Source of the DNA: Candidatus Spechtbacterales bacterium
Lineage (GTDB): Bacteria > Patescibacteriota > Minisyncoccia > Spechtbacterales > 2-12-FULL-38-22
Direction: 5' to 3'
Assembly: GCA_040902285.1 (NCBI GenBank)
Contig: JBBDXP010000007.1
Span: forward strand, 1,042-65,041
Length of the DNA: 64,000 nt
In this document: positions 1 to 64,000 of the stretch, one piece after another
Position numbering within the stretch: position 1 is the stretch's first letter
Layout: each line of letters opens with the position of its first letter
Program-made: the position numbers and the translations under genes
The notes under the pieces: model-generated
Seen by the model: the letters and a program-made list of their open reading frames with translations, nothing else
Databases searched by the model: none
Told to the model about the DNA's origin: nothing

Positions 1-398
1 CCGAACTGATAAAACTGGCGAAACCTGCCGCGCTGAGGGCGGTCGTGCCTGAACATTGAAGATATATAGTACAGTTTTACCGGCGATGTCCATTTTTTCA
101 TGCCGTGCTGTATGTACGAGCGGACTATCGGGGGCGTTCCTTCCGGGCGCAGGGTTAAAGCGTCTCCTCCCCTGGTTTTTAGGTTATACATTTCTTTTTC
201 CACAATGTCTGTTCCCTGTCCCGTTCCTTTTCTAAAAAGATCCGTAAATTCCAAGGCGGGAGTATCTATCCTGCGGAAATTATAAAAAGACGCGAGTTCT
301 TCAGCGATTTTGTAAAAATGCTGCCAGATGTGCTGTTCCGAAGGCAAAATATCATGCATTCCGCTGGGGGTTTGAAATTGTTTGTTTTTTGTTGCCAT
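1..398 (-). CDS. hisS: histidyl-tRNA synthetase, N-terminal part (gene runs off the window start)
   Basis: The minus-strand frame reads MATKNKQFQTPSGMHDILPSEQ...LRPEGTPPIVRSYIQHGMKKWTSPVKLYYISSMFRHDRPQRGRFRQFYQFG. This matches HisS motifs (LRPEGT, PVKLYYxxxMFRxERPQxGRxRQFxQxG). The ATG is at 398-396 and there is no stop before position 1. It is absent from the ORF track because it is truncated. Confidence 0.8.
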   Translation of the reverse strand, partial: MATKNKQFQTPSGMHDILPSEQHIWQHFYKIAEELASFYNFRRIDTPALEFTDLFRKGTGQGTDIVEKEMYNLKTRGGDALTLRPEGTPPIVRSYIQHGMKKWTSPVKLYYISSMFRHDRPQRGRFRQFYQF

Positions 399-402
399 AA
401 AT

Positions 403-1008
403 TTATGATTTAGAATACGCGGGTCCGTCTATGATGCCCGCATTATAAAAGGGCCACGCCCGGAAAAACACTTTGCCTATTATAAAACGTTCGTCAAGAG
501 AGCCCCATCTACGTGAATCGTGGCTGGCATTTCTGTTATCTCCCAGTACAAAATATTCGGTTTCTCCGAGAACAATCTCCATATCACCGAAAAACGATTC
601 TTTTACATACTTTTCTTCGATTAAAAATCCTTCGGGGTAATCTGCGTTTTTTATAGTGACATTCCCGTTTCTTACTGTGACAGTTTCTCCGGGAAGCCCT
701 ATTATCCTTTTAATATAGAAAATGGAAGTGTTGCCCGGAAATTTAAATATTATCACATCGCCGCGGTTAGGTTCCGACAGGCGGTATGATATTTCGTCTA
801 CCAAAAGATAATCCCCCTGATGATATGACGGCTCCATACTGGCGCCGCGGACAAAAAAGGGTTGCACCAAAAAGTACCGTATCGGTACTATGATAAGCAG
901 GGATATAATGATAATCTTAAATATATCCCACAAAAAATTTACAACACTACCAAGGGGTGATTTCTCAAGCATTAGCCGAATTCTAACACATAAAAATTGG
1001 TTGTGCAA
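403..1008 (-). CDS. lepB: signal peptidase I
   Basis: It has an N-terminal TM segment and the GASMEPS...RIIGLPGETV...GDNRNASHDSRRWG motifs of type I signal peptidase. Confidence 0.9.
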   Translation of the reverse strand: MHNQFLCVRIRLMLEKSPLGSVVNFLWDIFKIIIISLLIIVPIRYFLVQPFFVRGASMEPSYHQGDYLLVDEISYRLSEPNRGDVIIFKFPGNTSIFYIKRIIGLPGETVTVRNGNVTIKNADYPEGFLIEEKYVKESFFGDMEIVLGETEYFVLGDNRNASHDSRRWGSLDERFIIGKVFFRAWPFYNAGIIDGPAYSKS

Positions 1009-1028
1009 TCATCCGTTAAAACGCAAAA

Positions 1029-2009
1029 ATGTTTGAATTTAAAGCAAAAACAGCGCTAATAACGGCAGGTATTATACTGGGCATGCTTGCTTTGGCGGCG
1101 GGAGCAAGCTGGATATCGGGTATAGCCAAAAATGCTTCCGAAAATATAAAAAATAGCCAAATGGAGGAAAATAACCAGTTCGGCCTCCCAAAAACAGAAT
1201 TGAAAAAAGACAAAGAAAGAACAAATATGCTGCTTTTGGGAATAGGCGGACCGGACCATACTTCAGGAACACTGACCGATACGCTTATATTCGCGAGCGT
1301 GAAAACAGAAACTAAAGAGGCCAATTTTATATCCATTCCCCGCGACATGTGGGTTTTTTATGAATCCGAAGATTATCCCAAAGAAGGGGTTTCCCGATTC
1401 ACATACCAGGATGGGTGGCAAAAGATAAATGAAATTTATCACTTATCCGGCGGGCAGGAAAAACCAAACATAGAAGCCGCGCGGCATGTAGCCAAAAAAG
1501 TATCTGAAGTTACCGGACAGCCCGTACACTACGCGGTAATTATAAACCTTAATGGCGTAGAAAAAATCGTGGATATACTCGGAGGCATTGAGGTTGACGG
1601 AGTACATATGACAGGTAATGACGCTGTAAAATACATAAGAGACCGGAGCGGGCCGGGAAGCGATTTTGACAGGATGAAACACCAGCAAGCCGTATTGCTG
1701 GCAATACAAAATAAATTGACAAAACAAGAGGAACTGGGCCTTTCAAAGTTATTGGAATTATATAATGCGGCACAGGAAAATATCGTGACAGACGCGGGTT
1801 CAGACGAATTCCTTGGATTTTACGAACTTATGGGAAAAATAGACCCGGAAAATACAAACATGCACACCATAGCAATAGCCGGCAACAATCTTTTGAGCGA
1901 AGAGTACATAGATCTTAACGGGCAAAACATATACACTCTGCGCCCGTCAGCCGGCAAGGAAAACTATGAAGAAATTCAAAAATTTATCGGCGAGATATTG
2001 GGGATGTGA
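1029..2009 (+). CDS. LytR-CpsA-Psr (LCP) family cell-envelope phosphotransferase
   Basis: It has an N-terminal TM segment. NMLLLGIGGPDHTSGTLTDTLIFASV...ISIPRDMWV resembles the LCP core. Confidence 0.75.
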   Translation: MFEFKAKTALITAGIILGMLALAAGASWISGIAKNASENIKNSQMEENNQFGLPKTELKKDKERTNMLLLGIGGPDHTSGTLTDTLIFASVKTETKEANFISIPRDMWVFYESEDYPKEGVSRFTYQDGWQKINEIYHLSGGQEKPNIEAARHVAKKVSEVTGQPVHYAVIINLNGVEKIVDILGGIEVDGVHMTGNDAVKYIRDRSGPGSDFDRMKHQQAVLLAIQNKLTKQEELGLSKLLELYNAAQENIVTDAGSDEFLGFYELMGKIDPENTNMHTIAIAGNNLLSEEYIDLNGQNIYTLRPSAGKENYEEIQKFIGEILGM

Positions 2010-2070
2010 GATTTGAGATTATGGAGAACTCTTTAGATAAGAAGTATCGGAACTTTCCTATTAAATTTTT

Positions 2071-2667
2071 ATGAACAAAATTTTAATTGCGGGTCTGGGA
2101 AACCCCGGAAAACAATATAAGAATACTCCTCATAATATAGGTTTTGAGGTGCTGGACAGATTATTGGAGGCCTTCGAAAACGGTGGCGGCGCAATAAAAG
2201 AAACTCACGCCCGTGAAGCTGCTGTTTGGGAGCTGTCAACGGAAAACACAAAACTTATACTGGTAAAACCTTTACTTTACATGAATCTCTCCGGGATTCC
2301 CGTAAGCCGGGTGGCCAAAAGCCATGAAATAGATGAATCTAACTCTCTTTGGATAGTACACGATGATGTGGACCTGGACGCCGGAGTTATAAAAGTTAAA
2401 AAAGGCGGGCGAAGCGCCGGGCATAAGGGCGTGGAAAATATAATAAAAGCTCTTGGAAAAAATGATTTCTGGAGATTTAGAGCGGGCATAAGGCCGGCCG
2501 ATTCTCCTGCAAAAAGGCCTCCGGGATTTATGGAAGAATTCGTGACAAAAAAACTTCTTGGCGAGGATTTAAAAACAATGCGCAAATCGGCGGATGTATG
2601 CGCCGAGATGGTATTGGAATCACTGGAAAATGGGATTAGGAATAAAAAAAGGATATTAGGAGTGTGA
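2071..2667 (+). CDS. pth: peptidyl-tRNA hydrolase
   Basis: MNKILIAGLGNPGKQYKNTPHNIGFEVLD is the classic Pth N-terminus. Confidence 0.9.
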   Translation: MNKILIAGLGNPGKQYKNTPHNIGFEVLDRLLEAFENGGGAIKETHAREAAVWELSTENTKLILVKPLLYMNLSGIPVSRVAKSHEIDESNSLWIVHDDVDLDAGVIKVKKGGRSAGHKGVENIIKALGKNDFWRFRAGIRPADSPAKRPPGFMEEFVTKKLLGEDLKTMRKSADVCAEMVLESLENGIRNKKRILGV

Positions 2668-2713
2668 AATAAAAAACTTTACATATAAAAAATAAATGTT
2701 ATAGAAATATAGC

Positions 2714-4684
2714 GTGGACACAAAACAGGTAAAATCCGCAGGAATAGTCCGCATATCCCCCCATATATTAAAAAGGGGGCAATTTTGGTTTGAAAAAAAC
2801 GAAGGCAAAATAAAATCCGAGGCCAAAAAAATAACAAGCTGGTGGAACTCAAATTATAGAAGTATTCAGGTTGACGAAAAATTTCCGCTTGGCGCTATGC
2901 TAAGACAATTAGATGATTGGGGTTATATAAAAACCTCGTTTGTAAAAAGTCCCGGAGAATTCGCGTCAAGGGGCGGGATAGTTGATGTGTTTCCGGTTAA
3001 CTTAAAAAACGCTGTTCGTTTTGAATACTTTGGAGACCTGATAACATCCATCAGTGTTTTGGAAAATGTCTTAAATAAAAATCCCCAAGAAGAACTTAGG
3101 AAAATAATTTATCGTTATCCCGAATCGGCAAAGAGCGGGAAGGCGGAAAATAAAATTCCGGCCAATTTTAAAATAGGCACATTTGTGGTGCACATAGACC
3201 ACGGAATTGCGAGGTTTGCGGGTATGGAAAAAGAAGAATTGATGGTGCTTGAATACGCGAAAGGAGACCGTTTACTTGTGCCAATTTCTGTTTCTGAAAA
3301 AGTATCGCCATATTTGGGATTCGGAGAGCCCAAATTAACGCGCCTGGGCGGCAATATTTGGGAAAAAACAAAAAGAAAAGTTAAAGAAGACCTTGTAAAA
3401 ACAGCGAAACATCTGGCAAAAATATATGCCAAGAGAGAAATGACGTTGAGGCCGGCGTATAACCCGGATATTGATGTTGCCGGCATAGGCGCGGAAACCT
3501 TTGAATACATGGAAACGCCGGGGCAAATCCAGGCCATAGAAGATATAAAAAAAGATTTTTCCAGAACAAGGCCCATGGACAGGATAATCTGCGGAGATGT
3601 GGGTTTTGGAAAAACAGAAGTTGCCATAAGAGCGGCCAGCTATGCGGTGGGGGCGGGATATCAAGTCGCTATAATAACGCCTACCACTGTTTTGGCGCAT
3701 CAGCATTTTAAAACATTCCAAAAAAGATTAGAGCAATCTTCGTATCCGCTTAACGTCGAAAAATTAACCCGCATAGAAAAGCCCGCCGAACAAAAAACAA
3801 TAAAAGAAGACATAAAAAATAACAAATGTGATATTGTTATAGGAACGCACCGGCTTTTACAGAAGGACATAGAATTCAACCGCTTGGGTTTGCTTATAAT
3901 AGACGAGGAGCAGAAATTTGGCGTTAAACAGAAAGAATTTTTTAAAGAAAAAAGATCCGAACTGGATGTGCTTTCTTTATCCGCCACCCCCATTCCCCGG
4001 ACTTTGTATTTTGCGCTTAACGGCATACGCGACCTGAGCATAATTTCGACACCTCCCGTGGGAAAAAGACCAATAAAAACTTTTGTAAGGCCCAAGAGTA
4101 AAAAAATAATCAAGCAGGCAATAGAGAAAGAACTTGGGCGAAACGGACAAATTTATTATCTTCATAACCGGATAGGTTCCATGCCGCTTGCCGCGGAAAA
4201 TTTGAAGCAACTGGTACCCTCGGCTAAAATTGAATACTTGCACGCTAAAATGCCGGAGGAAAAGATTATAGAGATTATGGATAAGTTTGAAAGCGGAAAA
4301 ATTGATGTATTAATGGCAACCACTATAATGGAAAACGGATTGGATTTCCAAAACGCGAATACCCTTATAGTGGAAAACGCGACCGGCCTAGGCCTTGCAC
4401 AAGCCCACCAAATAAGAGGAAGAATAGGCCGGAAAAACAAACAGGCGTACGCGTATTTTCTGTATCCGGGAAAGAAAATGAAAGGCAAGGCGAAAAAACG
4501 TATGCTGGCGCTTGAAGAGGCCGACTACCTTGGAGCGGGGTATGAAGTAGCCATGAAAGACCTGGAAATAAGAGGAGCCGGAAATTTACTGGGCCGGGAA
4601 CAAAGCGGAAATATTGCAAAGGTTGGCTTTAATTTGTATTGCCAGATGCTTGCTGAAGCATTAGAAGAATTACGCTCTGCGTAA
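2714..4684 (+). CDS. mfd: transcription-repair coupling factor, short form lacking the N-terminal UvrB-homology module
   Basis: An RNAP-interaction-domain-like segment (FKIGTFVVHIDHGIARFAG) is present. The SF2 helicase motifs are GDVGFGKTEVAIRAA and DEEQKFG, followed by a C-terminal translocase region. At 656 aa it is far shorter than the usual ~1100-aa Mfd. Confidence 0.75.
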   Translation: MDTKQVKSAGIVRISPHILKRGQFWFEKNEGKIKSEAKKITSWWNSNYRSIQVDEKFPLGAMLRQLDDWGYIKTSFVKSPGEFASRGGIVDVFPVNLKNAVRFEYFGDLITSISVLENVLNKNPQEELRKIIYRYPESAKSGKAENKIPANFKIGTFVVHIDHGIARFAGMEKEELMVLEYAKGDRLLVPISVSEKVSPYLGFGEPKLTRLGGNIWEKTKRKVKEDLVKTAKHLAKIYAKREMTLRPAYNPDIDVAGIGAETFEYMETPGQIQAIEDIKKDFSRTRPMDRIICGDVGFGKTEVAIRAASYAVGAGYQVAIITPTTVLAHQHFKTFQKRLEQSSYPLNVEKLTRIEKPAEQKTIKEDIKNNKCDIVIGTHRLLQKDIEFNRLGLLIIDEEQKFGVKQKEFFKEKRSELDVLSLSATPIPRTLYFALNGIRDLSIISTPPVGKRPIKTFVRPKSKKIIKQAIEKELGRNGQIYYLHNRIGSMPLAAENLKQLVPSAKIEYLHAKMPEEKIIEIMDKFESGKIDVLMATTIMENGLDFQNANTLIVENATGLGLAQAHQIRGRIGRKNKQAYAYFLYPGKKMKGKAKKRMLALEEADYLGAGYEVAMKDLEIRGAGNLLGREQSGNIAKVGFNLYCQMLAEALEELRSA

Positions 4685-4699
4685 TTCTTCTAATGCTTC
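4655..4699 (+). terminator. perfect 21-bp stem-loop overlapping the mfd stop codon
   Basis: GAAGCATTAGAAGAATTACGC pairs with GCGTAATTCTTCTAATGCTTC around a TCT loop. There is no U-run directly after it, so intrinsic-terminator function is uncertain. A tandem GTAGTAAGTAG repeat and a second small hairpin with a T-rich tail follow. Confidence 0.45.
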
Positions 4700-4766
4700 A
4701 AGTGAGTAGTAAGTAGTTGGTAGTAAGTAGTAAAAATAAAAAACACCCTTTTGGGGTTTATTCTTC

Positions 4767-5435
4767 ATGGGGTCGCGAGTTAAAAATTACAATATGAAAT
4801 TAAAATTAAAAATAAAACTCATTGCTTTTGATGTAAACGGAACGATATTGAACGACTTCGATATATTTAGCAACGCGCTAAATAGTATTTTTGATTATTT
4901 TAAAAAGCCCCGTATGAGTGAGGTGCAATTTCGCGATGAATTTACCCAGCCCTGGACCGATATTTACAGAAAAAGAGGTATTTTAGAAGATGTGGCATCG
5001 GAAAAATTTTTATATACTTTATATAATAAAGCATATCAAGCCCAAGATGATCCAAAACCATTTAGCGATTTGGAGCCAGTATTAAAACAAATACAAAAGC
5101 GTGGGTTAACCACTGCCATAATAACTACTCAGCAAAACATTATCACGGACGCGCTTTTGAATAAATATGATTTGGGTAAATATTTTGATTTTCACTTAGG
5201 GGGCGTGGCAGATAAAACCAAAGCATTGCAAAAATTAATAGAAAAGGTAAACATACAACCAAAGCAGACGATGTATATTGGCGACCAAGACAGCGACATG
5301 CGCTTTGCAAAAAACGCATCATGTATTGCTGTGGGTTTCACGGGCGGAACGCACTCAAAACAAAAACTGCAAAAAGCGGGCGCGGATTATATAATTGATA
5401 ACTTTACAGAGCTTGTTAATTTATTAGATATATGA
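4767..5435 (+). CDS. HAD-superfamily hydrolase (phosphatase)
   Basis: IAFDVNGTI (motif I DxD-like) and GDQDSDM (motif IV) are present. Confidence 0.65.
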   Translation: MGSRVKNYNMKLKLKIKLIAFDVNGTILNDFDIFSNALNSIFDYFKKPRMSEVQFRDEFTQPWTDIYRKRGILEDVASEKFLYTLYNKAYQAQDDPKPFSDLEPVLKQIQKRGLTTAIITTQQNIITDALLNKYDLGKYFDFHLGGVADKTKALQKLIEKVNIQPKQTMYIGDQDSDMRFAKNASCIAVGFTGGTHSKQKLQKAGADYIIDNFTELVNLLDI

Positions 5436-6316
5436 AAAACTCTATTTTTGAATTAAAAATTACCGACGCCGAATATCCAAAAATACTAAAGGAAATCCCC
5501 CACCCCCCAAAACTTTTATATTACAGGGGCGATTTGGACGCATTGAACAAGCAACCCGCAATCGCGGTAGTCGGAACAAGAAGATGTTCGGAATACGGAA
5601 AAGAAACAACTAAAAAAATTGTCTCGGGGCTGGCAAAAGCGGGAGTGTGCATAGTAAGCGGAATGGCCAGGGGCATAGATTCATACGCGCATAAAGAAGC
5701 TATAGAAAATGGCGCGCTTACCGTAGCGGTACTCGGCTCTCCGGTTGACGATGAAGAAATATATCCCCAATCAAATGTTAAGCTGGCACACAAAATAATA
5801 GAATCGGGGGGCATTGTTTTGAGCGAATATAAAAAAGGCGAACCCGGACACCCCGGACAGTTTCCGGCAAGGAATAGAATAGTTGCGGGGCTCTCTGGAG
5901 GCACGCTTGTAACGGAGGCACCCATAAAAAGCGGCGCCATGATAACGGCGCGCCTGGCGCTGGACAGCAACAGAGATGTGTATGCGGTTCCCGGAACGAT
6001 ATTTTCGTATCTTTCGGCGGGTTGTAATAAATTGATAGCAAGCGGAGCTAAATGCGTAATGAGCCCGGAAGATATACTGGAGGACCTGGGCTTAAATTAT
6101 GAAATAAGCATAGACGGACTGAAAAATACGGATAATTTAGATGAAGCGGAATTAAAAATTTTAAATGTAATAAATAAATCGCCAAACGCCGTACATATTG
6201 ACCAACTTACCAGAAGTGTTGGGCTTGATACAGAAAAGGTATCGCAAGCAGTAACATCGCTGATGCTGCAGGATTTGATAAAAGAATCAGGCGCAAATTC
6301 ATACATTGCCTTATGA
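5432..6316 (+). CDS. dprA: DNA processing protein DprA (Smf)
   Basis: AIAVVGTRRCSEYG...SGMARGIDSYAHKEA matches the DprA Rossmann core. The dprA-topA adjacency is conserved. Confidence 0.85.
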   Translation: MKNSIFELKITDAEYPKILKEIPHPPKLLYYRGDLDALNKQPAIAVVGTRRCSEYGKETTKKIVSGLAKAGVCIVSGMARGIDSYAHKEAIENGALTVAVLGSPVDDEEIYPQSNVKLAHKIIESGGIVLSEYKKGEPGHPGQFPARNRIVAGLSGGTLVTEAPIKSGAMITARLALDSNRDVYAVPGTIFSYLSAGCNKLIASGAKCVMSPEDILEDLGLNYEISIDGLKNTDNLDEAELKILNVINKSPNAVHIDQLTRSVGLDTEKVSQAVTSLMLQDLIKESGANSYIAL

Positions 6317-8370
6317 AAAATTTAGTAATAGTGGAATCGCCCACAAAAGCGAAGACGATAACAAAATTTCTTCCCGACAACTATACTGTCGTTTCTTCGT
6401 ATGGCCATGTTCGCGATTTGCCAAAAACTGAACTGGGCGTGGACACAGAAAATAATTTTGAGCCCAAATATATTATTCCGACAAAGGCGAGGAAAAAAGT
6501 TGGTGAACTTAAAAAAGAATCCAAGGATAAGAATGTAATACTTGCCACCGATGGAGACCGCGAGGGAGAAGCCATAAGCTGGCACCTTGTTGAGGCGCTT
6601 GGATTGACGGAGGAAAAAACAAAAAGAATAGAATTTCACGAAATTACCAAAGAAGCGATTGAAAAAGCGCTAAAAAATCCGCGCAAAATAAATATGGATC
6701 TGGTAAACGCTCAGCAAGCGCGCCGGATATTAGACAGGCTCGTGGGGTATAAATTATCTCCTTTTCTTTGGAAAAAAGTCGTGAAGGGCCTTTCGGCGGG
6801 ACGAGTGCAGTCGGTTGCGGTCCGGATAATAGTAGAGCGCGAAAGAGAAATACAAAAATTTAAACCGGAAGAATACTGGAGTATTGTCGCATTATTGAAC
6901 AAAGACAAAGAAGATTTTGAAGCATCTTTAAACGCGGTTGACGGTAAAAATTTGGATAAACTGGAAATTAAAAACAAAAAAGAGGCGCAAGAAATATTAG
7001 AAAATCTAAATAATGCCGAATGGAAAGTATCAAATCTTGAACAAAAAGAACACCGGCGCAATCCCCTGCCCCCGTTTACAACAAGTTCCCTGCAACAAAC
7101 CGCGTGGTCAAGATTGCATTACCCCGCAAAACGCACAATGATGTTGGCTCAAAATCTTTACGAAAGAGGTTTAATAACATACCACAGGACCGACTCTTTA
7201 AATGTATCGAGTATAGCGATTGGGGCGGCACGTGAATATATAGAGAATGAGTTTGGAAAAAATTATATACCGGACAAACCCCGTTTTTACAAAACAAGAA
7301 GCAAGGGCGCGCAGGAGGCGCACGAAGCAATAAGGCCCACTTCTCCCCAAAACAATCCTGAAAAGCTTAAACTGGAGGGCCCGCAAAAAAAATTATACAC
7401 ACTAATATGGCAACGTTTCGTGTCCAGCCAGATGGAGCCGGCTATATTTGATGCGGCAACTGTTGATGTGAAGGCAAAAAACCATGTTTTTCGCGCGAAT
7501 GGACAACTTATGCGTTTTGACGGTTTCTTGAGGGTTTATCCTATAAAATTTGAAGAAGCCGAACTTCCGCTGTTAAAAGTAGGAGACAATTTGAATCTTA
7601 AGAAAATAACGCCAGGTCAGCATTTTACAAAACCGCCCGCCCGATACAATGAAGCAAGTTTGGTAAAGGCGCTTGAAAAGCATGAGATAGGAAGGCCTTC
7701 AACATACGCGTCTATAATATCTACCATACAAGAGAGAAACTATGTATTTAGAAATGACCAAAGGCAACTGGAACCCAATGAAATTGGTTTTGTTGTTAAC
7801 GATATACTGGTGGAACATTTTCCGGATATAGTTGATATAGATTTTACGGCAAAAATGGAAAATCAACTGGACAGAGTAGCTCACGAAAAAGAAGATTGGA
7901 CGCAACTTTTGCATGATTTTTACAAACCCTTTGAAAAAACGCTTAAAGAAAAATATGGGGAAGTAAAAAAGGCGAATATGGTAAAAGAAACCGATAAAAA
8001 ATGTCCTAAGTGCGGTAAAAACTTGCTAAAACGCATGGGCAGATTCGGATGGTTTTACGGATGCAGCGGATTTCCGGAATGCAAACACACAGAACCCTTA
8101 AAAGAAAATCCTGATCTAAAGGTGCACTGCCCAAAGTGCGCGGAAGGAGAAGTCGTTGAAAAAAGAACGAGACGCAAAAAAATATTTTACGGATGTTCCA
8201 GATATCCTGATTGCGATTTCGCCCTGTGGGACAAACCCCATATAGAAAAAGTAAAAGGAACCACAAAAAACCATATATCAAAGTGCCCAAAATGCAGTTC
8301 TGTTTTGGTGGAAAAAAAGAACGGCATTAGTTGTTCTAACAGAGAATGTTCGTACGAGAAAAAAGATTAA
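6313..8370 (+). CDS. topA: DNA topoisomerase I with C-terminal zinc ribbons
   Basis: It has the MKNLVIVESPTKAKTI TOPRIM start and a catalytic Tyr region. The C-terminus has four CxxC...CxxC zinc-ribbon repeats. Confidence 0.92.
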   Translation: MKNLVIVESPTKAKTITKFLPDNYTVVSSYGHVRDLPKTELGVDTENNFEPKYIIPTKARKKVGELKKESKDKNVILATDGDREGEAISWHLVEALGLTEEKTKRIEFHEITKEAIEKALKNPRKINMDLVNAQQARRILDRLVGYKLSPFLWKKVVKGLSAGRVQSVAVRIIVEREREIQKFKPEEYWSIVALLNKDKEDFEASLNAVDGKNLDKLEIKNKKEAQEILENLNNAEWKVSNLEQKEHRRNPLPPFTTSSLQQTAWSRLHYPAKRTMMLAQNLYERGLITYHRTDSLNVSSIAIGAAREYIENEFGKNYIPDKPRFYKTRSKGAQEAHEAIRPTSPQNNPEKLKLEGPQKKLYTLIWQRFVSSQMEPAIFDAATVDVKAKNHVFRANGQLMRFDGFLRVYPIKFEEAELPLLKVGDNLNLKKITPGQHFTKPPARYNEASLVKALEKHEIGRPSTYASIISTIQERNYVFRNDQRQLEPNEIGFVVNDILVEHFPDIVDIDFTAKMENQLDRVAHEKEDWTQLLHDFYKPFEKTLKEKYGEVKKANMVKETDKKCPKCGKNLLKRMGRFGWFYGCSGFPECKHTEPLKENPDLKVHCPKCAEGEVVEKRTRRKKIFYGCSRYPDCDFALWDKPHIEKVKGTTKNHISKCPKCSSVLVEKKNGISCSNRECSYEKKD

Positions 8371-8382
8371 AAAAAGGAGTGC

Positions 8383-8673
8383 TTACTCCTTTTTTTTATC
8401 CAGAAGGTTGGTTACATAAATACCTATCAGAACGACTATTAAAGTCACGATTACCGCATAAATAAACTTGGCGGATACGGAATTGCCGTCTTTTGGAAAA
8501 AAATATTCTATTAAAGATTTTATTGCGTCGTTCCACGCCAAACCGGCAACTAGCCCAAATCCTCCGATTATATATGTTGCGGTTCGTTTTCTTATATCTT
8601 TTTTAATTTCGGCAACTTCTTTCGCCACTCTGGCTCTTTTGTTTCTTTTTTTATTTAAATCATTATTTACCAT
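8383..8673 (-). CDS. small membrane protein, hypothetical
   Basis: The ORF has a basic N-terminus and two predicted TM helices. The start was moved to the internal Met (MVNNDL...) to avoid overlapping the rel start. No recognisable family. Confidence 0.35.
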   Translation of the reverse strand: MVNNDLNKKRNKRARVAKEVAEIKKDIRKRTATYIIGGFGLVAGLAWNDAIKSLIEYFFPKDGNSVSAKFIYAVIVTLIVVLIGIYVTNLLDKKKE

Positions 8674-8746
8674 ATAATAAATTGTATCGTTGCCTGTTTT
8701 AATTTGCAAAGACAAATAACTTATAATACGATGTTTTATTAAAAAC

Positions 8747-10909
8747 ATGACAGCTAAAAACAAAACAAAAGCACACGGGGACATTGAAGAAATAAAAAAC
8801 TTTTTTGCGAATAAGGATGATAAAGAGCTGATACAAAAGGCCTTCGAAAAAGCGCTTAGCGCGCATGAAGGGCAAAAAAGAGAATCGGGAGAAGCTTATA
8901 TAATACACCCTCTTTACGCCGCGCAAACTTTGGCCGAACTAAAAATGGACGCGCAAACCATAGCGGCCGCGCTTCTGCACGATGTTGTGGACGACACCCA
9001 CGTAACCCTAGACGATATAGAAAAAGAATTCGGAAAAGACATATCCTTTTTGGTATCGGGGGTAAGCAAACTTGGAAAATTGAAATACCGCGGAGTTGAA
9101 AGACATGCTGAAAATTTAAGGAAAATGATGGTAGCCATGGCTGAAGATGTAAGGGTCATACTTATTAAATTTGCGGACCGGCTGCACAATATGAAAACGC
9201 TTAACGCGCTACCTGAAAGAAAAAGAAAAAGGATAGCTCTTGAGACCCTGGAAATCTACGCGCCGATAGCAATAAGATTGGGAGTGGCGGATATTGGAAA
9301 AAAACTTGAAGACCTGGCTTTTCCGTATGTATACCCGGATAAATACGACTATGTAAAAAAAGAAAGCGGCAAAAGGTTGCTGAAGGCCGAGGATTATCTA
9401 AAAAGATTATCGCCCAAATTAAAACGGGAACTCGCGCGTGAAAACATCAAGCCGCTAAAAATAGAAATGCGAACTAAGCACCTATACAGTTTGTGGGTAA
9501 AACTGGAAAAAGATAACTATAATTGGGACCAAATAATGGATTTGATGGCCGTAAGAATAATAGTGGATTCGGTTGAAGAGTGCTACAAAACTTTGGGAAT
9601 AATCCACAAACTCTGGCACCCGGTACCCGGAAGAATAAAAGATTATATAGCTCTTCCGAAACCAAACGGCTACCAAAGTTTGCACACGACAGTTTTTTGC
9701 ATAGATGGAAAAAGAACCGAGTTTCAAATAAGGACGCTAAAAATGCACGAAAATGCCGAGTATGGAATAGCGGCGCACTGGAGATATAAGGCAGATGAAA
9801 AACAGTCCGATAAAAGATTAAATAAAACTTACGGCTGGGTGCGCCAGCTTCAAGAATGGAAAAAAGATACATCTCCAAGCGATGAGTTTTTGAATAGTTT
9901 AAAAATAGACGTGTTCAATGATCGCATATTCGTGTTTACTCCTTCCGGCGATGTTATAGATTTGCCGGCGGGAGCCACCCCCATAGATTTCGCTTACAAC
10001 ATACATTCTGATGTGGGCGATAAATGCTCAGCCGCGATACGAAACGGCAAGATGATATCCTTGGGAACAGAATTGCATAACGGAGATGTTTTGGAGATAT
10101 TAACTTCCAAAAACAAGACCCCCTCGCAAGCATGGCTACATTTTGCAAAAACAAGAAGCGCGCGGGCGCATATAAAAAAATGGTTTCATAGCCAGAACAG
10201 AGAACAGCATGTGGAAGCCGGCTTAAGTATGCTCAATGAGGAATTGGAATCCATAGAAGGTAAAAATTGGGACGGGCTTCAAGAAAAAACACGCCGCAAA
10301 ACCTTGGAAAGATTCTCTATGCACAACGCCGAATCACTCTTTGCGGCCATAGGCAGAGGGGATATTTCCATAACAAGAATAACAAATAGTTTGCTTGAAG
10401 AAGCACCGCAGCGGAAAAAGGTTGCTCCCAAAACTTCAAAAAAAACCTCGGTGAAATCGGTTTCTATAGCGGGAGTAAGCGGTTTGAAAATGCGCATGGC
10501 ACAATGTTGCAGCCCCGCCTACCCCGAAAGCATAGTGGCATACATAACTGTAGATAAAGGCGCCAGCATACACAAAACCGCATGCCCGAATATTCACGAA
10601 AAAACATGGGCGGAAAAAATATTGCCCGCTTACTGGAGTAGTGCTGAAAGAAATTATAGTATTCCTCTGACAATAAAAACAACCAACAGGGTTGGTATGC
10701 TTCAAGACATAAGTAAAATTATTGCGGATTTTAACGCGAATATAGTATCTATAAACGCCGGGGTAAATAAAAATAAAACCTCATCCGCAAAAGACGGAGA
10801 GGTTGAGATAAAAGCGGATATAGAAATTGAAGATATTCAGCTTCTAAGAAAAATTATAGAAAAAATAAAAATGACCGACGGGGTCGTGGAAATAAAAAGG
10901 CGCGTTTAG
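8747..10909 (+). CDS. rel: bifunctional (p)ppGpp synthetase/hydrolase Rel
   Basis: An HD hydrolase domain (IIHPL...HDVVDDT) is followed by a RelA/SpoT synthetase domain, a TGS domain and a C-terminal ACT-like domain. Total length is 720 aa. Confidence 0.9.
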   Translation: MTAKNKTKAHGDIEEIKNFFANKDDKELIQKAFEKALSAHEGQKRESGEAYIIHPLYAAQTLAELKMDAQTIAAALLHDVVDDTHVTLDDIEKEFGKDISFLVSGVSKLGKLKYRGVERHAENLRKMMVAMAEDVRVILIKFADRLHNMKTLNALPERKRKRIALETLEIYAPIAIRLGVADIGKKLEDLAFPYVYPDKYDYVKKESGKRLLKAEDYLKRLSPKLKRELARENIKPLKIEMRTKHLYSLWVKLEKDNYNWDQIMDLMAVRIIVDSVEECYKTLGIIHKLWHPVPGRIKDYIALPKPNGYQSLHTTVFCIDGKRTEFQIRTLKMHENAEYGIAAHWRYKADEKQSDKRLNKTYGWVRQLQEWKKDTSPSDEFLNSLKIDVFNDRIFVFTPSGDVIDLPAGATPIDFAYNIHSDVGDKCSAAIRNGKMISLGTELHNGDVLEILTSKNKTPSQAWLHFAKTRSARAHIKKWFHSQNREQHVEAGLSMLNEELESIEGKNWDGLQEKTRRKTLERFSMHNAESLFAAIGRGDISITRITNSLLEEAPQRKKVAPKTSKKTSVKSVSIAGVSGLKMRMAQCCSPAYPESIVAYITVDKGASIHKTACPNIHEKTWAEKILPAYWSSAERNYSIPLTIKTTNRVGMLQDISKIIADFNANIVSINAGVNKNKTSSAKDGEVEIKADIEIEDIQLLRKIIEKIKMTDGVVEIKRRV

Positions 10910-11775
10910 TCCAGCAAACTTTCTATCCAGCGGCGAAGATCGTTTTTGGACGAAAAATGAACCGCGAGATTTGCTCTTTTATCCGTTGTTCTGGCTTTGG
11001 CATCCAGCACTTCAAAAGTTTCCTTGAACCTTCGTAAAAGCTCTGCCATTTCGTTATCTTTCATGCTTCTTGATCCGACTGCCGCGGGTTCTTTTTTCGG
11101 TTTCAATTCCCTGGCCCTCTCTTCCGCCTGCCTTACCGTATAATTACTTGCCAATATTTCTCCAAATAATTTTTCTTGTGCGCCTTGTTCCAAACTCAGA
11201 AGAGGCCGCGTGTGGCCTTCTGATATTTCTCCTCGCTTTAAAGCATCCGTTATACTTGAGGGCAAAGATAAAATTCTAATGGTATTTGCGACATAAGGGA
11301 CAGACCTGGACACTCTGTTTGCGATCTCGCTTTGCTTCATGCCGAATTCTTCCTGGAGTTTTTTAAACGCCTCCGCCTCTTCAACAGCGTTTAAATCGTT
11401 TCTTTGTATGTTTTCTATGAGAGAAACTTCCAGTTTTTGCTTATCTGTTGAATGTCTTATTATAGCCGGCACCCTCGGCAATTTAGCCATTTTGGCGGCA
11501 CGCAATCTTCTTTCTCCGGCTATCAGTTCGTAATCCACTTCCCTGCCTTCCGGCACGTATCTTTCCACCTTGCTTACGATTAAGGGCTGTAAAATCCCGT
11601 AAACTTTAATCGAGTCAGCAAGGTCTTTTAAAGCGTTGAGATCAAATTCGCGCCGCGGCTGGTACGGGTTCGGCTTTATTTGTTCAACATCTATAAGAAA
11701 CACGCTCTCTTTTTTGTCTATTTCGGAGCGTTCTTCGGGTTTTCTTTGTGGTATTAATGATTCTAATCCGCGCAT
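10906..11775 (-). CDS. parB: chromosome partitioning protein ParB
   Basis: GERRLRAAKMAKLPRVPAI is the ParB box. An HTH region is also present. Confidence 0.88.
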   Translation of the reverse strand: MRGLESLIPQRKPEERSEIDKKESVFLIDVEQIKPNPYQPRREFDLNALKDLADSIKVYGILQPLIVSKVERYVPEGREVDYELIAGERRLRAAKMAKLPRVPAIIRHSTDKQKLEVSLIENIQRNDLNAVEEAEAFKKLQEEFGMKQSEIANRVSRSVPYVANTIRILSLPSSITDALKRGEISEGHTRPLLSLEQGAQEKLFGEILASNYTVRQAEERARELKPKKEPAAVGSRSMKDNEMAELLRRFKETFEVLDAKARTTDKRANLAVHFSSKNDLRRWIESLLD

Positions 11776-11785
11776 TTTTTTATTT

Positions 11786-12553
11786 TTAAAAAGAATTTAT
11801 TCTTTGTATTGTTTCTTTTGCCAGTTTTCGGTATGCTTCGGCGCCGGTTGAATACGGATCATATTGGTAAATTGATTTTCCGTATCCTGGAGCTTCCGCC
11901 AAAGATATGTTTCTGGGTATCACAGAATCAAAAACATATCCGGGAAAATTATCTTTTACATTTTTGAGCACATTTCTGCTCAATTTATTTCTTTTATCGT
12001 ACATGGTACACACCGCCCCCAAAATTTCAATATTCCTGCCCAGATTGTCTCTTATTAAGTATACAGTATTTAATAGTTGTCCCAAACCTTCCAGCGCGTA
12101 GTATTCGCATTGAACCGGAGTTAGAATATAATCGGCGGCAACAAGGCCATTAAGCGTGAGAAGACCCAAACTGGGCGGACAATCTATAATAACAAAATCG
12201 TAGTTGTGTTTGACCTGTGCTATGCTGTCCAACAACCTGTATTCCCGCTCTTTTTGGGAAACGAGCTCTATGTGCGCCCCCGACAAATCCGGATTGGAAG
12301 GCAAAATATCAAGAGAAAAAAGCCCGGTCGCGTGTATGGTATCACCAGCCAATACGCCGCCAATTAGTGTATGATACACGTTTGTAGACAGATTGCCGGG
12401 AGAACGGAAAGTCGAAGTTGCGTTGGCCTGCGGATCCATGTCCACAATCAATACTTTTTTGCCGTATGCAGCCAAATACACGGCCAAATTTACAGCCGTA
12501 GTGGTTTTACCGGTTCCTCCTTTTTGGTTGGCTATGGTTATAGCTACTCCCAT
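11786..12553 (-). CDS. parA: chromosome partitioning ATPase ParA/Soj
   Basis: MGVAITIANQKGGTGKTTTAVNLA is a deviant Walker A. The start was trimmed from the 327-aa track ORF to this Met. A plausible TTGTCA-N16-TAAGAT promoter lies just upstream on the minus strand. Confidence 0.88.
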   Translation of the reverse strand: MGVAITIANQKGGTGKTTTAVNLAVYLAAYGKKVLIVDMDPQANATSTFRSPGNLSTNVYHTLIGGVLAGDTIHATGLFSLDILPSNPDLSGAHIELVSQKEREYRLLDSIAQVKHNYDFVIIDCPPSLGLLTLNGLVAADYILTPVQCEYYALEGLGQLLNTVYLIRDNLGRNIEILGAVCTMYDKRNKLSRNVLKNVKDNFPGYVFDSVIPRNISLAEAPGYGKSIYQYDPYSTGAEAYRKLAKETIQRINSF

Positions 12554-12743
12554 ATGGCTAAATCTTACCACAAATGGGCCGATTGACAAATGAATACACG
12601 ATGCTATGTTGGGAATATGAAACATGCCCGGGTGGGTGAAATTGCGAGCAGTGCGCAGCAAGTTCACGGGTTCAAAAGAACCCCGGACCACCACCCGGAA
12701 CAGTTTTTTGTCTAAGTCCTGCGGAGCAGGACGAGAAATATAT

Positions 12744-12830
12744 GCCCGGGTGGTGGAACTGGCAGACACGCTGGACTCAAAATCCAGTGGTAGAAATACC
12801 GTGGAGGTTCAACTCCTCTCCCGGGCACCA
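12744..12830 (+). tRNA. tRNA-Leu (anticodon CAA), type II with long variable arm, CCA encoded
   Basis: The acceptor stem GCCCGGG pairs with CCCGGGC. The anticodon loop is CTCAAAA and the variable arm is long. The T-arm is GGTTCAACTCC and the sequence ends ACCA. Confidence 0.85.
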
Positions 12831-12869
12831 TTTAAGAAATTAAAATTTAATAAAAAAATATTTTAAATC

Positions 12870-13733
12870 ATGCAAAATTTGAACAAAGCAATAATTGATT
12901 TTATTTTGCCGTGGCTTCTGGAACACGGCATCCGTATAGCCATTATAGTGGTTGGTCTTTGGATAGCGCATAAATTCGCGGAGGCAATACTAAGCAAGAC
13001 CATAAGAAAAATGGTCAAAACAGACAGGTTTGCAAGCGAAGAAGAAGAAATAAAAAGAGAGGACACGATTATAAATATAATGGTTATATCTATACATGTG
13101 GCCATATGGGTCCTTGGCGGACTTATGATTCTGTCCGAAATAGGAATAAATATAACCCCGCTAATAGCCGCGGCCGGAATAGGAGGCCTTGCTTTCGGTT
13201 TTGGAGGACAATATCTTATAAGCGACCTTATAAGCGGTTTGTTTATAATACTTGAAAACCAATACAGGATTGGGGATGTGGTATGTTTTGACAAGACATG
13301 CGGATTGGTGGAAAAGATAACGCTTCGCAGAACAATTCTCAGGGACTTAGACGGCACAGTACACAATGTACCCAATGGCCAAATAAAGACCGCTTCCAAT
13401 CTGTCTCATGAATACGCCCGTGTAAACTTGAACATAGGGGTTGATTATTCAACAAATTTGGAAAAAGTAATAAAAGTAATAAACAGAGTTGGTAATGAAC
13501 TGACCGAAGATAAGAATTGGAAAGAAGACATAATAAAAACACCTCAATTTCTTCGGGTTGATGAGTTTGCGGATTCAGCGATAGTAATTAAAATACTCGG
13601 AGAAACAAAACCTCTCAGACAATGGGATGTAACCGGCGAATTAAGAAAACGGCTTAAGATCGCTTTTGATAACGAAGGTATTGTAATACCCTTCAATCAG
13701 CTTGTTTTGCATAAAGCTCCGGAGAACGGCTAG
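12870..13733 (+). CDS. mscS: small-conductance mechanosensitive channel (MscS family)
   Basis: It has N-terminal TM helices and the MscS beta-domain segment GDVVCFDKTCGLVEKITLRRTILRDLDGTVHNVPNGQI. Confidence 0.8.
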   Translation: MQNLNKAIIDFILPWLLEHGIRIAIIVVGLWIAHKFAEAILSKTIRKMVKTDRFASEEEEIKREDTIINIMVISIHVAIWVLGGLMILSEIGINITPLIAAAGIGGLAFGFGGQYLISDLISGLFIILENQYRIGDVVCFDKTCGLVEKITLRRTILRDLDGTVHNVPNGQIKTASNLSHEYARVNLNIGVDYSTNLEKVIKVINRVGNELTEDKNWKEDIIKTPQFLRVDEFADSAIVIKILGETKPLRQWDVTGELRKRLKIAFDNEGIVIPFNQLVLHKAPENG

Positions 13734-13736
13734 AAT

Positions 13737-14975
13737 CTAAGAACCTTCGGGCACTGATCCGGCGGTTTCTTTGGCAATTTCCATGGGATCGATTTCCATC
13801 GGATCTTCTTTCATTAAAATAAATCCCAAAGAAAGAAATCCTGCCATTAAAAACACTATTGCCAAGTTGTCGGTAAACAAAAACACTAAAGCTAAAAATA
13901 AAAGAAAGACCCCGCGGGAAACATTTAAAGCTATCTCGCGCACTATTACGAGCCGGTCCCGGGTCGTTTTATATTTTCCGGCCCAGTCATAAAATATGGC
14001 GGCAAAAGGTATAAAGGCGGAATACGAACCGAAATTATGCAAAGTGTGAGCCAAAAAAGCATCGAAGGGTGTTCGTACAAACATTTTTATGGGCCAGAAA
14101 ACGGCGTTCAGAATGGATCCTATGGTCAGCAATTTCTCCGGCCCCATTTTATCCGATGCCTTGCCTATGAAGTATATAAATATCATTCCTATTACAAGAG
14201 CGGAAGAAATAATGGCGCCCAATTCTTCAAAACTTATTGCCAGCATAAAAAGATATAGAGGCCATATATAAGCATGGACGGCAAATTCCGCGCCCGCAAA
14301 CCCGAGAGCTGCAACTTTCGCCCTCCTGTTCTTTTTTAAAGTTTCTCTAAAGGCCTGCGTGAAATCATCCGGGTATTCTTCTTTTATTTCTTGGGATAAA
14401 AACAATGGTATTGTGGACGCAAATAATAAGGCAAGAACAATGGCGAAAAGTTCCGGAAATCCAAAAAATGTTATTACTAACCCCCCAACAAGCGGTCCAA
14501 AGGCCGAGGCAAGTGAAATAACGATATTGGCAACTCCCACTTCCTTGCCGCGCTTACCTTGTTCGGAAAATCTGGCAAAATCAATATGGAAAGCCGGCCA
14601 GTAGAGCAGGTTATGCATGACATGAAACGGAATAAGTATCAGAAAAAAGATACCTAATTTTTCTATTTGCCAAAGAGCCAGAAAATATAAAAACAGAAAC
14701 GGAACACTCCAGAGCATTGCGTGTTTTATGCCTAGCCGTGTGAGCATTTTTCCTCCAAAAGGCGCAAGCACACCGAACAAAATGGATACAATCGCAAAAT
14801 AAAGAAGAGTTAATGGAATAGATCTGTCAAAAAAAAGGAAGATATATATTGGTTCGAATATACCTACTAAAGAAATTGCAAACCCCCGTATAGCAGTAGA
14901 AGCATATAATTCTCCAAGTTCTTTATTGAAATGCGGCGATAGCCGGGCAAGATGCCCGTGCGTTAATAAAGCCAT
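13737..14975 (-). CDS. MFS-type transporter
   Basis: A 412-aa polytopic membrane protein with about 12 predicted TM helices and MFS-like loop motifs. Confidence 0.55.
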   Translation of the reverse strand: MALLTHGHLARLSPHFNKELGELYASTAIRGFAISLVGIFEPIYIFLFFDRSIPLTLLYFAIVSILFGVLAPFGGKMLTRLGIKHAMLWSVPFLFLYFLALWQIEKLGIFFLILIPFHVMHNLLYWPAFHIDFARFSEQGKRGKEVGVANIVISLASAFGPLVGGLVITFFGFPELFAIVLALLFASTIPLFLSQEIKEEYPDDFTQAFRETLKKNRRAKVAALGFAGAEFAVHAYIWPLYLFMLAISFEELGAIISSALVIGMIFIYFIGKASDKMGPEKLLTIGSILNAVFWPIKMFVRTPFDAFLAHTLHNFGSYSAFIPFAAIFYDWAGKYKTTRDRLVIVREIALNVSRGVFLLFLALVFLFTDNLAIVFLMAGFLSLGFILMKEDPMEIDPMEIAKETAGSVPEGS

Positions 14976-14981
14976 AACGAA

Positions 14982-15629
14982 TTATAAATTTAGTTTTTTG
15001 CCGAATATATTTGACATTTTTTCGAGCGTTGTCTGGTTCATGCGCAGAACCAGGGGTTCATCTCTGGTTATATCCAAAACGGTCGAAGGTTCTGCGGCAG
15101 AAATATCTCCGGCATCCACAACAAGATCGGGCAGTACGGAATGTTCTTTAAATTGAGCCAGTATTTCGGAAATATTTCCCGTCGGCTGCATTCCCGATAC
15201 ATTCGCGGAAGAGCCCGTAACAGGTCCTCTAAATTCATTTAACAGAGCCCGGCAAAAATCGCTATCGGGAACACGCAAACCCACTTTTTGGGTGTTAGCC
15301 GACAGACGCAAGCTTATTTTGTTTTTTTTGAAAAGCACTAAAGTGAAAGGGCCCGGCCAAAATTTGTTCAATATGCTATCCTGTCGGCTGTCTATAAAAG
15401 CCAGCTCTTTCGCCATTTTGATACCTTTAACAAAAATTGGCACGGGTTTGTTCGCGGGCCTTTTTTTAAGATAAAACAATCTCTCTATCGCGTCTTTACG
15501 CAAGGCATCCGCTCCCAAGCCATATAAAGTATCGGTTGGGAAAATAATAACGCGCCCTTGCTTCAAAGCATTTGACGCTTTTTTAACCGTATCTAAAAAA
15601 TTTTCTTCAGTTAATTTTATCCGCTCCAT
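14982..15629 (-). CDS. tsaC: L-threonylcarbamoyladenylate synthase (YrdC/Sua5 family)
   Basis: VIIFPTDTLYGLGADA is the YrdC signature. Confidence 0.8.
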   Translation of the reverse strand: MERIKLTEENFLDTVKKASNALKQGRVIIFPTDTLYGLGADALRKDAIERLFYLKKRPANKPVPIFVKGIKMAKELAFIDSRQDSILNKFWPGPFTLVLFKKNKISLRLSANTQKVGLRVPDSDFCRALLNEFRGPVTGSSANVSGMQPTGNISEILAQFKEHSVLPDLVVDAGDISAAEPSTVLDITRDEPLVLRMNQTTLEKMSNIFGKKLNL

Positions 15630-15635
15630 TTAATA

Positions 15636-16649
15636 TTATAAGTTCATCAATTGTTTCATTATATCCGCCAATTTATCCGAATCGTGCCGTATAAGAGTTC
15701 TTCTTAAAGCATCGTTGGGATCGTGTTCCGGTATTTTACTGTCTAAAAGATCTGTTCCCGCGAATCTTTTATCTTTTTCTTCGTTTTTTATGACAAGCGG
15801 CTGGTCTGTTGTGTTAAGTTTTTCCAAAATTCTGCCGCTTATGTTTGCGGTATTGTATACAACATGATCAAAAACGTCTCCGCCAAAAAGTTTTTTAAAA
15901 TGCAATAGGTAATCATTTATCGAATAATCCTTGGTGGATTTTTGCTGATTCATCAAATTTGCCGTATAGATCTTTTTAGCCCTGCTCTTTTTTATACCGG
16001 ACCTGATGCCCCTTACCATTAATGGCGGCGTTAAACTGGCAAAAAGATTTCCCGGTCCTATTAATATAAAATCCGCTTCCTTTATAACTTTTTCGGTCTT
16101 TGGGTTGGCAGCTCCCCGCGGCGTCAATTCAAGTTTATCAAGCTTTTTATTCAATCCTTTTATTTTAGTTATGCGCGCCTCCCCTTTTATTTTCCTTCCG
16201 TCTTTCAAGTGGGCCCATATATCAGTGGGGTATGTTGTAACGGGAACGATGGAATGTTCGGACCCGAAAATTTTCTCTGCCTCTTCTATCGCTTTTTGAA
16301 AATCTCCGTGATGTTGCCACAATATTGCTAAAAATAAATTTCCAAATGTATGCCCCTTTAAACTCCCGCCGCCAAATCTGGTGTTGAAATGAGAGAGTAT
16401 TGGATGATTGTGGTCATTAAGCGCGACAAAACATTGCCTGGCGTCTCCCGGAGGAACCATGCCTATTTCCTTTCTTAACCTACCGGAAGAACCTCCCGTA
16501 TCAGCTGTTGTTATAACGGCCGATAATCTAAGCGGCAGTTTTTTAAGGCCGCGCAAAAGTATAGAGGTACCTGTACCTCCGCCTATAACTACGACTTTCT
16601 TTTTTCTGACATTTTCCATTTTGTTTAGTATAACATTGCTTCGTTTCAC
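15636..16649 (-). CDS. yvcK: YvcK/UPF0052 (CofD-like) family protein, gluconeogenesis factor
   Basis: VVVIGGGTGTSILLRGLK is the N-terminal motif of the family. Confidence 0.8.
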   Translation of the reverse strand: MKRSNVILNKMENVRKKKVVVIGGGTGTSILLRGLKKLPLRLSAVITTADTGGSSGRLRKEIGMVPPGDARQCFVALNDHNHPILSHFNTRFGGGSLKGHTFGNLFLAILWQHHGDFQKAIEEAEKIFGSEHSIVPVTTYPTDIWAHLKDGRKIKGEARITKIKGLNKKLDKLELTPRGAANPKTEKVIKEADFILIGPGNLFASLTPPLMVRGIRSGIKKSRAKKIYTANLMNQQKSTKDYSINDYLLHFKKLFGGDVFDHVVYNTANISGRILEKLNTTDQPLVIKNEEKDKRFAGTDLLDSKIPEHDPNDALRRTLIRHDSDKLADIMKQLMNL

Positions 16650-16696
16650 ATGCTTATGTTATAAGTAAGCCAGTTGTTTTACAACAGGAGAATACG

Positions 16697-17302
16697 GTGA
16701 AATTATTCCTGCGACTTTTAATACACCGCGTTCGTGGCGTAAAATTCATAAGCACAACAGGCGTTTTTATAGGACCCAAAGTGCAAATATCAAAAGGTGC
16801 GATTATTTATCCCAATGTGTACATAAACGGTGATTCTTACATTGGAAAGGATACCGTTATATTGCCTAATGCCAAAATAGAGGACTCGTATATAATGGAT
16901 AATTGCGTTATTGGCGCAGAGGTGATTCGTTCCATATTACACAATGATGTCAATGCAAAACATTCGTGCTATATAGGCGATGCGTCTATAGGGCAAGGAT
17001 GCAACATCGGAGCCGGGGTCGTTTTTTGTAATTATAACGGTTATGAAAAAAATAGAATAATTGTGCAAAGAGATACTTTCATCGGCAGCGGCTCGATGCT
17101 AATAGCTCCTCTTTTGATAGGAAGAACGAGTTATATTGCGGCCGGGTCCGTTGTAAAATTAACAGTAAATCCCAATACGCTTGTTATTGCGCGTGGGCAA
17201 CAGCACAAGCACGCGGCGCAAGATAGCGATGTAAAAAATGAGATTCATAAATCAAACTATGTGCGCAAAATTAAGGGCAAGTGGCACCTTGGAACCAGTT
17301 GA
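16697..17302 (+). CDS. stand-alone left-handed beta-helix acetyltransferase resembling the GlmU C-terminal (GlcN-1-P acetyltransferase) domain
   Basis: It has hexapeptide repeats and NYNGYEKNRIIVQRDTFIGSGSMLIAPLLIGRTSYIAAGSVV, which resembles the GlmU C-terminus. It is divergent from glmS. Confidence 0.55.
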   Translation: MKLFLRLLIHRVRGVKFISTTGVFIGPKVQISKGAIIYPNVYINGDSYIGKDTVILPNAKIEDSYIMDNCVIGAEVIRSILHNDVNAKHSCYIGDASIGQGCNIGAGVVFCNYNGYEKNRIIVQRDTFIGSGSMLIAPLLIGRTSYIAAGSVVKLTVNPNTLVIARGQQHKHAAQDSDVKNEIHKSNYVRKIKGKWHLGTS

Positions 17303-17311
17303 TTGATATAC

Positions 17312-17337
17312 AAAATCCGCTCATGTGAGCGGATTTT
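17312..17337. terminator. bidirectional hairpin terminator between the GlmU-like gene and glmS
   Basis: AAAATCCGCTCA-TGTG-AGCGGATTTT is flanked by A- and T-runs. Confidence 0.5.
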
Positions 17338-17339
17338 AT

Positions 17340-19172
17340 TTATTCAACTGTAACTGATTTTGCCAAATTTCTTGGTTTATCAACATTTAATCCTCTAAAT
17401 ACTCCGACATAATAAGCGAAAAGCTGGAGCGGAATAACAGAAATAATCGGAGTTAGCATTTCCAATGTCTTTGGGATATATATTACATCTTTACTCAAGT
17501 GTCCAACGGATTTGTTGCCGCGGGTTGTTACAGCGATAATGGGCCCGCTTCTCGCTTTTAGTTCTTCGATATTGGATACCATTTTTTCATACACGCTGTC
17601 TTTGGGCATAATTGCCATAGTCGGAAAACTTTCTTCTATAAGAGCAATGGGGCCATGCTTCATTTCGCCCCCGGCATAACCTTCGGCATGCATGTATGAT
17701 ATTTCTTTTACCTTAAGCGCGCCTTCAAGAGCTATCGGATAGTTGTATTTTCTTCCAAGATAAAGCATGTTCGGATAATTTTTGTACTTGCGGGCAAACT
17801 TTTTTATTTTTTCTTTTTCGGCAAGAACGCTCTCCACTAATTTGGGTAATTTTTCTATTTCTTCAACTATTCTTTTTCCCATAGTGTGCGACATTTGCCT
17901 TTGCCTGCCCAAAAACACGGTTAACATCGCGAGTGCCGTAAGCTGGGATGTAAGCGCCTTGGTGGAAGCAACTCCGATCTCGGGTCCGGCGTGGTTGTAA
18001 ACTCCCGCGTCCGTTTCTCTGGCAATGGTGGATCCTACAACATTAACTATGCCGAGCGTTAAAACACCCCTGTTTTTTGCTTCTTTTAGGGGAGCTATTG
18101 TATCTGCTGTCTCCCCTGACTGCGATATGCAAATAACGGCGCTGTCTTTTTTGTCAAAAATCGGCTTTCTGTATCTGAATTCCGAACCCAGTTCAACTTC
18201 GGTAGGTATTCCGGCATATTCTTCAAGCATGTATTTTCCCACCATGCCCGCATAGTAAGCTGTGCCGCAAGCTATTATGTGCAGTTTTTTGATTTGTTTT
18301 AATTTTTCCTGCACAAGCTCCAAACCGCCTAATTTCACATTGCCGTCCCGCAAAATCAATCTGCCTCTGAATGTCTCGCGAATAGAGGACGGTTGTTCCA
18401 TTATTTCTTTGAGCATAAAATGCGGATATCCCCCTTTTTGGGCTTCTTCCAAATTCCATTCAATTTCTTCCACTTCGGGTTCTTTAAAAGTATTTTTGTT
18501 CAAAATATGCATTTCGTCCGCATTTAGTTTGGCTATCTCGCCGTCTTCCAAATAAACCACCTTTTTTGTGTGAGCCAATATTCCCGCCGGATCGCTTGCC
18601 ACAAAATGCCCGTCTTTTGCCACTCCTATTAAGAGCGGGCTTCCAAGCCGCGCAGCTATAAGTTCTCCAGGCGCCTTGGACGAGATTACAGCAATACCGT
18701 ATGTTCCCGTAACTCTCGCCAAACTGACTTTAACCGCGTTAAATAAATCACCCTTAAAGTTGTGTTCTATCAAATGTACCAGTACTTCCGTATCGGTTTC
18801 GGACTTAAAAGAATGCCCTTTGTTTTTTAGCCAATCTCTTAATTGCAAATAATTCTCTATGATACCGTTGTGTGCAAGATAAAAATTTCCCGTGCAATCG
18901 GCGTGAGGATGAGCATTTTTTTGAATCGGAGCCCCATGTGTCGCCCAGCGCGTATGATATATAAAAGGCGAACCTTCAAGTTTTTTTGCATTTAATTTAT
19001 TTTCAAGAAATGAGATCCTGCCCACCGCTTTATTTGCCGTAATTTTTTTAGTTTTAGAATTATAGTACGCCATTCCAGCGGAATCATATCCCCTGTATTC
19101 AAGGCGCTTTAAAGCATCCAAGCCGATCCTTGGGTCGTTTTTATGCCCCACATAGCCGATTATTCCACACAT
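17340..19172 (-). CDS. glmS: glutamine--fructose-6-phosphate aminotransferase
   Basis: It has an MCGIIGY N-terminal nucleophile, two SIS domains and a C-terminal ...KSVTVE. Confidence 0.92.
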   Translation of the reverse strand: MCGIIGYVGHKNDPRIGLDALKRLEYRGYDSAGMAYYNSKTKKITANKAVGRISFLENKLNAKKLEGSPFIYHTRWATHGAPIQKNAHPHADCTGNFYLAHNGIIENYLQLRDWLKNKGHSFKSETDTEVLVHLIEHNFKGDLFNAVKVSLARVTGTYGIAVISSKAPGELIAARLGSPLLIGVAKDGHFVASDPAGILAHTKKVVYLEDGEIAKLNADEMHILNKNTFKEPEVEEIEWNLEEAQKGGYPHFMLKEIMEQPSSIRETFRGRLILRDGNVKLGGLELVQEKLKQIKKLHIIACGTAYYAGMVGKYMLEEYAGIPTEVELGSEFRYRKPIFDKKDSAVICISQSGETADTIAPLKEAKNRGVLTLGIVNVVGSTIARETDAGVYNHAGPEIGVASTKALTSQLTALAMLTVFLGRQRQMSHTMGKRIVEEIEKLPKLVESVLAEKEKIKKFARKYKNYPNMLYLGRKYNYPIALEGALKVKEISYMHAEGYAGGEMKHGPIALIEESFPTMAIMPKDSVYEKMVSNIEELKARSGPIIAVTTRGNKSVGHLSKDVIYIPKTLEMLTPIISVIPLQLFAYYVGVFRGLNVDKPRNLAKSVTVE

Positions 19173-19223
19173 ATATTTAATCTAACATCATTATCTAAAA
19201 ATACAACAAAAACGTAAATAGGA

Positions 19224-21683
19224 TTAGATAACCAGATTAACGACTTTGTTTTTGACCGCTATAGTTTTTTTAGGTTTTTTATCTCCCAAAATTTCCTTTA
19301 TTCTTTCGCTTTCCAAAGCGCTTTTAATTAAACGGCCTTCTTCCGTGTTGTTTTCCACTTCGATTTGAGCCCGTAGTTTTCCATTAATCTGCACGGGCAC
19401 GGTTATAATTTCCTGCTTCGTAATTTTTGCGTCAAACTCAGGCCAGACAGCATCGTGCACGCTTCCTTTTTGGCCTAAGCGTTCCCATAGTTCCTCTGTA
19501 ATATGCGGAGCGAAAGGCGCCAGCAAAACAAGCAGAGTTTCTATATCTTCGGGCGAGTGTTCATTTTCATAAAGCGCGTTCACATATGCCATCATAGCGG
19601 CAATAGCGGTGTTGTAATGCAAGCGTTCAATATCTTCCGTTACTTTTTTTATTGTCTGATGTTTTATCTTTTGTAAATTCTGTTTTGAGTTTGTCTCTTG
19701 CCTGCCTGCCGAAGCCTCTGCGGAGGCAGGTTGCTTGCCTGCCTGCCCCGTACTGGACTTGTCCTGGTACGGGGTTGTTTGTCTCTGAACGAGCCCCCAT
19801 ACTCTTCCTAAAAATCTATGAACTCCGCGTATGCCTTCGTCCTGCCAATCTCCCCCTTCGGCTAAAGGACTTAAAAACATAAGGTATGTGCGAAGAGTAT
19901 CGGCGCCAAATGCTTCAAAAAGCTCATCGGGATTCACAATATTTCCTTTAGATTTGCTTATTTTTGACCCTTCTTTTACCAGAAGGCCATGCGCCCTAAA
20001 TTTCTTAAAGGGCTCTTCGAAATTAAGAAGTTTTTGATCGCGCATAAACATAGTTATAAAGCGTGCATACATTAAATGAAGCACGGCATGTTCCTGGCCT
20101 CCAATATACATATCCACCGGCAGCCATCTTTCGGTTATTTTTTTATCCCATGCTATATTTTTTTCTCCGGAACTGGGATAGCGCAAAAAATACCATGAAG
20201 AATCCAGAAAAGTGTCCGAAACATCCGTTTCTCTTTTTGCCCTGCCCGCGCACTTGGGGCATTTTACATTTACAAATTCTTCAACGGCGGCAAGCGGAGA
20301 TTTATCGGTGCCTGTCGGCTGGAAATTTTCCACATAAGGCAGCAGCACGGGCAAATCCTTTTCGGCTACGGGTACCGTGCCGCAATTGTCGCAATATATT
20401 ATGGGTATTGGAGGCCCCCAATAGCGTTGGCGCGATATGAGCCAATCACGCAAATGATAGTTTACCTGAGGAATACCGCCTACGCTTTTTCCAATTTTTT
20501 CCCTAGCTTCTGATGAGGATATGCCATTGAATTTTTCCGAACCAACCAGATGGCCTTCTCCTTCATACGCTTTTTCCAAGACCGGGCATATTTTTTCCGG
20601 ATAATTCTGGCATATTACCTGTTTTGAAGGCAAGCCGTATTTTTTCGCAAATTCAAAATCTCTCTGGTCATGCGCGGGAACCGCCATTACAGCACCTGTT
20701 CCATATTCAGCTACAACATAATCCGATATCCAAACCGGTATTTCTTCTTTATTGGCGGGATTTATGGCGCTGATACCCTTCAGCTCAATCCCCGTTTTTT
20801 CATTGTTCTTGGTCTGTTTTTTGCTTTCGGATTTGTTTATATATGTTTCAATCTCTTTTTTATTGGTGATTGGTAATTGGGAAATTAGTTCATGTTTTGG
20901 GGACAACACAATATATGTCGCTCCGAACAAAGTATCCGCTCGTGTTGTGAAGATTTCGATTGAAAATTGAGAATTGAAAATTGGAAATTTTATACGGTAC
21001 CCCGTGCTTTTGCCTATCCAGTTGCGTTGCGCGATCTTTGTGTGTTCGGACCAGTCAATATTTTTAAGATTTTCCAATAATCTGTCCGCATAATCGGTTA
21101 TTTTTAAAAACCATTGGTTTAAATTTTTGCTTTCAACAACCGAATCGCATCTTTCACATCTTCCCGATATCACCTGCTCGTTAGCGAGAACGGTTTTACA
21201 ACTCGGGCACCACTGAACGGGAGCTTCTTTTTTGTACGCAAGACCTGCTTCGTAGAATTTTAAAAAAATCCACTGGGTCCACTTATAATATTCCGGATCA
21301 GTGGTGTTTATTATGTTATCCCAGGAATAGATGTTCCCGATGTATTCCAATTGTCTTCGAAAATTATCCGTACTTTTCTTTATTAGTTCCCTTGGGTGTA
21401 TGCCTTTTTTTAGAGCAAAATTTTCGGAATGAATCCCGAACGCGTCAAATCCTATTGGTTCAAAAACATCGTATCCTTTCTGCCGCATATAGCGTCCGTG
21501 TATATCCGAACCCACAAACGCGTAAAGATTGCCTATATGCAAGCCCTCCGCCGAAGGATAGGGAAACATCATTAGGTTATAATAGGGCTTTTTGTCCCCT
21601 TTTATATCAACCTGCCACCTCGCGTCGCGTATCCATTTTTCCCGCCACTTTTTCTCTATTTTTTGCGGATTATATTGTTCCAT
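19224..21683 (-). CDS. leuS: leucyl-tRNA synthetase carrying an in-frame GC-rich repeat insertion
   Basis: HIGNLYAFVGSDIHGRYMRQKGYDVFEPIGFDAFG is the HIGH region and a KMSKS-like SKSKGN is present. The low-complexity insert STGQAGKQPASAEASAGRQETNSKQ is encoded by the repeat at 19690-19790. Confidence 0.9.
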   Translation of the reverse strand: MEQYNPQKIEKKWREKWIRDARWQVDIKGDKKPYYNLMMFPYPSAEGLHIGNLYAFVGSDIHGRYMRQKGYDVFEPIGFDAFGIHSENFALKKGIHPRELIKKSTDNFRRQLEYIGNIYSWDNIINTTDPEYYKWTQWIFLKFYEAGLAYKKEAPVQWCPSCKTVLANEQVISGRCERCDSVVESKNLNQWFLKITDYADRLLENLKNIDWSEHTKIAQRNWIGKSTGYRIKFPIFNSQFSIEIFTTRADTLFGATYIVLSPKHELISQLPITNKKEIETYINKSESKKQTKNNEKTGIELKGISAINPANKEEIPVWISDYVVAEYGTGAVMAVPAHDQRDFEFAKKYGLPSKQVICQNYPEKICPVLEKAYEGEGHLVGSEKFNGISSSEAREKIGKSVGGIPQVNYHLRDWLISRQRYWGPPIPIIYCDNCGTVPVAEKDLPVLLPYVENFQPTGTDKSPLAAVEEFVNVKCPKCAGRAKRETDVSDTFLDSSWYFLRYPSSGEKNIAWDKKITERWLPVDMYIGGQEHAVLHLMYARFITMFMRDQKLLNFEEPFKKFRAHGLLVKEGSKISKSKGNIVNPDELFEAFGADTLRTYLMFLSPLAEGGDWQDEGIRGVHRFLGRVWGLVQRQTTPYQDKSSTGQAGKQPASAEASAGRQETNSKQNLQKIKHQTIKKVTEDIERLHYNTAIAAMMAYVNALYENEHSPEDIETLLVLLAPFAPHITEELWERLGQKGSVHDAVWPEFDAKITKQEIITVPVQINGKLRAQIEVENNTEEGRLIKSALESERIKEILGDKKPKKTIAVKNKVVNLVI
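19690..19790. repeat. GC-rich palindromic CCTGCC/GGCAGG element, copy A (two hairpin units), in frame inside leuS
   Basis: TTTGTCTCTTGCCTGCCTGCCGAAGCCTCTGCGGAGGCAGG + TTGCTTGCCTGCCTGCCCCGTACTGGACTTGTCCTGGTACGGGG + TTGTTTGTCTCTG. It is flanked by a TTTGTCTCT direct repeat. GC is much higher than the surrounding AT-rich coding sequence. Confidence 0.55.
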
Positions 21684-21800
21684 CCCGTACGAAACAGGTC
21701 GCGGCCGCTATTAATAAAATAATGGCCAAACCTGGAATTTATAATTTATAATATTTTATTTTGTTCTGCCCCGTAAACCGTGACCGCTGTTTCGTACGGG
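21682..21800. repeat. ~21-bp imperfect inverted repeat bracketing an AT-rich spacer between tatD and leuS
   Basis: CCCGTACGAAACAGGTCGCGG ... CCGTGACCGCTGTTTCGTACGGG. The spacer contains TATAAT-like boxes and is a likely leuS promoter region. Confidence 0.35.
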
Positions 21801-21810
21801 ACCATATTAA

Positions 21811-22668
21811 CTATTCTACACTAAAATCCACCCCAAAAACTCTTTTCGAATTTTCAGTAGTTTGTTTTTCAATCTCCTGAAGGGCAATTCCTTTTAATTC
21901 AGCAACTCTTCGGGCTATATATTTTATGTTAACCGGTTCATTTCGCAAATCTCCAGCTTCCGGCGGGGTTAAATAGGGAGAGTCCGTTTCAAGTAGCATT
22001 CTTTCAAGCGGGACGGCCTTTACCGCATCGGCCATCAAATCCAGCTTAAAAACAAGACCGTTTATTCCTATGCAGTAGCCCATCTTTAAAAATTTATTTA
22101 ATTGTTTAACGCTTCCGGTGTAAGAATGTATAACCCCCGGTCCTCCGGCTGGCGGATTATTTGTGATGGGGTGTTCCGCCAACAATCTCAACATATCCTT
22201 GTGAGCGACTCTGCAATGCAAAATAACCGGTTTTTTTAATTCCAACGCTAAATCAAGCTGCATTTTTAATGTTTCTATTTGTTTTTGAGCATAAATGCTC
22301 CCTTCTTCTTTGTTTTTGGGACGGTTCCAATAATCAAGACCCACTTCGCCCACGGCCACTGTTTGTGGAGATTTTGCCAATTCAAAATATTTATCTTTGT
22401 TAAACTCTTCTTTATAAAACGCCTGTGTTGTTTTTGTTTCGGAGCTGTCCGCTTCTCCGCTCTCTAAGTGTATGGGGTGCAATCCGACAGCGGCCCAGAC
22501 GCGGCCGTCATTTAATTTTTCGGACAATTCCACTCCTTTTTTAGAACTCTCATATTGAGTGCCGGGCATTATAATGCCCATGTCGGAATTTAACGCGCTT
22601 TTAAGCACATCGGTAAAATCAGCTTCGAAGGCACTAAAATTCAAATGTGCGTGAGTGTCAATAAACAT
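21811..22668 (-). CDS. tatD: TatD-family metal-dependent hydrolase/DNase
   Basis: MFIDTHAHLNF... is the His-rich TIM-barrel motif series. Confidence 0.85.
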   Translation of the reverse strand: MFIDTHAHLNFSAFEADFTDVLKSALNSDMGIIMPGTQYESSKKGVELSEKLNDGRVWAAVGLHPIHLESGEADSSETKTTQAFYKEEFNKDKYFELAKSPQTVAVGEVGLDYWNRPKNKEEGSIYAQKQIETLKMQLDLALELKKPVILHCRVAHKDMLRLLAEHPITNNPPAGGPGVIHSYTGSVKQLNKFLKMGYCIGINGLVFKLDLMADAVKAVPLERMLLETDSPYLTPPEAGDLRNEPVNIKYIARRVAELKGIALQEIEKQTTENSKRVFGVDFSVE

Positions 22669-22704
22669 AATATGTTTTTAACATGCAGTTGAACAAAATA
22701 CAAA

Positions 22705-22728
22705 GGCCCCCGATTTATATCAGGGGCC
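22705..22728 (-). terminator. GC-rich hairpin terminator of the GC-rich gene (read on the minus strand, followed by a TTTGTATTTTGTT tail)
   Basis: GGCCCC-CGATTTATATCA-GGGGCC. Confidence 0.45.
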
Positions 22729-22735
22729 GAATGAC

Positions 22736-23266
22736 CTACTGTGGACAGTGCTTGTCTACGGCGATGAACCAGCAAAGCGGGCCCCACTTGCCGGTGTGGC
22801 TTTGGGCCAGGCTAATCCTGCGTACGGCAAAGCTGTTGTAGGCGCTGACCGTATGGGGGGGCAGTACGGATCCCAGCATCACTACAGGCACCTCTGTCCT
22901 AAGTTCCGGATACGCGGCGACAAGTTCAAGATATTCATGTATCGTTCCAGGCCTAAGCCCCGTCTCATTCAGCGCGCCTCTGGCCTCGTCTGTAGAAATT
23001 TCCCGATCGAACCGCACCAGGCGTACTGACCGGCGCTGCTCCCAGGGGGAATGACAACTACAAATAGGTGCTCTCGCCATATTATAATCGTTAATCATGG
23101 GTTCAACTTCCGACAAATCGTACTCGGCCCTTGAAAGAAGTTCGGGCAAAGTTGCCAGGAAACCAATTTTTACCTGTCTCGACACGCTGTCCAGCGCGCT
23201 GATTACAGAATCTCTCACGGTGTCCTCCTGTGTAAGATTTAAAGAACAGCAGTTTACACTGCGCAT
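22736..23266 (-). CDS. hypothetical protein encoded on a GC-rich island (GC island a)
   Basis: The 176-aa ORF has no recognisable motifs. Its GC is visibly much higher than the neighbouring genes, most strongly in the 3' half. It sits between metG and tatD, which are commonly adjacent. It has its own terminator. The start codon is uncertain (MRSVN or the internal MINDYNM). Confidence 0.45.
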   Translation of the reverse strand: MRSVNCCSLNLTQEDTVRDSVISALDSVSRQVKIGFLATLPELLSRAEYDLSEVEPMINDYNMARAPICSCHSPWEQRRSVRLVRFDREISTDEARGALNETGLRPGTIHEYLELVAAYPELRTEVPVVMLGSVLPPHTVSAYNSFAVRRISLAQSHTGKWGPLCWFIAVDKHCPQ

Positions 23267-23301
23267 ACTCTATCACACTTATTTGAATTAGGCAAGATTA
23301 A

Positions 23302-24786
23302 TTACTGTAATCTTGGGAAAAGAGATTCTCCCTTTTTCATTTTGAATTTCCAGTTATCTTTTGAGTTAGATTTAATACCCAATTGCCGGAATATTTTTTC
23401 CGAACTGGCGGGAATTGCAGGATAAAGCATCCAGGCAACATTGGCCAGAATGGTTGCGACATCGCTAAGTTCCGCTTCAAACTTTTTATTGTCGTTTTGC
23501 GCAAGCTCCCACAATTTAACGTCGTTTATCCTTTTGTCTCCGTAACTCATAAGAGAATATGCCTCTCTTATGGCATCCGAGAATTTCATTTCTTCCATAT
23601 TTTTTGAATATGTTTTCCAAGATTTTTCAATTTTTGTTTTAGTTGCCGCGTTTGTAATGCTTTTTAAGGGCTTTTTCAGGTGTCTTTCGCCCAAACCGAC
23701 AATTCTTGCCATAAAATTACCTAATCCCGAGGCCAAATCCCCGTTATATCTTGCTTCGAACTTTTCTTTAGAAAAGTCCCCGTCGCGAGTCGGCATAATT
23801 TCAGTTAAAAGATAGTGTCTAAAAGCATCAACGCCGTATTCATTCACAATATCTACAGGAGCGATTATATTTCCTAAGGATTTAGACATTTTTTTGCCGT
23901 CAACATTTATAAAACCATGCACAAATAGTTTCTTGGGCAAAGGCAGACCCAAACTTAAAAGCATCCCCGGCCAAATAGCGGCATGAAAGCGCAATATGTC
24001 TTTCCCTATCACATGCACATCCGCCGGCCAATATTTTTTAAATTTTCCGCTGTCTTTTTCCCCCCAACCCAACGCGGAAATATAATTCGTAAGAGCGTCG
24101 GCCCAAACATAAATGGTCTGAGTTTTATCTCCCGGCACCGGTATTCCCCATTTTAAATCCTTCCTCGGGCGCGAAAAACTAACATCCTCCAGACCCCCCT
24201 CCAAAAGGCGCAGTATCTCATTTTCTCTTTCTTTGGGAGTTATCTTCATTTCGCCCTTTTTTATGCTCGCCTTTATTTGTTTTGTATATTTTGAGAGTTT
24301 AAAAAAATAATTTTCTTCCTCTATTTGTTCCGGTTTTTGTCCGTGCATTTCGCATTCTCCGTTTTTATTAAGATCTTTGGTCGTCACAAATGCTTCGTGA
24401 CCGTAGCAGTAAAGCCCTTTATATTTATTTTTATAAAGGTCGCCGTTTTTTTCCAAAACGCGCCATACTCTTTTTACAACAGGCCAATGGCGCGTTTTAT
24501 TGGTAGTACGGATAAAATAATCGTAAGAGATATCCATGTCTCTCCATAAATTTTCGAATGCTTCCGCGTTTTTGTTCGTAAATTCGACTACGGACTTTTG
24601 CGCGTCTTTTGCCGCCTTTGCGTTTTTTGCCCCGTGTTCATCCGTTCCAGTCAGGAAAAAAACATCAAATCCGCCAAGACGTTTATACCTTGCCGTTATG
24701 TCCGCCTGCACTTTTTCCAAGACATGCCCAAGATGAGGTTTTCCGTTAACATAATCTATGGCTGTTGTTATATAAAACTTTTGCAT
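23302..24786 (-). CDS. metG: methionyl-tRNA synthetase (short form)
   Basis: AIDYVNGKPHLGHVLE is the HLGH motif and KMSKSLGN is the KMSKS motif. Confidence 0.92.
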   Translation of the reverse strand: MQKFYITTAIDYVNGKPHLGHVLEKVQADITARYKRLGGFDVFFLTGTDEHGAKNAKAAKDAQKSVVEFTNKNAEAFENLWRDMDISYDYFIRTTNKTRHWPVVKRVWRVLEKNGDLYKNKYKGLYCYGHEAFVTTKDLNKNGECEMHGQKPEQIEEENYFFKLSKYTKQIKASIKKGEMKITPKERENEILRLLEGGLEDVSFSRPRKDLKWGIPVPGDKTQTIYVWADALTNYISALGWGEKDSGKFKKYWPADVHVIGKDILRFHAAIWPGMLLSLGLPLPKKLFVHGFINVDGKKMSKSLGNIIAPVDIVNEYGVDAFRHYLLTEIMPTRDGDFSKEKFEARYNGDLASGLGNFMARIVGLGERHLKKPLKSITNAATKTKIEKSWKTYSKNMEEMKFSDAIREAYSLMSYGDKRINDVKLWELAQNDNKKFEAELSDVATILANVAWMLYPAIPASSEKIFRQLGIKSNSKDNWKFKMKKGESLFPRLQ

Positions 24787-24787
24787 G

Positions 24788-25465
24788 CTATTTTTTATTT
24801 ACAATAATAACGAATTCTCCTTTTACATTGTCTTTTTCCAATTTTTCGGCGACCTCTTCCACGGTGCCTCTATACACAGTTTCAAATTTCTTGGTTAATT
24901 CACGGGCAACCATTATTTTGCGGTCCTTTTCCAACACATCTCGCAGATCCTTTAGAGAGCGTAATATTCTGTGGACGCTTTCGTATAATATAACGGGGGT
25001 GTTGCATTCGGAAACCCTCATAAAAAATTTGGCTCTTTTATTTTTAGAAGGAGGATATCCTAAAAACAAAAATTCATTCATGGGCATCCCCGATATGCTA
25101 GCGGCCGCGGCCAACGCCGTGGGCCCGGGTATGGGGACTATGTCCACCTGTTCCGGCAATTCTTCCAAGATGCGCGCTATAAGTTCGTTCCCGGGATCGG
25201 ATATGCCGGGGGTTCCGGCATCTGTAACAAGAGCAAGGTGTTTTCCCTCTTTAATTAAGTTTATTATTTGCTCTTTTTTGGCAAGAGAAGAATGTTGGTG
25301 ATAACTGACAAGCGGTCTTTTAATCTTATAATGCGCCAAAAGCTTGCTTGTAACGCGGGTATCTTCGCAAAGAATAAAATCCACTTCCTTGAGAGTACGA
25401 AGCGCTCTTGAAGATATATCTTCAAGATTTCCTATGGGAGTCGCTACTACATACAATACGGACAT
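24788..25465 (-). CDS. rsmI: 16S rRNA (cytidine1402-2'-O)-methyltransferase
   Basis: MSVLYVVATPIGNLEDIS is the RsmI tetrapyrrole-methylase-like N-terminus. Confidence 0.88.
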   Translation of the reverse strand: MSVLYVVATPIGNLEDISSRALRTLKEVDFILCEDTRVTSKLLAHYKIKRPLVSYHQHSSLAKKEQIINLIKEGKHLALVTDAGTPGISDPGNELIARILEELPEQVDIVPIPGPTALAAAASISGMPMNEFLFLGYPPSKNKRAKFFMRVSECNTPVILYESVHRILRSLKDLRDVLEKDRKIMVARELTKKFETVYRGTVEEVAEKLEKDNVKGEFVIIVNKK

Positions 25466-25472
25466 ATAAGAA

Positions 25473-26504
25473 TTAAAAAACCTTCCTACTTTTTAAGTCA
25501 CGAGCAAATTCGGCCAGCGCCGCAGTAAGAGGAATGGCTAATATAACCCCCCAAAACCCGGCAAGCCTTGCTCCAATGAGAACAGCCACTAAAACTGCTA
25601 CCGGACTTATGCCTATAGCGCGGGACATTACAGAAGGTATTATCAGTATTTGTTCAAGTTGTTGCAATAAAAGAAATAAAAGCACAGCCAAAAATCCAAG
25701 CGCCAATGATTCAGTAGAAGCAACCGAAAATATAAGCAATCCGGCTAAAAATGGTCCCACATACGGAACTATTTCCAAAAGGCCCGCTGCCAGCCCAAGA
25801 GTTAAAGCGAATTTGACTCCCAATAAATACATTATGGCAAAAGTGGAAACGCCCATTAGGGTAGCCAATATAAACATTGCCTGCAACCACCTACCCGTTC
25901 TTTTTTGCATACGCTTGAACAAATCGCTTACATATTCTCTGTGGCGCTCGGGAGTGATGAAAATAATAGCTTTTTCGGAATCATTTTTGCTGAGAGAAAA
26001 ATAGAATGAAAACACAATAATAAGCAAAAATGAGATTAGACCTCCGAATATAGCTGTTATAAAATTGAATAGATTTGGAATTAATTGGCCCAGCTGGTCT
26101 TGCAAGCTGACAACAAGCTGATCTAGAGCAGGGATCAAAAAGCCAAGTCCATCGAATGCTCCCGAATGTATGAATTCTTGTACGAAATTTTCATATTGCC
26201 CCGGCAAACTTTGCGACAATAAATAAATTTCGTTAAACAAACTGGGTAAAATAGCGTAAAAAACGCCCAAAAACGCGCCCAAGGAAACAAGGTATAAAAA
26301 TGGAACCGAAATTATACGGGGAATCTTTTTTCTTTCCAGCCAGTTTAGAGTCGGCTCGAGTGCTGCGGCTATTACTACCGCCATAAATAAACTGGCGACC
26401 ACCTGCCATATTTTAAGAAAAAGAAAAACCGCAACAATAAGCCCTATGGCTTTTACTATGGTTCCGGTTGTAATTTCTGTTTTAAATAATTGCATTCTTG
26501 GCAT
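25473..26504 (-). CDS. AI-2E family transporter (PerM-like permease)
   Basis: A 343-aa protein with about 8 TM helices and AI-2E family topology and motifs. Confidence 0.7.
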   Translation of the reverse strand: MPRMQLFKTEITTGTIVKAIGLIVAVFLFLKIWQVVASLFMAVVIAAALEPTLNWLERKKIPRIISVPFLYLVSLGAFLGVFYAILPSLFNEIYLLSQSLPGQYENFVQEFIHSGAFDGLGFLIPALDQLVVSLQDQLGQLIPNLFNFITAIFGGLISFLLIIVFSFYFSLSKNDSEKAIIFITPERHREYVSDLFKRMQKRTGRWLQAMFILATLMGVSTFAIMYLLGVKFALTLGLAAGLLEIVPYVGPFLAGLLIFSVASTESLALGFLAVLLFLLLQQLEQILIIPSVMSRAIGISPVAVLVAVLIGARLAGFWGVILAIPLTAALAEFARDLKSRKVF

Positions 26505-26531
26505 AGAAATGTGAGATTCAGTATCTTAATA

Positions 26532-27815
26532 TCATACCCGCAATAAACCTTCAAATTCAGCATCGTTTTCATGCGGACCTATGAGCGCTAAGTGTATATT
26601 GCCGTCTTTAAATATGTCTCCGGCAACCTCGACAATGTCTTGAGCATTAATTTCCTTAATCTTTTTTATGTACTCTATCGGGGTTATTATCTTTTTTAAT
26701 AAAATTTCCGATACGCCAAGTTCGTGCGCAACCGCGTGGGAGGCCTCTATTTCCAAAAGCGTTGACCCTTCGATATGGTTTTTGGCTTTTTCAACTTCAG
26801 TTTTTGCAGGAGGGTTTTCCGCTATTTTTTTAAATTCTTCAATTACAACTTTTATGGCCTCCGGCGCTTTTTCGTTTGCAACTCCGGCTCTTGCCAAAAA
26901 ATACCCAAAATCGGTTCCAAGATCGGCTCCGGCGTGTACATAATACGCCAGTCCCCTTCTTTCTCTCACTTCGTGGAAAAGCCGCGAACTCATTCCACCT
27001 CCAAGTATTGTCGCCAGTAAGTCCAGGGCGTATCTTCTTTCGTCGACAAGCCCAAAGGCCTTGGAGCCGACAACAATATGTGTTTGGTCTGTTTTTTTAT
27101 TCTGAATCAATATTTTTTTCCCGTAATTCAAATCTTTTACCGGCGGTTTTTTATACGGTTTTCCTTCAGGAATGTCTCCTATATATTTTTCCGCCATTTT
27201 TCTTGCTTCTTCGTGGGAAATATTTCCCGCGAATACCGCCACTATATTTCCCCCTCCGTACTGCTTTTTAAAATAATCCTTTATGTCTTTGGGCATTATA
27301 TTGGATACGGTTTTTTCTGTTCCTCCTATTTTTGCGCCTGCCTGTTGGTCTCCGTAAAGCACTTCTTTGAAAAGATCCAATACATGCCGTTTCGGCGTAT
27401 CATAATACATTCTTAATTCTTCCAATATTACCCCTCTTTCTCTTTCTATTTCTTCTGTTTTGAAAAGAGGATTTTTCAAAAAATCACTCATTACATCCAA
27501 TGCCACTTCTGTCTTGTCCTTTACCGTCTTTATGTAAAAACCTGTTATTTCATCATCCGTAAAAGCATTGTATTGGGCGCCCAATCCGTCTAATATGGTG
27601 CTTATTTTAAGAGCATTGGGATACTTTTTGGATCCCTTAAAAACAAGGTGCTCTAAAAAATGGGAAACGCCTCCGAGTTCCCTTTTTTCATAATGAGAAC
27701 CGGTACCCACCAATATTAAAGCGGTAACGGCGGCGGTGCTCTCAAGACGCGCGCTTATAACACGCACGCCATTTTTTAAAGTTGAAGTTTTATAATCCAA
27801 TTCCAGACCAGGCAT
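26532..27815 (-). CDS. M16-family zinc peptidase (pitrilysin-like)
   Basis: HFLEHLVFKG is the inverted HxxEH zinc motif. Confidence 0.8.
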   Translation of the reverse strand: MPGLELDYKTSTLKNGVRVISARLESTAAVTALILVGTGSHYEKRELGGVSHFLEHLVFKGSKKYPNALKISTILDGLGAQYNAFTDDEITGFYIKTVKDKTEVALDVMSDFLKNPLFKTEEIERERGVILEELRMYYDTPKRHVLDLFKEVLYGDQQAGAKIGGTEKTVSNIMPKDIKDYFKKQYGGGNIVAVFAGNISHEEARKMAEKYIGDIPEGKPYKKPPVKDLNYGKKILIQNKKTDQTHIVVGSKAFGLVDERRYALDLLATILGGGMSSRLFHEVRERRGLAYYVHAGADLGTDFGYFLARAGVANEKAPEAIKVVIEEFKKIAENPPAKTEVEKAKNHIEGSTLLEIEASHAVAHELGVSEILLKKIITPIEYIKKIKEINAQDIVEVAGDIFKDGNIHLALIGPHENDAEFEGLLRV

Positions 27816-27848
27816 ACATTATTATTATAACATCCTTATTTAATAAAT

Positions 27849-27874
27849 AGCCCCCCGGCTTAAGCTAGGGGGCG
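27849..27874 (-). terminator. GC-rich hairpin terminator of the RNase J-like gene
   Basis: GCCCCCC-GGCTTAAGCT-AGGGGGC, followed on the minus strand by TATTTATT. Confidence 0.4.
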
Positions 27875-27880
27875 TAAAGT

Positions 27881-29242
27881 TCACAACAAGATTACTTCGT
27901 GTTCCTGCACAATGAGAACACTCCTTTGGGGAAACATCTCGGCCACCATAGAGCGGCGATTTCTCCCTGCGTGCACCGGAAGAATCTTTTGAGGATTGTT
28001 CAACTCAACGATCCTCTTGAGATCTTCTCTGTGCCCGTGTCCCGACACATGGAACATGCCGGACACAGCGCGTCCGCCTGCGTGTTCGGCGAGGCGGTGA
28101 GGCGAACCATCCGGCTCGGAAGCCAGATATATAGCGCACCCGGTTCTGGACAGTTTGTTCAACAGAGCTTCCACATCGGGCTCGTTGCCCGGAATGGTGC
28201 TTGCCGAAAATATCACCGCGTCCCTGGGGCCAAGCCGCAGAGGATGAGGCGAAATCTTTTCAAGGCGGTTCAGAACCGCGTTCGGTTCTCCCTGCGAGCC
28301 GGTAACAAATATTACCGCGTCGCGCGGCACGCTGTCATGCCAGGACTTTTTGGGATACCTTTTCAAATCAAGGCCGCTGATTCCCCTGCTACTGTGCATA
28401 TACAGGGAGCGCCCGTTGATGAAAATAGGCCTGTCCGTATGTTCCTCGACCATGCGGGAGATTTCCCACACTCTCTCAACATGCGAAGCGAACAAAGCGA
28501 CCAGAATCCTCTCGTGGTTGCTCTCGCGGATAGCGCGAGCCACCTCAAACGATGCTTCGTAGTCCGGAGGTGAAAACCCGTCCTTATCCGCACCTGTCGA
28601 ATCCAGCAAAAGGACATCCGGAGACCTGACCTCGGGCCTTTGAAGATCCGCTTCAAAGGTTTCAGTCGCGGCGATGAACCCCCGCCACTCGGAGTTCCCC
28701 CACAACTTGCAATCTCCAAGATACACAATGCGCTTGCCGCCGAGTTTAACGGCACAGCCCATGGCGCCCGGAATGGAATGTATAACCGGAAAGAAGAAGA
28801 ATTCGGCATCGCCCACGGTAAGGGTTTCGTACTCCCGGACAATTTCCAGAAAATCCTCAACTCTCTCGTGGACAGGAACCTCTTCCTTCTTCCAGCGCTC
28901 TATTGTCCTTATCACCCTTGCCGAATACTCGGAAACAAGAACTTTTGGCATGCGCTTTAGCGGGAAAGTTCTCTCATAAAACGCTCGGAATTTTCCAAGC
29001 GCTCCAATATGGTCCAAATGGGCATGGGAAATGAATATCGCCGCCACTTCTGTGGCTTTATCAATTATATGAGAAAAATCCGGCACATGTTGAGGACCGA
29101 ACTCTTCATCCCCATCGGGTATCTCCTGCCCGCAGTCAAAAATATATGCCTTTCCATTAAGAATCAAGACCTTGCAGTTCTTGCAGCCAACATCAGATTG
29201 GCCACCCAAAGATATAAACCGGACTTCGTCGGGCATTTTCAC
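27881..29242 (-). CDS. RNase J-like metallo-beta-lactamase/beta-CASP ribonuclease on a GC-rich island (GC island b)
   Basis: VRFISLGGQSDVGCKNCKVLILNGKAYIFDCGQEIPD...HVPDFSHII...AIFISHAHLDHIGALGKF matches the RNase J N-terminus. At 453 aa it lacks the RNase J C-terminal domain. GC is strongly elevated, especially in the 3' half. Confidence 0.7.
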   Translation of the reverse strand: MKMPDEVRFISLGGQSDVGCKNCKVLILNGKAYIFDCGQEIPDGDEEFGPQHVPDFSHIIDKATEVAAIFISHAHLDHIGALGKFRAFYERTFPLKRMPKVLVSEYSARVIRTIERWKKEEVPVHERVEDFLEIVREYETLTVGDAEFFFFPVIHSIPGAMGCAVKLGGKRIVYLGDCKLWGNSEWRGFIAATETFEADLQRPEVRSPDVLLLDSTGADKDGFSPPDYEASFEVARAIRESNHERILVALFASHVERVWEISRMVEEHTDRPIFINGRSLYMHSSRGISGLDLKRYPKKSWHDSVPRDAVIFVTGSQGEPNAVLNRLEKISPHPLRLGPRDAVIFSASTIPGNEPDVEALLNKLSRTGCAIYLASEPDGSPHRLAEHAGGRAVSGMFHVSGHGHREDLKRIVELNNPQKILPVHAGRNRRSMVAEMFPQRSVLIVQEHEVILL

Positions 29243-29436
29243 CCTCCTTTCTTTGCCTTAGGCAAAAGCATTGCATACATCCTTTGTATGCACCGATGGA
29301 CTTTCCTTTTAAGAAATGCCTATCGGCGCATACAAAAAATATTTTAAAAGTACTTAACTTGTGCCAAATTGTACCACATAAAACAAAAATACGCAATATT
29401 ATTGCGTGTTTTTACGAATTTATAAGGGCAACCAAT

Positions 29437-30408
29437 TTAAATGGGAAAACCTCTGTCCCGCAAAAATTCTTTAGGATTAGCAGTGGATGTGTCGGTATTT
29501 TGCGTCAAAATATCAACAAATAGTTCAAAACGCGCCAAAGCATCAGAAGGAATGCTGTTTCTCGGCATTTCCCGCATTTCTCTGTATGTTTTTTTGAATG
29601 GTTCCCAGCCAATTCTGTCTTTTAATTCCAATAAGTGGAATGTCTGCGGGTCTCCATGCCCGCCCGCCAGTTCGGCGGAGCCCTGAATATTTACCGTTTC
29701 CAATTCTCCCGATTCAATCGCTTTACTGCGATAATATTCTTTTATGTGCGGGTGCAGCGAAGAAGAACTATATTTGTTTCCACCCTGCCATACTATCATC
29801 TCTGGTATTACGTCCATTCCATATACCATTTTCCAGTTTGCAGACATTTCGGCATCCCATGTCCAAAAATAACCGTCCTGTCCGTCGCTATGCACGCTGT
29901 CAAAATTGTGCCCTATTTCGTGCAGAATTCCGAAAAGCCAATCCCCATTATTAACCTGATACAAAGCGTTTGGTATTCCATTGGGACTCCACTTTATAGG
30001 ATTTCCTGCGATCGCCCAATATTGAGCGTACTCATCTGTTTCCAGAATAACATTTTTTTCTCCCCCATAAGGGACTCCTCCCACCAAGTCTGATAAAGTT
30101 TCATAATAACGATCCAGTTGTTCCAGCCATTTCCCGCTGTTTAAAAGCATCGCCTGGTGTTCCAAACTCAAATCAAGAATAAAATGCTCACTTTCTGTTG
30201 CATCTTTGGGTATTATTTGTGTGGCGGGTATTTCTTCCGGCTTTTGTTCCCGGGATGCCTGTTCATTGTTTGGATTGGCGGTTTCAAGGCCTTGCGGAAG
30301 CGAGTCCGGCTTATTCAGCCCGCTATATACACCAAAGACGATACCGACAACAAGGGGCACTGCCACCAAAGAAAGAACGCTGATAAGCGCCCACTTTTTA
30401 CTAAACAT
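29437..30408 (-). CDS. secreted/membrane-anchored HExxH zinc metallopeptidase (M60-like?)
   Basis: It has an N-terminal TM/signal segment. ILHEIGHNFDSVHS...DAEMSANW fits a gluzincin pattern (HExxH plus a downstream Glu). Confidence 0.5.
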   Translation of the reverse strand: MFSKKWALISVLSLVAVPLVVGIVFGVYSGLNKPDSLPQGLETANPNNEQASREQKPEEIPATQIIPKDATESEHFILDLSLEHQAMLLNSGKWLEQLDRYYETLSDLVGGVPYGGEKNVILETDEYAQYWAIAGNPIKWSPNGIPNALYQVNNGDWLFGILHEIGHNFDSVHSDGQDGYFWTWDAEMSANWKMVYGMDVIPEMIVWQGGNKYSSSSLHPHIKEYYRSKAIESGELETVNIQGSAELAGGHGDPQTFHLLELKDRIGWEPFKKTYREMREMPRNSIPSDALARFELFVDILTQNTDTSTANPKEFLRDRGFPI

Positions 30409-30545
30409 TTTTGAATTTTTTGCTGCAAGTTCGCTATGACCTGATCCTTGTTCCAGCCATTTTTTATTAGTTCTTGGGCTATCTGCCCATCGGGCACATT
30501 TTGGCTACGCCTATCGTTTATATATTTTTGTAAGTTCGGGTCCAT
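30315..30545 (-). CDS. small ORF overlapping the peptidase start by ~94 nt, either a separate gene or an N-terminal extension joined by a frameshift in an A-run
   Basis: MDPNLQKYINDRRSQNVPDGQIAQELIKNGWNKDQVIANLQQKIQK, then the frame change occurs at CAAAAAATTCAAAAATG. Confidence 0.3.
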   Translation of the reverse strand: MDPNLQKYINDRRSQNVPDGQIAQELIKNGWNKDQVIANLQQKIQKCLVKSGRLSAFFLWWQCPLLSVSSLVYIAG

Positions 30546-30577
30546 GGTTTTTATTTTAGCATGGAAAGAATTATGAT

Positions 30578-31150
30578 TTACTTCTTATTTAAAATTTCTT
30601 CCAATGTTTTATCCGCACTTAATTTGACAGCCCATTTTTTTAAATATTCCATGTCAAGTTTTTCTCCCGAAATATCCAAAACAGATTCAATGTCTTCAGT
30701 GTGACGGGTTGAATGTGATTTCGCATGCCACAACAGTTTTATCAAGATTAAATCCTCAGGAGAAGTAAAATAAACCTTTTGCCCGTTTATATCTTTGGAC
30801 ATTCTTCTTGCCAAGCGAGATTTATCAAAAGGAGTATTTCGGGCGATCCAAAAATCAACCTTCATTCCTGTTTCCCCATCCACAAAATTAAATTCGCCAT
30901 CGTTTCTTATAGCATCTCGCATTGCATCCTCACTAATATATCCATGTTCTCCCAATTCTCTTAACGCTTTTGCCAGCTTATCCACGTCTTTAGAATCCAT
31001 TTCCACGACAGTATCAATATCCGCCGTATATCTTGGCCTCCCCCATACCACTACTGCCAACCCGCCGGTCACCATGTATTTCATATTCAATCTTTCAAAA
31101 ATTTTGGCGATGTCTACCAGGATGTTTCTTGGGTCTGTTGTCTCTTTCAT
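30578..31150 (-). CDS. minimal nucleotidyltransferase-fold protein (Pol-beta superfamily)
   Basis: TGGLAVVVWGRPRYTADIDTVVE is a GG-x14-DxD nucleotidyltransferase motif, followed by a C-terminal helical domain. A 61-aa ORF (31095..31280) overlaps its start. Confidence 0.5.
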   Translation of the reverse strand: MKETTDPRNILVDIAKIFERLNMKYMVTGGLAVVVWGRPRYTADIDTVVEMDSKDVDKLAKALRELGEHGYISEDAMRDAIRNDGEFNFVDGETGMKVDFWIARNTPFDKSRLARRMSKDINGQKVYFTSPEDLILIKLLWHAKSHSTRHTEDIESVLDISGEKLDMEYLKKWAVKLSADKTLEEILNKK

Positions 31151-31303
31151 TTTTATTTAAATTTAATTCATCGGCCAAAAAGCGCATACCAAAGGCAAGC
31201 TCTATTTTTTTGTAAGCAGGCATGTTCATAAATATTTTATCCTGAATTTCTTGCGCTCTTTTTTGATGATATATTTTCATGTTGTTTTCATTTTAACAAA
31301 AAA

Positions 31304-32242
31304 CTATTCAATAAACTTAAATGTGGAGAGAATTTGGTCCATATACGGATAGGTCTGTACCGAATCTGGATATGAAGCATAGCCCCCAAATATCATTTCC
31401 ACCGTTTGATCTCCTGCCGGTATGCGAAATACATAATTAATAATTCCTTGCCCCGCATAAAGACAGACCGGAACTTCTATGCCAGCAACGGTAACCGAGG
31501 CTTGTGACAGAGAAGCAAACTCGCATTCTGAACTAGTTGCATCCAATACTTCAACGCTTAAACGTCCGCCGGGCATGTAAATTTCCAAATTATTAGAATG
31601 TATCTCTTCTGAAGCAGAAATAGATACAACGCCAGAGGAATCCTTCCCACTCCCTAAGGTCCAAAAATCAGGGTATTTAAACTCAAACCTCGCAGATTCG
31701 TCGATAAATATTTCCCAGTCCGAAACATTGGTTGCTCCAGTTTGTGCGTTGGGCTTAAACACGTTAATTGTAGATCTGATTTTGTCATATAAATCATGTG
31801 ATGAATCCCCACTGACAAATTCTAGATACAAAGAATCATAACCCAATTTAAAATATGTTCTTATAAGATCATTATCAGCACCAACCAACGTGTATTCTAT
31901 GACCTCCGTACCATTTATGGTGAATTCTTTTGGTTGGTATCTTTTGAGAAAGCCGTCATCACTTTGTGCTATTGACAATTGTTGTCCGCCAATAATAGAT
32001 AGCGTAATGAGTTTTGTAGACAAAATTATTCCTCTTTCTGGAAATTTCACCTCAAACCCATACTCTTCATTGCGGTACTTCTGCCACCCGGCGAATTCAT
32101 CGTTTTGCTCTTCCTGTTCCTGCGGCGCGACTTTAATCTCATTAAGCAAATAATTTTTAGCAAAAAGCGCGACCAAAAGCGCGCTTGCCGAAATGAGAAG
32201 CAGGGTTGTAAGAACTATTAATACTATTTTGTGCTTTAGCAT
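31304..32242 (-). CDS. secreted hypothetical protein with two internal repeats (PsbP-like?)
   Basis: An N-terminal TM anchor is followed by duplicated W..Y.NEEYGFEVKFP and WEIFIDESARFEFKYP modules. Confidence 0.4.
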   Translation of the reverse strand: MLKHKIVLIVLTTLLLISASALLVALFAKNYLLNEIKVAPQEQEEQNDEFAGWQKYRNEEYGFEVKFPERGIILSTKLITLSIIGGQQLSIAQSDDGFLKRYQPKEFTINGTEVIEYTLVGADNDLIRTYFKLGYDSLYLEFVSGDSSHDLYDKIRSTINVFKPNAQTGATNVSDWEIFIDESARFEFKYPDFWTLGSGKDSSGVVSISASEEIHSNNLEIYMPGGRLSVEVLDATSSECEFASLSQASVTVAGIEVPVCLYAGQGIINYVFRIPAGDQTVEMIFGGYASYPDSVQTYPYMDQILSTFKFIE

Positions 32243-32275
32243 TGCTTTTATCTTAGCACGGTTTAAATACCTAAA

Positions 32276-33661
32276 TTATTTCCCCAAAGATGCAAAGTCC
32301 TCACCTTTGTAAAATTTGCCTAAAGTATCGCTTAGCATTTCGGCTTTAATGCGGATTTGTTCCATGGAGTCCCTGTCGCGAATTGTGACGGTATCGTCTT
32401 TTAAAGTATCGTGGTCAACGGTTATGCAAAGCGGAGTGCCTATTTCATCATGCCTTCTGTACCTTCTGCCTATCGCTCCCCCGTCATCGTATTGCACAAC
32501 ATAATCCGCTCTTAATTCTTCGGCGATTTTTTTTGCTTTTTCAACCAATTTTTCGTCATTGGACAGCAAAGGAAACACCGCTACCTTAACGGGCGACATC
32601 CAGCGCGGAAACTTTGCCACAACCCTTGTGCCATCTTTTACCTTTTCTTCTTGGTAAGATTCGAGCAAAGCCACAAGCAATGTTCTTTCCAGCCCGAAAC
32701 TCGGCTCTATGACATGCGGTATAATTTTTTCGTTTGTTTCAGGATCGGTATAACTCAAATCCTGGCCAGAATGTTCCATATGCTGGCGCAAGTCATAATC
32801 CGTGCGGTACGCAAGGCCGTATAATTCCTTTTTTCCAAAAGGAAAATCGTACTCAATGTCTATCGTGCGCTTGGAATAGTGTGCCAAATCATCTTTCGGT
32901 GTTTCATAATCGTGCACGTGTTTTTTATCTATGCCGCAATGCTGGAGCCATTTATGCATTTCGTCCAGCCAATATTTAAAATGGTCTTCCCATTCATTTT
33001 CGCGGCAAAAATATTCTATTTCCATCTGCTCAAACTCCCTTGTGCGAAAAATAAAATTGCCCGGTGTAATTTCGTTCCTAAATGATTTGCCCACTTGCGC
33101 TATGCCGAACGGCAAACGCACCCTGTTTGTATCAAGTATGTTTTTAAAGTTTACAAACATCGCCTGGGCCGTTTCGGGCCTCAAATACACCGCGTTGTCT
33201 TCATCAGCCACGGGGCCCAAATGCGTTTTAAACATCATATTGAACATTTTGGGCTCCATCAGTTCGTTCCCTTTAGGGCTTTTTAGTTTCATTTCTTTCA
33301 ATTTTGCCGTCATTTGCTCCAAACTCATTCCCCCTACATCGACGCCGGCCTCTTGGAGTAAATGGTCTAAACGATACCGTTCGTGCGTTTTTTTGTCCTC
33401 AACAAGCGGATCATTAAAGTCCTCCAAATGTCCGCTGGCTCCCCATACTTTGCTGTTCATTATTAAAGCCGCGTCAATTCCAAGCATGTCCGCACGCTGG
33501 CGCACAAACACACGCCACCATTCGGCGCGAATGTTGTTTTTTAATTCCGTTCCAAGAGGCCCAAAATCCCAAGAATTGGCAAGCCCGCCATAAATTTCGG
33601 AGCCGGAGTACACAAACCCTCTCCTTTTCGCCCACGATAATACTTTGTCCATTAAATCCAT
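32276..33661 (-). CDS. glyQS: glycyl-tRNA synthetase (alpha2 dimeric type)
   Basis: MDLMDKVLSWAKRRGFVYSGSEIYGGLANSWDFGPLGTELKNNIRAEWW is the class II GlyRS N-terminus. Confidence 0.9.
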   Translation of the reverse strand: MDLMDKVLSWAKRRGFVYSGSEIYGGLANSWDFGPLGTELKNNIRAEWWRVFVRQRADMLGIDAALIMNSKVWGASGHLEDFNDPLVEDKKTHERYRLDHLLQEAGVDVGGMSLEQMTAKLKEMKLKSPKGNELMEPKMFNMMFKTHLGPVADEDNAVYLRPETAQAMFVNFKNILDTNRVRLPFGIAQVGKSFRNEITPGNFIFRTREFEQMEIEYFCRENEWEDHFKYWLDEMHKWLQHCGIDKKHVHDYETPKDDLAHYSKRTIDIEYDFPFGKKELYGLAYRTDYDLRQHMEHSGQDLSYTDPETNEKIIPHVIEPSFGLERTLLVALLESYQEEKVKDGTRVVAKFPRWMSPVKVAVFPLLSNDEKLVEKAKKIAEELRADYVVQYDDGGAIGRRYRRHDEIGTPLCITVDHDTLKDDTVTIRDRDSMEQIRIKAEMLSDTLGKFYKGEDFASLGK

Positions 33662-33670
33662 ACTTATATT

Positions 33671-35320
33671 TTAATTTGATACCGTTGTTTCTCCTATATT
33701 TTGCTCCAGAAAAAGTCCCGTGTATGTGTCTATGCCCGTTAATTTTGTTTGAAGCAAAAGAACTGTATTCGCGCCCTTTGCGTTGGCAGGAGTCGGTTCT
33801 ACGCCTATGCTGAATTCTATTTGCTCGGCGGGGTAAATGTAGCCCAACCCATTTGCGGCCGTGTCCAGAGTCCAAACAACGGTATTTGTTGACGGCACAT
33901 ATCTTATCTCGCCATTGGTGGCGCTGGACTCCCCCATCCACGAAGCGTATGCGGGCAAAGCGGCCTCTATTTTAAGAGACCTTGCCGGATTTATGGTATT
34001 TTTAACGATCCAGCGCACGGTATAGGTTGATAGTGTTCCGGCCTGAGGAGGATGCGGTCCCTGCTGGGAAAACTTCCCTCCCCTATACACATCCTGCTCT
34101 AATTCCAAATCCGTAGATATCTTTAAACTTACAGATTCCCGCGCCTGTAAAACCTTGCCGTCTAAAACAATTGAATCGAAAAAGGTTTCCATAAAAATAT
34201 TCTTATTTTTATCAGATTCGCTTTTGGATATAAGACCCTCTGCAACATTGAACGAAACAAAAACGCCCCCGCTTTCGTCAATATCCACAAATTTAAGATC
34301 AGGCGTGTTTGCGACATTCCATTCAATAACGCTCTCGGCGGCGTTATAATCTCCGTTTGTGTACAAAGTAGAAAAATCTATCAAACCTTTTGGCAAAGAA
34401 GTTTTTATAATCGCATCCTTAACCAGAAATTCGGACTTGTTTATATAAAATATCCCCATTTCAACCCTGGTGCCCGCTTTTATTTCACCGTTAGGTGGAG
34501 ATAATAACCGATGTTCCAAAATAATCGGCACGTCTGTAATTTCAACCGTAGCTTCAGCGGAATTAAGAGGAATAAATCTGACTCCGTTCAGTATGCCGAG
34601 CTGGACTCCGAATACCGGGTTTTCTGTTTTCGGTAAAAGCGTGCCTCTGAATTCTCTTTTTATGGTCTGCCCACTCTTTAAGCTGCCTAATTGCCACACG
34701 GTATCGTAATAAAAATCAGTGCTCCTATATGTTATATTAAACCCCTCGGGAACATTCAGTTTTAAGAATATGGGAGAAATCTCTATATCGGAATTAGCGG
34801 TTAGATTTATGGTTCCTTCGACCTCCTGACCCTTATACACCTTTTTGGGCATATCAAGAGATATGGACGCGTCAAAGCTTCCTATCACCACCTCCAAGGA
34901 AGCCGTCGTGACAAATCTTGCCGAAACGCCTCTTGGAGAATAATCAACGCGAGCATTGATTATTTCCGTGTTTTTTATGCTGGAAGCGGTCAAAGAAAAC
35001 TCAATCGACTGTTCTTGACCCGGGGGCACATTGCCGAACCCCTCATCAAGTGCGTCCCTGCTCCCCGATATTTTAAGCGATTCGGGAACGTCAAACGACA
35101 AGTTTATCTCTTCCAACTCTTCGGGAGAATTATTTTTGACAACAATATGGAATTTTTCCGTTTTGCCGTTTTCTATTTGGGAAGGTCCTTCTATATGCAA
35201 GGACACATTGCGCGTAGAAAAGTCGCCCCTCTCCATCCACACAAAAACAGCCAGACCTAAAAGCGCAAGGAGAGATAGCGGCATTAAATGCCATGCTTTT
35301 AATTTAAATCCTATTTTCAT
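33671..35320 (-). CDS. large secreted/cell-surface hypothetical protein with repeated beta-sandwich (DUF11/CARDB-like) modules
   Basis: An N-terminal signal/TM segment is followed by a repetitive beta-rich composition. No catalytic motif is present. Confidence 0.4.
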   Translation of the reverse strand: MKIGFKLKAWHLMPLSLLALLGLAVFVWMERGDFSTRNVSLHIEGPSQIENGKTEKFHIVVKNNSPEELEEINLSFDVPESLKISGSRDALDEGFGNVPPGQEQSIEFSLTASSIKNTEIINARVDYSPRGVSARFVTTASLEVVIGSFDASISLDMPKKVYKGQEVEGTINLTANSDIEISPIFLKLNVPEGFNITYRSTDFYYDTVWQLGSLKSGQTIKREFRGTLLPKTENPVFGVQLGILNGVRFIPLNSAEATVEITDVPIILEHRLLSPPNGEIKAGTRVEMGIFYINKSEFLVKDAIIKTSLPKGLIDFSTLYTNGDYNAAESVIEWNVANTPDLKFVDIDESGGVFVSFNVAEGLISKSESDKNKNIFMETFFDSIVLDGKVLQARESVSLKISTDLELEQDVYRGGKFSQQGPHPPQAGTLSTYTVRWIVKNTINPARSLKIEAALPAYASWMGESSATNGEIRYVPSTNTVVWTLDTAANGLGYIYPAEQIEFSIGVEPTPANAKGANTVLLLQTKLTGIDTYTGLFLEQNIGETTVSN

Positions 35321-35907
35321 TTTTTATATTCGGGGTACCGTTGTAATCCAAAAAAATTAACAGGGCGCTCAAATTTATCCTGCAACATCTTCTTAATGTA
35401 TATGTCCAGACGAGAAGCGGAACTTATACTGTTCAATTTCAATTTATCCGGTTTTAATCCCATCACCGCCAAAAGTGTAAGTAGCCATGCTTTCTCCATA
35501 CGCCATAAAATTTTCCCTGGGTCGCGGCGCTTTGCGGCGCCGGATGCTTCCTCTAAAACTCTCGTCAAAAGATTCCACAATTTTTCATCCCTTTGACCGT
35601 CCCGCAAAATTGAATCGCATATCCTAAAAAATGAAATAACAAACCCAAGAGCAAAAATATTGCCGGATATTTCACGATATTCCCTTACACTTTTTATACC
35701 AGAAAGTACATACCCTCCGCGAGTGGTAACAAACCCGCAGCGCACAATAGAAGGCGTATGCAAAAAATTGCCCTGCTTTGTTGTAATTTTTTTAGCTGCC
35801 CTGACTTTTAACAAAAGTTTTCCGAAATCTTTCGTATAAATGTTTATCAATTCGTCCGCTTCTCCGCTTTTTCTGGTATTTAAAATTATCGCGTCTGTTT
35901 CGTGCAT
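35317..35907 (-). CDS. recO: DNA repair protein RecO
   Basis: IILNTRKSGEADELINIYTKDFGKLLLKVRAAKK is the RecO OB-fold N-terminus. Confidence 0.8.
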   Translation of the reverse strand: MHETDAIILNTRKSGEADELINIYTKDFGKLLLKVRAAKKITTKQGNFLHTPSIVRCGFVTTRGGYVLSGIKSVREYREISGNIFALGFVISFFRICDSILRDGQRDEKLWNLLTRVLEEASGAAKRRDPGKILWRMEKAWLLTLLAVMGLKPDKLKLNSISSASRLDIYIKKMLQDKFERPVNFFGLQRYPEYKK

Positions 35908-35908
35908 A

Positions 35909-38900
35909 TTATTTTTTTATTATGCCTATTTTCATGTTGCCTCTGCCGTAATCTTCCGCTGCCCAGGGAAATTCCGCGGTTGCGTCATATTTTTTGCCGT
36001 CTAAACTATATTCCATTATCTTGGATGTGTTTGTATCTGAAATTATCCTGCTTTCCATTTTATACAAAGTTCCGCGCAACTGTTCCGGTAAAGAATAATG
36101 CACTATTATTTTTTTATCGGGCTTTAGGCCTAAAGATTTTCTTAATTTTTGTATGTGCCTTATAATTTCTCGCACCTGTCCCTCGAGCACTAAATCGGGA
36201 GATAAAACCGTTTTTAGCGCTGTGTTTCCGGCGTTAGTTTTTTCATATGCCCAATCTTTTTTATTTTTTATATTTGGCGATAAAACAATCTCTCTTACAT
36301 TCAGTTCTTCTTTTAGAAGAACTTGGTATTGTTTTTCCATACCTTTGGGCACGGCAAAAGATTCCAGGGGCTGACGAACTTTTATGGAATTTTCGGCTCT
36401 TAATTTTAATCCTGTTCCGGCCAGCTCTCTTACAAGTTCCATTTTATCCAACGCGCTCTTTTCCGCCTTTGATAATTTTTTGTAAACCGGAAATTTTTCC
36501 CAATGCACGCTCTTTGAATCGTCCGCGTTTACTTCCTGCCAAATATGTTCGGAAAGAAACGGGATAAAAGAGGCCGACATCTTGGATGTTTCGCCTAAAA
36601 CAAATGCCAATGTTCCGGCGGCGTCTTTAAGCGAATTTTTATCTTCGGGCCTCTGTAATCTTTCGCGGGAACGCCTTATGTACCAATTTGAAAGGTCTTC
36701 CACAACAAAATTATCCAACCCACGAGCCGCGTCAAGCACATTATACGCATCCATATTGCCGGCTGTTTTTTCTCCAAGTTCCCTTAAGCGCAACAGTATC
36801 CATTTGTCCAAAATATGTTTTGAATTTATTTTATTAATCAATTTGGGCGCTTTTTGCTTTGGCGCGTATGTTTTGAGAAAAACAAGAGAATTGTACAGTG
36901 TGGAAATAAATTTCTGCATGCGCTCCCGGACATCTTTTTCACTGAAGCGTTTAACAAACCCGGGACCGTTAACCGTAAAAAAGTACCATCGGACAGAATC
37001 CATTCCGTATTTTTCGGCCAAATAAAAAGGATCTACTATATTACCTTTGCTTTTAGACATTTTTTGGCCTCTTTCGTCCAAAACATGTCCTAAAGATATA
37101 ACATTTTTATAAGATGGCGCCTTTCCAAGAACCGCCGAAACGGCAAGCATTGTATAAAACCATCCCCTTGTCTGATCCACAGCTTCGGCTATATAATCGG
37201 CCGGATATATTTTTCCTTTTTCCAAATTTCTTTTATTTTCAAAAGGATAATGCGCCTGCGCAAAAGGCATCGCGCCCGAATCAAACCACACATCGGCCAA
37301 ATCCTCCACCCTGCGCATTACGCCGTTTTCGGAATTGCAAGCGGTACAAGGAAAATTTATAGCGTCTATATACGGCCTGTGAAAATCCAATTCTCCGAAC
37401 TTGTTGTAAGGAAACTTGCTGTATTTTATTTTACGCAGCCGGCCCACAAGCGGATAATTCTTGCTCCTTCTTGCAAATGCTTCTTTGGTTGTAAGACCCA
37501 AAAGCGCGCTTTCCAATAGCCATAAAGGGTCTCCATGGCTAATTATCAATATCTTTTTATTTTTATATTTGTTTTCCAGTTCGTTCGCGACTTTCAGCAT
37601 GCGCGCCTGAACGCTTATAAGGTTTTCGCCTTTCGGCGGAGCTTTGGTAAACCTTTCTTCGGTAGAAGAAAAAATGCCAAGATAATCCTTTTCAGAGTGG
37701 CCTTCAAAAATTCCTACGCTCACATCGACAAGGCGTTGATCATAAATAACTTTTTTTCCAAGCTCTTTTGCCACAATTTCCGCAGTTTGACGAGTGCGGG
37801 TTAGTGGAGATGCAACGATAATATCAACGCCGCCCAGTTTTTTAAGCTCCTTTGTCGCGCGCCTTATATCATTTATGCCCTTTGGGATTAGGCCATATTT
37901 GAGCCCCTTTTCGGGATATCTGCTTGCCAGTATGTTTTTAACGTTTCTTTCCGACATGCCATGCCTTAAAAAATAGTATTTATTCGCGCTCTTTGTCATT
38001 TTTGCTATATCCGCGCGCGAACCTATAACTTCTGTGTGTGCGCATTCGGCGCATTTCCATATGGGAAGAGGGGTGCCCCAATATCGGGAGCGTGAAAAAG
38101 CCCAATCCTTAACATCGCGCAGCCACTCCCCGAATCGCCCCTGCTTTATATATTCGGGAAACCAATTTATTTTTTCATTTGCCGCAAGCAGCGTTTTTTT
38201 AAGGTCGCCCATGCGCACAAACCATGATTGCATCGCGTAGTAAAGAAGAGGCGTGCCGCATCTCCAGCAAAAAGGATACGAGTGTTTGTAAGGAGAGGAT
38301 TTGTATAACAAATCTTTCGTTTTCAAATAATCTATTATTCCGGTCTCGGCGTTTTTTACGAATTGTCCCTTAAAATCTTTTACCCTGTCTGTAAAAAGGC
38401 CGTTTTCATCTACGGTGTGAATTTTTGGAAGGTCGAACTTTTCAGCCAATTTATAGTCGTCTTCTCCATACATAACGGCCGTGTGCACGATACCCGTACC
38501 GTCTTCCGTGCTGACAAAATCCGCATTCACAACTATGTGCTTGTTTACCGAATCAACGTCCTTAAGAGAATCGAACAGTGGCTCGTACTCAATATTCATG
38601 GCGGACAGTTCTTTTCCAGATATCTCCTTTACAAGCTCGTACTTTCCGTTCAAAACGCTCAGCAAATCTTTTGCCAAAATGTAATATTCATTCCCCTGCT
38701 TTGCTATAACATAAGTTATTTTAGAACCCACTGCCAAAGCCACATTTCCGGGCAATGTCCAGGGAGTTGTTGTCCAGGCCAAAAGATATGTCTTTGCCTT
38801 AAAATTATAAGAGGACGGATTTTTAACCCTGAATTTTACAAAAACCGATTCTTCCACAATGTCTTTATACCCCTGCGCCACCTCGTGAGAAGAAAGTCCC

Positions 38901-39436
38901 GTGCCGCATCTCGTGCACCTGGGGGTTACTTTGTGCCCCTCATAAAGAAGATTATTTTCCCAGGCATTTTTAATAACCCACCAAAGCGTTTCCATGTATA
39001 AAGGGTCATAAGTTATATACGGATCTTTCATATCTATCCAAAAACCCATTCTTTCGGTTAAAAATTCCCAATCGCTCTTATATTTCCAAACGGATTGGCG
39101 GCATTTTTCATTGAATCTCGCTACTCCGTATTTTTCTATGTCTTTTTTATTCTTTAATCCCAATGCCTTTTCCACTTCCAGTTCCACGGGCAATCCGTGC
39201 GTGTCCCAGCCGGCCCGCCTCTCAACTCTAAAACCGCGCATTGTTTTATAGCGGCATACTATGTCTTTAAAAGAACGTGCCAGAACATGGTGCAGTCCGG
39301 GCCTTCCATTCGCAGTCGGGGGACCTTCATAAAATATAAATTGCCTTTTTTTCGGCCTTCCCGAAACGCTTTTTTCAAATGCTCCGATGCGTTTCCAGTT
39401 TTCCAATATCCTGTTTTCGAGTTTGTTAAAATCCAT
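35909..39436 (-). CDS. ileS: isoleucyl-tRNA synthetase with a histidine-phosphatase-like domain inserted in the zinc-knuckle loop
   Basis: It has HHVLARS HIGH-like, KMSKS (QKMSKSKGN) and WCISR-like motifs. Total length is 1175 aa. Between WKCAEC (aa ~461-466) and CTAC (aa ~697-700) lies a ~220-aa insert with YYFLRHGMSE and ILIISHGDP motifs. Confidence 0.9.
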   Translation of the reverse strand: MDFNKLENRILENWKRIGAFEKSVSGRPKKRQFIFYEGPPTANGRPGLHHVLARSFKDIVCRYKTMRGFRVERRAGWDTHGLPVELEVEKALGLKNKKDIEKYGVARFNEKCRQSVWKYKSDWEFLTERMGFWIDMKDPYITYDPLYMETLWWVIKNAWENNLLYEGHKVTPRCTRCGTGLSSHEVAQGYKDIVEESVFVKFRVKNPSSYNFKAKTYLLAWTTTPWTLPGNVALAVGSKITYVIAKQGNEYYILAKDLLSVLNGKYELVKEISGKELSAMNIEYEPLFDSLKDVDSVNKHIVVNADFVSTEDGTGIVHTAVMYGEDDYKLAEKFDLPKIHTVDENGLFTDRVKDFKGQFVKNAETGIIDYLKTKDLLYKSSPYKHSYPFCWRCGTPLLYYAMQSWFVRMGDLKKTLLAANEKINWFPEYIKQGRFGEWLRDVKDWAFSRSRYWGTPLPIWKCAECAHTEVIGSRADIAKMTKSANKYYFLRHGMSERNVKNILASRYPEKGLKYGLIPKGINDIRRATKELKKLGGVDIIVASPLTRTRQTAEIVAKELGKKVIYDQRLVDVSVGIFEGHSEKDYLGIFSSTEERFTKAPPKGENLISVQARMLKVANELENKYKNKKILIISHGDPLWLLESALLGLTTKEAFARRSKNYPLVGRLRKIKYSKFPYNKFGELDFHRPYIDAINFPCTACNSENGVMRRVEDLADVWFDSGAMPFAQAHYPFENKRNLEKGKIYPADYIAEAVDQTRGWFYTMLAVSAVLGKAPSYKNVISLGHVLDERGQKMSKSKGNIVDPFYLAEKYGMDSVRWYFFTVNGPGFVKRFSEKDVRERMQKFISTLYNSLVFLKTYAPKQKAPKLINKINSKHILDKWILLRLRELGEKTAGNMDAYNVLDAARGLDNFVVEDLSNWYIRRSRERLQRPEDKNSLKDAAGTLAFVLGETSKMSASFIPFLSEHIWQEVNADDSKSVHWEKFPVYKKLSKAEKSALDKMELVRELAGTGLKLRAENSIKVRQPLESFAVPKGMEKQYQVLLKEELNVREIVLSPNIKNKKDWAYEKTNAGNTALKTVLSPDLVLEGQVREIIRHIQKLRKSLGLKPDKKIIVHYSLPEQLRGTLYKMESRIISDTNTSKIMEYSLDGKKYDATAEFPWAAEDYGRGNMKIGIIKK

Positions 39437-39446
39437 AATTTCTTGT

Positions 39447-41042
39447 TTACATCTTTTCTGGAGCTTTAATGCCTAAAAGCGCAAGACACTGCCTCATTAC
39501 AATTCCCGTAGCAACAGCCAGAGCATATCTGGCTTTTTTGTCGTTTTCGTCTTCTGTCAGCACTTTGAAATCTCTGTAAAATTGATTAAATTCCTGAGCC
39601 AGTTCCGTAACGTAACCCGATAGGCGATGCACCTGGTAATCCTCGGCTGTGTCTTTCGCAACATCGGGAAAAGCCGATATTTTGCGTACCAAATCAAACT
39701 CGCCCGCTTCTTTTAAAGCGCCGAGGTCAGATTTTTGTATTTCCTCTGTTATATTTATTTTTCTTAATATCCCGCATATTCTGGCATGCGTGTACTGTAT
39801 GTAATAAACCGGATTTTTTTGAGATTGCTTTTGAGCAAATTTAATATCAAATTCCATTTGGCTATCCAGGGATTTGGTAAGATAAAAAAACCTAACAGCA
39901 TCCAGACCTACGGTATTTATAAGATCCTCCACAGTAACGATTGTTCCTTTTCTTTTGGACAATTTACCGCCCCCTTTTAAAAGGACGACTTGCGCAATTA
40001 GCATAGTCACATTCTTTATGCCTAAAATTTTAAGAGCCGCTTTCATTCTGCCCACATGCCCGTGATGATCGGCGCCCCATATATCTATTATTTTTTTATA
40101 TCCCCGTTTTGCTTTATTGCGATGATATGCTAAATCCGGCAAAAAATAGGTCGGTTCTCCACTGCTTCTTACAAGAACCTGGTCTTGTTTGTCTCCGTAT
40201 TTTGAGGTTTTAAGCCAAAGCGCGCCTTCGTTTTTGTACACAACACCTTTTTTTTCGAGATCTTTTACGATTTTGTCCACTTCTTTCTTTTTGTATAAAT
40301 CTTCTTCTTCATACCACACATCGAACTTTACCTCCGCCTTGTTATCGAGAATACTCTTTATGTCTTCTTGTATTTTATTGGCGATAAAGTGTCCGGCCGC
40401 CCCGTAATCTTTAAATCGTTTAAGAGATTTGGCGTACTGTTTCATTTTTTTGCTTAAATAAGGGCCTTTATATGAGCTGCCCTTCCCAAGAACGGTTTTT
40501 CCAAGTTCTTTTATCTGCGAACTTTGCCGCGCATTGTTCACATAATATTCTCTTATTACCTTAAAGCCGGCAAATTCCATCACAGACGCCATAACATCCC
40601 CGTAAAAAAACGTGCGCGCGTGTCCGACATGCAATTCTCCGGTAGGATTAACAGAGCCAAATTCAATATTCACGCTCTTTTTTTTTGCGTTAGAGCTTCC
40701 GTACTGCTTGTCTTTGAATACTTTATTCAATTCTTTGAGCAAATAATCTTCGGATAAATAAAAGTTTATAAACCCGGGAGGGGCAACGCGTATATCTTTT
40801 ATGGCTTTGGCAAGCTTTTCATCTTTTAAAAGTTCCTCGCGCAGTATTTTGGCCACCGTTTTGGGTTTTCTGCCGGAAAAAGATGCTATTTGCATGGCAG
40901 TTGAAACCGAATAATCCCCGAAATCTCTTCTTTGAGGCCTTTCAACCCGCACATTAAAAGACGCGGGAGGGACATCTCCCTTGTTTTCCAGCTCCTGAAT
41001 TGATTTTTTTACGCTTCTTTGTATAGTGTCACGTACAGCCAT
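39447..41042 (-). CDS. argS: arginyl-tRNA synthetase
   Basis: HVGHARTFFYGDVMASVMEFAGFKVIREYYVNNARQ is the HVGH motif. A C-terminal DALR-type anticodon-binding domain is present. Confidence 0.9.
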   Translation of the reverse strand: MAVRDTIQRSVKKSIQELENKGDVPPASFNVRVERPQRRDFGDYSVSTAMQIASFSGRKPKTVAKILREELLKDEKLAKAIKDIRVAPPGFINFYLSEDYLLKELNKVFKDKQYGSSNAKKKSVNIEFGSVNPTGELHVGHARTFFYGDVMASVMEFAGFKVIREYYVNNARQSSQIKELGKTVLGKGSSYKGPYLSKKMKQYAKSLKRFKDYGAAGHFIANKIQEDIKSILDNKAEVKFDVWYEEEDLYKKKEVDKIVKDLEKKGVVYKNEGALWLKTSKYGDKQDQVLVRSSGEPTYFLPDLAYHRNKAKRGYKKIIDIWGADHHGHVGRMKAALKILGIKNVTMLIAQVVLLKGGGKLSKRKGTIVTVEDLINTVGLDAVRFFYLTKSLDSQMEFDIKFAQKQSQKNPVYYIQYTHARICGILRKINITEEIQKSDLGALKEAGEFDLVRKISAFPDVAKDTAEDYQVHRLSGYVTELAQEFNQFYRDFKVLTEDENDKKARYALAVATGIVMRQCLALLGIKAPEKM

Positions 41043-41134
41043 AAGATTGGTTAAACCACTAATTTACTTTATAACCCAATTTCGGCCACATAAAAAGAGC
41101 TTTCATTGTTATTTGCTAAGCCAATAGTTATTAT

Positions 41135-41608
41135 ATGAGTGTCACTCCTATGTCAGAAAAAGTTTACGCAAAAAATAAAAAGGCGTTTTTTGACTATAAT
41201 ATCCTTGATACTTATGAGGCAGGAATAAAGTTAAAGGGATATGAGGTCAAATCAATAAAAAAGGGGCTTGCGGATCTGCAGGGCAGTTTTGCAATTATAC
41301 GGGGGCAGGAAGCATACATAACAAATATGGCCGTGCCACCTTACCAGAAAGAAAATATACCTCAAAATTATGACGCCGAGCGCACAAGACAGCTTCTTTT
41401 GCATAAAAAACAGATAAAAGAATTGGAAGAAACGCTCAAAAGAGGCGGGTTGACTTTAATACCCCTTAAATTGTATAATAAGAAAGGTCTTGTGAAGGTT
41501 GAATTGGCGCTTTCCCGTGGAAAAAGAAAATACGACAAAAGACAGACAATAAAGAAAAGGGAAGACGAAAGAAAGATACGAAGATCATTGAAAAGATCAG
41601 GAGTGTGA
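41135..41608 (+). CDS. smpB: SsrA-binding protein
   Basis: KKAFFDYNILDTYEAGIKLKGYEVKSIK... is the conserved SmpB core. Confidence 0.9.
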   Translation: MSVTPMSEKVYAKNKKAFFDYNILDTYEAGIKLKGYEVKSIKKGLADLQGSFAIIRGQEAYITNMAVPPYQKENIPQNYDAERTRQLLLHKKQIKELEETLKRGGLTLIPLKLYNKKGLVKVELALSRGKRKYDKRQTIKKREDERKIRRSLKRSGV

Positions 41609-41632
41609 GATTCTGTTCGAATCTCACACTCC
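41600..41632 (+). promoter_or_regulatory. perfect 14-bp hairpin spanning the smpB stop codon and abutting the tmRNA 5' end (terminator or processing structure)
   Basis: GGAGTGTGAGATTC-TGTTC-GAATCTCACACTCC. Confidence 0.4.
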
Positions 41633-41635
41633 TAT

Positions 41636-41986
41636 GGGAGCGGCTTACGCGGCTTCGATAAGTTCTTATTAGTATAAATTGCAGATCGAGTGCGCCTGAA
41701 TCTCGCAAAACTTCGGGCAACCCTTTAAGTGCAAACAAACAACCAGCACTTGCTTACGCATAAATTCCGTAAGCCATCGCACTAAATGATTCCTGATAGT
41801 TTAGATGCGGTGTCATTCATCAGGATAGCCAAACGCTCGTCCGCGCGTTCGGTGAAAATTAGGGCTAGGATATTACGGTGTTTTGTTTATTTTTTAGCCG
41901 TTTTATCCGAACAATAAAAATAAACTATATCTGTAGACATTTATGCCGATACGGCTTACACAGGGGTTCGAATCCCCTCGCTTCCA
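41636..41986 (+). ncRNA. ssrA: tmRNA (ssrA), ~351 nt
   Basis: The 5' GGGAGCG pairs with the 3' CGCUUCC, including a G3:U70 alanine identity pair. The T-arm is GGGGTTCGAATCCCC, then discriminator A. The internal tag ORF GCA AAC AAA CAA CCA GCA CTT GCT TAC GCA TAA encodes ANKQPALAYA* at 41731-41763. It is located immediately after smpB. Confidence 0.8.
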
Positions 41987-42014
41987 CATTAGTGTTAAAA
42001 ATTTAAGTTAAAAT

Positions 42015-42548
42015 TTGATACCCTATAGAAATTTCCAAAAAAATAATCAATCTCGCAAAAACGAGCAGATTAAGGCGCCTGAAGTACGCCTTTTAGATGA
42101 AAAGGGAAATAATTTAGGGATTGTAAAAACAATAGAAGCTATAAATAAAGCCCGCGAAAGTGGGCTTGATTTGATTGAAATATCCCCAAAAGCTAACCCT
42201 CCTGTGGCGCGTATAATGGACTTTGGAAAATATACATACCAACAGGAAAAAAAGCAAAAAGACGCCAAAAAGAAGCAGGAAATAGGAAATGTGATGAAAG
42301 GCGTTCGCATAGGTATGCAAACATCTGAACATGATACAGGCATAAAGGCCTCCAGAGTAGACAAGTTTTTAAAAAAAGGTTATAAAGTCAGGGTTGAATT
42401 GATAATGCGGGGCCGAGAAAAAGCTCTTGAAGACATGGCTAACACGAAGATAAATAATTTTTTATCCTCTCTCGGTGAAGAACATGAGGTTGAACAGGGT
42501 CCTAAAAAAAGCCCGCGTGGAATATACCTGATACTTAAAAAGAAATAA
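42015..42548 (+). CDS. infC: translation initiation factor IF-3
   Basis: KAPEVRLLDEKGNNLGIVKTIEAINKARESGLDLIEISPKANPPVARIMDFGKY is the conserved IF-3 N-domain. Non-ATG start (TTG in the track; true start uncertain). Confidence 0.88.
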   Translation: MIPYRNFQKNNQSRKNEQIKAPEVRLLDEKGNNLGIVKTIEAINKARESGLDLIEISPKANPPVARIMDFGKYTYQQEKKQKDAKKKQEIGNVMKGVRIGMQTSEHDTGIKASRVDKFLKKGYKVRVELIMRGREKALEDMANTKINNFLSSLGEEHEVEQGPKKSPRGIYLILKKK

Positions 42549-42760
42549 TGGCACGAATTACAAAACAAAAACTTAAAACAAAAAAGGCCGTAGCAAAGCG
42601 TTTTAAAATAACGGCCAAAGGAAAAGTTATGCGCAGGCGTGCCGGCATAAGCCATTTAAACGCGAAACAGTCCGGAGCGCAAAGAAGAGAAAAAAGAAAA
42701 TGGAGCCGAGTATCCAAAGCTGAAGAAAATAAATTAAAAAAACTTTTGCCTTATAGCTAA
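42548..42760 (+). CDS. rpmI: 50S ribosomal protein L35
   Basis: MARITKQKLKTKKAVAKRFKITAKGKVMRRRAG matches L35. It lies in the infC-rpmI-rplT operon. Confidence 0.88.
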   Translation: MARITKQKLKTKKAVAKRFKITAKGKVMRRRAGISHLNAKQSGAQRREKRKWSRVSKAEENKLKKLLPYS

Positions 42761-42782
42761 CAAGTTCAGGCTTTAAAAAACT

Positions 42783-43127
42783 ATGCCTAGATCAAAACGA
42801 GGAACATTAAGAACCAAAAAAAGAAAAAAAGTATTACAACATACCAAGGGCTTCAAATGGCGAAGGAAAAATGTTTTCCGTTTGGCTAAAGACGCGATGC
42901 GTCATGCCATGGCAAACGCGTTTGTTGGAAGAAAACAGAAAAAAAGAAATATGCGCCAGTTGTGGCAAATAAAGATAAACGCCGCATCCCGCAAAAATGA
43001 CACTACATACAGCAAATTCATGCATGCTTTAAAGCAGAAAAATATCGAACTGGATAGAAAGGTTTTAGCCGATCTTGCCGAAAACGACCCCGAAGTATTC
43101 GCTAAGCTCGTCGAAAAAGTAAGGTAA
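42783..43127 (+). CDS. rplT: 50S ribosomal protein L20
   Basis: MPRSKRGTLRTKKRKKVLQHTKGFKWRRKNVFRLAKDAMRHAMANAFVGRKQKKR matches L20. Confidence 0.9.
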   Translation: MPRSKRGTLRTKKRKKVLQHTKGFKWRRKNVFRLAKDAMRHAMANAFVGRKQKKRNMRQLWQIKINAASRKNDTTYSKFMHALKQKNIELDRKVLADLAENDPEVFAKLVEKVR

Positions 43128-43147
43128 AAACAAAAGCAGTCAATATT

Positions 43148-43173
43148 AAATCCCTCCTTGCAAGGAGGGATTT
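43148..43173. terminator. bidirectional hairpin terminator between rplT and the convergent vWA operon
   Basis: AAATCCCTCC-TTGCAA-GGAGGGATTT. Confidence 0.55.
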
Positions 43174-44258
43174 TAGTAAAATTTTCTATAAAATGAAAGA
43201 ACTAATACGGACAACCAAAGAGGGAAAAAGAGCAACCATGCCATGTCGGTTGCGCGCAATACCTCGCTAGTTTGTATAACTTGATAGTCCGAGGACAGGG
43301 TGGAATTTATATAAGAAATTATTTCTTCCGATTGCTTATAGTTAAAGTATTGTCCTTCGGTTCCATCTGAAATTCTCGCTAAATTCTCTTCTTCCAATAC
43401 CGAATTGAATACTCCGACATTCGTTAACTTAGCATATTCCCCGGTAAACACTCCGTTATCATCGAACAGGGGGATTTTCCATCCGTTCTCGGATCCTATT
43501 CCTACTGAAATTACCGAGAGGTTGGCCTGGCGAAGCAAACTAATCGCTTCACCAAATCCTTGCGACGGACTCTGGCCGTCAGCAAGAAGTATGACATGTG
43601 ATACATTTGCCAATTCGGGAACCGACATCTTTTTTTTTGCAACCACCGCCAAAGCGTTGGGTAAAGTTGATCCTTCGTGCGATATAATGCCAACATGCAA
43701 GCTGTTTTTGACCGCATCCGTTAAACTTTCATAATCCGAAGTCAAATTAGTCAAAGAAAATGTTAATCCGGAAAATCCGTAAATCTGAAACCTTGCTGTT
43801 CCTGTTTCGTCTATGATTTTCTGAACCAACTGGCGCGCAAGCCCCATCTGGCTTTCTCCATCAGGTGTTGGTCTCGCATCCATACTGCGCGAAACATCCA
43901 CCATGATTATGTAATCTCCCCGAGGAGTTGTTTCAGGAGGACCATATTCTACAATTTGAGGGCCTACTATCAGGGCGCTTAAGCTTCCGAGCAAAATGCC
44001 CCATGTAACTGCCAAAGCAACATATATTTTGAATGATCCCGCTCGCATCTTAAACGCTCTTAGGAAAGAATTATCAGCCCTGCGAGAATAAAAGAATATA
44101 AGCGTTGCAACAATGGGAATAAAGATTAACAGGACAAGAAATTCCGGGCGGGCGAATTCTATCTGCCCGCCCCTTGAAAGAGCTTTAATAACTTCGTTCA
44201 TTGCCTTCATTCCTTCCCGGTTTTTCACCATCCCCGGGATACTGCTCATAAAACTCAT
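43173..44258 (-). CDS. membrane-anchored von Willebrand factor A domain protein (BatB-like)
   Basis: N-terminal TM helices are followed by a vWA MIDAS motif (IIMVDVSRSMDA). Confidence 0.65.
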   Translation of the reverse strand: MSFMSSIPGMVKNREGMKAMNEVIKALSRGGQIEFARPEFLVLLIFIPIVATLIFFYSRRADNSFLRAFKMRAGSFKIYVALAVTWGILLGSLSALIVGPQIVEYGPPETTPRGDYIIMVDVSRSMDARPTPDGESQMGLARQLVQKIIDETGTARFQIYGFSGLTFSLTNLTSDYESLTDAVKNSLHVGIISHEGSTLPNALAVVAKKKMSVPELANVSHVILLADGQSPSQGFGEAISLLRQANLSVISVGIGSENGWKIPLFDDNGVFTGEYAKLTNVGVFNSVLEEENLARISDGTEGQYFNYKQSEEIISYINSTLSSDYQVIQTSEVLRATDMAWLLFFPLWLSVLVLSFYRKFY

Positions 44259-44724
44259 CTATCATCTGCTGAGCATCCTCGGGATTTTCACCCCTCTTGG
44301 CAAGTTCTTTCTGCAATGTTTCAAGCAGAAGATTCTGCACCAATTCCAGATTTTTTCTTATATCCGTATCTTGAGGACTGCCCCTTAGAGCTTCCTCCAG
44401 AATGTTTCTGATTTGGAAAAGAGCATCGGAATCCAGATCATCTCGGTAAAGCATTGCCAGCGCAAGGTTGTACTTAGCGCTAACACTTATATCGGGTTCA
44501 TCGGATGCGGAAATAATCGCTTCGGCGAATCTTTCCTGCGCCTTTTCTATCTCTTGTTTTTCCAAAAGCGCCACTCCGTCGTTGTAAACGGAGTGCGGGC
44601 CGGACTCGCCAAACATAATTGAAAAAGCGGCTGAAACAGCTAAAACCAATCCCAGAATGGCGAGAAGAATGATAGCAGCTTCTCTCCATAAATGTCTAAA
44701 CAACTGTTTTGCCGAGCCGATCAT
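44185..44724 (-). CDS. TPR-repeat membrane protein (BatC-like)
   Basis: A TM helix is followed by TPR-like helical repeats (AKYNLALAMLYRDDLDSDALFQIRNILEEAL). The start was trimmed to MIGSAK so that it abuts the upstream vWA gene. Confidence 0.45.
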   Translation of the reverse strand: MIGSAKQLFRHLWREAAIILLAILGLVLAVSAAFSIMFGESGPHSVYNDGVALLEKQEIEKAQERFAEAIISASDEPDISVSAKYNLALAMLYRDDLDSDALFQIRNILEEALRGSPQDTDIRKNLELVQNLLLETLQKELAKRGENPEDAQQMIDEFYEQYPGDGEKPGRNEGNERSY

Positions 44725-44725
44725 T

Positions 44726-45772
44726 CTATCCACCTCCTCTCGCTCGCCTAAGTAACATTTCGCCAGCAATGGCAAAAATAAACAGGAATCCAAAAACTGC
44801 CAGTCCTGTCTGCAACCTCAAATCATTTTTCTCCGCGGGTACCACCTCTTTTATGATAAGAGGGGAAGATTCCAATTCGGAGATGCGCTCGTATGCCTCA
44901 GACATATCCGCTCCCAAACTCGCATTGAACACCCAAACCCTCGGGTTTTTTGCCATCCTTTGCCTAAACATATCAATCGTTTTTTCATTGCGGGAATTTG
45001 CCAAGACATACACTCGTATGCCGTTTTTGGTAAGAGAGTTAATTGCCTCCTCAACTTCTCCCAGGCGATCCTGCAGGTCCGTCAGAAGAATAACAGCTCC
45101 GTCCCTAAGGCCCTCTTCCACATATATGTCGTAGAATACTTGCCCCGCGGCATAAAGTGCCCTGGGCGTATGCGTGCCACCGGAAAAAATAGACAATTGC
45201 GATCCGCCAAATTCCCCGTAGGGTCCTCTCATCGGACGATTGATATTCATGTACGCCAACTCCCTTGCCAAATCTTTGGTTTCGAGCGTCGGGCGGCGCC
45301 ATATGAGAGACCAATCGGAATAGAATATGAATCCGGCCCGTATATTTTCCTGCGACTCAAGAAAGTCAACTGCTTGATCTCTCGACATTTCAAAGACGGT
45401 TTGTTCCCCGGAGGGACTTTTTAACTTCATGCTCCCTGAGACGTCAAGCGCCACCATTATTGTGCGTACATTCTCTATGGTACGCGTTCTGGAAATCTCT
45501 CCAACATTCTGGCTGTAAGGCCCGGCTGTTGTCGCTCCAATACCTACAATCGCTAATGCCAAAAAGAACATGCGCATATAAGAGGCGGTTCTGGCTTTTC
45601 TGATTTGCTTCTTGTAAATATCCTTCAATTCAGCGAGGCCGATATCTCCCTTTTGGCGTTTTTTCATTTGGAGCAATTTTACTGTTACAAGCAAGCCGGC
45701 CAAGAAAATTCCCGCCAGTAAGAAAACTGGGGAGGCAAATTGAAGGTCTTTCAACTCAAGTAAAAGATCCAT
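44726..45772 (-). CDS. membrane-anchored vWA domain protein (BatA-like)
   Basis: Two N-terminal TM helices are followed by a vWA MIDAS motif (IMVALDVSGSM). Confidence 0.65.
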   Translation of the reverse strand: MDLLLELKDLQFASPVFLLAGIFLAGLLVTVKLLQMKKRQKGDIGLAELKDIYKKQIRKARTASYMRMFFLALAIVGIGATTAGPYSQNVGEISRTRTIENVRTIMVALDVSGSMKLKSPSGEQTVFEMSRDQAVDFLESQENIRAGFIFYSDWSLIWRRPTLETKDLARELAYMNINRPMRGPYGEFGGSQLSIFSGGTHTPRALYAAGQVFYDIYVEEGLRDGAVILLTDLQDRLGEVEEAINSLTKNGIRVYVLANSRNEKTIDMFRQRMAKNPRVWVFNASLGADMSEAYERISELESSPLIIKEVVPAEKNDLRLQTGLAVFGFLFIFAIAGEMLLRRARGGG

Positions 45773-45775
45773 TTT

Positions 45776-46756
45776 TTACCTCCCCTCTTTCTGACGAACA
45801 GAATTGAGCAGTTTCTTGAGTCCCAGCACCGCTTGCGTTATGCTTGCGGAGTCGGGGCCCCTCTTGGTGTACGAAGTCCTCAAAAGATCGAGCACTTCCG
45901 ACCATCTTGGGTCTCGATTCGCCCAAAAAGCTCTTGGAGAAACAACTCCGAACAAATCGTTTGCCATTTGAATAGCAAGTTCTTCCAATTCACGCATGCG
46001 AATTCTCAACTGTTCGGAATCAAGATTATCCCACTTTCTTTTTTCAAAGTGGGCAAGCTTGTCCGCAATACTTTCGTACGGAACCTTTTCGCGCACTATT
46101 TTCGGCTTGGGAGCTTCTTTCCAAATACGAACCAGCAGTCCGGTAAAAATAAAAGCAAGAATAGAACTTATCCCAAAAAGTATGCTCTTCAGTAGGATAT
46201 TAGACGCAAACATTGTTTTTGGAGGCCTGAGATAGGCATTCTCGGTATTGTCTCCGTAATAACTCCCTACCTGAAGCGGCATCTGAGGCGCGATATCGGC
46301 TGATTCTATCTTGCCGCTCGATATTACCTCATACTTCAGAACTATCGGCTTTAGAGCGTATTCCTGTCCGGTCATAGCTCTTATTGCAACCAATTCAACC
46401 TTATATATGTATTCGGACACGTTGTCGTTCGTTCTACGGTGGTAAACTGTAGCACCTGTAAGATCAAACGGTTCAAAAGAAGCATTCTTGATAGATTCAA
46501 TGTCGGGAATAATTTTGTCATCCCTATACTGAATCACGAAAGTGATGTTAAAGGCCTCTCCGAGCATGTGCGCGGAATCCCAGTCTATATATCTTACAGT
46601 CATAATCTTGTCAGAACCGATAAAAATTCCCTCGCGCTCCCCCGCTCTTTCTTTATCACCAAATATAGGCAAAAAGAAAGCGGAAAGCGCAAAAATACAC
46701 AGCAGTACAGCCGTTAGTGACACGGCTATTCTGATGTTTGGCGTTCGCCTGATCAT
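45776..46756 (-). CDS. hypothetical membrane protein (BatD-like position in the operon)
   Basis: It has a signal/TM segment, a beta-rich ectodomain, a TM helix and a C-terminal helical tail. No motif is recognised. Confidence 0.4.
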   Translation of the reverse strand: MIRRTPNIRIAVSLTAVLLCIFALSAFFLPIFGDKERAGEREGIFIGSDKIMTVRYIDWDSAHMLGEAFNITFVIQYRDDKIIPDIESIKNASFEPFDLTGATVYHRRTNDNVSEYIYKVELVAIRAMTGQEYALKPIVLKYEVISSGKIESADIAPQMPLQVGSYYGDNTENAYLRPPKTMFASNILLKSILFGISSILAFIFTGLLVRIWKEAPKPKIVREKVPYESIADKLAHFEKRKWDNLDSEQLRIRMRELEELAIQMANDLFGVVSPRAFWANRDPRWSEVLDLLRTSYTKRGPDSASITQAVLGLKKLLNSVRQKEGR

Positions 46757-46775
46757 CTGCGCTCTCCTTTCTTTC

Positions 46776-47717
46776 CTAGTGTTTGCTTATGCGATGCAAA
46801 GTTCTCCTGAGAGTGCCTCTTATCTCCTCTAAATCCATAGAAGAGATATGCACCCAAAGAAGACGATTACGGAAAAAAGTGTCTTTAAGCTTAGAAAACC
46901 GCTGTTCGTGTTCCCGCCTGATGCTTTTGGCTTCAGTACGGCTTATGGATATGATGTCACAGCCACCGGTCTCAACTTCTAAGACATTCAGCGACACGCC
47001 CCCCCTTGGTACATCCACAGGAAAAGAATATTCCAAATCATCTTGAATGACGACCGGAACAACCTTGTATCCGTACAACCTTTCCTCAAACAGAGACGTG
47101 AGATTTTCGTCATCACTGCCGAGAAAGTCGGAAATAACGAATACAGCTGAGCCCTTGGGCAGGGTCTTTCGCCATGTTCTAAGGGCCAAATTACCCGATC
47201 GTTTTCTTTTAAGACCCTTAACCAAGCCGATCCCTTCGCAAATAGACACTTCCAGCGCTTCTTTAACACGATAGAGCTGTTTATCACCCAATCTTGGCAT
47301 AAACTCTGCCGTTTGATACCTATCTGCAATGAACATGCCACACGGTATGCGCTGTCGAATAGCGTTTACAAATATCATAGCGGCCGTCAAATATGCCGTT
47401 TTCATTTTGTCCCTGAGAAACATGGAAGAAGATATATCCAAAATAACAAGGGCTCTATCTTCTCTCAATTCCTTTTTTTTGACAACTATCGGCTTTCCCG
47501 CCCGTATGCTTGCGCCCAAATGTATCCTTTTGGGATTGTCTCCGGGAACATATTCAGACAACTCCTCAAAATCAAATCCTTCTCCCGTATGCGGGCTGTC
47601 CCAGTCACCGAAAAATTGGCTTTTCGCAGACCGCGGCTTTAAAGCCAGGTGCGAAGAGCGGGCAGATTCGAAAAGCTCATCAAGTTCTGACCTTTCCATT
47701 ACTCCCTTCCCATCCAA
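46776..47717 (-). CDS. DUF58 family protein (vWA-like, MoxR partner)
   Basis: ALVILDISSSMF is an MIDAS-like motif typical of the DUF58 proteins found downstream of MoxR. Confidence 0.65.
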   Translation of the reverse strand: MDGKGVMERSELDELFESARSSHLALKPRSAKSQFFGDWDSPHTGEGFDFEELSEYVPGDNPKRIHLGASIRAGKPIVVKKKELREDRALVILDISSSMFLRDKMKTAYLTAAMIFVNAIRQRIPCGMFIADRYQTAEFMPRLGDKQLYRVKEALEVSICEGIGLVKGLKRKRSGNLALRTWRKTLPKGSAVFVISDFLGSDDENLTSLFEERLYGYKVVPVVIQDDLEYSFPVDVPRGGVSLNVLEVETGGCDIISISRTEAKSIRREHEQRFSKLKDTFFRNRLLWVHISSMDLEEIRGTLRRTLHRISKH

Positions 47718-48666
47718 AGACCTGGCGGATTATCTCTTCCATCGCCTCGCTAAACACAGAATCGTACTCATCAGGCATAAATCTGTCTTCAAAAACAACT
47801 CTGTGACAAAGCACAGGTTTAGAAAGTTCTATCAGATCCTCCGGCAGGACATAATCCCTGCCGCGCAAAACAGCCAGCGCTTTTGCGCTTCGCACAAGGG
47901 CCATGGGCACCCGCGTTGAACCGCCTGTAGAAAAGTTCTCTTTCGAGACATCGGAATTTTCCGGGCGGGTCAGTTCAACCATTGTAACTGCCTTATCGAC
48001 CAAAACCGGATCTATCCTAACTTCTTTTTCTATAAGTTTCTGAATGGAAAGGATATCAGAACCGTCCATGATCTTTTCGACCGGACCCGGTTCGGAAGAC
48101 ATGGTCGCTATTCTTACGGTTTCCTCATGGCTTGGATAGCCAACAAACACCTTCATAAGAAAGCGGTCTTCCTGGGCTTCCGAAAGAGGATAGGTACCCT
48201 CCTGTTCGATCGGGTTTTGTGTCGCAAAAACCAAAAATGGCCTGGAAAGCGCTTCGGTGCCTTTTTCCGATGTAACTTGCCTCTCCTGCATTGCTTCCAA
48301 AAGCGCGCTTTGCACTTTAGGACTCGTGCGATTAAGCTCGTCTGTCAGAAGAAAGTTGGTATAAATTGGACCGGGCAAAAAAGCGACTTTGCCGTCTTCT
48401 TTTATGTGTGGAACCGACCACAGGTCGCGAGGATATAGGTCAGGGGTCATCTGGATCCTTTTGAAGTCCACATTCGTGGCCTGCGCAAGGGTATTGATGA
48501 GATACGTCTTTCCGGTGCCGGGCACTCCTTCAAGAAGAACGTGCCCGTCGGCAAAGACCGCGACGAGAAGATGATCTATTACATCATCCATGCCCACAAT
48601 TCTCCTGTGGACCTCATCCCTAACAGTACCCATCAATTCATGGGCTTTCTGTAGGCCTTTAATCAT
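47680..48666 (-). CDS. MoxR-family AAA+ ATPase
   Basis: HVLLEGVPGTGKTYLINTLAQ is the Walker A motif and LLTDELNRTSPKVQSALLEAMQERQV is sensor/arginine-finger-like. Size is ~320 aa. Confidence 0.85.
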   Translation of the reverse strand: MIKGLQKAHELMGTVRDEVHRRIVGMDDVIDHLLVAVFADGHVLLEGVPGTGKTYLINTLAQATNVDFKRIQMTPDLYPRDLWSVPHIKEDGKVAFLPGPIYTNFLLTDELNRTSPKVQSALLEAMQERQVTSEKGTEALSRPFLVFATQNPIEQEGTYPLSEAQEDRFLMKVFVGYPSHEETVRIATMSSEPGPVEKIMDGSDILSIQKLIEKEVRIDPVLVDKAVTMVELTRPENSDVSKENFSTGGSTRVPMALVRSAKALAVLRGRDYVLPEDLIELSKPVLCHRVVFEDRFMPDEYDSVFSEAMEEIIRQVFGWEGSNGKVRT

Positions 48667-48719
48667 GTCTTTCTCCTTAAATTGTCAAGAAAACTGTGCT
48701 AACTATACCTAAAATAAAA

Positions 48720-48748
48720 AGAGGAGTCAATGTTTTATTGACTCCTCT
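48720..48748 (-). terminator. perfect 12-bp hairpin terminator
   Basis: AGAGGAGTCAAT-GTTTT-ATTGACTCCTCT, followed on the minus strand by TTTTTATTTT. It overlaps the stop of a small basic ORF. Confidence 0.5.
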
Positions 48749-48897
48749 TCAATTTTTACGGACTCGGTTCTTGTAAACTTTTTATACAGACGTTCGATTT
48801 GTTCTTGGCGTTCATCAACAGAAGAAAATTCCCGCCTTATCCGGGATTTTTCTTTGCGTATATGTTTCCTAATGCTGTAAGATAATTTGGCTTTCAT
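48727..48897 (-). CDS. small basic hypothetical protein (56 aa)
   Basis: MKAKLSYSIRKHIRKEKSRIRREFSSVDERQEQIERLYKKFTRTESVKIEEESIKH. It is shorter than the track cutoff and has no recognisable family. It lies between murE and its terminator. Confidence 0.3.
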   Translation of the reverse strand: MKAKLSYSIRKHIRKEKSRIRREFSSVDERQEQIERLYKKFTRTESVKIEEESIKH

Positions 48898-48900
48898 TTT

Positions 48901-50247
48901 CTAAAGATATAATTTACTGAACTCTTCCCTTGCTACCTGCCTGTCATCCCACGGCACAGGCCCCTTAGCGGTCATCATTAAGGGCTCCGCACCCTTTCCG
49001 GTTATAATTACATTATCGCCTTCTTTGGCTTTTTTCAATGCTTCTCTTATTGCCTGTCGCCGATCTAAGATTTTTTCGTAGTTTATTTCTTGTTTCTTGT
49101 CTGCCTGCCGAAGCCCTGTCCGTCCGGCAGGCGGGCTCGGCGCAGATAGGTATCTTGTGTCTTCAGAAAGTCCCGATTCAATATCCTTTAGAATACTTTC
49201 GGGATTTTCTGTGTAGGGATCTTCGTCCGTTAAAATTATTTCATCGCAATGTTCGCTTGCGATTTCTCCAAGCTTGGGTCTTTTCCATTTGTCCCTGCCT
49301 CCGCCTGCGGCTCCCAGAACGCATATAGTTCTTCCACCCTTTTTTTGCCGTAATTGCTCCGATACCGTGTTGTAAACTTTCTCCAAAGCATCGGGTGTAT
49401 GGGCATAATCAACAACAACATTAAATGGCTCGCCTATAACTACTTCAGCTCTGCCCGGCACGCCCGGAAAGCTTGATAATATATCGGCCATTTTATCCAT
49501 GGGTATTCCCTGCGCTCTGCCTGCGCCTATCGCGGCTAAAACATTATACGCGTTAAATTTCCCGAGAATGGGAATTGAAAATTTATTATCCCTTATATAA
49601 AAATTTATGCCCCTGTCCTCCAGTTTTAATTTTTCGGCAAGTATTTCCTCTGTGCCAAGTGAAGCACTGCCGGGATTGAGCGTATATCCAATTTTTTCAA
49701 TAGCCGGAAATTGCAGGAAATAATTGGCATTTTCATCGTCCAAGTTTACCACGGAAGCCCTGTGGCGCAAAGAAAAGAATTTGCCTTTCGCGTTTTTGTA
49801 ATTTTCAAAAGAACCGTGGCTCTCTATATGTTCGGGGGTCAAATTAGTAAATACGGCGGTATCAAATTCAATAAATTTATGTCTGTTTTGCCTAACGCCC
49901 TCGCTTGTAACTTCTATTACCGCGAACTGGCAACCGGCATCCGCCGCCTTGCGCAAAAACAGATGCAGTTTCATCCTTCCCGGCATTGTCATTTTAAGCT
50001 TGTTGGGCCATTCTTCGTTGCCTATTTTAAATCGCAGCGAAGAAATAGAAGCAGTTTTATAACCGGCGTTTTCCAGCAAATAAGAACAAAGATGTGCTAC
50101 GCTTGTTTTGCCGTTAGTGCCAGTGATACCGATAACTTTTATTTCTTTTGAAGGGTGTCCGTAAAGAAAAGCGCCCAAAGCGGGCCATGCGGAATGATAC
50201 GCTTCCAATACTGAAGGTGGGATAAATTTTTTGATTAGTTCTTTCAC
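48901..50247 (-). CDS. murE: UDP-N-acetylmuramoyl-tripeptide ligase MurE, probably L-Lys-adding type, with an in-frame GC-rich repeat insertion
   Basis: GITGTNGKT is the P-loop. TNLTPEHIESHGSFENYKNAK is the Mur central domain. LGAAGGGRDKWKRPKLG...ILTDEDPYTENP occupies the place of the DNPR motif. The C-terminal GKGAE motif is present. The insert LSAPSPPAGRTGLRQADKKQ sits near the C-terminus. Confidence 0.75.
   Translation of the reverse strand: MKELIKKFIPPSVLEAYHSAWPALGAFLYGHPSKEIKVIGITGTNGKTSVAHLCSYLLENAGYKTASISSLRFKIGNEEWPNKLKMTMPGRMKLHLFLRKAADAGCQFAVIEVTSEGVRQNRHKFIEFDTAVFTNLTPEHIESHGSFENYKNAKGKFFSLRHRASVVNLDDENANYFLQFPAIEKIGYTLNPGSASLGTEEILAEKLKLEDRGINFYIRDNKFSIPILGKFNAYNVLAAIGAGRAQGIPMDKMADILSSFPGVPGRAEVVIGEPFNVVVDYAHTPDALEKVYNTVSEQLRQKKGGRTICVLGAAGGGRDKWKRPKLGEIASEHCDEIILTDEDPYTENPESILKDIESGLSEDTRYLSAPSPPAGRTGLRQADKKQEINYEKILDRRQAIREALKKAKEGDNVIITGKGAEPLMMTAKGPVPWDDRQVAREEFSKLYL
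49095..49146. repeat. GC-rich palindromic element, copy B, in frame in murE
   Basis: TCTTGTCTGCCTGCCGAAGCCCTGTCCGTCCGGCAGGCGGGCTCGGCGCAG is near-identical to copy C. Confidence 0.55.
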
Positions 50248-51158
50248 AGGATATTTTTTATTCTATATAAAATATACCAAAAACGGCTAATAGGAAGATC
50301 GAAACTGCCCAAGTATTTTACTTCTTTTCCACCGAAACCTTTTTTAAAACGAGTTAAGCCGGGCCATTTTTTTTCATTAATTCCCCAAAGGTCATAATAC
50401 CCCAGAGATTCTCTTTTTGCATCTCGGATTATTTTCCAGTGCATAAGATAAGGCGCCATATGCTTTCTTAATTTGTAATCGGACGCTCCATGCAAATATG
50501 TGGCTGTGTTTCCGGCAAATACGACTATCGCGGCGGATGCGAGCTTGCCGTCTTTATACGCGATATATAGGCGCGCAATATCCATATCCAAAAGCTTTTT
50601 GTAATAATCTTTTGTATGCGTACTGAATTTATCGCGAAGTGCTGTGTCCAAAATCAACGACCACCACATATTAAAATCGGTCTGTTTATTTTTTGATAAA
50701 ACCGCTTCAACTCCCCGTTTTTGGGCCACGCGCAAATTGTATCTGGTCTTTTGTCCCATTTGCCCAAGAAGCTTTTCTTCGCTTTCTTTAAGATCTAAAA
50801 CTATGGTTTTCTGCGGCTGGAGTTCTTTGCTCGATTTAACAAAACCAAGCCGGCTTAATCCTTGTCTCTTGCCTGCCTGCCGAAGCCCTGCCCGTCCGGC
50901 AGGCGGGCTCGGCGCAGGCAGGTTGTTTGTTGCTTGTTGTTGTACAAGTGGCTCCCACTTAAAAAATATCGCGCCCTCAGCGCGTCCGATATTTTTTATT
51001 TCCTCCAAATATTCAAGCGCGTCGGGATAATTGGAATACAGATAACTTTTTCCCAAAGGAACATCCAGCTTAATCATGTACCCCGCGCCTAAATCAAAAC
51101 TCTTGCGCCCGGTGCTTTCCTGAAATTTTCTCCATTGTGGCAAGTTAAGAAAACTCAT
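50244..51158 (-). CDS. FemAB-family peptidoglycan interpeptide-bridge aminoacyltransferase (putative) with an in-frame GC-rich repeat insertion
   Basis: Length and composition fit FemX/FemAB GNAT-fold transferases. It is adjacent to the Lys-type murE. The insert NNLPAPSPPAGRAGLRQAGKRQ is encoded by repeat copy C. Confidence 0.5.
   Translation of the reverse strand: MSFLNLPQWRKFQESTGRKSFDLGAGYMIKLDVPLGKSYLYSNYPDALEYLEEIKNIGRAEGAIFFKWEPLVQQQATNNLPAPSPPAGRAGLRQAGKRQGLSRLGFVKSSKELQPQKTIVLDLKESEEKLLGQMGQKTRYNLRVAQKRGVEAVLSKNKQTDFNMWWSLILDTALRDKFSTHTKDYYKKLLDMDIARLYIAYKDGKLASAAIVVFAGNTATYLHGASDYKLRKHMAPYLMHWKIIRDAKRESLGYYDLWGINEKKWPGLTRFKKGFGGKEVKYLGSFDLPISRFWYILYRIKNIL
50862..50945. repeat. GC-rich palindromic element, copy C, in frame in the femAB-like gene
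   Basis: CTTGTCTCTTGCCTGCCTGCCGAAGCCCTGCCCGTCCGGCAGGCGGGCTCGGCGCAGGCAGG followed by a TTGTTTGTTGCTTGTTGTTG tail. The arms are inverted repeats (CTGCCTGCCGAAGCCC.../...GGGCTCGGCGCAGGCAG). Confidence 0.55.
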
Positions 51159-51736
51159 TATTTTTGGCCCAAAATTTTTAATGCCTCTTTTACTTTATCT
51201 TCCGTGCGTTCCAAGTCCTCGGGTATTTGTTTTAAAACACTTTGCGCCTGTTGCCTAGAATACCCCAAACTCTCCAGCGCTTCAACAACATCACTCTCTC
51301 CTCGTATGTCTCCGGCAAGAGCGCCCCATTCGGTTCCAAATTTGTCTTTTAGTTCAAGTATTATTTTTTGGGCTATTTTATTTCCTATGCCGGACACCCT
51401 GGTCAGTATGGAGGTATCGCCTTCGGCAATGGCCCTCTGAAGCATGTTTATGGGCGCCGCGTTCAGAATATTTAGAGCGCCTCTTGGGCCCACGCCTGAA
51501 ATTTTAATTAGAATTTCGAACATATTGCGTTCTTCCTTCTCTAAAAATCCGTAAAGCTCGGCTGTGTTTTCGCGCAAATAATAATGTGTAAACACTTCTA
51601 TGTCTTGTCCTGTTTTTTTAGATAAATCATCCGCTGTTCTTGCCGCGCATTGAATCTCATATCCTACGCCTCCAACCTCGACAACAGCCGAATTTTTACC
51701 CGTTTCTCTAATTGTGCCTTTTAACAAAGCTATCAT
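51158..51736 (-). CDS. ruvA: Holliday junction branch migration protein RuvA
   Basis: MIALLKGTI...VVEVGGVGYEI is the RuvA domain I motif. HhH motifs are present. Confidence 0.88.
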   Translation of the reverse strand: MIALLKGTIRETGKNSAVVEVGGVGYEIQCAARTADDLSKKTGQDIEVFTHYYLRENTAELYGFLEKEERNMFEILIKISGVGPRGALNILNAAPINMLQRAIAEGDTSILTRVSGIGNKIAQKIILELKDKFGTEWGALAGDIRGESDVVEALESLGYSRQQAQSVLKQIPEDLERTEDKVKEALKILGQK

Positions 51737-51746
51737 GTTTTTATAG

Positions 51747-51834
51747 TCGAGGATACGAGCGAAAAGAAAAAGATTAAATCATAGAAAGCTTGCTTTCAAA
51801 GATTTAAGATTTTTCTTTTCCGAGCGCCGCAGAC
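51747..51834. repeat. AAAAGAAAA hairpin element, locus 1 (upstream of ruvA)
   Basis: CGAGGATACGAGCGAAAAGAAAAA-[38-nt insert containing the GAAAGCTTGCTTTC palindrome]-ATTTTTCTTTTCCGAGCGCCGCAGAC. It shares about 45 nt with locus 2 at 60591-60650. Confidence 0.45.
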
Positions 51835-51856
51835 TATATAGTATTACTTAATAGTA

Positions 51857-53611
51857 TTACTTATATTTTAACATCCGTAGGAACTTATTGAGAGGAAGCG
51901 TGTTTATAATATCACTTTTCTTTGCCCAGCCACGGCGCGCCTGCGCTATTCCGTATTCCAAAAACTTAAAATGCTCCTTCGCATGCGCGTCCGTGTTGAT
52001 GCACATTTTTGCCCCGATTTTTACGGCCATGAGTATGTACTCGTCACGCAAATCAAGACGTTCCGGACTTCCATTTATCTCAAGAATGGTGCCGGTTCTT
52101 TTTGCCTCCCTTATTATTGCTTCCATATCCACATCGTAAGGGGGCCTTATATTTATACGCCTGCCTGTAGGATGAAACAACATATCCACATTCGGATTAT
52201 TCATCGCCTTGATTATGCGCTCGGTCTGCTCTTTTCTGGATAAATTAAAATGGGAATGCACAGATACGCCGACAACATCCAGTTGTTTTAAGACCTTATC
52301 CTCTATATCCAAAGAGCCATCTTTTAAGATATCGCATTCTGTGCCGGCAAGAATAGTTATGCCCTTTAGTTTTTTGTTTAATTTTTTTATTTCAGCTTTT
52401 TGTTTCAATATCTTTTCTCCGTTAAGTCCATTTGTCATCGCAAGATTTTTGGTGTGGTCCGTTATGGCTATATATTCAAGGCCTTCATCTTTTGCGACTT
52501 TTGCCATTTCTTCTATGCTGTCTTTTCCGTCTGTCCAATTTGTCTGCACCTGCAAATCGCCCTTAATTTCGCCGTATTTAATTAGATTGGGCAATTTTTT
52601 CTTTTGCGCCAATTCTATTTCGCCAGAATCAGTGCGCAATTCGGGAGGCATACATTCCATGCCGAGTTTTTTGTAAATCAAGCATTCATCAGTACCCGGA
52701 GCCACATTTTCTCTACCTTTAAAAAGCCCGTATTCGTTCAGTTTGTATTTTTTTGATATGGCTATTTTTCTGAGTTTTACATTGTGGTCTTTGCTTCCCG
52801 TAAAATATTGCAATGCGGCCCCATAACTCTCTTTTGAAACAACGCGTATATCAATATCAAACCCCCGTTTTAAATGCACGGATATTTTGGTTTTCCCTCT
52901 CCCCCACACCTTAACAACGCTTGGCAGATTAGCCGCATAATCCAAAACCTTTTTGCTATCTGATGCTTGTCCTGAGCCCGCCGAACGGACGGCAACAAGT
53001 ATATCCACATCTCCTATGGTTTCCTGTCTGCGTCTTAAAGAACCCGCTTCTGAAACTTCTATTACTCCCTTAATCTCTTTTATTTCTTCAATCAACTCGC
53101 GAGAATATGGCAAAATTCCTCCCAAGGGTATTCTGCCCCCGGAACTTTTTACAAACTCTATTCCTTGCGCTATATTCTCTTCCGTCTTTTTGCCCAATCC
53201 CTCCACCTTGCTAAGTTTTCCTTTTTTTACCGCATCTTCCAAATCTTTCAGAGTTTTTATGTTAAGTTCTTCATAAAGTTTTTTGGCCGTTTTAGGGCCT
53301 AGACCTTCAACGGAAGTAAGTTCTTCAAGATTAGCGGGCATTTCTTTTTTCAGCTTTTCATATTCTTTCACATGCCCTGTTTTTATATATTCCTCTATTT
53401 TTTCGGACATGCCTTTTCCAATGCCCGCCAAAGCATCCAGGCCTTTAAGTCCGTTTTCTTTGTAGATAAGTTTTAAATCTTGCGCCAAATCGCTTATGGT
53501 TTGTGCTCCTCTGTGTAGTGCGCGCTGGCGAAACCTGTCGTTTTTAATCTCATACAGCAAGGCCATTTCTTCAAATATATGGGCTATTTCTTTGTTTGTT
53601 TCAAGAGTCAT
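51857..53611 (-). CDS. polX: family X DNA polymerase with C-terminal PHP phosphoesterase domain
   Basis: It has HhH motifs. GSLRRRQETIGDVDILVA is the Pol-beta nucleotidyltransferase motif. The C-terminal PHP domain carries ITDHT. Confidence 0.85.
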   Translation of the reverse strand: MTLETNKEIAHIFEEMALLYEIKNDRFRQRALHRGAQTISDLAQDLKLIYKENGLKGLDALAGIGKGMSEKIEEYIKTGHVKEYEKLKKEMPANLEELTSVEGLGPKTAKKLYEELNIKTLKDLEDAVKKGKLSKVEGLGKKTEENIAQGIEFVKSSGGRIPLGGILPYSRELIEEIKEIKGVIEVSEAGSLRRRQETIGDVDILVAVRSAGSGQASDSKKVLDYAANLPSVVKVWGRGKTKISVHLKRGFDIDIRVVSKESYGAALQYFTGSKDHNVKLRKIAISKKYKLNEYGLFKGRENVAPGTDECLIYKKLGMECMPPELRTDSGEIELAQKKKLPNLIKYGEIKGDLQVQTNWTDGKDSIEEMAKVAKDEGLEYIAITDHTKNLAMTNGLNGEKILKQKAEIKKLNKKLKGITILAGTECDILKDGSLDIEDKVLKQLDVVGVSVHSHFNLSRKEQTERIIKAMNNPNVDMLFHPTGRRINIRPPYDVDMEAIIREAKRTGTILEINGSPERLDLRDEYILMAVKIGAKMCINTDAHAKEHFKFLEYGIAQARRGWAKKSDIINTLPLNKFLRMLKYK

Positions 53612-53749
53612 ACGAATTCAGTATAAATCAAAAAAGCCCGCCTATAAAGGCAGGGGCCAAAACTGCAAGAACAAGTTTTTTCGGTTCACAATAATTGCCC
53701 AGAAAGATCTTATCCTAAAACAATTCATCTTGAAAAACAAAATGCGGCC

Positions 53750-55915
53750 TCAAAATCCAAACATCCTAAAGTATAAATCCCAATCAGGATTATTGGCGAA
53801 TATTCCTTCATTATAAGGATCTTGGTCGCTATAAGCAACCCTAATAGAAGCAAATCCCTCGGGTCTTATGGAAAGTTTGTATTGCATATTCGGAGTAAGC
53901 TCGGTTAATTCGGGAAAAGCAAGGGTAACATCTTCAAAAACATCCACGGCAATTAAAGAAGAACGAAAAAAGCGCGATTGCAGTATGTTGTTATTTTCAT
54001 CCATTATGGCGACAGAGAAATTGCCGGTACTTAATGCTGTTCTTGATAATTTGAGTATTACTCTGTCAATAAAATGAATATCGTCAGGTAAAATAAATGT
54101 TTGTGTTCTGGAGCCCGTGAAATTGCTCACCGTTAAGTTTTGCATGTACTGTGTTTGACTGATAATTTCTTGCGGAAACGGGGGAGATGCGGGAGACGGC
54201 GAACTTGAATCTTTGGATATAAAATCAATGTAGCCCATATTATCTTCTCCGGAAATATTCGCCATTAGAAGTACTGTATCTAATGCTTCAAAGGGATCCA
54301 CAAGATTCGTGCTGTTGTACGCCGACCAAGGATTATCATCTAAGCGGAATCTGCATGCCTGTAAATCCTTATCCCATTCAATGGATATTCTATACCAATG
54401 GTCGCGGATTAATGTTTCGCCTCCGGGCATTTCTACATCGCCAACCGGATTTGCCCCTCTTGTGTTTCCTATGATTCTGTTGTTTCCACCGTCTAAAATA
54501 GCTTCGCAATAAGGACTTACGCCAAATTTACCAATATCTTGAGATAGACGAAATGTAAGACGTAAATCACCCAACATTTTAGCCCAGTACTCAATATGAC
54601 CCGATTCCACAGGAGATTCTAATCTTTTCGCGCTGGCCAAACTCCTTGGGACAAAAACACATTTATTGCCGTCTATGCACCCTGTGTCCACCACTTGCCA
54701 TTTAAGAGGACCCGGGCCGGAAGAGGATTCCCATCCTCCTTGGCCGTGAAGATCCCCCACAAGATAATCTTCAAATGAATCTTCAAAAATAGTTGGAGAA
54801 CAATTTAGAGCTTCTTGATGGCACACGGCGGAATGGGCATTTAGGCGCGGACCTATGGGTTGGTCTGTGCTTATTGGGTCCCCAGTTTCTATTAGGATTT
54901 GTTTAATTTCTGCTGGAGACAGGTCGGGGTTTATTGCCTTTAGCAGACCCGCCACTCCGGTGACGAAAGGAGCGGAGGCGGATGTGCCGGAGAAGCCACC
55001 AAAAGTTATCCCAAGCAATTCACTGGGTTTATCATAATCATTACCTGGCTTAGGGGCATATACGTGCTTCCCAGGAGCAGATATATTTACAGTAGCGCCA
55101 AAATTTGAAGAACCCAAAAGGCCTAAAAACCACTTAGCCCTTTCATCCTTTAAATCAGTAGCGCCAACGGTTATTAAATTATTTGCCTCAATTATTCTGC
55201 TGTCTGTATAAACGGCGCCTCCAGGTATATGATTTGACGCGTCAACTCCCTCGTTTCCCGCACTCATTACAAATAAAACTTGTGGAAAATTAGCAAAAAC
55301 TCCTTGAAAATAACTTTTACCCTCATTAAAATCCTCATCAGAAATACAATTTATAGGTTCTTTGATAAAAAGAATTTTAAATGAGCATTTGGTCAGTCCT
55401 CCGCTAATATTGACTATTTCCATACCCTGTTCAAGGCCTCTCTCCAATTCAAACATATAATCAAAATCACTGTTATCTATAGCATAGCGAGAAGTTATTT
55501 TATAATTATCGGTAGCACCAGGTATAATACCGTTCATCTCTCTATTATCTTTAATGTTGGGTGCATTATTATTTGCACCAATAATTCCAAGCACTTGAGT
55601 CCCGTGCCCGCCGGTTTTATGGTCAACAAAGCTATCGGTATCTATAACCACTCTATCAAACTCTAAGTGCGAACTTTCAAACCCTGTATCTAAAATGCCG
55701 ATGTTTACAGTTGTATTGCTCAATGACTCTCCGCTATCCAAAATCTCCTCCCAAGCATCTTGAACTTTAACTATATCATAAGCTCGTACAAGGAGAGGGT
55801 CTTGTTCTCTAAGATTTTCCAAATCAAATCTTATATCCTGCGCGTAAACTACGCTCGCAGTTAAAATAGCGAATGCAAAGACAATTATTAATAATGTGTA
55901 TTTTTTATTAAACAT
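53750..55915 (-). CDS. secreted subtilisin-like serine protease (S8) with C-terminal beta-rich domains
   Basis: It has a signal peptide. The catalytic triad motifs are GILDTG (Asp), HGTQVLGIIGA (His) and GTSASAPFVTGVAGLL (Ser). Confidence 0.85.
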   Translation of the reverse strand: MFNKKYTLLIIVFAFAILTASVVYAQDIRFDLENLREQDPLLVRAYDIVKVQDAWEEILDSGESLSNTTVNIGILDTGFESSHLEFDRVVIDTDSFVDHKTGGHGTQVLGIIGANNNAPNIKDNREMNGIIPGATDNYKITSRYAIDNSDFDYMFELERGLEQGMEIVNISGGLTKCSFKILFIKEPINCISDEDFNEGKSYFQGVFANFPQVLFVMSAGNEGVDASNHIPGGAVYTDSRIIEANNLITVGATDLKDERAKWFLGLLGSSNFGATVNISAPGKHVYAPKPGNDYDKPSELLGITFGGFSGTSASAPFVTGVAGLLKAINPDLSPAEIKQILIETGDPISTDQPIGPRLNAHSAVCHQEALNCSPTIFEDSFEDYLVGDLHGQGGWESSSGPGPLKWQVVDTGCIDGNKCVFVPRSLASAKRLESPVESGHIEYWAKMLGDLRLTFRLSQDIGKFGVSPYCEAILDGGNNRIIGNTRGANPVGDVEMPGGETLIRDHWYRISIEWDKDLQACRFRLDDNPWSAYNSTNLVDPFEALDTVLLMANISGEDNMGYIDFISKDSSSPSPASPPFPQEIISQTQYMQNLTVSNFTGSRTQTFILPDDIHFIDRVILKLSRTALSTGNFSVAIMDENNNILQSRFFRSSLIAVDVFEDVTLAFPELTELTPNMQYKLSIRPEGFASIRVAYSDQDPYNEGIFANNPDWDLYFRMFGF

Positions 55916-56282
55916 TATGCCTTGGTCTAACTTTAATAAATATTTTTTCTGTCAAATACCAAAATATATACATTAAACCTGTCCAAAAAATACCGTTTAG
56001 CAAATATAGTGCTATAGAAATATAATTAGGTCCTCGATAAGGGATACATAGTGGAACTGGAGAAAGATTATTTTTAATTCTTTCATCTTGATCTAAGTGT
56101 TTCCAGGTGCCTGTATAAGCTATAGGAAAACCAGATGGATCTCCACAATCAATATATTTACCTTCTCCTAAAACTAAACCGTCAAAAGGCACATAATGAG
56201 CCCAAGCTGATGTTATGAAAATTGCTACAATAAATAATAAAGCTATTTTTAAAATTTTGTTACGCATATTTTTATGATTCAT
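55908..56282 (-). CDS. small membrane protein, hypothetical
   Basis: It has N- and C-terminal TM helices and no recognisable family. Confidence 0.35.
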   Translation of the reverse strand: MNHKNMRNKILKIALLFIVAIFITSAWAHYVPFDGLVLGEGKYIDCGDPSGFPIAYTGTWKHLDQDERIKNNLSPVPLCIPYRGPNYISIALYLLNGIFWTGLMYIFWYLTEKIFIKVRPRHNV

Positions 56283-56287
56283 TAATT

Positions 56288-57418
56288 TTAAAATAATCCC
56301 ATCATATAATCTTTTGTAATACTTTCTATTCTTGAATCATTCAGGTCTTCAAGTTTTTCTATAGCTTCTTCTAATTCTTCTATCGTTTCTGTGGTTATCT
56401 CTACCTTATACCTATTTATGGTTACAATATGGCCTATTATGGTACCGTCTATAACTTCGACCAATTCAATAGCATCCTGAGGTGTAGAGGTCTCAGAAAG
56501 CGCAAAAGTTATCTCATTTACTAAAAAACGCGCTCCATCATCTCCCTGAACTACCTTGGTTAAATCACTTTCTTTAACAAAACTAAACTCCCTACTCAGC
56601 ACACTCCCCTCTCCAACATTAATATCGCCGGCGAGTATCTGGCCGCGGAATACGGTTTTGTTTCCGATTTGTACTCTTGAGTCGGGAGCGAGTATTTTTG
56701 CGGTAATAAAAGAGTTTTCTCCGATATTTGTGGGGGATTTTCCAATGTAGTTTATTTGAAATTCTGTTGTTGAGTTTGAGTTGGGATTGCTTGAGGCGAT
56801 TAAGGTGTTGTTTTGGATTTGGAGCTGGTTTTTTATGTTTATCGTAGTTTCTCCGGAGTATATGAGTTTTGAGTTGTTTCTTAGAGTTAACCTATTTATA
56901 TTGTATATTCCCGGATTTAGCGTAAGAATTGCGTTTTCTTTTACTTCAATTTCATTGTAGTTTCCGGGGTTCAGGGTTGTATCCTCCTGTATTATGTAGT
57001 TTATACTTCCTGTTTGAAAATCCGGTATTTGGGGCAATTCCACTACGTTTCTACTAATGTTTTTTGTTTCTTCTCCAAATACCTCTGCTGTTTCGGATTT
57101 TATAAGTTTGTTGAAAGTTGCGCTCCCGTTTATTAAGACGCCGTTTGCAAGTTGTATTCTGTCGGAAAACAGATTTCCGTTCACAATTGCATCTTCCGAT
57201 ATGCGTATGTCTTTGTTTGAAGCGATATCTCCGCTTGATATTTGGGTATCTGTTGCCAAATGTATGCTGTTTTGGGCCACTAAAACAAACGGCCCGGTAT
57301 CTGTTATTGCGGGACCGTTGTTCCCCAGTGTTATTACAGCAAAAGAAAAAAGAGTCGCCACAAAAAGCGGTCCCGCAAGTGTCAGCTTTTTCCTGTGGGT
57401 TTTCAAAAACTGCTCCAT
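56288..57418 (-). CDS. membrane-anchored beta-helix repeat protein (bactofilin-like/polymer-forming fold?)
   Basis: An N-terminal TM helix is followed by degenerate beta-helical repeats rich in Asn/Gly/Ile (SGDIASNKDIRISEDAIVNGNLFSDRIQLANGVLINGSATF). Confidence 0.4.
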   Translation of the reverse strand: MEQFLKTHRKKLTLAGPLFVATLFSFAVITLGNNGPAITDTGPFVLVAQNSIHLATDTQISSGDIASNKDIRISEDAIVNGNLFSDRIQLANGVLINGSATFNKLIKSETAEVFGEETKNISRNVVELPQIPDFQTGSINYIIQEDTTLNPGNYNEIEVKENAILTLNPGIYNINRLTLRNNSKLIYSGETTINIKNQLQIQNNTLIASSNPNSNSTTEFQINYIGKSPTNIGENSFITAKILAPDSRVQIGNKTVFRGQILAGDINVGEGSVLSREFSFVKESDLTKVVQGDDGARFLVNEITFALSETSTPQDAIELVEVIDGTIIGHIVTINRYKVEITTETIEELEEAIEKLEDLNDSRIESITKDYMMGLF

Positions 57419-57505
57419 GTTTTCATTTTAACCTTGATTTTAGATATACAGTAAGACAGCCTATCCACAATATTTAGCGGAGATAGTTTTAATTCGCAGC
57501 AAAGG

Positions 57506-58429
57506 TTACTTATTTTTATTAAGCCACAAATATATGTCTTCAAGAGCTTTTACACCGTCGCCCATGGAAATATTATTCTGTTTATAAGGCACATCTGACA
57601 CATCTCCCGCCGCCCATATTCCCTCCTTAGAAGTTCGGGCATATTTGTGGTCTATAACAATTTCTCCATAATTATTTACATCCACCAAATCTTTGGCAAA
57701 ACCGCTGTTTGGTATGGAACCTATTTCAACAAACACTCCCTGTAATTCCAATTCATGTCCTTTTCCTTCCTTGTCCCTGTAAATAAGCCCGCTTACAAAC
57801 TTGTCTCCTTTTATTTCTGTAACCTCAACATTTTTAACGGCCTTAAATTTGTCGCTCTTTGAAACATTTTCTACCGTTATAGGATCTGCTTTAAATTTAT
57901 CGCCCGCCTCCAGCAGTGTGACTTCCGTCGCATAATCCAAAAGCTGCTGAGCCGCCTCAAAGCCGGCGTTCCCCCCGCCTATCACAGCCACTTTCATATC
58001 TTTGAAAAGAGGTGCGTCGCAGGACGCGCAATAAGATATGCCTTTGTTGTCCAAACGTTCCGCCCCTTCAACTTTCAATTTTCTCCTGCTGCTTCCGGAA
58101 CCAACCATAACAGCTCTTGCCTGATACTTATTCCCTTTATTGCTTTCGGCTTCAAAACCTCCTTCTATTTGTTTTAAAGAAGTTATTTTTTCTCCTTCAA
58201 CAATATTTAAAACATCACTCGCATACGCCTGCAAATGTTCTTTGAAACGTTTTGTTAATTCTGTTCCCGGTAGCGATGTTATGCCTATAAAGTTCTGCAC
58301 ATCGGGAGATACCACCGATTGTCCGCCAAAATCGTATGTAACCAAAGCGCTTTTTATTTTTTTTCTGGCCGCGTATACTCCGGCCGCCACACCAGCGGGC
58401 CCGCCTCCTATAATTAGCAAATCATGCAT
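57506..58429 (-). CDS. trxB: thioredoxin-disulfide reductase
   Basis: LIIGGGPAGVAAGVYAARK is the FAD GxGxxG motif. The CASCDAP redox-active CxxC is present. A second NAD(P) GGGNAG motif is present. Confidence 0.85.
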   Translation of the reverse strand: MHDLLIIGGGPAGVAAGVYAARKKIKSALVTYDFGGQSVVSPDVQNFIGITSLPGTELTKRFKEHLQAYASDVLNIVEGEKITSLKQIEGGFEAESNKGNKYQARAVMVGSGSSRRKLKVEGAERLDNKGISYCASCDAPLFKDMKVAVIGGGNAGFEAAQQLLDYATEVTLLEAGDKFKADPITVENVSKSDKFKAVKNVEVTEIKGDKFVSGLIYRDKEGKGHELELQGVFVEIGSIPNSGFAKDLVDVNNYGEIVIDHKYARTSKEGIWAAGDVSDVPYKQNNISMGDGVKALEDIYLWLNKNK

Positions 58430-58432
58430 AAT

Positions 58433-59473
58433 TTATATTTTTTTATTATTATCTTTTTTCCCGTTAATTTGGTTTACATTCATCATATACAACGCTCCCG
58501 ATGCCATCAAGCCAATGCCTTGGCGCAAAAGAATAATTACCCCCAAAGAAACAACAATTATATCGAAGGTTCTTATAATCAAACTTAAGGCAAGCCCCTG
58601 CTGGCCGCCCCATCCAAGAGCCGAAAACATAACACTTTGCACTCCTTCCTGTATGCCGAGGGCTCCGGGAACGGGCGTTATAAATCCCACGTACAGAGCC
58701 CCAAGCGACATGAGAGAAGCGGTTAACTGTATTCCTCTGCCAAGCAAATATATAAGCAATATGTGTCTTAGCAAAAACACGGCTTGTGTCAGCATGCTTG
58801 AAGCAAAGCTTTGCCACATAAACTTGGAACGAAAAGTAAAAAATTCTATAACATCATCCTCTGTTTTTTGTATAAAATATCCAAGCTTGGTTTTGTGTAA
58901 AAACAAGGCCTGCAAAGTATGTGTCATAAATTTCTTATTCTGAAAAACAAGCGCGTAAAAAAGAGCGAAAATTAAAAAGACAACGCCTATCACAGAAACG
59001 CTCCATATAACGGAACGGGTCAAATCCGACGGGCCTATATGATAGACAAAAACAGCGGCACCTATGACTACCATGAACAAAAAAGAAGTAAGGTCGATTA
59101 TTTTATCTATAACTATAAATGAAGCTATTTTGTCTTTGGGAACGCCAAATTTGCGGCCAAGCAAATACGCCTTAACCCCTTCGCCCCCCAAATAGGCCAT
59201 TGGGGTCATATAACTAAAAGCGTTTCCCGCCAGCCATATTCCGAAAAGCCGCCAGAAAGAAAAATTTATTCCTTGCGCGCGCAAAATTATCTGCCCGCGC
59301 AAGTTGGTTGCGAGCACTCCGGCAAAAGTAAGAAAAAACAAACCCAAAAACCCCGGCGGACTGATGCTGAAAACAGAAGACAGCACTTGGTTAAAATCTA
59401 TTTTTACCGCAAGAACAACCGTAAGCACGGCCCCCGTTATAAATAGAACTGTTCCTATGGTAAATTTTCCCAT
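58433..59473 (-). CDS. flippase-like/UPF0104 (lysylphosphatidylglycerol-synthase TM-domain) family membrane protein
   Basis: A 346-aa polytopic membrane protein with UPF0104-like topology. Confidence 0.45.
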   Translation of the reverse strand: MGKFTIGTVLFITGAVLTVVLAVKIDFNQVLSSVFSISPPGFLGLFFLTFAGVLATNLRGQIILRAQGINFSFWRLFGIWLAGNAFSYMTPMAYLGGEGVKAYLLGRKFGVPKDKIASFIVIDKIIDLTSFLFMVVIGAAVFVYHIGPSDLTRSVIWSVSVIGVVFLIFALFYALVFQNKKFMTHTLQALFLHKTKLGYFIQKTEDDVIEFFTFRSKFMWQSFASSMLTQAVFLLRHILLIYLLGRGIQLTASLMSLGALYVGFITPVPGALGIQEGVQSVMFSALGWGGQQGLALSLIIRTFDIIVVSLGVIILLRQGIGLMASGALYMMNVNQINGKKDNNKKI

Positions 59474-59474
59474 A

Positions 59475-60911
59475 CTATTTCCTTATATAACTATACCCCG
59501 CCCCCAGCAATATCCAGAACATAAGCCCGCCCTGCTGTATGGTCAGGTAAAAATGGTCAAAAAGCCCTCCAGTGATAATAAACACTGTTGCCGAAATGTA
59601 AAATAATCCCAATATGTCTTTTTGTGCCGAATATTTTTTTAAAAAATATCCAAACATTACCGTTATAAATAAAATAAAAACGATGAGCGCGAGTACTCCC
59701 GATTCGGCCGCCAAAAGCAAAAATATATTGTGTACCGGCTGATACAGGCGGTCGTGCAGACCTGAAAAAACATCGCGCAAATAAAGCGTGTAATTTCCCG
59801 CGCCAACGCCGAAAAAGTTCTGAGATATAACCTGCAGGGAAAGGTTATTAAAAAATAATCTTTCCCTGATGGCCAGGTCGCCACGGGCAAAAGCGGTCAA
59901 AACTCTGCTGTAAACTTCGGGCCAGAAAATTAAGGTGAACAAAAACGCCGCCGAAAACATTGGCGCCAGGGCAAAAAACATTTTTTTCTTTAAATGCCCA
60001 AATTGTCTTGAAAACAAGATCGCAAAAATATAAAAAATTACAACCAGTAAAAATGCAAAAATAACGGCTCTGGAAAAAGTAAGTATCAGTCCTATTCCGA
60101 TTATCACCGTTCCCGTCCATGTAAAAAACAGTTGTTTGCGCACTGGTCCTTTTTTCCAAAAAAACCATGTGAGCAAGAAAAGAAACGAAATCCCCAAAAA
60201 TGCCGCAAGAACATTGGGACTGCTAAATGTTCCATATGCACGCATAAAGCGGGCGCCAAAAGCGACAAATTCGGCAACTTCCTGCCGGCCGGCTACAAGG
60301 TGTGGCTCGCCTAAAAGATAAAAACCCAGAGATTTTTGGAATGCAAACTGGCCAATAGCTAAAATCCCCTGAAAAATTCCGGATAAAGAAAACGCAAGCG
60401 CAATTTTTAAAAACGACACGCGTTTTAGGATATCTGCGGTATAAAAGAACAAAAAAATAAATTCTATAAGTTTTATAAATCGATAAACCGCAACGCCTTT
60501 GTACCCTGCAAATAGTATGGAAATACCAACAAGAATTACAAAAAGAACTAACCAAAATATGGGCCTTTTAAAAATCCTAAATCCAAAATCTGGGTGCCGA
60601 GGATAGTGAGCGAAAAGAAAATTCATTTTCTTTTCCGAGCGACGCAGGCATAAACGCAAGTGCTCAATCCGAAACAAATTCCAATGACCAAGATTAAAAA
60701 TTCCAGTTTTTTTTCTTGTAAACAAGGGCTTTAGTCGTCTGGATATCCAAAAACAAAAAAGCAGCGCAATCAGTATATCCGTTCCATACAAAAAAACGCT
60801 CTGCCACTCGTTAAACCCCTCAACCGCTCCCGCGCCCCACAAAAAAACCCTCGTTTGAAAAGGGATTGAAAAAACAAGCAATAAAAATACAAGTTTTTCT
60901 AATTTCAACAT
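59475..60911 (-). CDS. O-antigen ligase/polymerase-like (Wzy_C) polytopic membrane protein
   Basis: A 478-aa protein with more than 10 TM helices and a large periplasmic loop. Its N-terminal region contains the AAAAGAAAA hairpin repeat (locus 2) in frame. The alternative start MNF at 60626 sits exactly in the hairpin loop. Confidence 0.45.
   Translation of the reverse strand: MLKLEKLVFLLLVFSIPFQTRVFLWGAGAVEGFNEWQSVFLYGTDILIALLFCFWISRRLKPLFTRKKTGIFNLGHWNLFRIEHLRLCLRRSEKKMNFLFAHYPRHPDFGFRIFKRPIFWLVLFVILVGISILFAGYKGVAVYRFIKLIEFIFLFFYTADILKRVSFLKIALAFSLSGIFQGILAIGQFAFQKSLGFYLLGEPHLVAGRQEVAEFVAFGARFMRAYGTFSSPNVLAAFLGISFLFLLTWFFWKKGPVRKQLFFTWTGTVIIGIGLILTFSRAVIFAFLLVVIFYIFAILFSRQFGHLKKKMFFALAPMFSAAFLFTLIFWPEVYSRVLTAFARGDLAIRERLFFNNLSLQVISQNFFGVGAGNYTLYLRDVFSGLHDRLYQPVHNIFLLLAAESGVLALIVFILFITVMFGYFLKKYSAQKDILGLFYISATVFIITGGLFDHFYLTIQQGGLMFWILLGAGYSYIRK
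60591..60650. repeat. AAAAGAAAA hairpin element, locus 2
   Basis: CCGAGGATAGTGAGCGAAAAGAAAA-TTC-ATTTTCTTTTCCGAGCGACGCAGGC is near-identical to locus 1 apart from the loop length. Confidence 0.45.
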
Positions 60912-60956
60912 CTTATACTGATTTTAACATGTGCGAATGCACATACAAAAGAAAAA

Positions 60957-60990
60957 GCCGAGCCCCGCTTAAAGCGGAACCCGGCTTTGG
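60957..60990 (-). terminator. GC-rich hairpin terminator of GC island c
   Basis: AAAGCCGAGCCCCGC-TTTAA-GCGGAACCCGGCTTT is an imperfect hairpin. On the minus strand it is followed by TTTTTCTTTTGT. Confidence 0.4.
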
Positions 60991-60998
60991 TGACAAGA

Positions 60999-61412
60999 TC
61001 ACGCACGGTAGTGCATGATCTTGTCGAGCGAGTTGAACTTCTGGTCTGACCAGTAGAACATCAGCGTCCACCGGCCGTTCGTCCAGGCCAGATACGGAAC
61101 TCGAAGCGAACCGGTCCGGTCGCGCCACAGAGTGGCGGGAAAGACCAGGTTGAACCTCTGCCGGTGTTCCGGGATCAGGTCCTGGTGATCCACAAACCAT
61201 TCGGCCGTCATCATGCCGACGTTGGCGCCGAACCATATGGCTCTCTTGCGTAGCTCCTCCAGCCAGACGTATTGCTCGTCGGGAAGAAGGAAGCCGATGG
61301 GGGTGTAGTCACCAAAGCGGTGATCCGGACCTTCCTGAACAAGTTCCCAGCCCTTTTCGATGTAGATTTCGTCCGGGGCCAGGTCCTTATGTTCCGACAC
61401 TATGCGTGCCAT
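60999..61412 (-). CDS. hypothetical protein on GC-rich island c (138 aa from MARIVSEHK)
   Basis: GC is strongly elevated. An AGGAAGGAG RBS lies 7 nt upstream of the ATG at 61412. No known motif; the protein is Trp-rich (WELVQEGPDHRFGDY...WTNGRWTLMFYW). Confidence 0.45.
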   Translation of the reverse strand: MARIVSEHKDLAPDEIYIEKGWELVQEGPDHRFGDYTPIGFLLPDEQYVWLEELRKRAIWFGANVGMMTAEWFVDHQDLIPEHRQRFNLVFPATLWRDRTGSLRVPYLAWTNGRWTLMFYWSDQKFNSLDKIMHYRA

Positions 61413-61480
61413 GGCAAACTCCTTCCTCAGAAATTGCAAAGTGCAATGCAGATTCTTTGTCTGCAATGTCTATATTATAT
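61413..61480 (-). promoter_or_regulatory. promoter (-10 TATAAT) plus two palindromic operator-like sites in the 5' UTR of the island c gene
   Basis: Minus-strand sequence is TTTATGATATAATATAGACATTGCAGACAAAGAATCTGCATTGCACTTTGCAATTTCTGAGGAAGGAG. The palindromes are TGCAGA-N7-TCTGCA and ATTGCA-N3-TGCAAT. Confidence 0.35.
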
Positions 61481-61525
61481 CATAAATAAAAATAAAAAAC
61501 AAGGTTTTAGCTTGCTTTTTGGGGA

Positions 61526-61669
61526 GATACGCGCAGTATTGTTTTTAACGACCGCGGTTCTGTTTTTCCTGCGAAAACAGACCGCTCCCTCTCGGCATTT
61601 TCGCCTCGCTACACTCGGACCAAGCCGAAAATGCCTCCGAGAATCGTTAAAAACAATACCGCGCGTATC
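61526..61669. repeat. 144-nt highly structured imperfect inverted repeat (candidate ncRNA or MITE-like element) directly downstream of the zinc-ribbon gene
   Basis: GATACGCGCAGTATTGTTTTTAACGA ... TCGTTAAAAACAATACCGCGCGTATC is a 26-bp stem with one mismatch. Inner arms are CTCGGCATTTTCG/CGAAAATGCCTCCGAG. A nested hairpin CTGTTTT-TCCTGCG-AAAACAG is also present. Confidence 0.45.
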
Positions 61670-61675
61670 CCTTTA

Positions 61676-62188
61676 CTACTTGGGCCACCAAACACGCACC
61701 CGTGCCGTATCCTCCCCTTTCGAAAATTGTATATCCACCTCAGCACCCTTGTGTGCTTTTTCTATTTCTTTACCAATGGCCATTGCAAGCTGGTTCTCCG
61801 ATGTTTTTATTTCAATTTTGTCGCCCAAATAATGAAAATCCAATATCCTGTCCAAAACATCTCTTTGGTGGGCGCGCTCGGCTATGTTGTTGACTTGATT
61901 CAGCACCTCTTTGCCAAGTCCCACTGGTATGTTTTCGATTATTACTTGCCCCTCAAATAATCCTTTCTTTTTCATATCATCCGCCGGACAAAGAACAAAT
62001 TTTATTCGCTTATCCGGATTTGCGCGCCGATATTCTTCCAAACCGTGGTGCCAGCTTTTTTCAAAATACACGGCGTTGCACTCCGGACATATTAAAATAT
62101 CCTGTTTGCCCGGGCCGAATTCCTGCTCTTCCTTTTTGGGGCGAGGAAATTCTCCGTGAAACGGTTGTGATGGTATTTTGTCTGTCAT
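61676..62188 (-). CDS. hypothetical protein with an N-terminal CxxC...C zinc-ribbon-like motif
   Basis: ICPECNAVYFEKSWHH...FVLCPADD. 170 aa with no confident family. Confidence 0.4.
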   Translation of the reverse strand: MTDKIPSQPFHGEFPRPKKEEQEFGPGKQDILICPECNAVYFEKSWHHGLEEYRRANPDKRIKFVLCPADDMKKKGLFEGQVIIENIPVGLGKEVLNQVNNIAERAHQRDVLDRILDFHYLGDKIEIKTSENQLAMAIGKEIEKAHKGAEVDIQFSKGEDTARVRVWWPK

Positions 62189-62307
62189 TTTAAATTTTAG
62201 AACTTGGGAATTTTCTTTTCAAAACCTTGGGGTGGTTGGGCGGGGTACATAACTTGCGGGCCGCAATTCGTTTTAGGTTTTTAAAAGAAAGATTCCTAAG
62301 GTCTGTA

Positions 62308-63444
62308 TTATCTAAACACTATATTTATAATCTCATAAATTCCCCCTGCTATCAAAGCGAGAGATATTGCCCATATTGCCGGCTTTGGAATATTTAAAGA
62401 AAATGACGGCTTTCTGTCGCCCGCTTTTTTCACTTTGCCGAATAAAACAGCTATCATAACTCCCAATACCGCCCCCAAAACGGCACCCGTAACAGAAATA
62501 ACCTGAATAAAACTTTGTATGCCGGCCAGTATAAGGACCATAGGCAAAGTCACTACTAAAAAATTGCTCCAAAAACGAGACAAATTTCTGTCGTACATAA
62601 AAGATTCTTTCAGATTAACGCCGATTACCAAGTACGATGTGGCAATAGCTAAAATTCCGAACAAAGCACCGGTAAACACTATCTCTTTGCCCATAAAGGG
62701 TATCAGGCCTCCTATCGCCTCCTCTGTGGAATTATTTCCGCTTATGCCAACAACAACAAACGCAAAAGCGAAAGTTAAAAAGGCGGCGGTCAAAACTCCC
62801 CAGATAACCGCTTTTTTAAATCCCCTTTTTTCTTTGCCGAATATTGCGTTCATTTCGGGTATCGCCTGAAATCCTCCCAAAGAAAAAAGTATAACGCCGT
62901 AAGGCACCAGCACGCTTGCCCAGTTCACCCCTTCAAAATTAGAACTGTCCACCAGCGGCAAGCCGCGCAAAATAATTATTCCCAAAACAGCTACCAGCAA
63001 AAACAGCATTGCAATTTCCAAACGGGATATTGTTTTTAATCCTTTGAGTATTCCGGTGCTCAAAAGTATCCAGAAAACAACCCCCCAGGCAAGTTCGTTT
63101 GAAAACAACGGACCAAAGAGTATGTTTAAAAATTGATTAGCGATAAGAATATACGCTATCAGTGCACCGTAAGCACCTACTACAACCGTCAACGCCACAA
63201 AATTTCCCGCATATTTACCCAGATACAAGCGCGCATATCCCATTTCTCTGTGCGATGCGGAAGTTCTTTCCACTATTTCGGCATACATAAGGTGCAAAGC
63301 AAGCATTATGGCCGTGAGTGAAACAAAAAGAGCAGTTCCGGCCCAAAAACCAGCTTGGGCAAAAACAAAGGGCACTCCAAATATGCCCGCTCCCACTATG
63401 GTGCCGACCAGGGCGGCAACAGCACCTACAAATCGCTTATCCAT
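62308..63444 (-). CDS. amino-acid permease (APC superfamily, aromatic/hydroxy amino-acid-permease-like)
   Basis: It has about 11 TM helices and an N-terminal GxxVGAGIFG-like motif (LVGTIVGAGIFGVPFVFAQAG). The start was set at MDKRF, which has an AAGGAG RBS and abuts the mgtC stop. The longer track ORF would overlap mgtC. Confidence 0.55.
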   Translation of the reverse strand: MDKRFVGAVAALVGTIVGAGIFGVPFVFAQAGFWAGTALFVSLTAIMLALHLMYAEIVERTSASHREMGYARLYLGKYAGNFVALTVVVGAYGALIAYILIANQFLNILFGPLFSNELAWGVVFWILLSTGILKGLKTISRLEIAMLFLLVAVLGIIILRGLPLVDSSNFEGVNWASVLVPYGVILFSLGGFQAIPEMNAIFGKEKRGFKKAVIWGVLTAAFLTFAFAFVVVGISGNNSTEEAIGGLIPFMGKEIVFTGALFGILAIATSYLVIGVNLKESFMYDRNLSRFWSNFLVVTLPMVLILAGIQSFIQVISVTGAVLGAVLGVMIAVLFGKVKKAGDRKPSFSLNIPKPAIWAISLALIAGGIYEIINIVFR

Positions 63445-63445
63445 G

Positions 63446-63907
63446 TTAGAATCTCCTTCTTTTGTGTAACAGCCATTCTTCAATATCAAATTTACCCAAA
63501 AATTCCAAAACTCCAAAAACCAGAATTGTCGTAAATATGGCCAGACCATACATTTCGACTCCAACGGCCATTCCGATTCCGGCGGAAACCCATAGCCCCG
63601 CGGCCGTAGTAAGGCCCTCAACCCTAACACCTCTAAGAATAATTACTCCGGCTCCCAAAAAACCTATTCCCACAACAACATTGGAAGCAATGCGGGAAGG
63701 GTCATATCTGGAAGCATCTACTAAAAATTGGTTAAATCCGTTTATAGAAATAGTTGTGAAAAGAGCGGCACCCACGGCAACAAGAGAATATGTCCTCAAG
63801 CCGGCCGCTTTTCCCGTATATTCTCTTTGGGCGCCCAAAATAGAACCCAGCAAAAGGGCTAATAATATCTGCCAATAAGGTTGTGGTATTAATTCAAATA
63901 TAAACAT
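63446..63907 (-). CDS. mgtC: MgtC/SapB family membrane protein
   Basis: LGSILGAQREYTGKAAGLRTYSLVAVGAALFT is the MgtC signature. Confidence 0.75.
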   Translation of the reverse strand: MFIFELIPQPYWQILLALLLGSILGAQREYTGKAAGLRTYSLVAVGAALFTTISINGFNQFLVDASRYDPSRIASNVVVGIGFLGAGVIILRGVRVEGLTTAAGLWVSAGIGMAVGVEMYGLAIFTTILVFGVLEFLGKFDIEEWLLHKRRRF

Positions 63908-64000
63908 GGGATATTATCGTCACATCTCCGCCGCTTGTTTGTTGTTTTCCGCTTCTTTTTTGCGCGTGGGCAGTTCTATTACCTTTTCCTTTTTAACAAG

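What the first reader, a model, noticed from the sequence alone, without database searches (positions are those of the whole stretch)
19690..19790. Copy A of the GC-rich element in leuS: two tandem hairpin units flanked by a 9-bp direct repeat (possible target-site duplication)
Inside leuS the element appears as two units: TTGTCTCTTGCCTGCCTGCCGAAGCCTCTGCGGAGGCAGG and TTGCTTGCCTGCCTGCCCCGTACTGGACTTGTCCTGGTACGGGG. Each forms its own hairpin (GCCTCTGCGGAGGC; CCCCGTAC...GTACGGGG). The block is bracketed by TTTGTCTCT at 19690-19698 and 19779-19787. A flanking direct repeat is what a transposition or target-primed insertion event would leave. Alternatively TTGTCTCT is simply the conserved 5' end of each unit, since it also starts copies B and C. 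Either way leuS stays in frame and carries a low-complexity QAGKQPASAEASAGRQ insert.
Basis: seen in the sequence. Interest (0 to 1): 0.6.

Follow-up and report, generated by a model that had tools for sequence, protein, structure and literature searches.

The report
In-frame GC hairpin repeat in leuS
A short GC-rich palindromic repeat, found in three genes of this candidate-phyla-radiation bacterium and in near-identical form in many other phyla, sits in frame in a disordered loop of the essential leucyl-tRNA synthetase, and its flanking direct repeat belongs to the repeat itself and is not a transposition footprint.

Summary
leuS (window 19224-21683, minus strand) carries two tandem GC-rich hairpin units, in frame. 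They are bracketed by a direct repeat that is really 10 bp, GTTTGTCTCT, at 19689-19698 and 19777-19786.

The target-site-duplication reading is not supported:
- The repeats lie 88 nt apart, and removing one copy plus the intervening DNA frameshifts leuS.
- The flank sequences (TTGTCTCTTG on the left, TTGTTTGT on the right) also flank copies B and C in two other genes.
- The closest orthologue (74% identity) has no copy of the repeat.
- The repeat alone is only modestly above chance (2.3% of shuffles).

The block is one copy of a dispersed, stop-free palindromic element, CCTGCCTGCC...GGCAGGCAGG. A 19-mer scan found it in about 50 copies in MAGs of more than ten phyla. Most of those that lie in genes are antisense and in frame, and many sit in register inside tandem heptamer arrays (NNNNTTG). 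The same LeuS linker carries different hairpin-plus-heptamer inserts in other CPR lineages. AlphaFold models the encoded residues 638-664 as a disordered loop.

It is closest to intragenic REPs and Rickettsia palindromic elements, but it lacks their tags and sizes, and no transposase was found. How it moves is unknown. I rate it a new variant of a known kind, of moderate interest.

The parts
19224..21683 (-). leuS (leucine--tRNA ligase, 819 aa), the host gene of copy A
   Evidence: ORF. Pfam tRNA-synt_1, editing and anticodon-binding domains. 100% match to a Candidatus Spechtbacterales MAG protein.
19687..19700 (+). Left flank of copy A: heptamer-like units GAGTTTG and TCTCTTG. It contains the left copy of the 10-bp direct repeat (19689-19698).
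   Evidence: TTGTCTCTTG also precedes the hairpin in copy C, and TTGTTTCTTG precedes it in copy B.
19701..19730 (+). Hairpin 1, CCTGCCTGCCGAAGCCTCTGCGGAGGCAGG (30 nt, exactly 10 codons, P652-R661). It differs at two positions from the cross-phylum consensus.
   Evidence: Fold. Consensus.
19731..19737 (+). Spacer heptamer TTGCTTG between the two hairpin units
19738..19774 (+). Unit 2: the left-arm motif CCTGCCTGCC fused to a different hairpin, CCCCGTAC..GTACGGGG (19746-19774). There is no GGCAGGCAGG right arm.
   Evidence: With the following T-rich tract it scores as terminator-like on the + strand, antisense to leuS. It is unique among all loci fetched.
19775..19788 (+). Right flank of copy A: TTGTTTG and TCTCTGA. 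It contains the right copy of the 10-bp direct repeat (19777-19786).
   Evidence: TTGTTTGT also follows the hairpin of copy C.
49086..49164 (+). Copy B, in frame in a MurE-type Mur ligase (48901-50247, minus strand): TTTCTTG x2, a 51-nt nested hairpin (49100-49150), then TATCTTG and TGTCTTC
   Evidence: It is a 22-aa insertion absent from the 59 closest orthologues.
50865..50943 (+). Copy C, in frame in a FemAB-family gene (50244-51158, minus strand): TCTCTTG, a 51-nt nested hairpin (50872-50922), then TTGTTTG, TTGCTTG and TTGTTGT
   Evidence: The orthologue L081 is shorter by 17 codons (51 nt) at this site.

Best explanation
Copy A is a composite copy (two tandem units) of a small, non-coding, GC-rich palindromic repeat. 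The repeat has colonised a permissive loop of leuS and is translated as part of the protein.

The family core is a bulged hairpin built on CCTGCCTGCC...GGCAGGCAGG. It has no stop codon in any of the six frames. It is usually flanked on both sides by short T-rich direct repeats of period 7 (NNNNTTG on the hairpin's motif strand, CAANNNN on the coding strand).

It is not duplicated host DNA.

Shown here:
- The element is a dispersed repeat.
- It is an insertion relative to orthologues.
- It keeps the reading frame.
- It lies in a linker modelled as disordered.
- The same linker has been hit independently in other lineages.
- Inside genes it lies almost always antisense.
- Hairpins nest into each other's loop apex and stand in tandem, without junction duplications.

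Inferred, not shown:
- Copies spread by a hairpin-dependent (single-strand or template-switch) copy-and-paste process. Either a trans-acting enzyme encoded elsewhere catalyses this, or microhomology between arms and flanks does.
- Copies survive only where they are in frame, stop-free and structurally harmless.
- The orientation bias is purifying selection against stop codons and against a hairpin-plus-U-tract terminator in the sense strand.
- The element has no benefit for LeuS.
For: Repeat family in the window:
- The 13-mer TTGCCTGCCTGCC (up to 2 mismatches) matches 7 times against 1.1 expected, 5 of them at the four units.
- A and C share 26 identical nt. B and C share 81 nt at 85%.

Insertion status:
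- A is +26 codons against the syntenic 74% orthologue.
- B is +22 aa against 59 orthologues.
- C is +17 codons against L081.

The flank is part of the element:
-.
- A metagenome scan found TCTCTTG|hairpin|TCTCTTG x3 inside pheS of an unrelated organism. E. coli PheS has only DTTR at that position (from memory).
- TGATTTG flanks the hairpin at two loci of one MAG. AAGTTTGGGTGTTGAAG does so at two loci of another.

Register of the flanks: the left heptamer matches the right flank at 6 of 7 or better in 13, 12 and 5 of 59 copies at offsets 0, 7 and 14, and in at most 2 copies at any other offset tested.

No simple target-site duplication: the 88-nt spacing means excision gives a stop at codon 643.

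Cross-phylum family: 67 loci match a 19-mer where I estimated about 9 by chance, and about 50 of them carry the full hairpin with a conserved 2-nt bulge.

Orientation: 21 copies lie only in an antisense ORF and 4 only in a sense ORF. The coding-side strand always has an open frame; the motif strand has none in 13 of 59.

Hot spot: four other CPR LeuS carry different hairpins with different heptamers in the same linker. The MurE loop shows the same pattern.

Tolerance: residues 638-664 have pLDDT below 50 and form a coil between helices 618-636 and 659-686. The region aligns with a linker of comparable length in T. thermophilus LeuS.

Precedent: intragenic REPs and RPEs are documented (PMC3733652, PMC1779305, PMC2229807).
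Against: - No transposase, reverse transcriptase or integrase lies in about 42 kb around the three copies.
- No protein family recurs near copies in other genomes.
- No phage or plasmid carries the hairpin. The means of movement and of cross-phylum spread are therefore unidentified.
- No relative close enough (more than 74% LeuS identity) exists in the databases searched to give a true empty site.
- For copy C the net length difference from the orthologue equals the hairpin alone (51 nt). There the T-rich flanks could be host linker rather than imported sequence.
- The TTG before the hairpin was imposed by my search pattern. It is not universal; TTC and ATC are also seen.
- Unit 2 has a left arm but no matching right arm, and its hairpin was found nowhere else.
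Confidence: 0.7

Rival explanations
1. Transposition or target-primed insertion left a 9-10-bp target-site duplication. A two-hairpin element inserted into a single host TTTGTCTCT and duplicated it.
For: An exact 10-bp direct repeat brackets the block. The 9-mer occurs nowhere else in 64 kb. In several other genomes the heptamers abutting the hairpin on the left and right are identical, which is what a 7-bp duplication would look like.
Against: - The 88-nt spacing breaks the frame of an essential gene on insertion or excision.
- The flank sequences recur at copies B and C in other genes.
- The same heptamer occurs at different loci of one genome, and arrays have up to 3-4 copies on one side.
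- The orthologue has no copy of the repeat.
- Nested copies have no duplication.
- A repeat this long arises in 2.3% of shuffles of this T-rich stretch.
Confidence: 0.07
2. Local origin without mobility. Low-complexity linker DNA expanded by replication slippage (heptamer tracts), and GC-rich quasi-palindromes arose and were perfected in place by intrastrand template switching. The resemblance between copies would then be convergence or local gene conversion.
For: - The inserts sit in linkers that vary in length and are low-complexity in many lineages.
- Heptamer tracts without a hairpin exist in coding DNA, at window 20959-20989.
- B and C lie only 1772 nt apart in adjacent genes.
- For copy C the flanks match the orthologue's linker in length.
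Against: - 26-81 nt of near-identity between copies in three unrelated genes cannot be convergence.
- The same 30-mer, with the same bulge and loop, is present in more than ten phyla.
- Identical composite (nested) structures in B and C imply copying of a finished unit.
Confidence: 0.1
3. A selected functional module. Options: (a) a terminator or processing signal for antisense transcripts within genes and for sense transcripts between genes; (b) a binding site for a conserved DNA- or RNA-binding protein or for a DNA-uptake system; (c) a useful flexible loop in the proteins.
For: - Unit 2 plus its T-rich tail scores as terminator-like on the strand antisense to leuS.
- One copy lies about 30 nt downstream of a tRNA gene in terminator orientation (L050).
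- The strong conservation of a bulged hairpin across phyla suggests recognition by a protein.
- There is an orientation bias.
Against: - Intergenic copies show no consistent orientation towards upstream genes: 3 sense, 4 antisense, 4 both.
- The host proteins are unrelated (LeuS, MurE, FemAB, PheS, IleS, HsdM, SAH hydrolase).
- Most orthologues lack any insert.
- Density in the window is low, 3 loci in 64 kb.
- The encoded peptide changes with reading frame.
Confidence: 0.08
4. An assembly or sequencing artefact, such as a chimeric join or adapter-derived sequence.
For: The source is a metagenome-assembled genome. The flank TGTCTCTT resembles part of the Nextera/Tn5 mosaic-end sequence (from memory).
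Against: - The same LeuS protein, insert included, is encoded on the Logan assembly of run SRR27977660, which may derive from the same reads as the MAG.
- The reading frame is kept in three genes.
- Related copies occur in MAGs from many studies and assemblers, including 3-6.5 Mb contigs (L035, L049).
- The element sits at orthologous positions in two related species (L054 and L060).
Confidence: 0.01

Closest known systems
Rickettsia palindromic elements (RPE; Ogata et al. 2000; PMC1779305, PMC2229807)
   Same: Palindromic selfish repeats found both between genes and in frame inside conserved, even essential, genes, aminoacyl-tRNA synthetases among them (RPE-7 in pheT). They are translated and tolerated. 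Different families proliferate in different lineages.
   Different: RPEs are 100-150 bp and limited to Rickettsiales. This core is 21-51 nt and GC-rich in an AT-rich genome. It has period-7 direct-repeat flanks, nests into its own loop, and occurs almost unchanged in many phyla. There is no sequence similarity.
REPs, including intragenic GTAG- and CGTC-tagged REPs, and their RAYT transposases (PMC3733652, PMC2817692)
   Same: A 20-40-nt imperfect palindrome with a conserved bulge or asymmetry. It occurs as singles, dimers and clusters. Intragenic units encode 20-30 aa when dimeric or grouped. No target-site duplication is evident.
   Different: There is no GTAG or CGTC tag at the foot of the stem. 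No RAYT was seen. In this window all copies are intragenic rather than extragenic. Tandem units are head-to-tail rather than the predominant inverted dimers. REP families are not known to carry heptamer arrays.
MITEs (Correia/NEMIS, ERIC, RUP, Nezha and others; PMC2229807, PMC10969869)
   Same: Non-autonomous, with terminal inverted repeats, and sometimes fused in frame to ORFs.
   Different: Classical MITEs are over 100 bp and AT-rich, carry TA or other target-site duplications, and match the ends of a known IS. None of this is seen here.
Mobile GC clusters and hairpin elements of organelle genomes: yeast mitochondrial GC clusters and double-hairpin elements (both from memory), and sponge RHEs (PMC2800124)
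   Same: Short GC-rich hairpins scattered in an AT-rich genome. They are sometimes in frame inside protein genes, nest and cluster, and have no identified enzyme.
   Different: Those are organellar, with unrelated sequences. This comparison is an analogy only.
IS200/IS605-type single-strand transposition (hairpin ends, no duplication, insertion next to a short target)
   Same: A bulged hairpin as the recognisable feature, junctions without duplication, and a short motif (often TTG) abutting the hairpin.
   Different: No TnpA or TnpB was found nearby. There is one hairpin rather than distinct left and right ends. The TTG is not universal. This is a mechanistic lead only.

Membership tests
Classical MITE | Terminal inverted repeats | tested here: met
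   The CCTGCCTGCC / GGCAGGCAGG arms in unit 1, B, C and about 50 other copies. Unit 2 lacks the right arm.
Classical MITE | Target-site duplication of host sequence at each copy | tested here: not met
   The flanks are shared between copies in different genes. The 88-nt spacing is incompatible with the reading frame. Nested copies lack duplications.
Classical MITE | A parent IS with the same ends and a transposase | tested here: inconclusive
   None in about 42 kb around the copies or near 70 related loci. Whole genomes were not searched.
REP (GTAG/CGTC super-families) | A 20-40-bp imperfect palindrome | tested here: met
   Cores of 21-37 nt, or 51 nt when nested, with a conserved 2-nt bulge.
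REP (GTAG/CGTC super-families) | An unpaired GTAG or CGTC tag at one end of the stem | tested here: not met
   The consensus has neither tag at the foot. GTAG appears only as an internal variant of GCAG inside the right arm. Criterion taken from PMC3733652.
REP (GTAG/CGTC super-families) | An associated RAYT (Y1 transposase) gene | tested here: inconclusive
   Not found in the window context or in neighbouring ORFs of related loci. The rest of the genome was not available.
REP (GTAG/CGTC super-families) | Mostly extragenic, downstream of genes, in high copy number | tested here: not met
   In the window all 3 loci are intragenic. Across related loci about 44 of 59 lie in ORFs. Copy number per genome is not testable here.
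Rickettsia palindromic elements | In-frame insertion into conserved protein genes at structurally permissive sites | tested here: met
   LeuS, MurE and FemAB. Disordered loop in the AlphaFold model.
Rickettsia palindromic elements | A 100-150-bp unit with RPE family sequence, in Rickettsiales | tested here: not met
   The units are 30-51 nt, the host is Patescibacteria, and there is no Rfam or other match.
IS200/IS605-like single-strand elements | Insertion 3' of a fixed tetra- or pentanucleotide without duplication | tested here: inconclusive
   TTG abuts many hairpins, but my pattern forced this. Unforced examples show TTG, TCG, TTC and ATC. No duplication is seen at nested junctions.
Intrinsic terminator | A GC-rich stem-loop followed by a T tract at the 3' end of a transcription unit | tested here: not met
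   Unit 2 scores as terminator-like, but on the antisense strand inside an ORF. Unit 1 was not reported by the terminator scan.

The most novel reading that the evidence does not exclude
The CCTGCC hairpin with its heptamer arrays could be an undescribed class of very small mobile module. In this reading it moves without target duplication by invading hairpin apices and heptamer tracts, through single-strand or template-switch copying. It has spread across more than ten bacterial phyla and repeatedly remodels the same permissive loops of essential enzymes such as LeuS, MurE, PheS and IleS in streamlined CPR genomes.
Probability: 0.3. Interest if true: 0.65.

Novelty: new variant of a known kind. 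Interest (0 to 1): 0.45.

Why it matters
In-frame palindromic repeats in essential genes are known from Rickettsia and from some REP-rich bacteria. I found no paper describing them for Patescibacteria in the library searched, nor one containing this hairpin's arm sequences in a bacterial-repeat context, or its encoded peptides.

If the family is truly mobile, it gives a tractable case of how selfish DNA reshapes surface loops of core enzymes in minimal genomes. It would also be a simple sequence marker (the 30-mer) for tracing horizontal spread between uncultivated phyla.

There are practical consequences:
- These inserts lengthen proteins and create low-complexity peptides such as LPAPRLRQAGK, ASAEASAGRQ and QETRDKR. 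Such peptides could confuse homology searches and domain annotation.
- The heptamer tracts could in principle be slippage-prone sites inside essential genes (inference).

Tried and rejected
- Rfam, gathering thresholds on the window and on 18 related loci, plus permissive mode on 19600-19880: only tRNA and tmRNA, with nothing credible at the element.
- IMG/VR scan with the 19-mer: 0 hits.
- BLAST of the 33-mer against PLSDB plasmids and INPHARED phages: only partial chance matches, or none.
- All-against-all clustering of 974 ORFs from the related loci, looking for a recurrent neighbouring enzyme: only housekeeping families recur, and no transposase-like family was seen among the clusters inspected by eye.
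- Literature searches for the arm sequences, the encoded peptides, and MITE or palindrome terms with CPR: no description of this element.
- Strand on which the hairpin is selected, from G.T-compatible against A.C changes in the right arm: 16 against 4, but 12 of the 16 are at one hypervariable position next to the bulge. Without that position the count is 4 against 4, so the result is inconclusive.
- A true empty site: the nearest LeuS in 5.8 billion proteins is 74% identical, so none is available.
- Unit 2's hairpin as a separate family: no other copy in any fetched locus.
- Integron attC (R''/R' core sites), CRISPR repeat, DNA-uptake sequence, frameshift-stimulating heptamer plus hairpin, and SMRTbell or Nextera adapter contamination: considered by inspection and rejected, because the defining motifs, periodic arrays, density or context are absent.
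Full report
**What is there**

The window comes from a Candidatus Spechtbacterales (Patescibacteria/CPR) metagenome-assembled genome. Its LeuS is 100% identical to an NCBI MAG protein on a 123.7-kb contig. leuS occupies 19224-21683 on the minus strand, is 819 aa long, and has all the expected Pfam domains.

On the plus strand, positions 19687-19788 read as follows:

| Positions | Sequence | Part |
|---|---|---|
| 19687-19700 | GAGTTTG TCTCTTG | left flank |
| 19701-19730 | CCTGCCTGCCGAAGCCTCTGCGGAGGCAGG | hairpin 1 |
| 19731-19737 | TTGCTTG | spacer heptamer |
| 19738-19774 | CCTGCCTGCCCCGTACTGGACTTGTCCTGGTACGGGG | unit 2 |
| 19775-19788 | TTGTTTG TCTCTGA | right flank |

- Both hairpins fold strongly on either strand (z about -4.5; 0 of 200 shuffles as stable).
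- The direct repeat is 10 bp, GTTTGTCTCT, at 19689-19698 and 19777-19786.
- A 14-nt repeat, CTTGCCTGCCTGCC, starts both units.
- In dinucleotide shuffles of 19660-19820, a repeat of 10 nt or more appears in 2.3% of trials. A 14-nt repeat never appears.
- The same LeuS protein, insert included, is encoded on a Logan assembly of run SRR27977660, so an assembly artefact is unlikely.

**It is an insertion, and it is translated**

- The nearest LeuS in the protein collection is 74% identical, and its locus is syntenic (TatD-leuS-glmS).
- A codon alignment shows 26 extra codons in the window, between the conserved GLVQ and SKQNL. The orthologue reads CAA AAA TTC GAA GTT AAA AAT at that place and has no TTTGTCTCT.
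- Hairpin 1 is exactly ten codons, P652-R661.
- The ORF stays open, so the element is read through as TTPYQDKSSTGQAGKQPASAEASAGRQETN.
- An AlphaFold model built on 50 orthologues has mean pLDDT 83. Residues 638-664 fall below pLDDT 50 and form a coil between helices 618-636 and 659-686 of the anticodon-binding domain. These are precisely the element-encoded residues.
- T. thermophilus LeuS has a linker of comparable length at this place.

**It is one copy of a repeat family**

- Copy B (49086-49164) lies in frame in a MurE-type ligase. Copy C (50865-50943) lies in frame in the adjacent FemAB-family gene. Both are on the same strand as A.
- A and C share 26 identical bases, TTGTCTCTTGCCTGCCTGCCGAAGCC. 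B and C share 81 nt at 85%.
- B and C carry a 21-nt second hairpin nested in the loop of the first.
- B is a 22-aa insertion absent from the 59 closest orthologues.
- C makes the protein 17 codons (51 nt, the length of its hairpin) longer than a Spechtbacterales orthologue.
- No other copy was found in the window.

**Why the direct repeat is not a target-site duplication**

1. The two copies are 88 nt apart. Deleting one copy plus the intervening DNA produces a stop at codon 643 of an essential gene. A clean insertion of that block would have done the reverse damage.
2. Eight of the nine bases of the left repeat lie within TTGTCTCTTG. That sequence also abuts the hairpin in C, and B has TTGTTTCTTG. 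The first bases of the right flank, TTGTTTGT, also follow the hairpin of C. The flanks therefore travel with the element into different genes.
3. A metagenome scan for TTGTCTCTTGCCTGCCTGCC found three contigs from other organisms, with a shorter hairpin flanked on both sides by TCTCTTG-type (T/C-rich) heptamers. One lies in frame in pheS, arranged as TCTCTTG | hairpin | TCTCTTG x3 and encoding QETRDKRPASPAGRQET. E. coli PheS has only DTTR between the same conserved motifs (from memory).
4. The orthologue has no copy of the repeat. At 74% identity it is not a strict empty site.

**The wider family**

- A scan of 185,579 species genomes with TTGYCTGCCTGCCGAAGCC gave 67 loci, where I estimated roughly 9 by chance.
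- About 50 of them carry the complete hairpin CCTGCCTGCCGAAGCC-TCGGCGCAGGCAGG, with the same loop and the same 2-nt bulge in the right arm.
- The hosts include Patescibacteria (Kaiser-, Doudna-, Zambryskii-, Saccharibacteria and Parcubacteria), Bacteroidota, Ignavibacteriales, Chlorobiota, Verrucomicrobiota, Lentisphaerae, Gammaproteobacteria, Desulfobacterales, Elusimicrobia, Omnitrophica and others. Some copies lie on 3-Mb and 6.5-Mb contigs.

Across 59 hairpins, four features stand out.

(a) Heptamer arrays.
- In AT-rich hosts the hairpin sits in register inside a tandem heptamer array.
- The heptamer abutting the left side matches the right flank at 6 of 7 or better in 13 copies at offset 0, 12 at offset 7 and 5 at offset 14. 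At other offsets essentially none match.
- The heptamers differ between genomes (ACCTTTG, ACTCTTG, CACTTTG, GATTTTG, TCTCTTG and others).
- The same heptamer accompanies the hairpin at different loci of one genome: TGATTTG in L043 and L045, and AAGTTTGGGTGTTGAAG in L019 and L036.

(b) Palindrome context in GC-rich hosts. There the hairpin stands alone, lies at the apex of a larger palindrome, or lies inside a repeat of roughly 80-180 nt. L040 is an example of a lone copy: exactly 33 nt, encoding LPTPRLRQAGK inside SAH hydrolase.

(c) Nesting.
- Nested hairpins always sit between GAAGC and CTCGG of the loop.
- They are 21, 27 or 33 nt long and show no junction duplication.

(d) Orientation in genes.
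- The coding strand is nearly always the complement of the motif strand. 21 copies lie only in an antisense ORF and 4 only in a sense ORF.
- The ambiguous Verrucomicrobial cases turned out to be hsdM, read as LPAPGLRQAGK.
- The complement strand always keeps at least one frame open. The motif strand has none in 13 of 59.

The TTG in front of the hairpin was forced by my pattern and is not universal.

**The leuS linker is a hot spot**

Other CPR LeuS proteins have inserts at the same linker. For four of them I read the DNA.

| Locus | Sequence at the linker |
|---|---|
| L077 (Wildermuthbacteria) | GATTTTG \| CCCGCCTCGCCTCGAGTCGAGGCTGGG \| GATTTTG x3 |
| L078 | ATTTTTG ATTTTG \| TCCGCCAGCTGGCGGA \| TTGAGCTTTGGCTTTTG |
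| L079, L080 | Comparable: a GC-rich imperfect palindrome flanked by short T-rich direct repeats |

- Each has a different GC hairpin flanked by different heptamers.
- The MurE loop that hosts copy B likewise carries heptamer-type peptides (IPNSKFQIPNS, KIKNLKLNKNLKLKIKN) or other hairpin peptides in other lineages.
- So the architecture is generic, and insertion, or at least survival, is recurrent at permissive loops.

**How it probably works**

Shown:
- It is a dispersed, stop-free, bulged palindromic repeat.
- It is inserted in frame in loops that vary between orthologues; the leuS site is modelled as disordered.
- It stands in tandem and nests, without junction duplications.
- It is biased in orientation.

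Inferred:
- It is a non-autonomous selfish element of the REP/RPE kind.
- It is copied by a hairpin-dependent process. This could be single-strand transposition by an enzyme encoded elsewhere, or template switching helped by the shared arms and heptamer microhomology.
- Selection then filters the copies. Copies with stop codons, out of frame, or presenting a hairpin plus U-tract in the sense transcript are lost. Unit 2 does score as terminator-like on the antisense strand.
- Arrays of heptamers may arise from duplication of [heptamer + hairpin] units, as seen in copy A and L020, followed by slippage loss of hairpins. This is conjecture.

No enzyme was found:
- There are only housekeeping genes in about 42 kb around the copies.
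- No protein family recurs near the copies in other genomes.
- No phage or plasmid carries the hairpin.

**Comparison with known systems**

- The closest are intragenic REPs and Rickettsia palindromic elements. Both are documented inside conserved genes, including aminoacyl-tRNA synthetases, with dimers or groups encoding 20-30 aa (PMC3733652, PMC1779305, PMC2229807).
- This element fails the defining tags of REP super-families (GTAG/CGTC), the size and taxon of RPEs, and the target-site-duplication and parent-IS criteria of MITEs.
- Rfam has no family for it.
- I found no paper describing the hairpin, and none containing its peptides.
- I therefore file it as a new variant of a known kind, not as a member of any named family.

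**Verdict**

- The target-site-duplication interpretation is not supported.
- Interest is moderate. The leuS copy itself is an ordinary case of tolerated selfish DNA.
- The cross-phylum identity of the hairpin, its heptamer arrays and its apex-nesting remain unexplained and deserve a genome-wide census.

Noticed in passing
window 20959-20989 (inside leuS, editing domain): A tandem heptamer array, ATTGAAA x4.4 on the + strand, with no hairpin. It encodes FPIFNSQFSIE. Many CPR LeuS orthologues have the same style of peptide (ISNFKFQI, ISNSQFSI, IPNSKLQI) at this position without any length difference. It may be a conserved beta-hairpin whose codons happen to give period 7, or a heptamer tract that has overwritten the segment.
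   Followed up: partly
window 49086-49164 and 50865-50943: Copies B and C share the same nested two-hairpin composite (85% over 81 nt). They lie 1772 nt apart in adjacent genes (murE-type ligase and femAB-type). This suggests copying of a finished composite over a short distance.
   Followed up: partly
window 35909-39436 (minus strand): A 1175-aa class I tRNA synthetase (IleS-like) whose product also hits the histidine phosphatase family His_Phos_1, an unusual fusion or insertion (gene call, ORF).
   Followed up: no
LeuS homologues P0042, P0053, P0057, P0064, P0070, P0071, P0099, P0108: Several CPR LeuS proteins are 940-1007 aa long and carry an extra NUDIX (PF00293) or alpha/beta-hydrolase (PF12697/PF00561) domain.
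   Followed up: no
L022 and L035 (Verrucomicrobiota hsdM): The type I restriction-modification methylase HsdM carries the canonical hairpin in frame (RGDLPAPGLRQAGK). In L022 a GIY-YIG-like segment follows it within the same ORF.
   Followed up: no
L039 (Saccharibacteria IleS): The protein has the canonical hairpin insert (CLPSPRLRQAGK). Elsewhere it also has a heptamer-style peptide, NFQFPISNFQTNYKLQISNS, with no hairpin peptide adjoining it in the translation (DNA not read).
   Followed up: no
L011/L033, L023/L027, L025: In Gammaproteobacteria, Lentisphaerae and Doudnabacteria MAGs, a CCTGCC-type palindrome (the canonical hairpin in L011/L033 and L023/L027, a short variant in L025) is embedded in longer repeats (roughly 80-180 nt aligned in the first two pairs) present in 2-3 copies per locus set. 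In L023/L027 it lies at the centre of a larger palindrome.
   Followed up: partly
window about 10000-14000: GC skew and gene orientation switch sign here, next to parA/parB and relA. Cumulative skew peaks at about 12-14 kb.
   Followed up: no
window 41636-41989 and 12744-12827: A tmRNA gene (126.9 bits) lies close to smpB. A tRNA gene was the only other Rfam hit.
   Followed up: no

What the first reader, a model, noticed from the sequence alone, without database searches (positions are those of the whole stretch)
37339..38029. Histidine-phosphatase (RHG) domain inserted inside the zinc knuckle of isoleucyl-tRNA synthetase
IleS is 1175 aa long. Between the two halves of its zinc-binding knuckle (WKCAEC ... 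CTAC, just before the DVWFDSG segment) sits a ~220-aa module. That module carries the hallmark motifs of the histidine phosphatase superfamily (PGAM/SixA/PhoE branch): YYFLRHGMSE (the RHG catalytic His), ASPLTRTRQTA and ILIISHGDP (second His). In ordinary IleS enzymes this loop is only a few dozen residues. An aaRS carrying a complete phosphatase fold is unusual. It could hydrolyse a phospho-metabolite or nucleotide such as Ap4A/(p)ppGpp-type products, act on a phospho-protein, or moonlight in signalling. The insert is in frame and flanked by intact IleS sequence, so it is not a gene fusion artefact of the ORF caller.
Basis: partly seen in the sequence, partly recalled or inferred. Interest (0 to 1): 0.78.

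Follow-up and report, generated by a model that had tools for sequence, protein, structure and literature searches.

The report
Phosphatase domain nested inside isoleucyl-tRNA synthetase
The isoleucyl-tRNA synthetase of this tiny-genome (Patescibacteria) bacterium carries a complete, apparently active phosphatase enzyme spliced into one of its zinc-binding loops; relatives keep the same phosphatase either inside the synthetase or as the gene next to it, a conserved and apparently undescribed partnership whose substrate is unknown.

Summary
Confirmed. ORF 35909-39436 (-) encodes a 1175-aa type-2 IleRS. Its second zinc knuckle (C462/C465 ... C697/C700) is interrupted by about 200 aa that form a full branch-1 histidine phosphatase (Pfam His_Phos_1, E=2.6e-29; AF2 plus Foldseek match PspA/PhoE).

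It is not a chimera or a one-off. All 120 best IleS homologues carry the domain, as do 76 of the 80 best GTDB species loci, at the same site. R491, H492 and H634 are invariant, R547 is kept in 119/120, and residue 571 is always Asp or Glu. Linker lengths are fixed.

The nearest stand-alone relatives (~190 aa) lie next to an insert-less ileS in 9 of 10 testable loci, eight of them directly upstream, in the window's synteny. Other Patescibacteria place such domains at other IleRS sites, in tandem, or in the homologous loop of ValRS.

Best reading: an active phosphomonoesterase recruited as a dedicated partner of class Ia synthetases. dPGM, PspA, CobC and SixA identities all fail their tests. The substrate is unknown; candidates are adenylation by-products such as PPi, a nucleotide or tRNA-end phosphate, or a phosphoprotein. 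Nine literature searches found no description. Interest is high; this is a new variant of a known kind.

The parts
35909..39436 (-). ileS ORF, 1175 aa: type-2 isoleucyl-tRNA synthetase with a nested phosphatase
   Evidence: One search gives the ORF. TIGR00392 ileS scores 851.5 bits against a cut-off of 621.4; tRNA-synt_1, His_Phos_1, Anticodon_1 and DUF5915; 100% identical to P0121 from a Candidatus Spechtbacterales MAG.
38042..38059 (-). First half of the zinc knuckle, W460-K-C462-A-E-C465
   Evidence: One search gives the coordinates. C462 and C465 are kept in 120/120 homologues. They align to T. thermophilus IleRS residues 461/464.
37985..38041 (-). N-side knuckle strand and linker, aa 466-484
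   Evidence: No length variation in 120 homologues (gap fraction 0.000). pLDDT is above 90 in the full-length AF2 model.
37457..37984 (-). Histidine phosphatase (branch 1) domain, aa 485-660
   Evidence: Pfam PF00300, E=2.6e-29. AF2 core pLDDT above 90. Foldseek matches to PspA, PhoE, HFP and S. pombe dPGM, with TM 0.70-0.75 normalised to the target.
37958..37966 (-). R491-H492-G493: phosphate-binding Arg and the predicted nucleophilic His
   Evidence: R is kept in 120/120, H in 120/120 and G in 117/120. The motif aligns to RHG of E. coli GpmA.
37796..37798 (-). R547, the second phosphate-binding Arg (SPLTRTRQTA motif)
   Evidence: Kept in 119/120. Aligns to GpmA R62.
37724..37726 (-). D571, the predicted general acid (position of Glu89 in dPGM)
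   Evidence: Always acidic: 88 Glu and 32 Asp among 120 sequences. Aligned by hhalign.
37535..37537 (-). H634, the second active-site His (ISHGDP motif)
   Evidence: Kept in 120/120. Aligns to GpmA H184.
37349..37456 (-). C-side linker and return strand, aa 661-696 (GRLRK strand, FPYN motif, LDFHRPYID)
   Evidence: Gap fraction is 0.001 over aa 661-683. D684, H686, P688 and D691 are invariant. LDFHRPYID is native IleRS sequence, also present in insert-less IleS.
37337..37348 (-). Second half of the zinc knuckle, C697-T-A-C700
   Evidence: One search gives the coordinates. Both Cys are kept in 120/120.
37274..37294 (-). DVWFDSG motif of the IleRS catalytic domain, directly after the knuckle
   Evidence: One search gives the coordinates. 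D715, W717, D719 and G721 are invariant.
37049..37063 (-). KMSKS loop (aa 792-796)
   Evidence: One search gives the coordinates. K792, M793, S794, K795 and S796 are invariant.
39287..39298 (-). Class I signature motif in its non-canonical form G47-L-H-H50 (GXHH instead of HXGH)
   Evidence: Read from the sequence and the alignment. The meaning of GXHH comes from PMC10485003.
39447..41042 (-). argS, the upstream neighbour. Only 10 nt separate it from ileS, which is the slot occupied by the stand-alone phosphatase gene in relatives
   Evidence: One search gives the Pfam assignment. Searches show the argS-phosphatase-ileS order in relatives.

Best explanation
This is the housekeeping type-2 IleRS of a Spechtbacterales (Patescibacteria) bacterium. 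A complete branch-1 histidine phosphatase is inserted at the tip of its second zinc-knuckle hairpin, the site equivalent to Cys461/464/502/504 of T. thermophilus IleRS. Short linkers of fixed length hold it there.

Shown here:
- The insert has an autonomous PhoE/PspA-like fold.
- Its full catalytic set is conserved: R491 and H492 (nucleophile), R547, an acid at 571 and H634.
- The host keeps its own signature, KMSKS, editing and zinc-site residues.
- The phosphatase family is tied to ileS across the phylum, either nested at this site or as a gene next to an insert-less ileS, usually directly upstream and often with a 4-nt stop/start overlap.
- Related domains entered other IleRS sites, tandem arrays, and the homologous loop of ValRS.

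Inferred:
- The domain is an active phosphomonoesterase that uses the usual two-step phospho-histidine mechanism.
- It has been selected to operate beside class Ia synthetases as an accessory activity, rather than being a passenger.

My working guess for the chemistry is that it removes a phosphate-bearing by-product or blocker of the adenylation/aminoacylation cycle. My estimates over all outcomes are about 0.15 for PPi or another adenylation by-product, about 0.15 for a nucleotide or tRNA-end phosphomonoester, and about 0.1 for a phosphoprotein, including IleRS itself. The substrate is not determined.
For: Identity and fold.

Catalytic residues: invariant or near-invariant in 120 nested copies and in 98 mostly stand-alone copies.

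Purifying selection: the domain is 44% identical to the window on average, between the catalytic core (62-64%) and the anticodon/C-terminal part (39%). The linkers have no indels.

Structure: the full-length AF2 model has pLDDT 93.1 and pTM 0.88, with blocks of 92-98 across aa 460-700, linkers included.

Distribution: 120 of the 120 best IleS homologues carry PF00300. At least 468 GTDB species loci encode a relative. Of the best 80, 76 are nested at the same site.

Gene neighbourhood: 9 of 10 testable stand-alone genes are adjacent to an insert-less ileS, 8 directly upstream on the same strand and 1 convergent, in the same smpB-argS-[phosphatase]-ileS-recO synteny as the window. ATGA overlaps occur in L001, L003 and L004.

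Recurrence:
- Tandem nested copies occur in L063.
- Insertions at three further IleRS sites, with 2-3 domains per protein, are seen in P0301, P0314, P0385, P0348, P0363 and P0366.
- 69 of 119 ValRS relatives from Gracilibacteria/Peregrinibacteria carry the domain. 62 of those 82 domains are in the loop homologous to the IleRS knuckle.

Other hosts in the same subfamily are also adenylate-forming enzymes: ArgRS, TsaC/Sua5 and ATP sulfurylase.
Against: No biochemical data exist, and the substrate cannot be read from the sequence.

One stand-alone gene (P0111, L087) is not next to ileS, so the protein can work unlinked.

Insertions at several different sites, and tandem arrays, argue that exact geometry relative to the synthetic site is not essential.

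The by-product (PPi) idea has specific problems:
- It does not explain why only IleRS and ValRS, among about 20 PPi-producing synthetases, host the domain.
- A canonical inorganic pyrophosphatase is reported in Peribacteria and in a Gracilibacterium (PMC4736985; PMC6851277).
- PPi hydrolysis is documented for branch-2 enzymes but, as far as I found, not for branch 1.
- The ATP-sulfurylase fusion has Gln at the acid position.

The nearest characterised relatives act on free small metabolites. No model coordinates were available, so the orientation of the phosphatase pocket relative to the IleRS active site or the tRNA is unknown.
Confidence: 0.5

Rival explanations
1. Passenger enzyme. The phosphatase is an ordinary housekeeping metabolic phosphatase, such as a phosphoserine, sugar-phosphate or cofactor-precursor phosphatase. 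Its gene happened to lie in the argS-ileS operon of an ancestral Patescibacterium. Genome compaction then fused it into insertion-tolerant class Ia synthetases. It works on free metabolites and has no mechanistic link with aminoacylation.
For: The closest solved relatives are small-molecule phosphatases: PspA, PhoE, HFP, CobC and GpgP.

The stand-alone form exists, and one copy sits away from ileS.

Multiple insertion sites and tandem copies show that precise geometry is not needed.

Aminoacyl-tRNA synthetases are known as preferred hosts for domain insertion (PMC13114784).
Against: Nested insertion into an essential enzyme cannot arise by simple read-through. Yet it recurred at several IleRS sites and, independently, at the homologous loop of ValRS.

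Among the best 150 family representatives, 75 contain an IleRS or ValRS part and 71 are short stand-alone proteins. Of the remaining 4, three are fused to other adenylate-forming enzymes and one is a tandem phosphatase. No unrelated host protein appears.

Linker lengths are fixed in 120 sequences.

Equivalog models for PspA, CobC, GpmB and dPGM all score far below their cut-offs.
Confidence: 0.3
2. Regulatory or sensor module. Domain insertion couples the phosphatase allosterically to the ligand state of IleRS or ValRS (Ile/Val, ATP, uncharged tRNA). Branched-chain amino-acid sufficiency would then be translated into dephosphorylation of a signalling protein or nucleotide. Alternatively, the domain reverses inhibitory phosphorylation of the synthetase itself, comparable to toxin kinases of the HipA type that phosphorylate GluRS/TrpRS (from my own knowledge).
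For: Branch 1 includes protein phosphatases (SixA, PGAM5, Sts-1; general knowledge).

Insertion into a loop next to the DVWFDSG active-site motif, with rigid linkers, is the classical architecture of an allosteric switch.

The restriction to the Ile and Val enzymes would make sense for a branched-chain amino-acid signal.
Against: The stand-alone and multi-site forms cannot all be allosterically coupled.

The SixA model scores 23.3 against a cut-off of 74.5.

No kinase or signalling gene is conserved in the neighbourhood.
Confidence: 0.1
3. Catalytically dead structural domain. The fold is kept only as a tRNA-binding or scaffolding module.
For: A few family members have lost catalytic residues. 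P0309/P0398 have RAG instead of RHG. P0389 has Gln at the acid position.
Against: R491, H492 and H634 are invariant, R547 is kept in 119/120, and residue 571 is always acidic in the 120 nested copies. The RH[GAS] motif is kept in 81 of 82 ValRS-nested copies.
Confidence: 0.04
4. Artefact. The insert results from an assembly chimera or a mis-called ORF.
For: None found.
Against: The reading frame is continuous and GC content is continuous. The same architecture at the same site appears in 120 database proteins from many sources and in 76 GTDB species loci.
Confidence: 0.005

Closest known systems
Type-2 (eukaryote-like) IleRS: T. thermophilus 1ILE and P. megaterium IleRS2 8C8U-8C9D
   Same: The host protein aligns colinearly over its whole length (E about 1e-230 to 1e-242). 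It has the same four-Cys knuckle before DVWFDSG, an editing domain and the DUF5915-type C-terminus. Its GXHH signature variant is described for natural IleRS2 (PMC10485003).
   Different: The solved enzymes have about 35 residues between the two halves of the knuckle. The window has 231, containing a second enzyme.
Small branch-1 histidine phosphatases: PspA (4IJ5), PhoE (1H2E), HFP (9MMH), CobC (6E4B) and GpgP (4PZA)
   Same: The fold matches (Foldseek TM 0.70-0.75 on the target, E about 1e-12 to 1e-14). The catalytic set is the same: RHG, a second Arg, an acid and a second His. The size is about 190 aa.
   Different: Sequence identity is only 18-25%. None of the NCBIfam equivalog cut-offs is reached. 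The family has its own motifs (NxY[FY][IL]LRHG, the YPWP loop in stand-alone members, and ILI[IV]SHGDPLW) and its own genomic habit, inside or beside ileS.
Bacterial ProRS INS editing domain versus free-standing YbaK/ProXp; AlaRS editing domain versus AlaX (from my own knowledge)
   Same: An accessory hydrolase is found in some lineages nested in the synthetase and in others as a separate protein.
   Different: Those domains are aminoacyl-tRNA deacylases with a known proofreading role. This one is a phosphatase, a chemistry with no known role in aminoacylation.
IleS with a nested N-acetyltransferase domain (NCBIfam NF040702, ileS_w_GNAT)
   Same: Another curated case of IleS carrying an extra enzymatic domain. 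This shows that IleRS tolerates such insertions.
   Different: The inserted fold is different. The window scores 319.7 against a cut-off of 1999. I did not examine its insertion site.
Bifunctional RNase H / acid phosphatase (Rv2228c type, NF005567)
   Same: A branch-1 phosphatase fused to a nucleic-acid enzyme. It is the second-best NCBIfam phosphatase hit (81.6-85.4 bits).
   Different: That is an end-to-end fusion, not a nested one. The score is far below the cut-off of 326, and the partner enzyme is different.

Membership tests
Histidine phosphatase superfamily, branch 1 (Pfam PF00300) | Profile match above Pfam's gathering score | tested here: met
   102.7 bits against 21.7, E=2.6e-29, aa 488-657, profile positions 2-170 of 194.
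Histidine phosphatase superfamily, branch 1 (Pfam PF00300) | RHG motif with the nucleophilic His, a second Arg, a second His and an acidic proton donor | tested here: met
   R491/H492/G493, R547, H634 and D571 are present. They are conserved 120/120, 120/120, 117/120, 119/120, 120/120 and 120/120 (acid as Glu or Asp) respectively. They align to GpmA R10/H11/G12, R62, H184 and E89.
Histidine phosphatase superfamily, branch 1 (Pfam PF00300) | The alpha/beta fold of the family | tested here: met
   In the AF2 segment model the core pLDDT is above 90. Foldseek against the PDB gives PspA, PhoE and dPGM as top hits with probability 1.00.
Histidine phosphatase superfamily, branch 1 (Pfam PF00300) | Phosphatase or mutase activity through a phospho-histidine intermediate | not testable with these tools
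   This needs enzyme assays.
Cofactor-dependent phosphoglycerate mutase (dPGM) | Mutase-specific residues (E. coli GpmA R90, Y92, K100, R116, R117, N186) and the insertion at about residues 100-150 | tested here: not met
   hhalign aligns R90 and Y92 to Ile and Leu in the family consensus (Val in the window) and N186 to Asp. The 100-150 segment is absent. NCBIfam dPGM_arch scores 81.7 against 225.
Phosphoserine phosphatase PspA / alpha-ribazole phosphatase CobC / SixA | NCBIfam equivalog cut-off for the whole protein | tested here: not met
   PspA scores 52.6-56.7 against 350. CobC TIGR03162 scores 60.3-64.5 against 162.9. SixA scores 23.3 against 74.5.
Isoleucyl-tRNA synthetase, type 2 | Equivalog model score, and colinearity with solved IleRS2 structures | tested here: met
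   TIGR00392 scores 851.5 against 621.4. 8C8W gives E=1.4e-242 and 1ILE gives 5.4e-230.
Isoleucyl-tRNA synthetase, type 2 | Class I signature motifs, editing-domain motifs and the zinc-site cysteines | tested here: met
   GLHH (the GXHH variant) and KMSKS are present. WTTTPWTLPGN and GTGIVH are present. C174/C177/C390/C393 and C462/C465/C697/C700 are invariant.
Isoleucyl-tRNA synthetase, type 2 | Isoleucine-specific aminoacylation of tRNAIle | not testable with these tools
   Inferred from orthology and synteny only.
IleS with nested GNAT domain (NF040702) | Model cut-off | tested here: not met
   319.7 against 1999. The inserted domain is a different one.

The most novel reading that the evidence does not exclude
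Patescibacteria have added a previously unrecognised enzymatic step to the work of class Ia aminoacyl-tRNA synthetases. A dedicated histidine phosphatase is built into IleRS or ValRS, or encoded beside ileS. It acts on something produced at, or bound to, the synthetase: PPi or another adenylation by-product, a phosphate on a tRNA end, or a phosphorylated form of the enzyme. Phosphate hydrolysis would then be part of how these reduced symbionts keep Ile/Val charging running or regulated.
Probability: 0.3. Interest if true: 0.88.

Novelty: new variant of a known kind. Interest (0 to 1): 0.8.

Why it matters
Aminoacyl-tRNA synthetases are among the best-studied enzymes, and no step of aminoacylation or editing is known to need a phosphatase. 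Here a catalytically intact phosphatase is kept inside or beside IleRS in hundreds of Patescibacteria species. It also arose independently in the homologous loop of ValRS. That pattern points to an unrecognised need in the translation apparatus of these ultra-small, host-dependent bacteria, and it makes the question directly testable with recombinant protein.

There is a practical side too. NCBI's pipeline labels these proteins only 'class I tRNA ligase family protein'. JGI labels some stand-alone phosphatases 'isoleucyl-tRNA synthetase'. Automated metabolic reconstructions of these genomes may therefore miscount both IleRS and PGM-like enzymes.

The pair of alternative states, nested or adjacent, at one conserved locus is also a clean natural system for studying how domain insertion evolves.

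Tried and rejected
1. Assembly chimera or ORF artefact: rejected.

2. dPGM identity: the mutase-specific residues and insertion are absent, and the model score is below its cut-off.

3. PspA, CobC, GpmB or SixA identity: all are below their curated cut-offs.

4. 'The phosphatase replaces a missing inorganic pyrophosphatase': not supported. Papers report a PPase in Peribacteria and in a Gracilibacterium, two groups whose IleRS/ValRS carry the domain. That is uninformative for 64 kb.

5. A search with the insert alone returned only stand-alone proteins plus one 320-aa fragment. It did not return even the window's own protein. This is a limit of that tool's candidate selection. The distribution therefore had to come from the full-length search, the GTDB scan and the representative library.

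6. Direction and number of nested/adjacent transitions: two NJ trees disagree.
- In the phosphatase tree, 122 of the 130 copies classed as stand-alone (proteins of 400 aa or less, including the IleS fragment P0001) group in one clade that also holds 22 nested copies.
- In the IleS-body tree, the adjacent-type enzymes are scattered among nested ones, with 5 Fitch changes.
- Internal branches are very short and sampling is biased, so this is left unresolved.

7. The afdb50 fold library was unavailable.

8. No model coordinates or PAE are returned, so the distance between the two active sites could not be measured.

9. Nine full-text literature searches, plus reading of IleRS phylogeny papers, found no mention of a phosphatase in IleRS or ValRS.
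Full report
OBSERVATION

The minus-strand ORF 35909-39436 encodes 1175 aa.
- WKCAEC at aa 460-465
- YYFLRHG at aa 487-493
- ASPLTRTRQTA at aa 542-552
- ILIISHGDP at aa 629-637
- CTAC at aa 697-700
- DVWFDSG at aa 715-721

Pfam finds tRNA-synt_1 split in two, Anticodon_1, DUF5915 and, between the two halves, His_Phos_1 at aa 488-657 (E=2.6e-29, 102.7 bits against a gathering score of 21.7). NCBIfam calls the host IleS (TIGR00392, 851.5 bits against a cut-off of 621.4).

The best solved relatives are P. megaterium IleRS2 and T. thermophilus IleRS. When aa 481-680 are removed in silico, the protein aligns colinearly to both with only a 5-6 residue gap. Window C462/C465 then fall on T. thermophilus residues 461/464. 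From memory of Nureki et al. 1998, this is the second zinc site of that enzyme (Cys461/464/502/504). GC content is continuous across the junctions.

WHAT THE INSERT IS

An AF2 model of aa 450-710 has a core pLDDT above 90. Foldseek against the PDB returns small branch-1 histidine phosphatases as top hits: PspA 4IJ5/4IJ6, S. pombe dPGM 1FZT, HFP 9MMH and PhoE 1H2E. E-values are about 1e-12 to 1e-14, and TM is 0.70-0.75 normalised on the target.

The full-length AF2 model has mean pLDDT 93.1 and pTM 0.88. Blocks across aa 460-700, both linkers included, score 92-98.

In an alignment of the 120 best IleS homologues (48-100% identical), conservation is as follows:

| Residue | Conservation |
|---|---|
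| R491 | 120/120 |
| H492 | 120/120 |
| G493 | 117/120 |
| R547 | 119/120 |
| position 571 | always acidic (88 Glu, 32 Asp; Asp in the window) |
| H634 | 120/120 |
| the four knuckle Cys | 120/120 |

The domain is on average 44% identical to the window. That lies between the catalytic core (62-64%) and the anticodon-binding/C-terminal part (39%). The two linkers (aa 466-484 and 661-683) show essentially no length variation. So the domain is under purifying selection as an enzyme and is built in at a fixed length.

WHICH PHOSPHATASE IT IS NOT

The mutase-specific R90, Y92 and N186 are replaced, and the 100-150 insertion with K100, R116 and R117 is missing. The NCBIfam equivalog models all score far below their cut-offs: dPGM_arch 81.7/225, PspA 52.6/350, CobC 60.3/162.9 and SixA 23.3/74.5. 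It is therefore a phosphatase-type member of unknown specificity.

HOW WIDESPREAD IT IS

The window protein is identical to a database protein from a Candidatus Spechtbacterales MAG, which NCBI names only 'class I tRNA ligase family protein'. All 120 best homologues carry PF00300. They come from Spechtbacteria, Wildermuth-, Yanofsky-, Pace-, Jorgensen- and Nealsonbacteria.

Of the best 80, 76 have the domain flanked by IleS N- and/or C-terminal parts at the same site. These come from many Parcubacteria-type groups and also from Magasanik-, Doudna- and Buchananbacteria. In the library of 1.84 billion representative proteins, 304 clusters match the family profile at E<=1e-30. An assembly artefact is excluded.

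THE KEY CONTEXT RESULT

A search with the insert alone found that its nearest relatives (38-48% identity) are stand-alone Patescibacteria proteins of about 190 aa. I looked up or recovered ten of these with enough flanking DNA.

| Protein (locus) | Position relative to ileS |
|---|---|
| P0073 (L001/L002, Ca. Microsyncoccus archaeolyticus), P0012 (L003), P0040 (L004), P0102 (L005), P0085 (L088), and loci L075, L081, L082 | immediately upstream of an insert-less ileS (complete copies 934-980 aa), same strand |
| P0077 (L086) | adjacent but convergent |
| P0111 (L087) | elsewhere, beside secA |

L083 is cut by the contig end and could not be tested. In L001, L003 and L004 the phosphatase stop codon overlaps the ileS start codon (ATGA).

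The surrounding synteny is IF3-L35-L20 / smpB / argS / [phosphatase] / ileS / recO / DUF11-type protein / class II synthetase. It is the same as in the window, where argS and ileS are only 10 nt apart and the phosphatase sits inside ileS instead.

Insert-less IleS enzymes keep the knuckle (CxxC ... CxxC or CxC) with a loop of about 35 aa. No nested locus carries a second copy upstream, and the window has no other copy. The same locus therefore exists in two alternative states, nested or adjacent.

WIDER PATTERN

Other Patescibacteria repeat the theme in different ways.
- L063 and several representatives have two nested domains in tandem.
- P0363 is from Candidatus Peribacteria. It carries two domains in tandem at the position where the knuckle would be, as do P0348 and P0366.
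- P0385, P0301 and P0314 carry two or three domains at other sites. These are just after the second CxxC, after WF(D/E)SGxMP(F/Y)A (window about aa 727-743), and between the catalytic and anticodon-binding domains (window about aa 857-875). P0385 keeps an uninterrupted knuckle.
- P0252 is a ValRS fragment with four such domains.
- Among 119 relatives of P0252, mostly Gracilibacteria and Peregrinibacteria, 69 carry at least one domain. 62 of the 82 domains sit directly after WWGHxIPxW, the loop homologous to the IleRS knuckle. RH[GAS] is kept in 81 of the 82.

Among the best 150 representatives of the family, 75 contain an IleRS or ValRS part and 71 are short stand-alone proteins. The other four are:
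- an ArgRS with the phosphatase fused to its C-terminus;
- a tandem phosphatase;
- a TsaC/Sua5-phosphatase fusion (a singleton);
- a phosphatase-PUA-ATP sulfurylase fusion, with three cluster members on contigs up to 114 kb but Gln at the acid position.

MECHANISM

Shown here:
- The insert is a folded phosphatase with an intact catalytic set.
- It is fixed into the knuckle tip of a synthetase that is itself intact.
- The family has a phylum-wide, recurrent association with class Ia synthetases.

Inferred:
- It is an active phosphomonoesterase with H492 as nucleophile. R491, R547 and H634 hold the phosphate, and D571 acts as the acid.
- The association is selected rather than accidental. Nested insertion cannot arise by read-through, yet it recurred at several IleRS sites and independently in ValRS, and the family shows almost no other hosts.

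The substrate is open.

One candidate is a by-product common to all the host enzymes. IleRS, ValRS, ArgRS, TsaC and ATP sulfurylase are all ATP adenylyltransferases that release PPi. Removing PPi would favour all of them. This idea fits the stand-alone, multi-site and tandem forms. Histidine-phosphatase-superfamily enzymes of branch 2 do cleave phosphoanhydrides (PMC7926622; PMC13573052).

Several points count against it:
- Canonical pyrophosphatases are reported in Peribacteria and in a Gracilibacterium.
- I found no branch-1 precedent for PPi hydrolysis.
- It does not explain the restriction to the Ile and Val enzymes.

Other candidates are a nucleotide or tRNA-end phosphomonoester (a 3'/2' phosphate on A76, the 5' phosphate, or pAp-like compounds), or a phosphoprotein, including the synthetase itself.

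I put about 0.5 on 'an active phosphatase functionally coupled to the synthetase', about 0.3 on 'a housekeeping passenger', about 0.1 on a regulatory switch, and below 0.05 on a dead domain.

EVOLUTION

Two NJ trees disagree on how often, and in which direction, the nested and adjacent states interconverted.
- In the phosphatase tree, 122 of the 130 copies classed as stand-alone (proteins of 400 aa or less, including the IleS fragment P0001) group in one clade that also contains 22 nested copies.
- In the IleS-body tree, the adjacent-type enzymes are scattered among nested ones, with 5 Fitch changes.

Internal branches are short and sampling is biased, so this stays unresolved. Exchange of whole locus variants by recombination between conserved flanks is one possibility.

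COMPARISON AND NOVELTY

The host is an ordinary type-2 IleRS with the natural GXHH signature variant. The guest is an ordinary-looking branch-1 phosphatase. The combination is the unusual part.

The nearest conceptual parallels are accessory hydrolases that exist either nested or free, namely ProRS INS versus YbaK and AlaRS versus AlaX (from my own knowledge), and the curated 'IleS with GNAT domain' family NF040702.

Nine full-text searches and two recent IleRS phylogeny papers contain no mention of a phosphatase in IleRS or ValRS. The sequences are public but, as far as I can tell, undescribed. I rate this a new variant of a known kind, with interest 0.8.

Noticed in passing
window 39287-39298 (-), aa 47-50: The class I HIGH signature is GLHH, the non-canonical GXHH form. 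Brkic et al. 2023 (PMC10485003) link this form to mupirocin hyper-resistance in IleRS2. The top PDB hit 8C8W is their engineered GVHH mutant.
   Followed up: partly
L063 (ORF 2145-6251, 1368 aa); proteins P0348, P0363, P0366, P0301, P0385, P0314: Some IleRS proteins carry two or three histidine phosphatase domains, either in tandem at the knuckle position or at three other sites. P0385 keeps an uninterrupted knuckle. P0363 is from Candidatus Peribacteria.
   Followed up: partly
proteins P0252, P0399-P0517: ValRS of Gracilibacteria/Peregrinibacteria often carries 1-4 nested histidine phosphatase domains (69 of 119 relatives). Most sit in the loop homologous to the IleRS knuckle, directly after WWGHxIPxW.
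   Followed up: partly
proteins P0309/P0398 (1030 aa): This is an IleS-like protein without an editing domain. Its HIGH region is degenerate, and RAG replaces RHG in the nested domain. It may be a pseudo-enzyme paralogue or come from a highly degraded genome.
   Followed up: no
proteins P0249, P0323, P0389: Members of the same phosphatase subfamily are fused to ArgRS (C-terminal read-through of the argS-phosphatase pair), to TsaC/Sua5 and to ATP sulfurylase. All of these hosts are adenylate-forming, PPi-releasing enzymes. The ATP-sulfurylase fusion has Gln at the acid position.
   Followed up: partly
L003, L075, L081, L082 versus L001, L004, L005: Two flavours of insert-less IleS follow the stand-alone phosphatase gene. 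One has DxWF(D/E)SG and is 45-49% identical to the window. The other has NPWLDAGI and is 36-38% identical. The phosphatase-ileS adjacency therefore spans two divergent IleS lineages.
   Followed up: no
window 35909-39436; database names: Annotation pipelines mislabel both partners. NCBI calls the nested IleS 'class I tRNA ligase family protein'. JGI calls two stand-alone phosphatases (P0014, P0119) 'isoleucyl-tRNA synthetase'.
   Followed up: no
window 33671-35320 (-): A 549-aa protein with an N-terminal hydrophobic segment and weak DUF11/CLIPPER-type hits is conserved downstream of recO in the same synteny in most related loci. Its function is unknown.
   Followed up: no

What the first reader, a model, noticed from the sequence alone, without database searches (positions are those of the whole stretch)
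49095..49146. Copy B of the GC-rich palindromic element inside murE
This is the same element as copy C with 2-3 substitutions. It lies within the C-terminal region of the Lys-type MurE and produces the insert SAPSPPAGRTGLRQADKKQ. Near-identity between B and C suggests recent spread or gene conversion. MurE and FemAB act in the same pathway, so both being hit may be coincidence or may reflect tolerated loop positions.
Basis: seen in the sequence. Interest (0 to 1): 0.55.

Follow-up and report, generated by a model that had tools for sequence, protein, structure and literature searches.

The report
Tiny mobile DNA hairpin inside murE
A 51-base GC-rich DNA hairpin sits in frame in a floppy surface loop of an otherwise intact cell-wall enzyme gene, and its 30-base core recurs almost unchanged in genes of uncultivated bacteria from many phyla, so it looks like a very small mobile element that no paper in the library describes.

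Summary
Window 49095-49146 differs from the FemX-gene copy (offset +1772) at 3 of 52 bases, and it encodes MurE residues 368-386, SAPSPPAGRTGLRQADKKQ.

The gene is a real MurE from a Candidatus Spechtbacteria (CPR) MAG. Its closest homologues, including a syntenic relative, lack 23 aa (69 nt) at this point. The AlphaFold2 model has mean pLDDT 91, and only residues 364-384 fall below 50. The insert therefore lies in a disordered loop of the C-terminal domain, in a position that varies from 11 to 38 aa across 115 CPR MurE proteins.

The element is more than a local repeat. Copies B and C are a 30-nt hairpin, CCTGCCTGCCGAAGCCTCGGCGCAGGCAGG, with a 21-nt hairpin nested in its loop. The 30-mer itself occurs in more than 120 metagenome contigs (GC 0.32-0.68), in 11 viral contigs, and in MAGs of at least seven phyla. 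There it sits in frame in MurB, LeuRS, GltX, AhcY, PriA and HsdM.

Homologous sequences with the site filled or empty show a discrete 30-nt insertion with no target duplication. The 30-mer has no stop codon in any of the six frames. I found no transposase nearby and no mention in the literature searched.

My reading is a non-autonomous miniature palindromic mobile element, translated here as a neutral loop. How it moves is unknown.

The parts
48901..50247 (-). Host gene murE (448 aa; lacks the N-terminal domain, as its CPR homologues do)
   Evidence: Pfam Mur_ligase_M and Mur_ligase_C; TIGR01085 at 358 bits against a cut-off of 257. AF2 model with pLDDT 91.3 matches E. coli MurE 1e8c at TM 0.83.
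49100..49150 (+). Copy B hairpin core, 51 nt. It is the 30-nt element H, split into 16 + 14 nt by a nested 21-mer.
   Evidence: Four differences from copy C, all of which weaken pairing in B. RNA fold -31.5 kcal/mol, z -3.3.
49116..49136 (+). The 21-nt hairpin nested in the loop of H (CTGTCCGTCCGGCAGGCGGGC)
   Evidence: Alignment with the basic 30-mer. Not found in 156 other loci, and no C-type match appears among the metagenome loci listed.
49083..49099 (+). Left flank of heptamer-like repeats (TTTCTTG x2), part of the extra 69 nt. Encodes KKQEIN.
   Evidence: TRF row 49086-49100, period 7. Similar flanks (TTGTCTCTTG) border copies A and C.
49151..49163 (+). Right flank TATCTTGTGTCTT, a near-direct repeat of the left flank. 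Encodes EDTRY.
   Evidence: (family D2).
50872..50922 (+). Copy C, the better-preserved twin, in frame in the FemX-like gene (50244-51158, - strand)
   Evidence: -38.8 kcal/mol. The FemX protein is 304 aa here and 286 aa in the syntenic relative L155.
19701..19730 (+). Copy A, a plain 30-nt H with 2 substitutions, in LeuRS (19224-21683, - strand). It is read in a different frame (ASAGRQ).
19738..19774 (+). Second, partial unit next to copy A: the H left arm CCTGCCTGCC fused to an unrelated hairpin, CCCCGTAC...GTACGGGG

Best explanation
Copy B is a decaying copy of a non-autonomous miniature palindromic mobile DNA element that landed in murE.

The unit is a 30-nt hairpin, H: a 7-bp outer stem, a 2-nt bulge, a 5-bp inner stem and a 4-nt loop. 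In this genome H has acquired a second 21-nt hairpin in its loop and is bordered by heptamer-like repeats. Together these add 69 nt (23 aa).

The copy persists for three reasons. The added lengths (30, 21 and 69 nt) are multiples of three. The sequence has no stop codon in the reading frame; H has none in any of the six frames. And the site is a disordered, hypervariable surface loop of the C-terminal domain. The ribosome therefore reads through, and MurE carries a harmless extra loop.

B and C are each other's closest relatives. One was copied from the other over 1.8 kb, by local transposition or by gene conversion. B has since taken GC-to-AT changes that weaken its stem.

Shown here: the insertion and its boundaries, the loop location, the intact enzyme, the architecture of H with the nested hairpin, the mobility of H (filled and empty sites, no target duplication), and its cross-phylum spread in coding DNA.

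Inferred: that the insert is translated, that it is neutral, the direction of copying, and that movement depends on an enzyme supplied in trans. I favour a single-strand, hairpin-recognising transposase of the HUH/Y1 kind, as proposed for REP elements, but with low confidence.
For: - Insert absent from homologues. It is missing from 15 close homologues. Relative to P0002 and P0003 the window protein has +23 aa. The syntenic relative L155 keeps the order PolX-RuvA-FemX-MurE-MoxR and lacks both inserts.
- Loop location. In the AF2 model only residues 364-384 fall below pLDDT 50. The phmmer alignment to T. maritima MurE 4bub breaks at query residues 367/390. The loop spans 11-38 aa in 115 CPR MurE proteins.
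- DNA level, not peptide level. Copy A shares the DNA but is read in another frame.
- H elsewhere. 22 GTDB loci, 120 or more metagenome loci and 11 viral loci. 76 of 139 instances are the exact 30-mer.
- In frame in unrelated genes. MurB, AhcY, GltX, LeuRS, HsdM, PriA and a Y2 transposase.
- No strand or frame bias. Both orientations and all six frames among candidate CDS, 18 against 18.
- Discrete insertion. Two alternative sites in one host repeat are filled in some loci and empty in others, with no duplication. There is no general TSD.
- Stop-free. H has no stop codon in any of the six frames.
- Non-autonomous. None of the 57 window ORFs hit a transposase, RT or HUH family; several ORFs had no Pfam hit at all. 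No mobilising gene recurs near H in 153 loci.
- Real sequence. An independent assembly is identical.
Against: - No enzyme or master copy was found, so the mechanism of movement is a conjecture.
- The exact-pattern scans force sequence identity, so true diversity and copy number per genome are unknown.
- All 22 GTDB hits are MAGs. There was no full-length match in 7.3 Gb of plasmids or 2.3 Gb of phages from cultured hosts. That distribution is odd for an ordinary mobile element.
- Translation of the insert is not demonstrated.
- With only three copies in about 70 kb, orientation or strand statistics are not possible in this genome.
Confidence: 0.78

Rival explanations
1. B and C resemble each other because of gene conversion or template switching between two adjacent genes. 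An element would have transposed only once into the operon, or never within this genome, and the second copy was pasted by homology-driven repair using the heptamer-like flanks.
For: The copies are 1772 nt apart, in the same orientation and the same reading frame. Similarity runs about 15 nt beyond the hairpin on each side: 81 nt at 85%. The nested variant was found nowhere else.
Against: H itself clearly inserts at unrelated sites elsewhere. MurE and FemX homologues share no sequence at these loops that could prime conversion. Conversion and local hopping cannot be told apart with two copies.
Confidence: 0.35
2. The hairpins are selected RNA or DNA structures in the femX-murE operon. They would act as ribosome-pausing, RNase-processing or attenuation signals that tune the expression of cell-wall genes.
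For: The folds are strong on the mRNA strand, -24.6 kcal/mol for B and -38.3 for C, z -3.2 to -4.0. Two neighbouring genes of one pathway carry them.
Against: Relatives lack them. B is losing base pairs, since all 4 of its differences weaken the stem. H shows no orientation bias relative to coding. It sits in unrelated genes, in intergenic repeats and in viruses. There is no Rfam match and no terminator-like T run.
Confidence: 0.07
3. The inserted peptide is a selected protein feature, such as a linker or an interaction motif added to MurE and FemX.
For: The same peptide frame (PPAGR.GLRQA.K.Q) occurs in both enzymes.
Against: The insert is predicted to be disordered, with pLDDT below 50. Copy A uses another frame, and across metagenomes all six frames are used. 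The peptide has no relatives among 5.8 billion proteins.
Confidence: 0.04
4. The insert is an assembly or sequencing artefact.
For: H has so far been seen only in metagenome-derived assemblies.
Against: An independent Logan assembly is identical over 15.6 kb. The insertion is clean and in frame, with both flanks continuous. The copies differ by point substitutions. H occurs in assemblies made by many groups with several different assemblers.
Confidence: 0.02
5. The 69 nt are not translated. They would be skipped by translational bypassing or removed from the mRNA, as with the GC-rich 'byp' inserts of Magnusiomyces mitochondria (from my own knowledge).
For: It is a GC-rich hairpin insert in an AT-richer coding sequence.
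Against: All three window copies, and the copies in other phyla, are in frame and stop-free in the host frame. That would not be needed if they were skipped. No take-off/landing codon pair is evident.
Confidence: 0.03

Closest known systems
Rickettsia palindromic elements (RPE)
   Same: Both are palindromic repeats inserted in frame into unrelated housekeeping genes, at positions compatible with the protein fold, and presumably translated (review PMC10969869).
   Different: RPEs are about 100-150 bp, occur as ten families confined to Rickettsia, and each encodes one conserved peptide. The present core is 30 nt (51 nt here), is read in all six frames, and is found in many phyla and in viral contigs.
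REP / REPIN elements mobilised by RAYT (HUH/Y1) transposases
   Same: Both are GC-rich imperfect palindromes of 20-40 nt with a bulge, non-autonomous, and without target-site duplication. A trans-acting single-strand transposase is the proposed driver for REP/REPIN (PMC3116915).
   Different: REPs are extragenic, species-specific in sequence, present in hundreds of copies, carry a conserved 5' tetranucleotide, and have a RAYT gene flanked by REPs. Here the copies are intragenic, the same 30-mer crosses phyla, there is no conserved flanking tetranucleotide, and no RAYT-like gene was seen.
Small dispersed repeats (SDR) of heterocystous cyanobacteria (Elhai et al. 2008, Genome Res 18:1484; recalled from memory, paper not held)
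   Same: Both are very small mobile repeats (SDRs are 21-27 nt), far below MITE size. As I recall, SDRs also nest inside other repeats and are associated with tandem heptamer repeats, and their mechanism is unknown.
   Different: SDRs were described only in Nostoc/Anabaena relatives. Sequence relatedness to H was not tested. H is a 30-nt hairpin seen in CPR, Verrucomicrobiota, Gammaproteobacteria, Bacteroidota, Nitrospirota, Omnitrophota and viral contigs.
MITEs (Correia, ERIC, BOX and others)
   Same: Both are non-autonomous, have inverted-repeat ends and sometimes produce in-frame gene fusions (PMC10969869).
   Different: MITEs are 50-500 bp, have target-site duplications, and match the ends of a parent IS. 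H is 30 nt, has no TSD, and no parent IS was found.
Mobile GC clusters / byp elements of yeast mitochondria (own knowledge)
   Same: Both are short GC-rich palindromes that invade AT-richer genomes, including coding sequence.
   Different: The yeast elements are organellar and eukaryotic, and byps are skipped by the ribosome. Here the reading frame is kept, so read-through suffices.

Membership tests
MurE (UDP-MurNAc-tripeptide synthetase), host gene | Mur_ligase_M and Mur_ligase_C domains, and a murE-level HMM score above the cut-off | tested here: met
   PF08245 at 1.8e-42, PF02875 at 2e-24, TIGR01085 at 358.2 bits against a cut-off of 257.3. The fold matches 1e8c at TM 0.83.
MurE, mDAP-adding type | DNPR motif whose Arg contacts mDAP (own knowledge of E. 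coli MurE) | tested here: not met
   The motif reads DEDPY at residues 341-345. The DAP-ligase equivalog NF001126 scores 362.7 bits, below its cut-off of 373. Lys specificity is not thereby proven.
REP / REPIN | Imperfect GC-rich palindrome of 20-40 nt | tested here: met
   The 30-nt H has 7 + 5 bp stems with a 2-nt bulge.
REP / REPIN | Extragenic location and high copy number within one genome | tested here: not met
   All 3 window copies are inside genes. There are only 3 copies in about 70 kb, and usually 1 per contig elsewhere.
REP / REPIN | Associated RAYT (Y1/HUH) gene; conserved 5' tetranucleotide | tested here: not met
   No such gene among the 57 window ORFs, and none recurring in 153 loci. 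Flank positions -4 to -2 show no consensus; only position -1 favours G, in 74 of 125. The rest of the genome was not available.
MITE | Target-site duplication and length of 50-500 bp | tested here: not met
   No TSD at the filled/empty sites. Direct flank repeats of 6 nt or more occur in 15% of instances against 5% in controls. The length is 30-51 nt.
MITE | Ends shared with an autonomous IS | tested here: inconclusive
   No IS bounded by H arms was seen in the loci held. The collection scans allow gaps that vary by at most 30 nt, so long elements could not be searched.
Rickettsia palindromic elements | Sequence membership in one of the RPE families; about 100-150 bp; Rickettsia host | tested here: not met
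   The size is 30-51 nt and the host is a CPR bacterium. Sequence comparison with RPE consensus sequences was not possible, as none is held.
Cyanobacterial SDR | Sequence identity to SDR1-8; cyanobacterial host | not testable with these tools
   The paper is not held and no SDR sequences are available. None of the 22 GTDB hits is a cyanobacterium.
Known structured RNA families (Rfam 15) | Covariance-model match | tested here: not met
   Nothing at gathering thresholds. Nothing with E up to 10 overlaps the element.
Intrinsic terminator | GC-rich stem followed by a T run | tested here: not met
   The scan of 48600-51400 does not flag B or C. The operon's terminator is at 48718-48750.

The most novel reading that the evidence does not exclude
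The 30-nt hairpin CCTGCCTGCCGAAGCCTCGGCGCAGGCAGG is a previously undescribed ultra-small mobile element that crosses phyla. It is kept nearly invariant because an unknown, horizontally shared machinery recognises it. It inserts without target duplication into coding DNA, other repeats, its own loop and viral genomes. It would thus be a general source of loop insertions in proteins of uncultivated bacteria, with copies B and C showing how it grows by nesting.
Probability: 0.35. Interest if true: 0.85.

Novelty: new variant of a known kind. Interest (0 to 1): 0.6.

Why it matters
For this gene the answer is reassuring. murE is not a pseudogene, and the odd peptide is a tolerated loop.

The wider point is that one 30-base hairpin turns up in essential genes of bacteria from unrelated phyla and in viral contigs. 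It is clean, in frame and stop-free. If it is an active element, three things follow:
- It is among the smallest mobile DNAs known.
- It would help explain the many unexplained short inserts in CPR proteins.
- It poses a concrete question: what copies a 30-mer faithfully across phyla?

It is also a practical warning for annotation. Such inserts lengthen proteins, break profile alignments and create spurious low-complexity 'motifs'.

Tried and rejected
- Rfam at gathering thresholds and at E up to 10: no match on the element.
- Terminator scan: B and C are not flagged.
- Peptide search with the concatenated B and C peptides against 5.8 billion proteins: 7 candidates shared words, none scored.
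- Search for the nested 21-mer as an independent element: none in 156 loci. One viral hit lies in a high-GC contig without H arms, and I judged it chance.
- Full-length H in PLSDB plasmids and INPHARED phages: only partial chance-level matches.
- Literature: no paper contains the DNA sequence or the peptide LRQAGK. Nothing on in-frame palindromic elements in CPR. Elhai 2008 is not held.
- Mobilising gene: all-against-all clustering of 3160 ORFs from 153 loci gave only housekeeping and restriction-modification clusters. Window ORFs are all housekeeping or have no Pfam hit.
- IS91-type CTTG target: CTTG precedes all three window copies, but it was imposed by my first scan pattern and disappears in the unconstrained set. 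Rejected.
- CRISPR repeat: no arrays; copies are solitary. Rejected.
- Group II intron domain V, intein, or intron: wrong size and motifs. Rejected on inspection.
- Extending the genome view: three look-ups failed on start-codon mismatch. The two that worked added about 6.5 kb and no further copy.

Full report
**1. The observation**

The stretch 49095-49146 is as described. It matches 50867-50918 at 49 of 52 positions. The 41-nt core occurs twice in the window with at most one mismatch, where none is expected by chance. An 81-nt alignment of the two sites is 85% identical (family D2).

A third site at 19691-19716 shares the left end (family D7). Only these three sites in 64 kb carry the arm GCCTGCCGAAGCC exactly. 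They are the standout GC-rich hairpins among the window's GC-rich islands.

An independent Logan assembly of run SRR27977660 is identical over 15,568 nt and includes both B and C. The sequence is therefore not a quirk of one assembler.

**2. The host gene**

ORF 48901-50247 (- strand, 448 aa) has Mur_ligase_M and Mur_ligase_C domains and passes the murE model TIGR01085, at 358 bits against a cut-off of 257. The identical protein is on record for a Candidatus Spechtbacteria MAG, on a 123.7-kb contig.

Like all its CPR homologues, it starts at about profile position 72-90, so it lacks the usual N-terminal domain. The invariant Mur-ligase residues are present.

The mDAP-recognition motif DNPR reads DEDPY here. 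'Lys-type' is therefore plausible but not shown.

The gene overlaps the stop codon of a FemAB-family gene (50244-51158), which carries copy C. Copy A lies in LeuRS, 19224-21683.

**3. It is an insertion, and where it sits**

Fifteen close homologues lack the segment. Between the conserved ILTDEDPY and ILDRR motifs, the window protein has 60 residues. P0002 (77% identity) and P0003 have 37. The difference is +23 aa, or 69 nt.

A syntenic relative, L155, keeps the order PolX-RuvA-FemX-MurE-MoxR. Its FemX is 286 aa against 304 here, and its MurE 427 aa against 448, so both inserts are absent.

phmmer against T. maritima MurE (4bub) splits the alignment at query residues 367/390, while the chain is continuous there.

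An AlphaFold2 model built on 115 sequences has mean pLDDT 91.3. Only residues 364-384 fall below 50. They lie between helix 362-366 and strand 389-392 of the C-terminal domain. The model superposes on E. coli MurE 1e8c at TM 0.83 and rmsd 2.2 Å, and on S. aureus MurE 4c12 at TM 0.82.

Across 115 CPR MurE proteins this loop ranges from 11 to 38 residues. It holds other peptides that look repeat-derived, such as ISINQPNQHKSAV and SQIPNSKFQIP. It is a hot spot for tolerated insertions.

**4. Anatomy**

I aligned the three copies with the consensus found in other genomes.

- **Copy C** reads CCTGCCTGCCGAAGCC + CTGCCCGTCCGGCAGGCGGGC + TCGGCGCAGGCAGG. That is a 30-nt hairpin, which I call H, with a 21-nt hairpin inserted exactly in its loop.
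- **Copy B** is the same 51-mer with four substitutions: 49100 T, 49119 T, and 49146-49147 AT. Each removes a G-C pair. This explains why B folds at -31.5 kcal/mol and C at -38.8.
- **Copy A** is a plain 30-nt H with two substitutions. It is followed by a second H left arm fused to an unrelated hairpin.

A is read as ...ASAGRQ..., while B and C are read as ...GLRQAGK.... What is conserved is therefore the DNA, not a peptide.

All three copies are bordered by similar heptamer-like repeats (TTGTCTC / TTGTTTC). In B these make up the remaining 18 nt of the 69.

**5. The 30-mer is not local**

*GTDB species genomes.* A scan with only the left arm gave 22 loci. In about 17 of them the unsearched right side is the complementary arm. 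The record titles name Kaiserbacteria, Doudnabacteria, Saccharibacteria, Patescibacteria, Omnitrophica, Verrucomicrobiota, Gammaproteobacteria, Cyclobacteriaceae, Thermodesulfovibrio and Deltaproteobacteria.

Eleven viral contigs also matched. The CCT that completes the 7-bp outer stem was not in the pattern, yet it is present in 99 of 125 instances. Of 139 instances, 76 are the exact 30-mer. Rare diverged copies show compensatory arm changes, for example TG to CA on one arm paired with CA to TG on the other.

*Coding context.* H lies in frame inside MurB, S-adenosylhomocysteine hydrolase (AhcY), GltX, LeuRS, HsdM, PriA and a Y2 transposase. Pfam confirms each host protein. Among candidate CDS in the metagenome set, both orientations and all six frames occur, 18 against 18. 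H has no stop codon in any of the six frames.

**6. Mobility**

One repeat family occurs in several metagenome contigs...GATTTCG / GGSGCCCC...CTTGCATCTG / RGCATTTTTGA.... In L034, L050, L101 and L131, H occupies the first junction. In L037, L058, L068, L076 and L122 it occupies the second. L101 shows the second junction empty, and L058 and L122 show the first junction empty. In each case exactly the 30-mer is added and nothing is duplicated.

Across 125 instances there is no general target duplication, and the stem does not extend into the flanks. Position -1 is G in 74 of 125. Direct flank repeats of 6 nt or more occur in 15% of instances against 5% in shuffled pairings. This reflects frequent siting inside short tandem (often heptamer) repeats or at the tip of larger palindromes.

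Variants with extra bases in the loop recur: 33, 36, 43, 50 and 57 nt, plus the 51 nt seen here.

**7. What moves it is unknown**

No transposase, integrase, RT or HUH family was hit by any of the 57 window ORFs. All are housekeeping or have no Pfam hit.

Clustering 3160 ORFs from 153 loci found no recurrent mobilising gene. The largest clusters are HsdM (7 loci) and an ABC transporter (6 loci), followed by a large DNA-methylase-like protein in 5 loci that I named by eye, not with Pfam.

There is no Rfam family and no terminator signature. No full-length match exists in 7.3 Gb of plasmids or 2.3 Gb of phages. No paper in the library contains the sequence.

The nested 51-nt form was found nowhere else (none among the loci listed). 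B and C therefore arose from one another within this lineage. This happened after the split from P0002's lineage, which is 77% identical and has an empty site.

**8. Interpretation**

Copy B is best read as an in-frame, read-through copy of a miniature palindromic mobile element in a permissive loop of a functional MurE, and it is slowly decaying.

In a gene-dense CPR genome, the only copies that survive are those that keep the frame, carry no stop and land in loops. That filter accounts for all three window copies.

The pairing of MurE with FemX is explained by adjacency, through local copying or conversion, rather than by shared pathway.

In behaviour the element resembles RPEs (in-frame palindromes; PMC10969869). 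In form it resembles REPs (a short bulged GC hairpin, no duplication, trans mobilisation; PMC3116915). In scale it resembles the cyanobacterial small dispersed repeats (from memory). It fails the defining tests of each family. I therefore file it as a new variant of the miniature palindromic mobile-repeat kind.

The cross-phylum near-identity of a 30-mer, seen so far only in uncultivated organisms, remains unexplained. It is what gives the finding its interest.

**9. Limits**

- The collection scans were exact-pattern and capped, so identity among hits is partly forced and abundance is unknown.
- Taxonomy rests on MAG record titles and on contig GC content.
- Translation and neutrality of the insert are inferred.
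- The SDR comparison rests on memory.

Noticed in passing
window 35909-39436 (- strand): The isoleucyl-tRNA-synthetase-like protein (1175 aa) has a complete histidine-phosphatase domain (His_Phos_1, residues 488-657) inserted within the class I synthetase catalytic domain.
   Followed up: no
window 20862-20880 and 20959-20989 (inside LeuRS): Tandem heptamer repeats (ATTGGTA x2.7, ATTGAAA x4.4) lie inside the LeuRS gene and encode ...PIFNSQFSIEIF... in the editing domain. They are the same kind of heptamer tracts that flank the hairpin elsewhere, here without a hairpin.
   Followed up: partly
MurE homologues P0006, P0008, P0011, P0012, P0043, P0098 and others (alignments A1, A2): Other CPR MurE proteins carry different short inserts at this loop and at two other loops, for example RRSGQAGF, KQIPNSN and AKGEARPGQQFFRQRRGSPG. 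Independent repeat-derived insertions appear to be common in this protein family.
   Followed up: partly
L034, L037, L050, L058, L068, L076, L101, L122, L131 (around the hairpin): A separate, unidentified repeat family of about 100 nt or more (...GGATTTCG GGGGCCCCCGCAGGGGCGGGATTTCGCAAAGCTCAACTTGCATCTG GGCATTTTTGAGCAGCC...) recurs in several metagenome contigs and hosts the 30-mer at two alternative sites.
   Followed up: partly
L005 (hsdM) and L057: Type I restriction-modification HsdM genes recur near or around the 30-mer (7 of about 150 loci). In L005, and by eye in L057, they also carry a GIY-YIG nuclease domain inserted near the C-terminus.
   Followed up: no
window about 10000-14000: The GC skew changes sign here (positive before about 10 kb, negative after about 14 kb) and gene orientation flips. 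parB and parA (10906-12769) and tRNA-Leu (12744-12830) lie at the switch, so this may be a replication origin or terminus.
   Followed up: no
window 41135-41989: smpB (41135-41608) is immediately followed by the tmRNA gene (41636-41989, tag ANKQPALAYA).
   Followed up: no
window 48718-48750: A 14-bp perfect hairpin with T runs on both strands lies downstream of murE. It is a likely bidirectional terminator between murE and the MoxR-like gene.
   Followed up: no
window 61526-61551 / 61644-61669 and 51761-51820: Two further inverted repeats were seen. One has 26-nt arms, 96% complementary and 92 nt apart, inside or next to the unannotated ORF 61272-61832. The other is a 29-nt AT-rich near-perfect palindrome in the RuvA-PolX intergenic gap.
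   Followed up: no
L003 and L009 (the same Gammaproteobacteria MAG): The 30-mer is embedded in a repeat of more than 100 nt shared by the two contigs (ccttgggg...CTTG-H-GAACCCCTTGCGGATTGGTTCCCCGCGGCAGAGCCGCGGGGTA...). In some genomes it therefore travels as part of a larger composite repeat.
   Followed up: no
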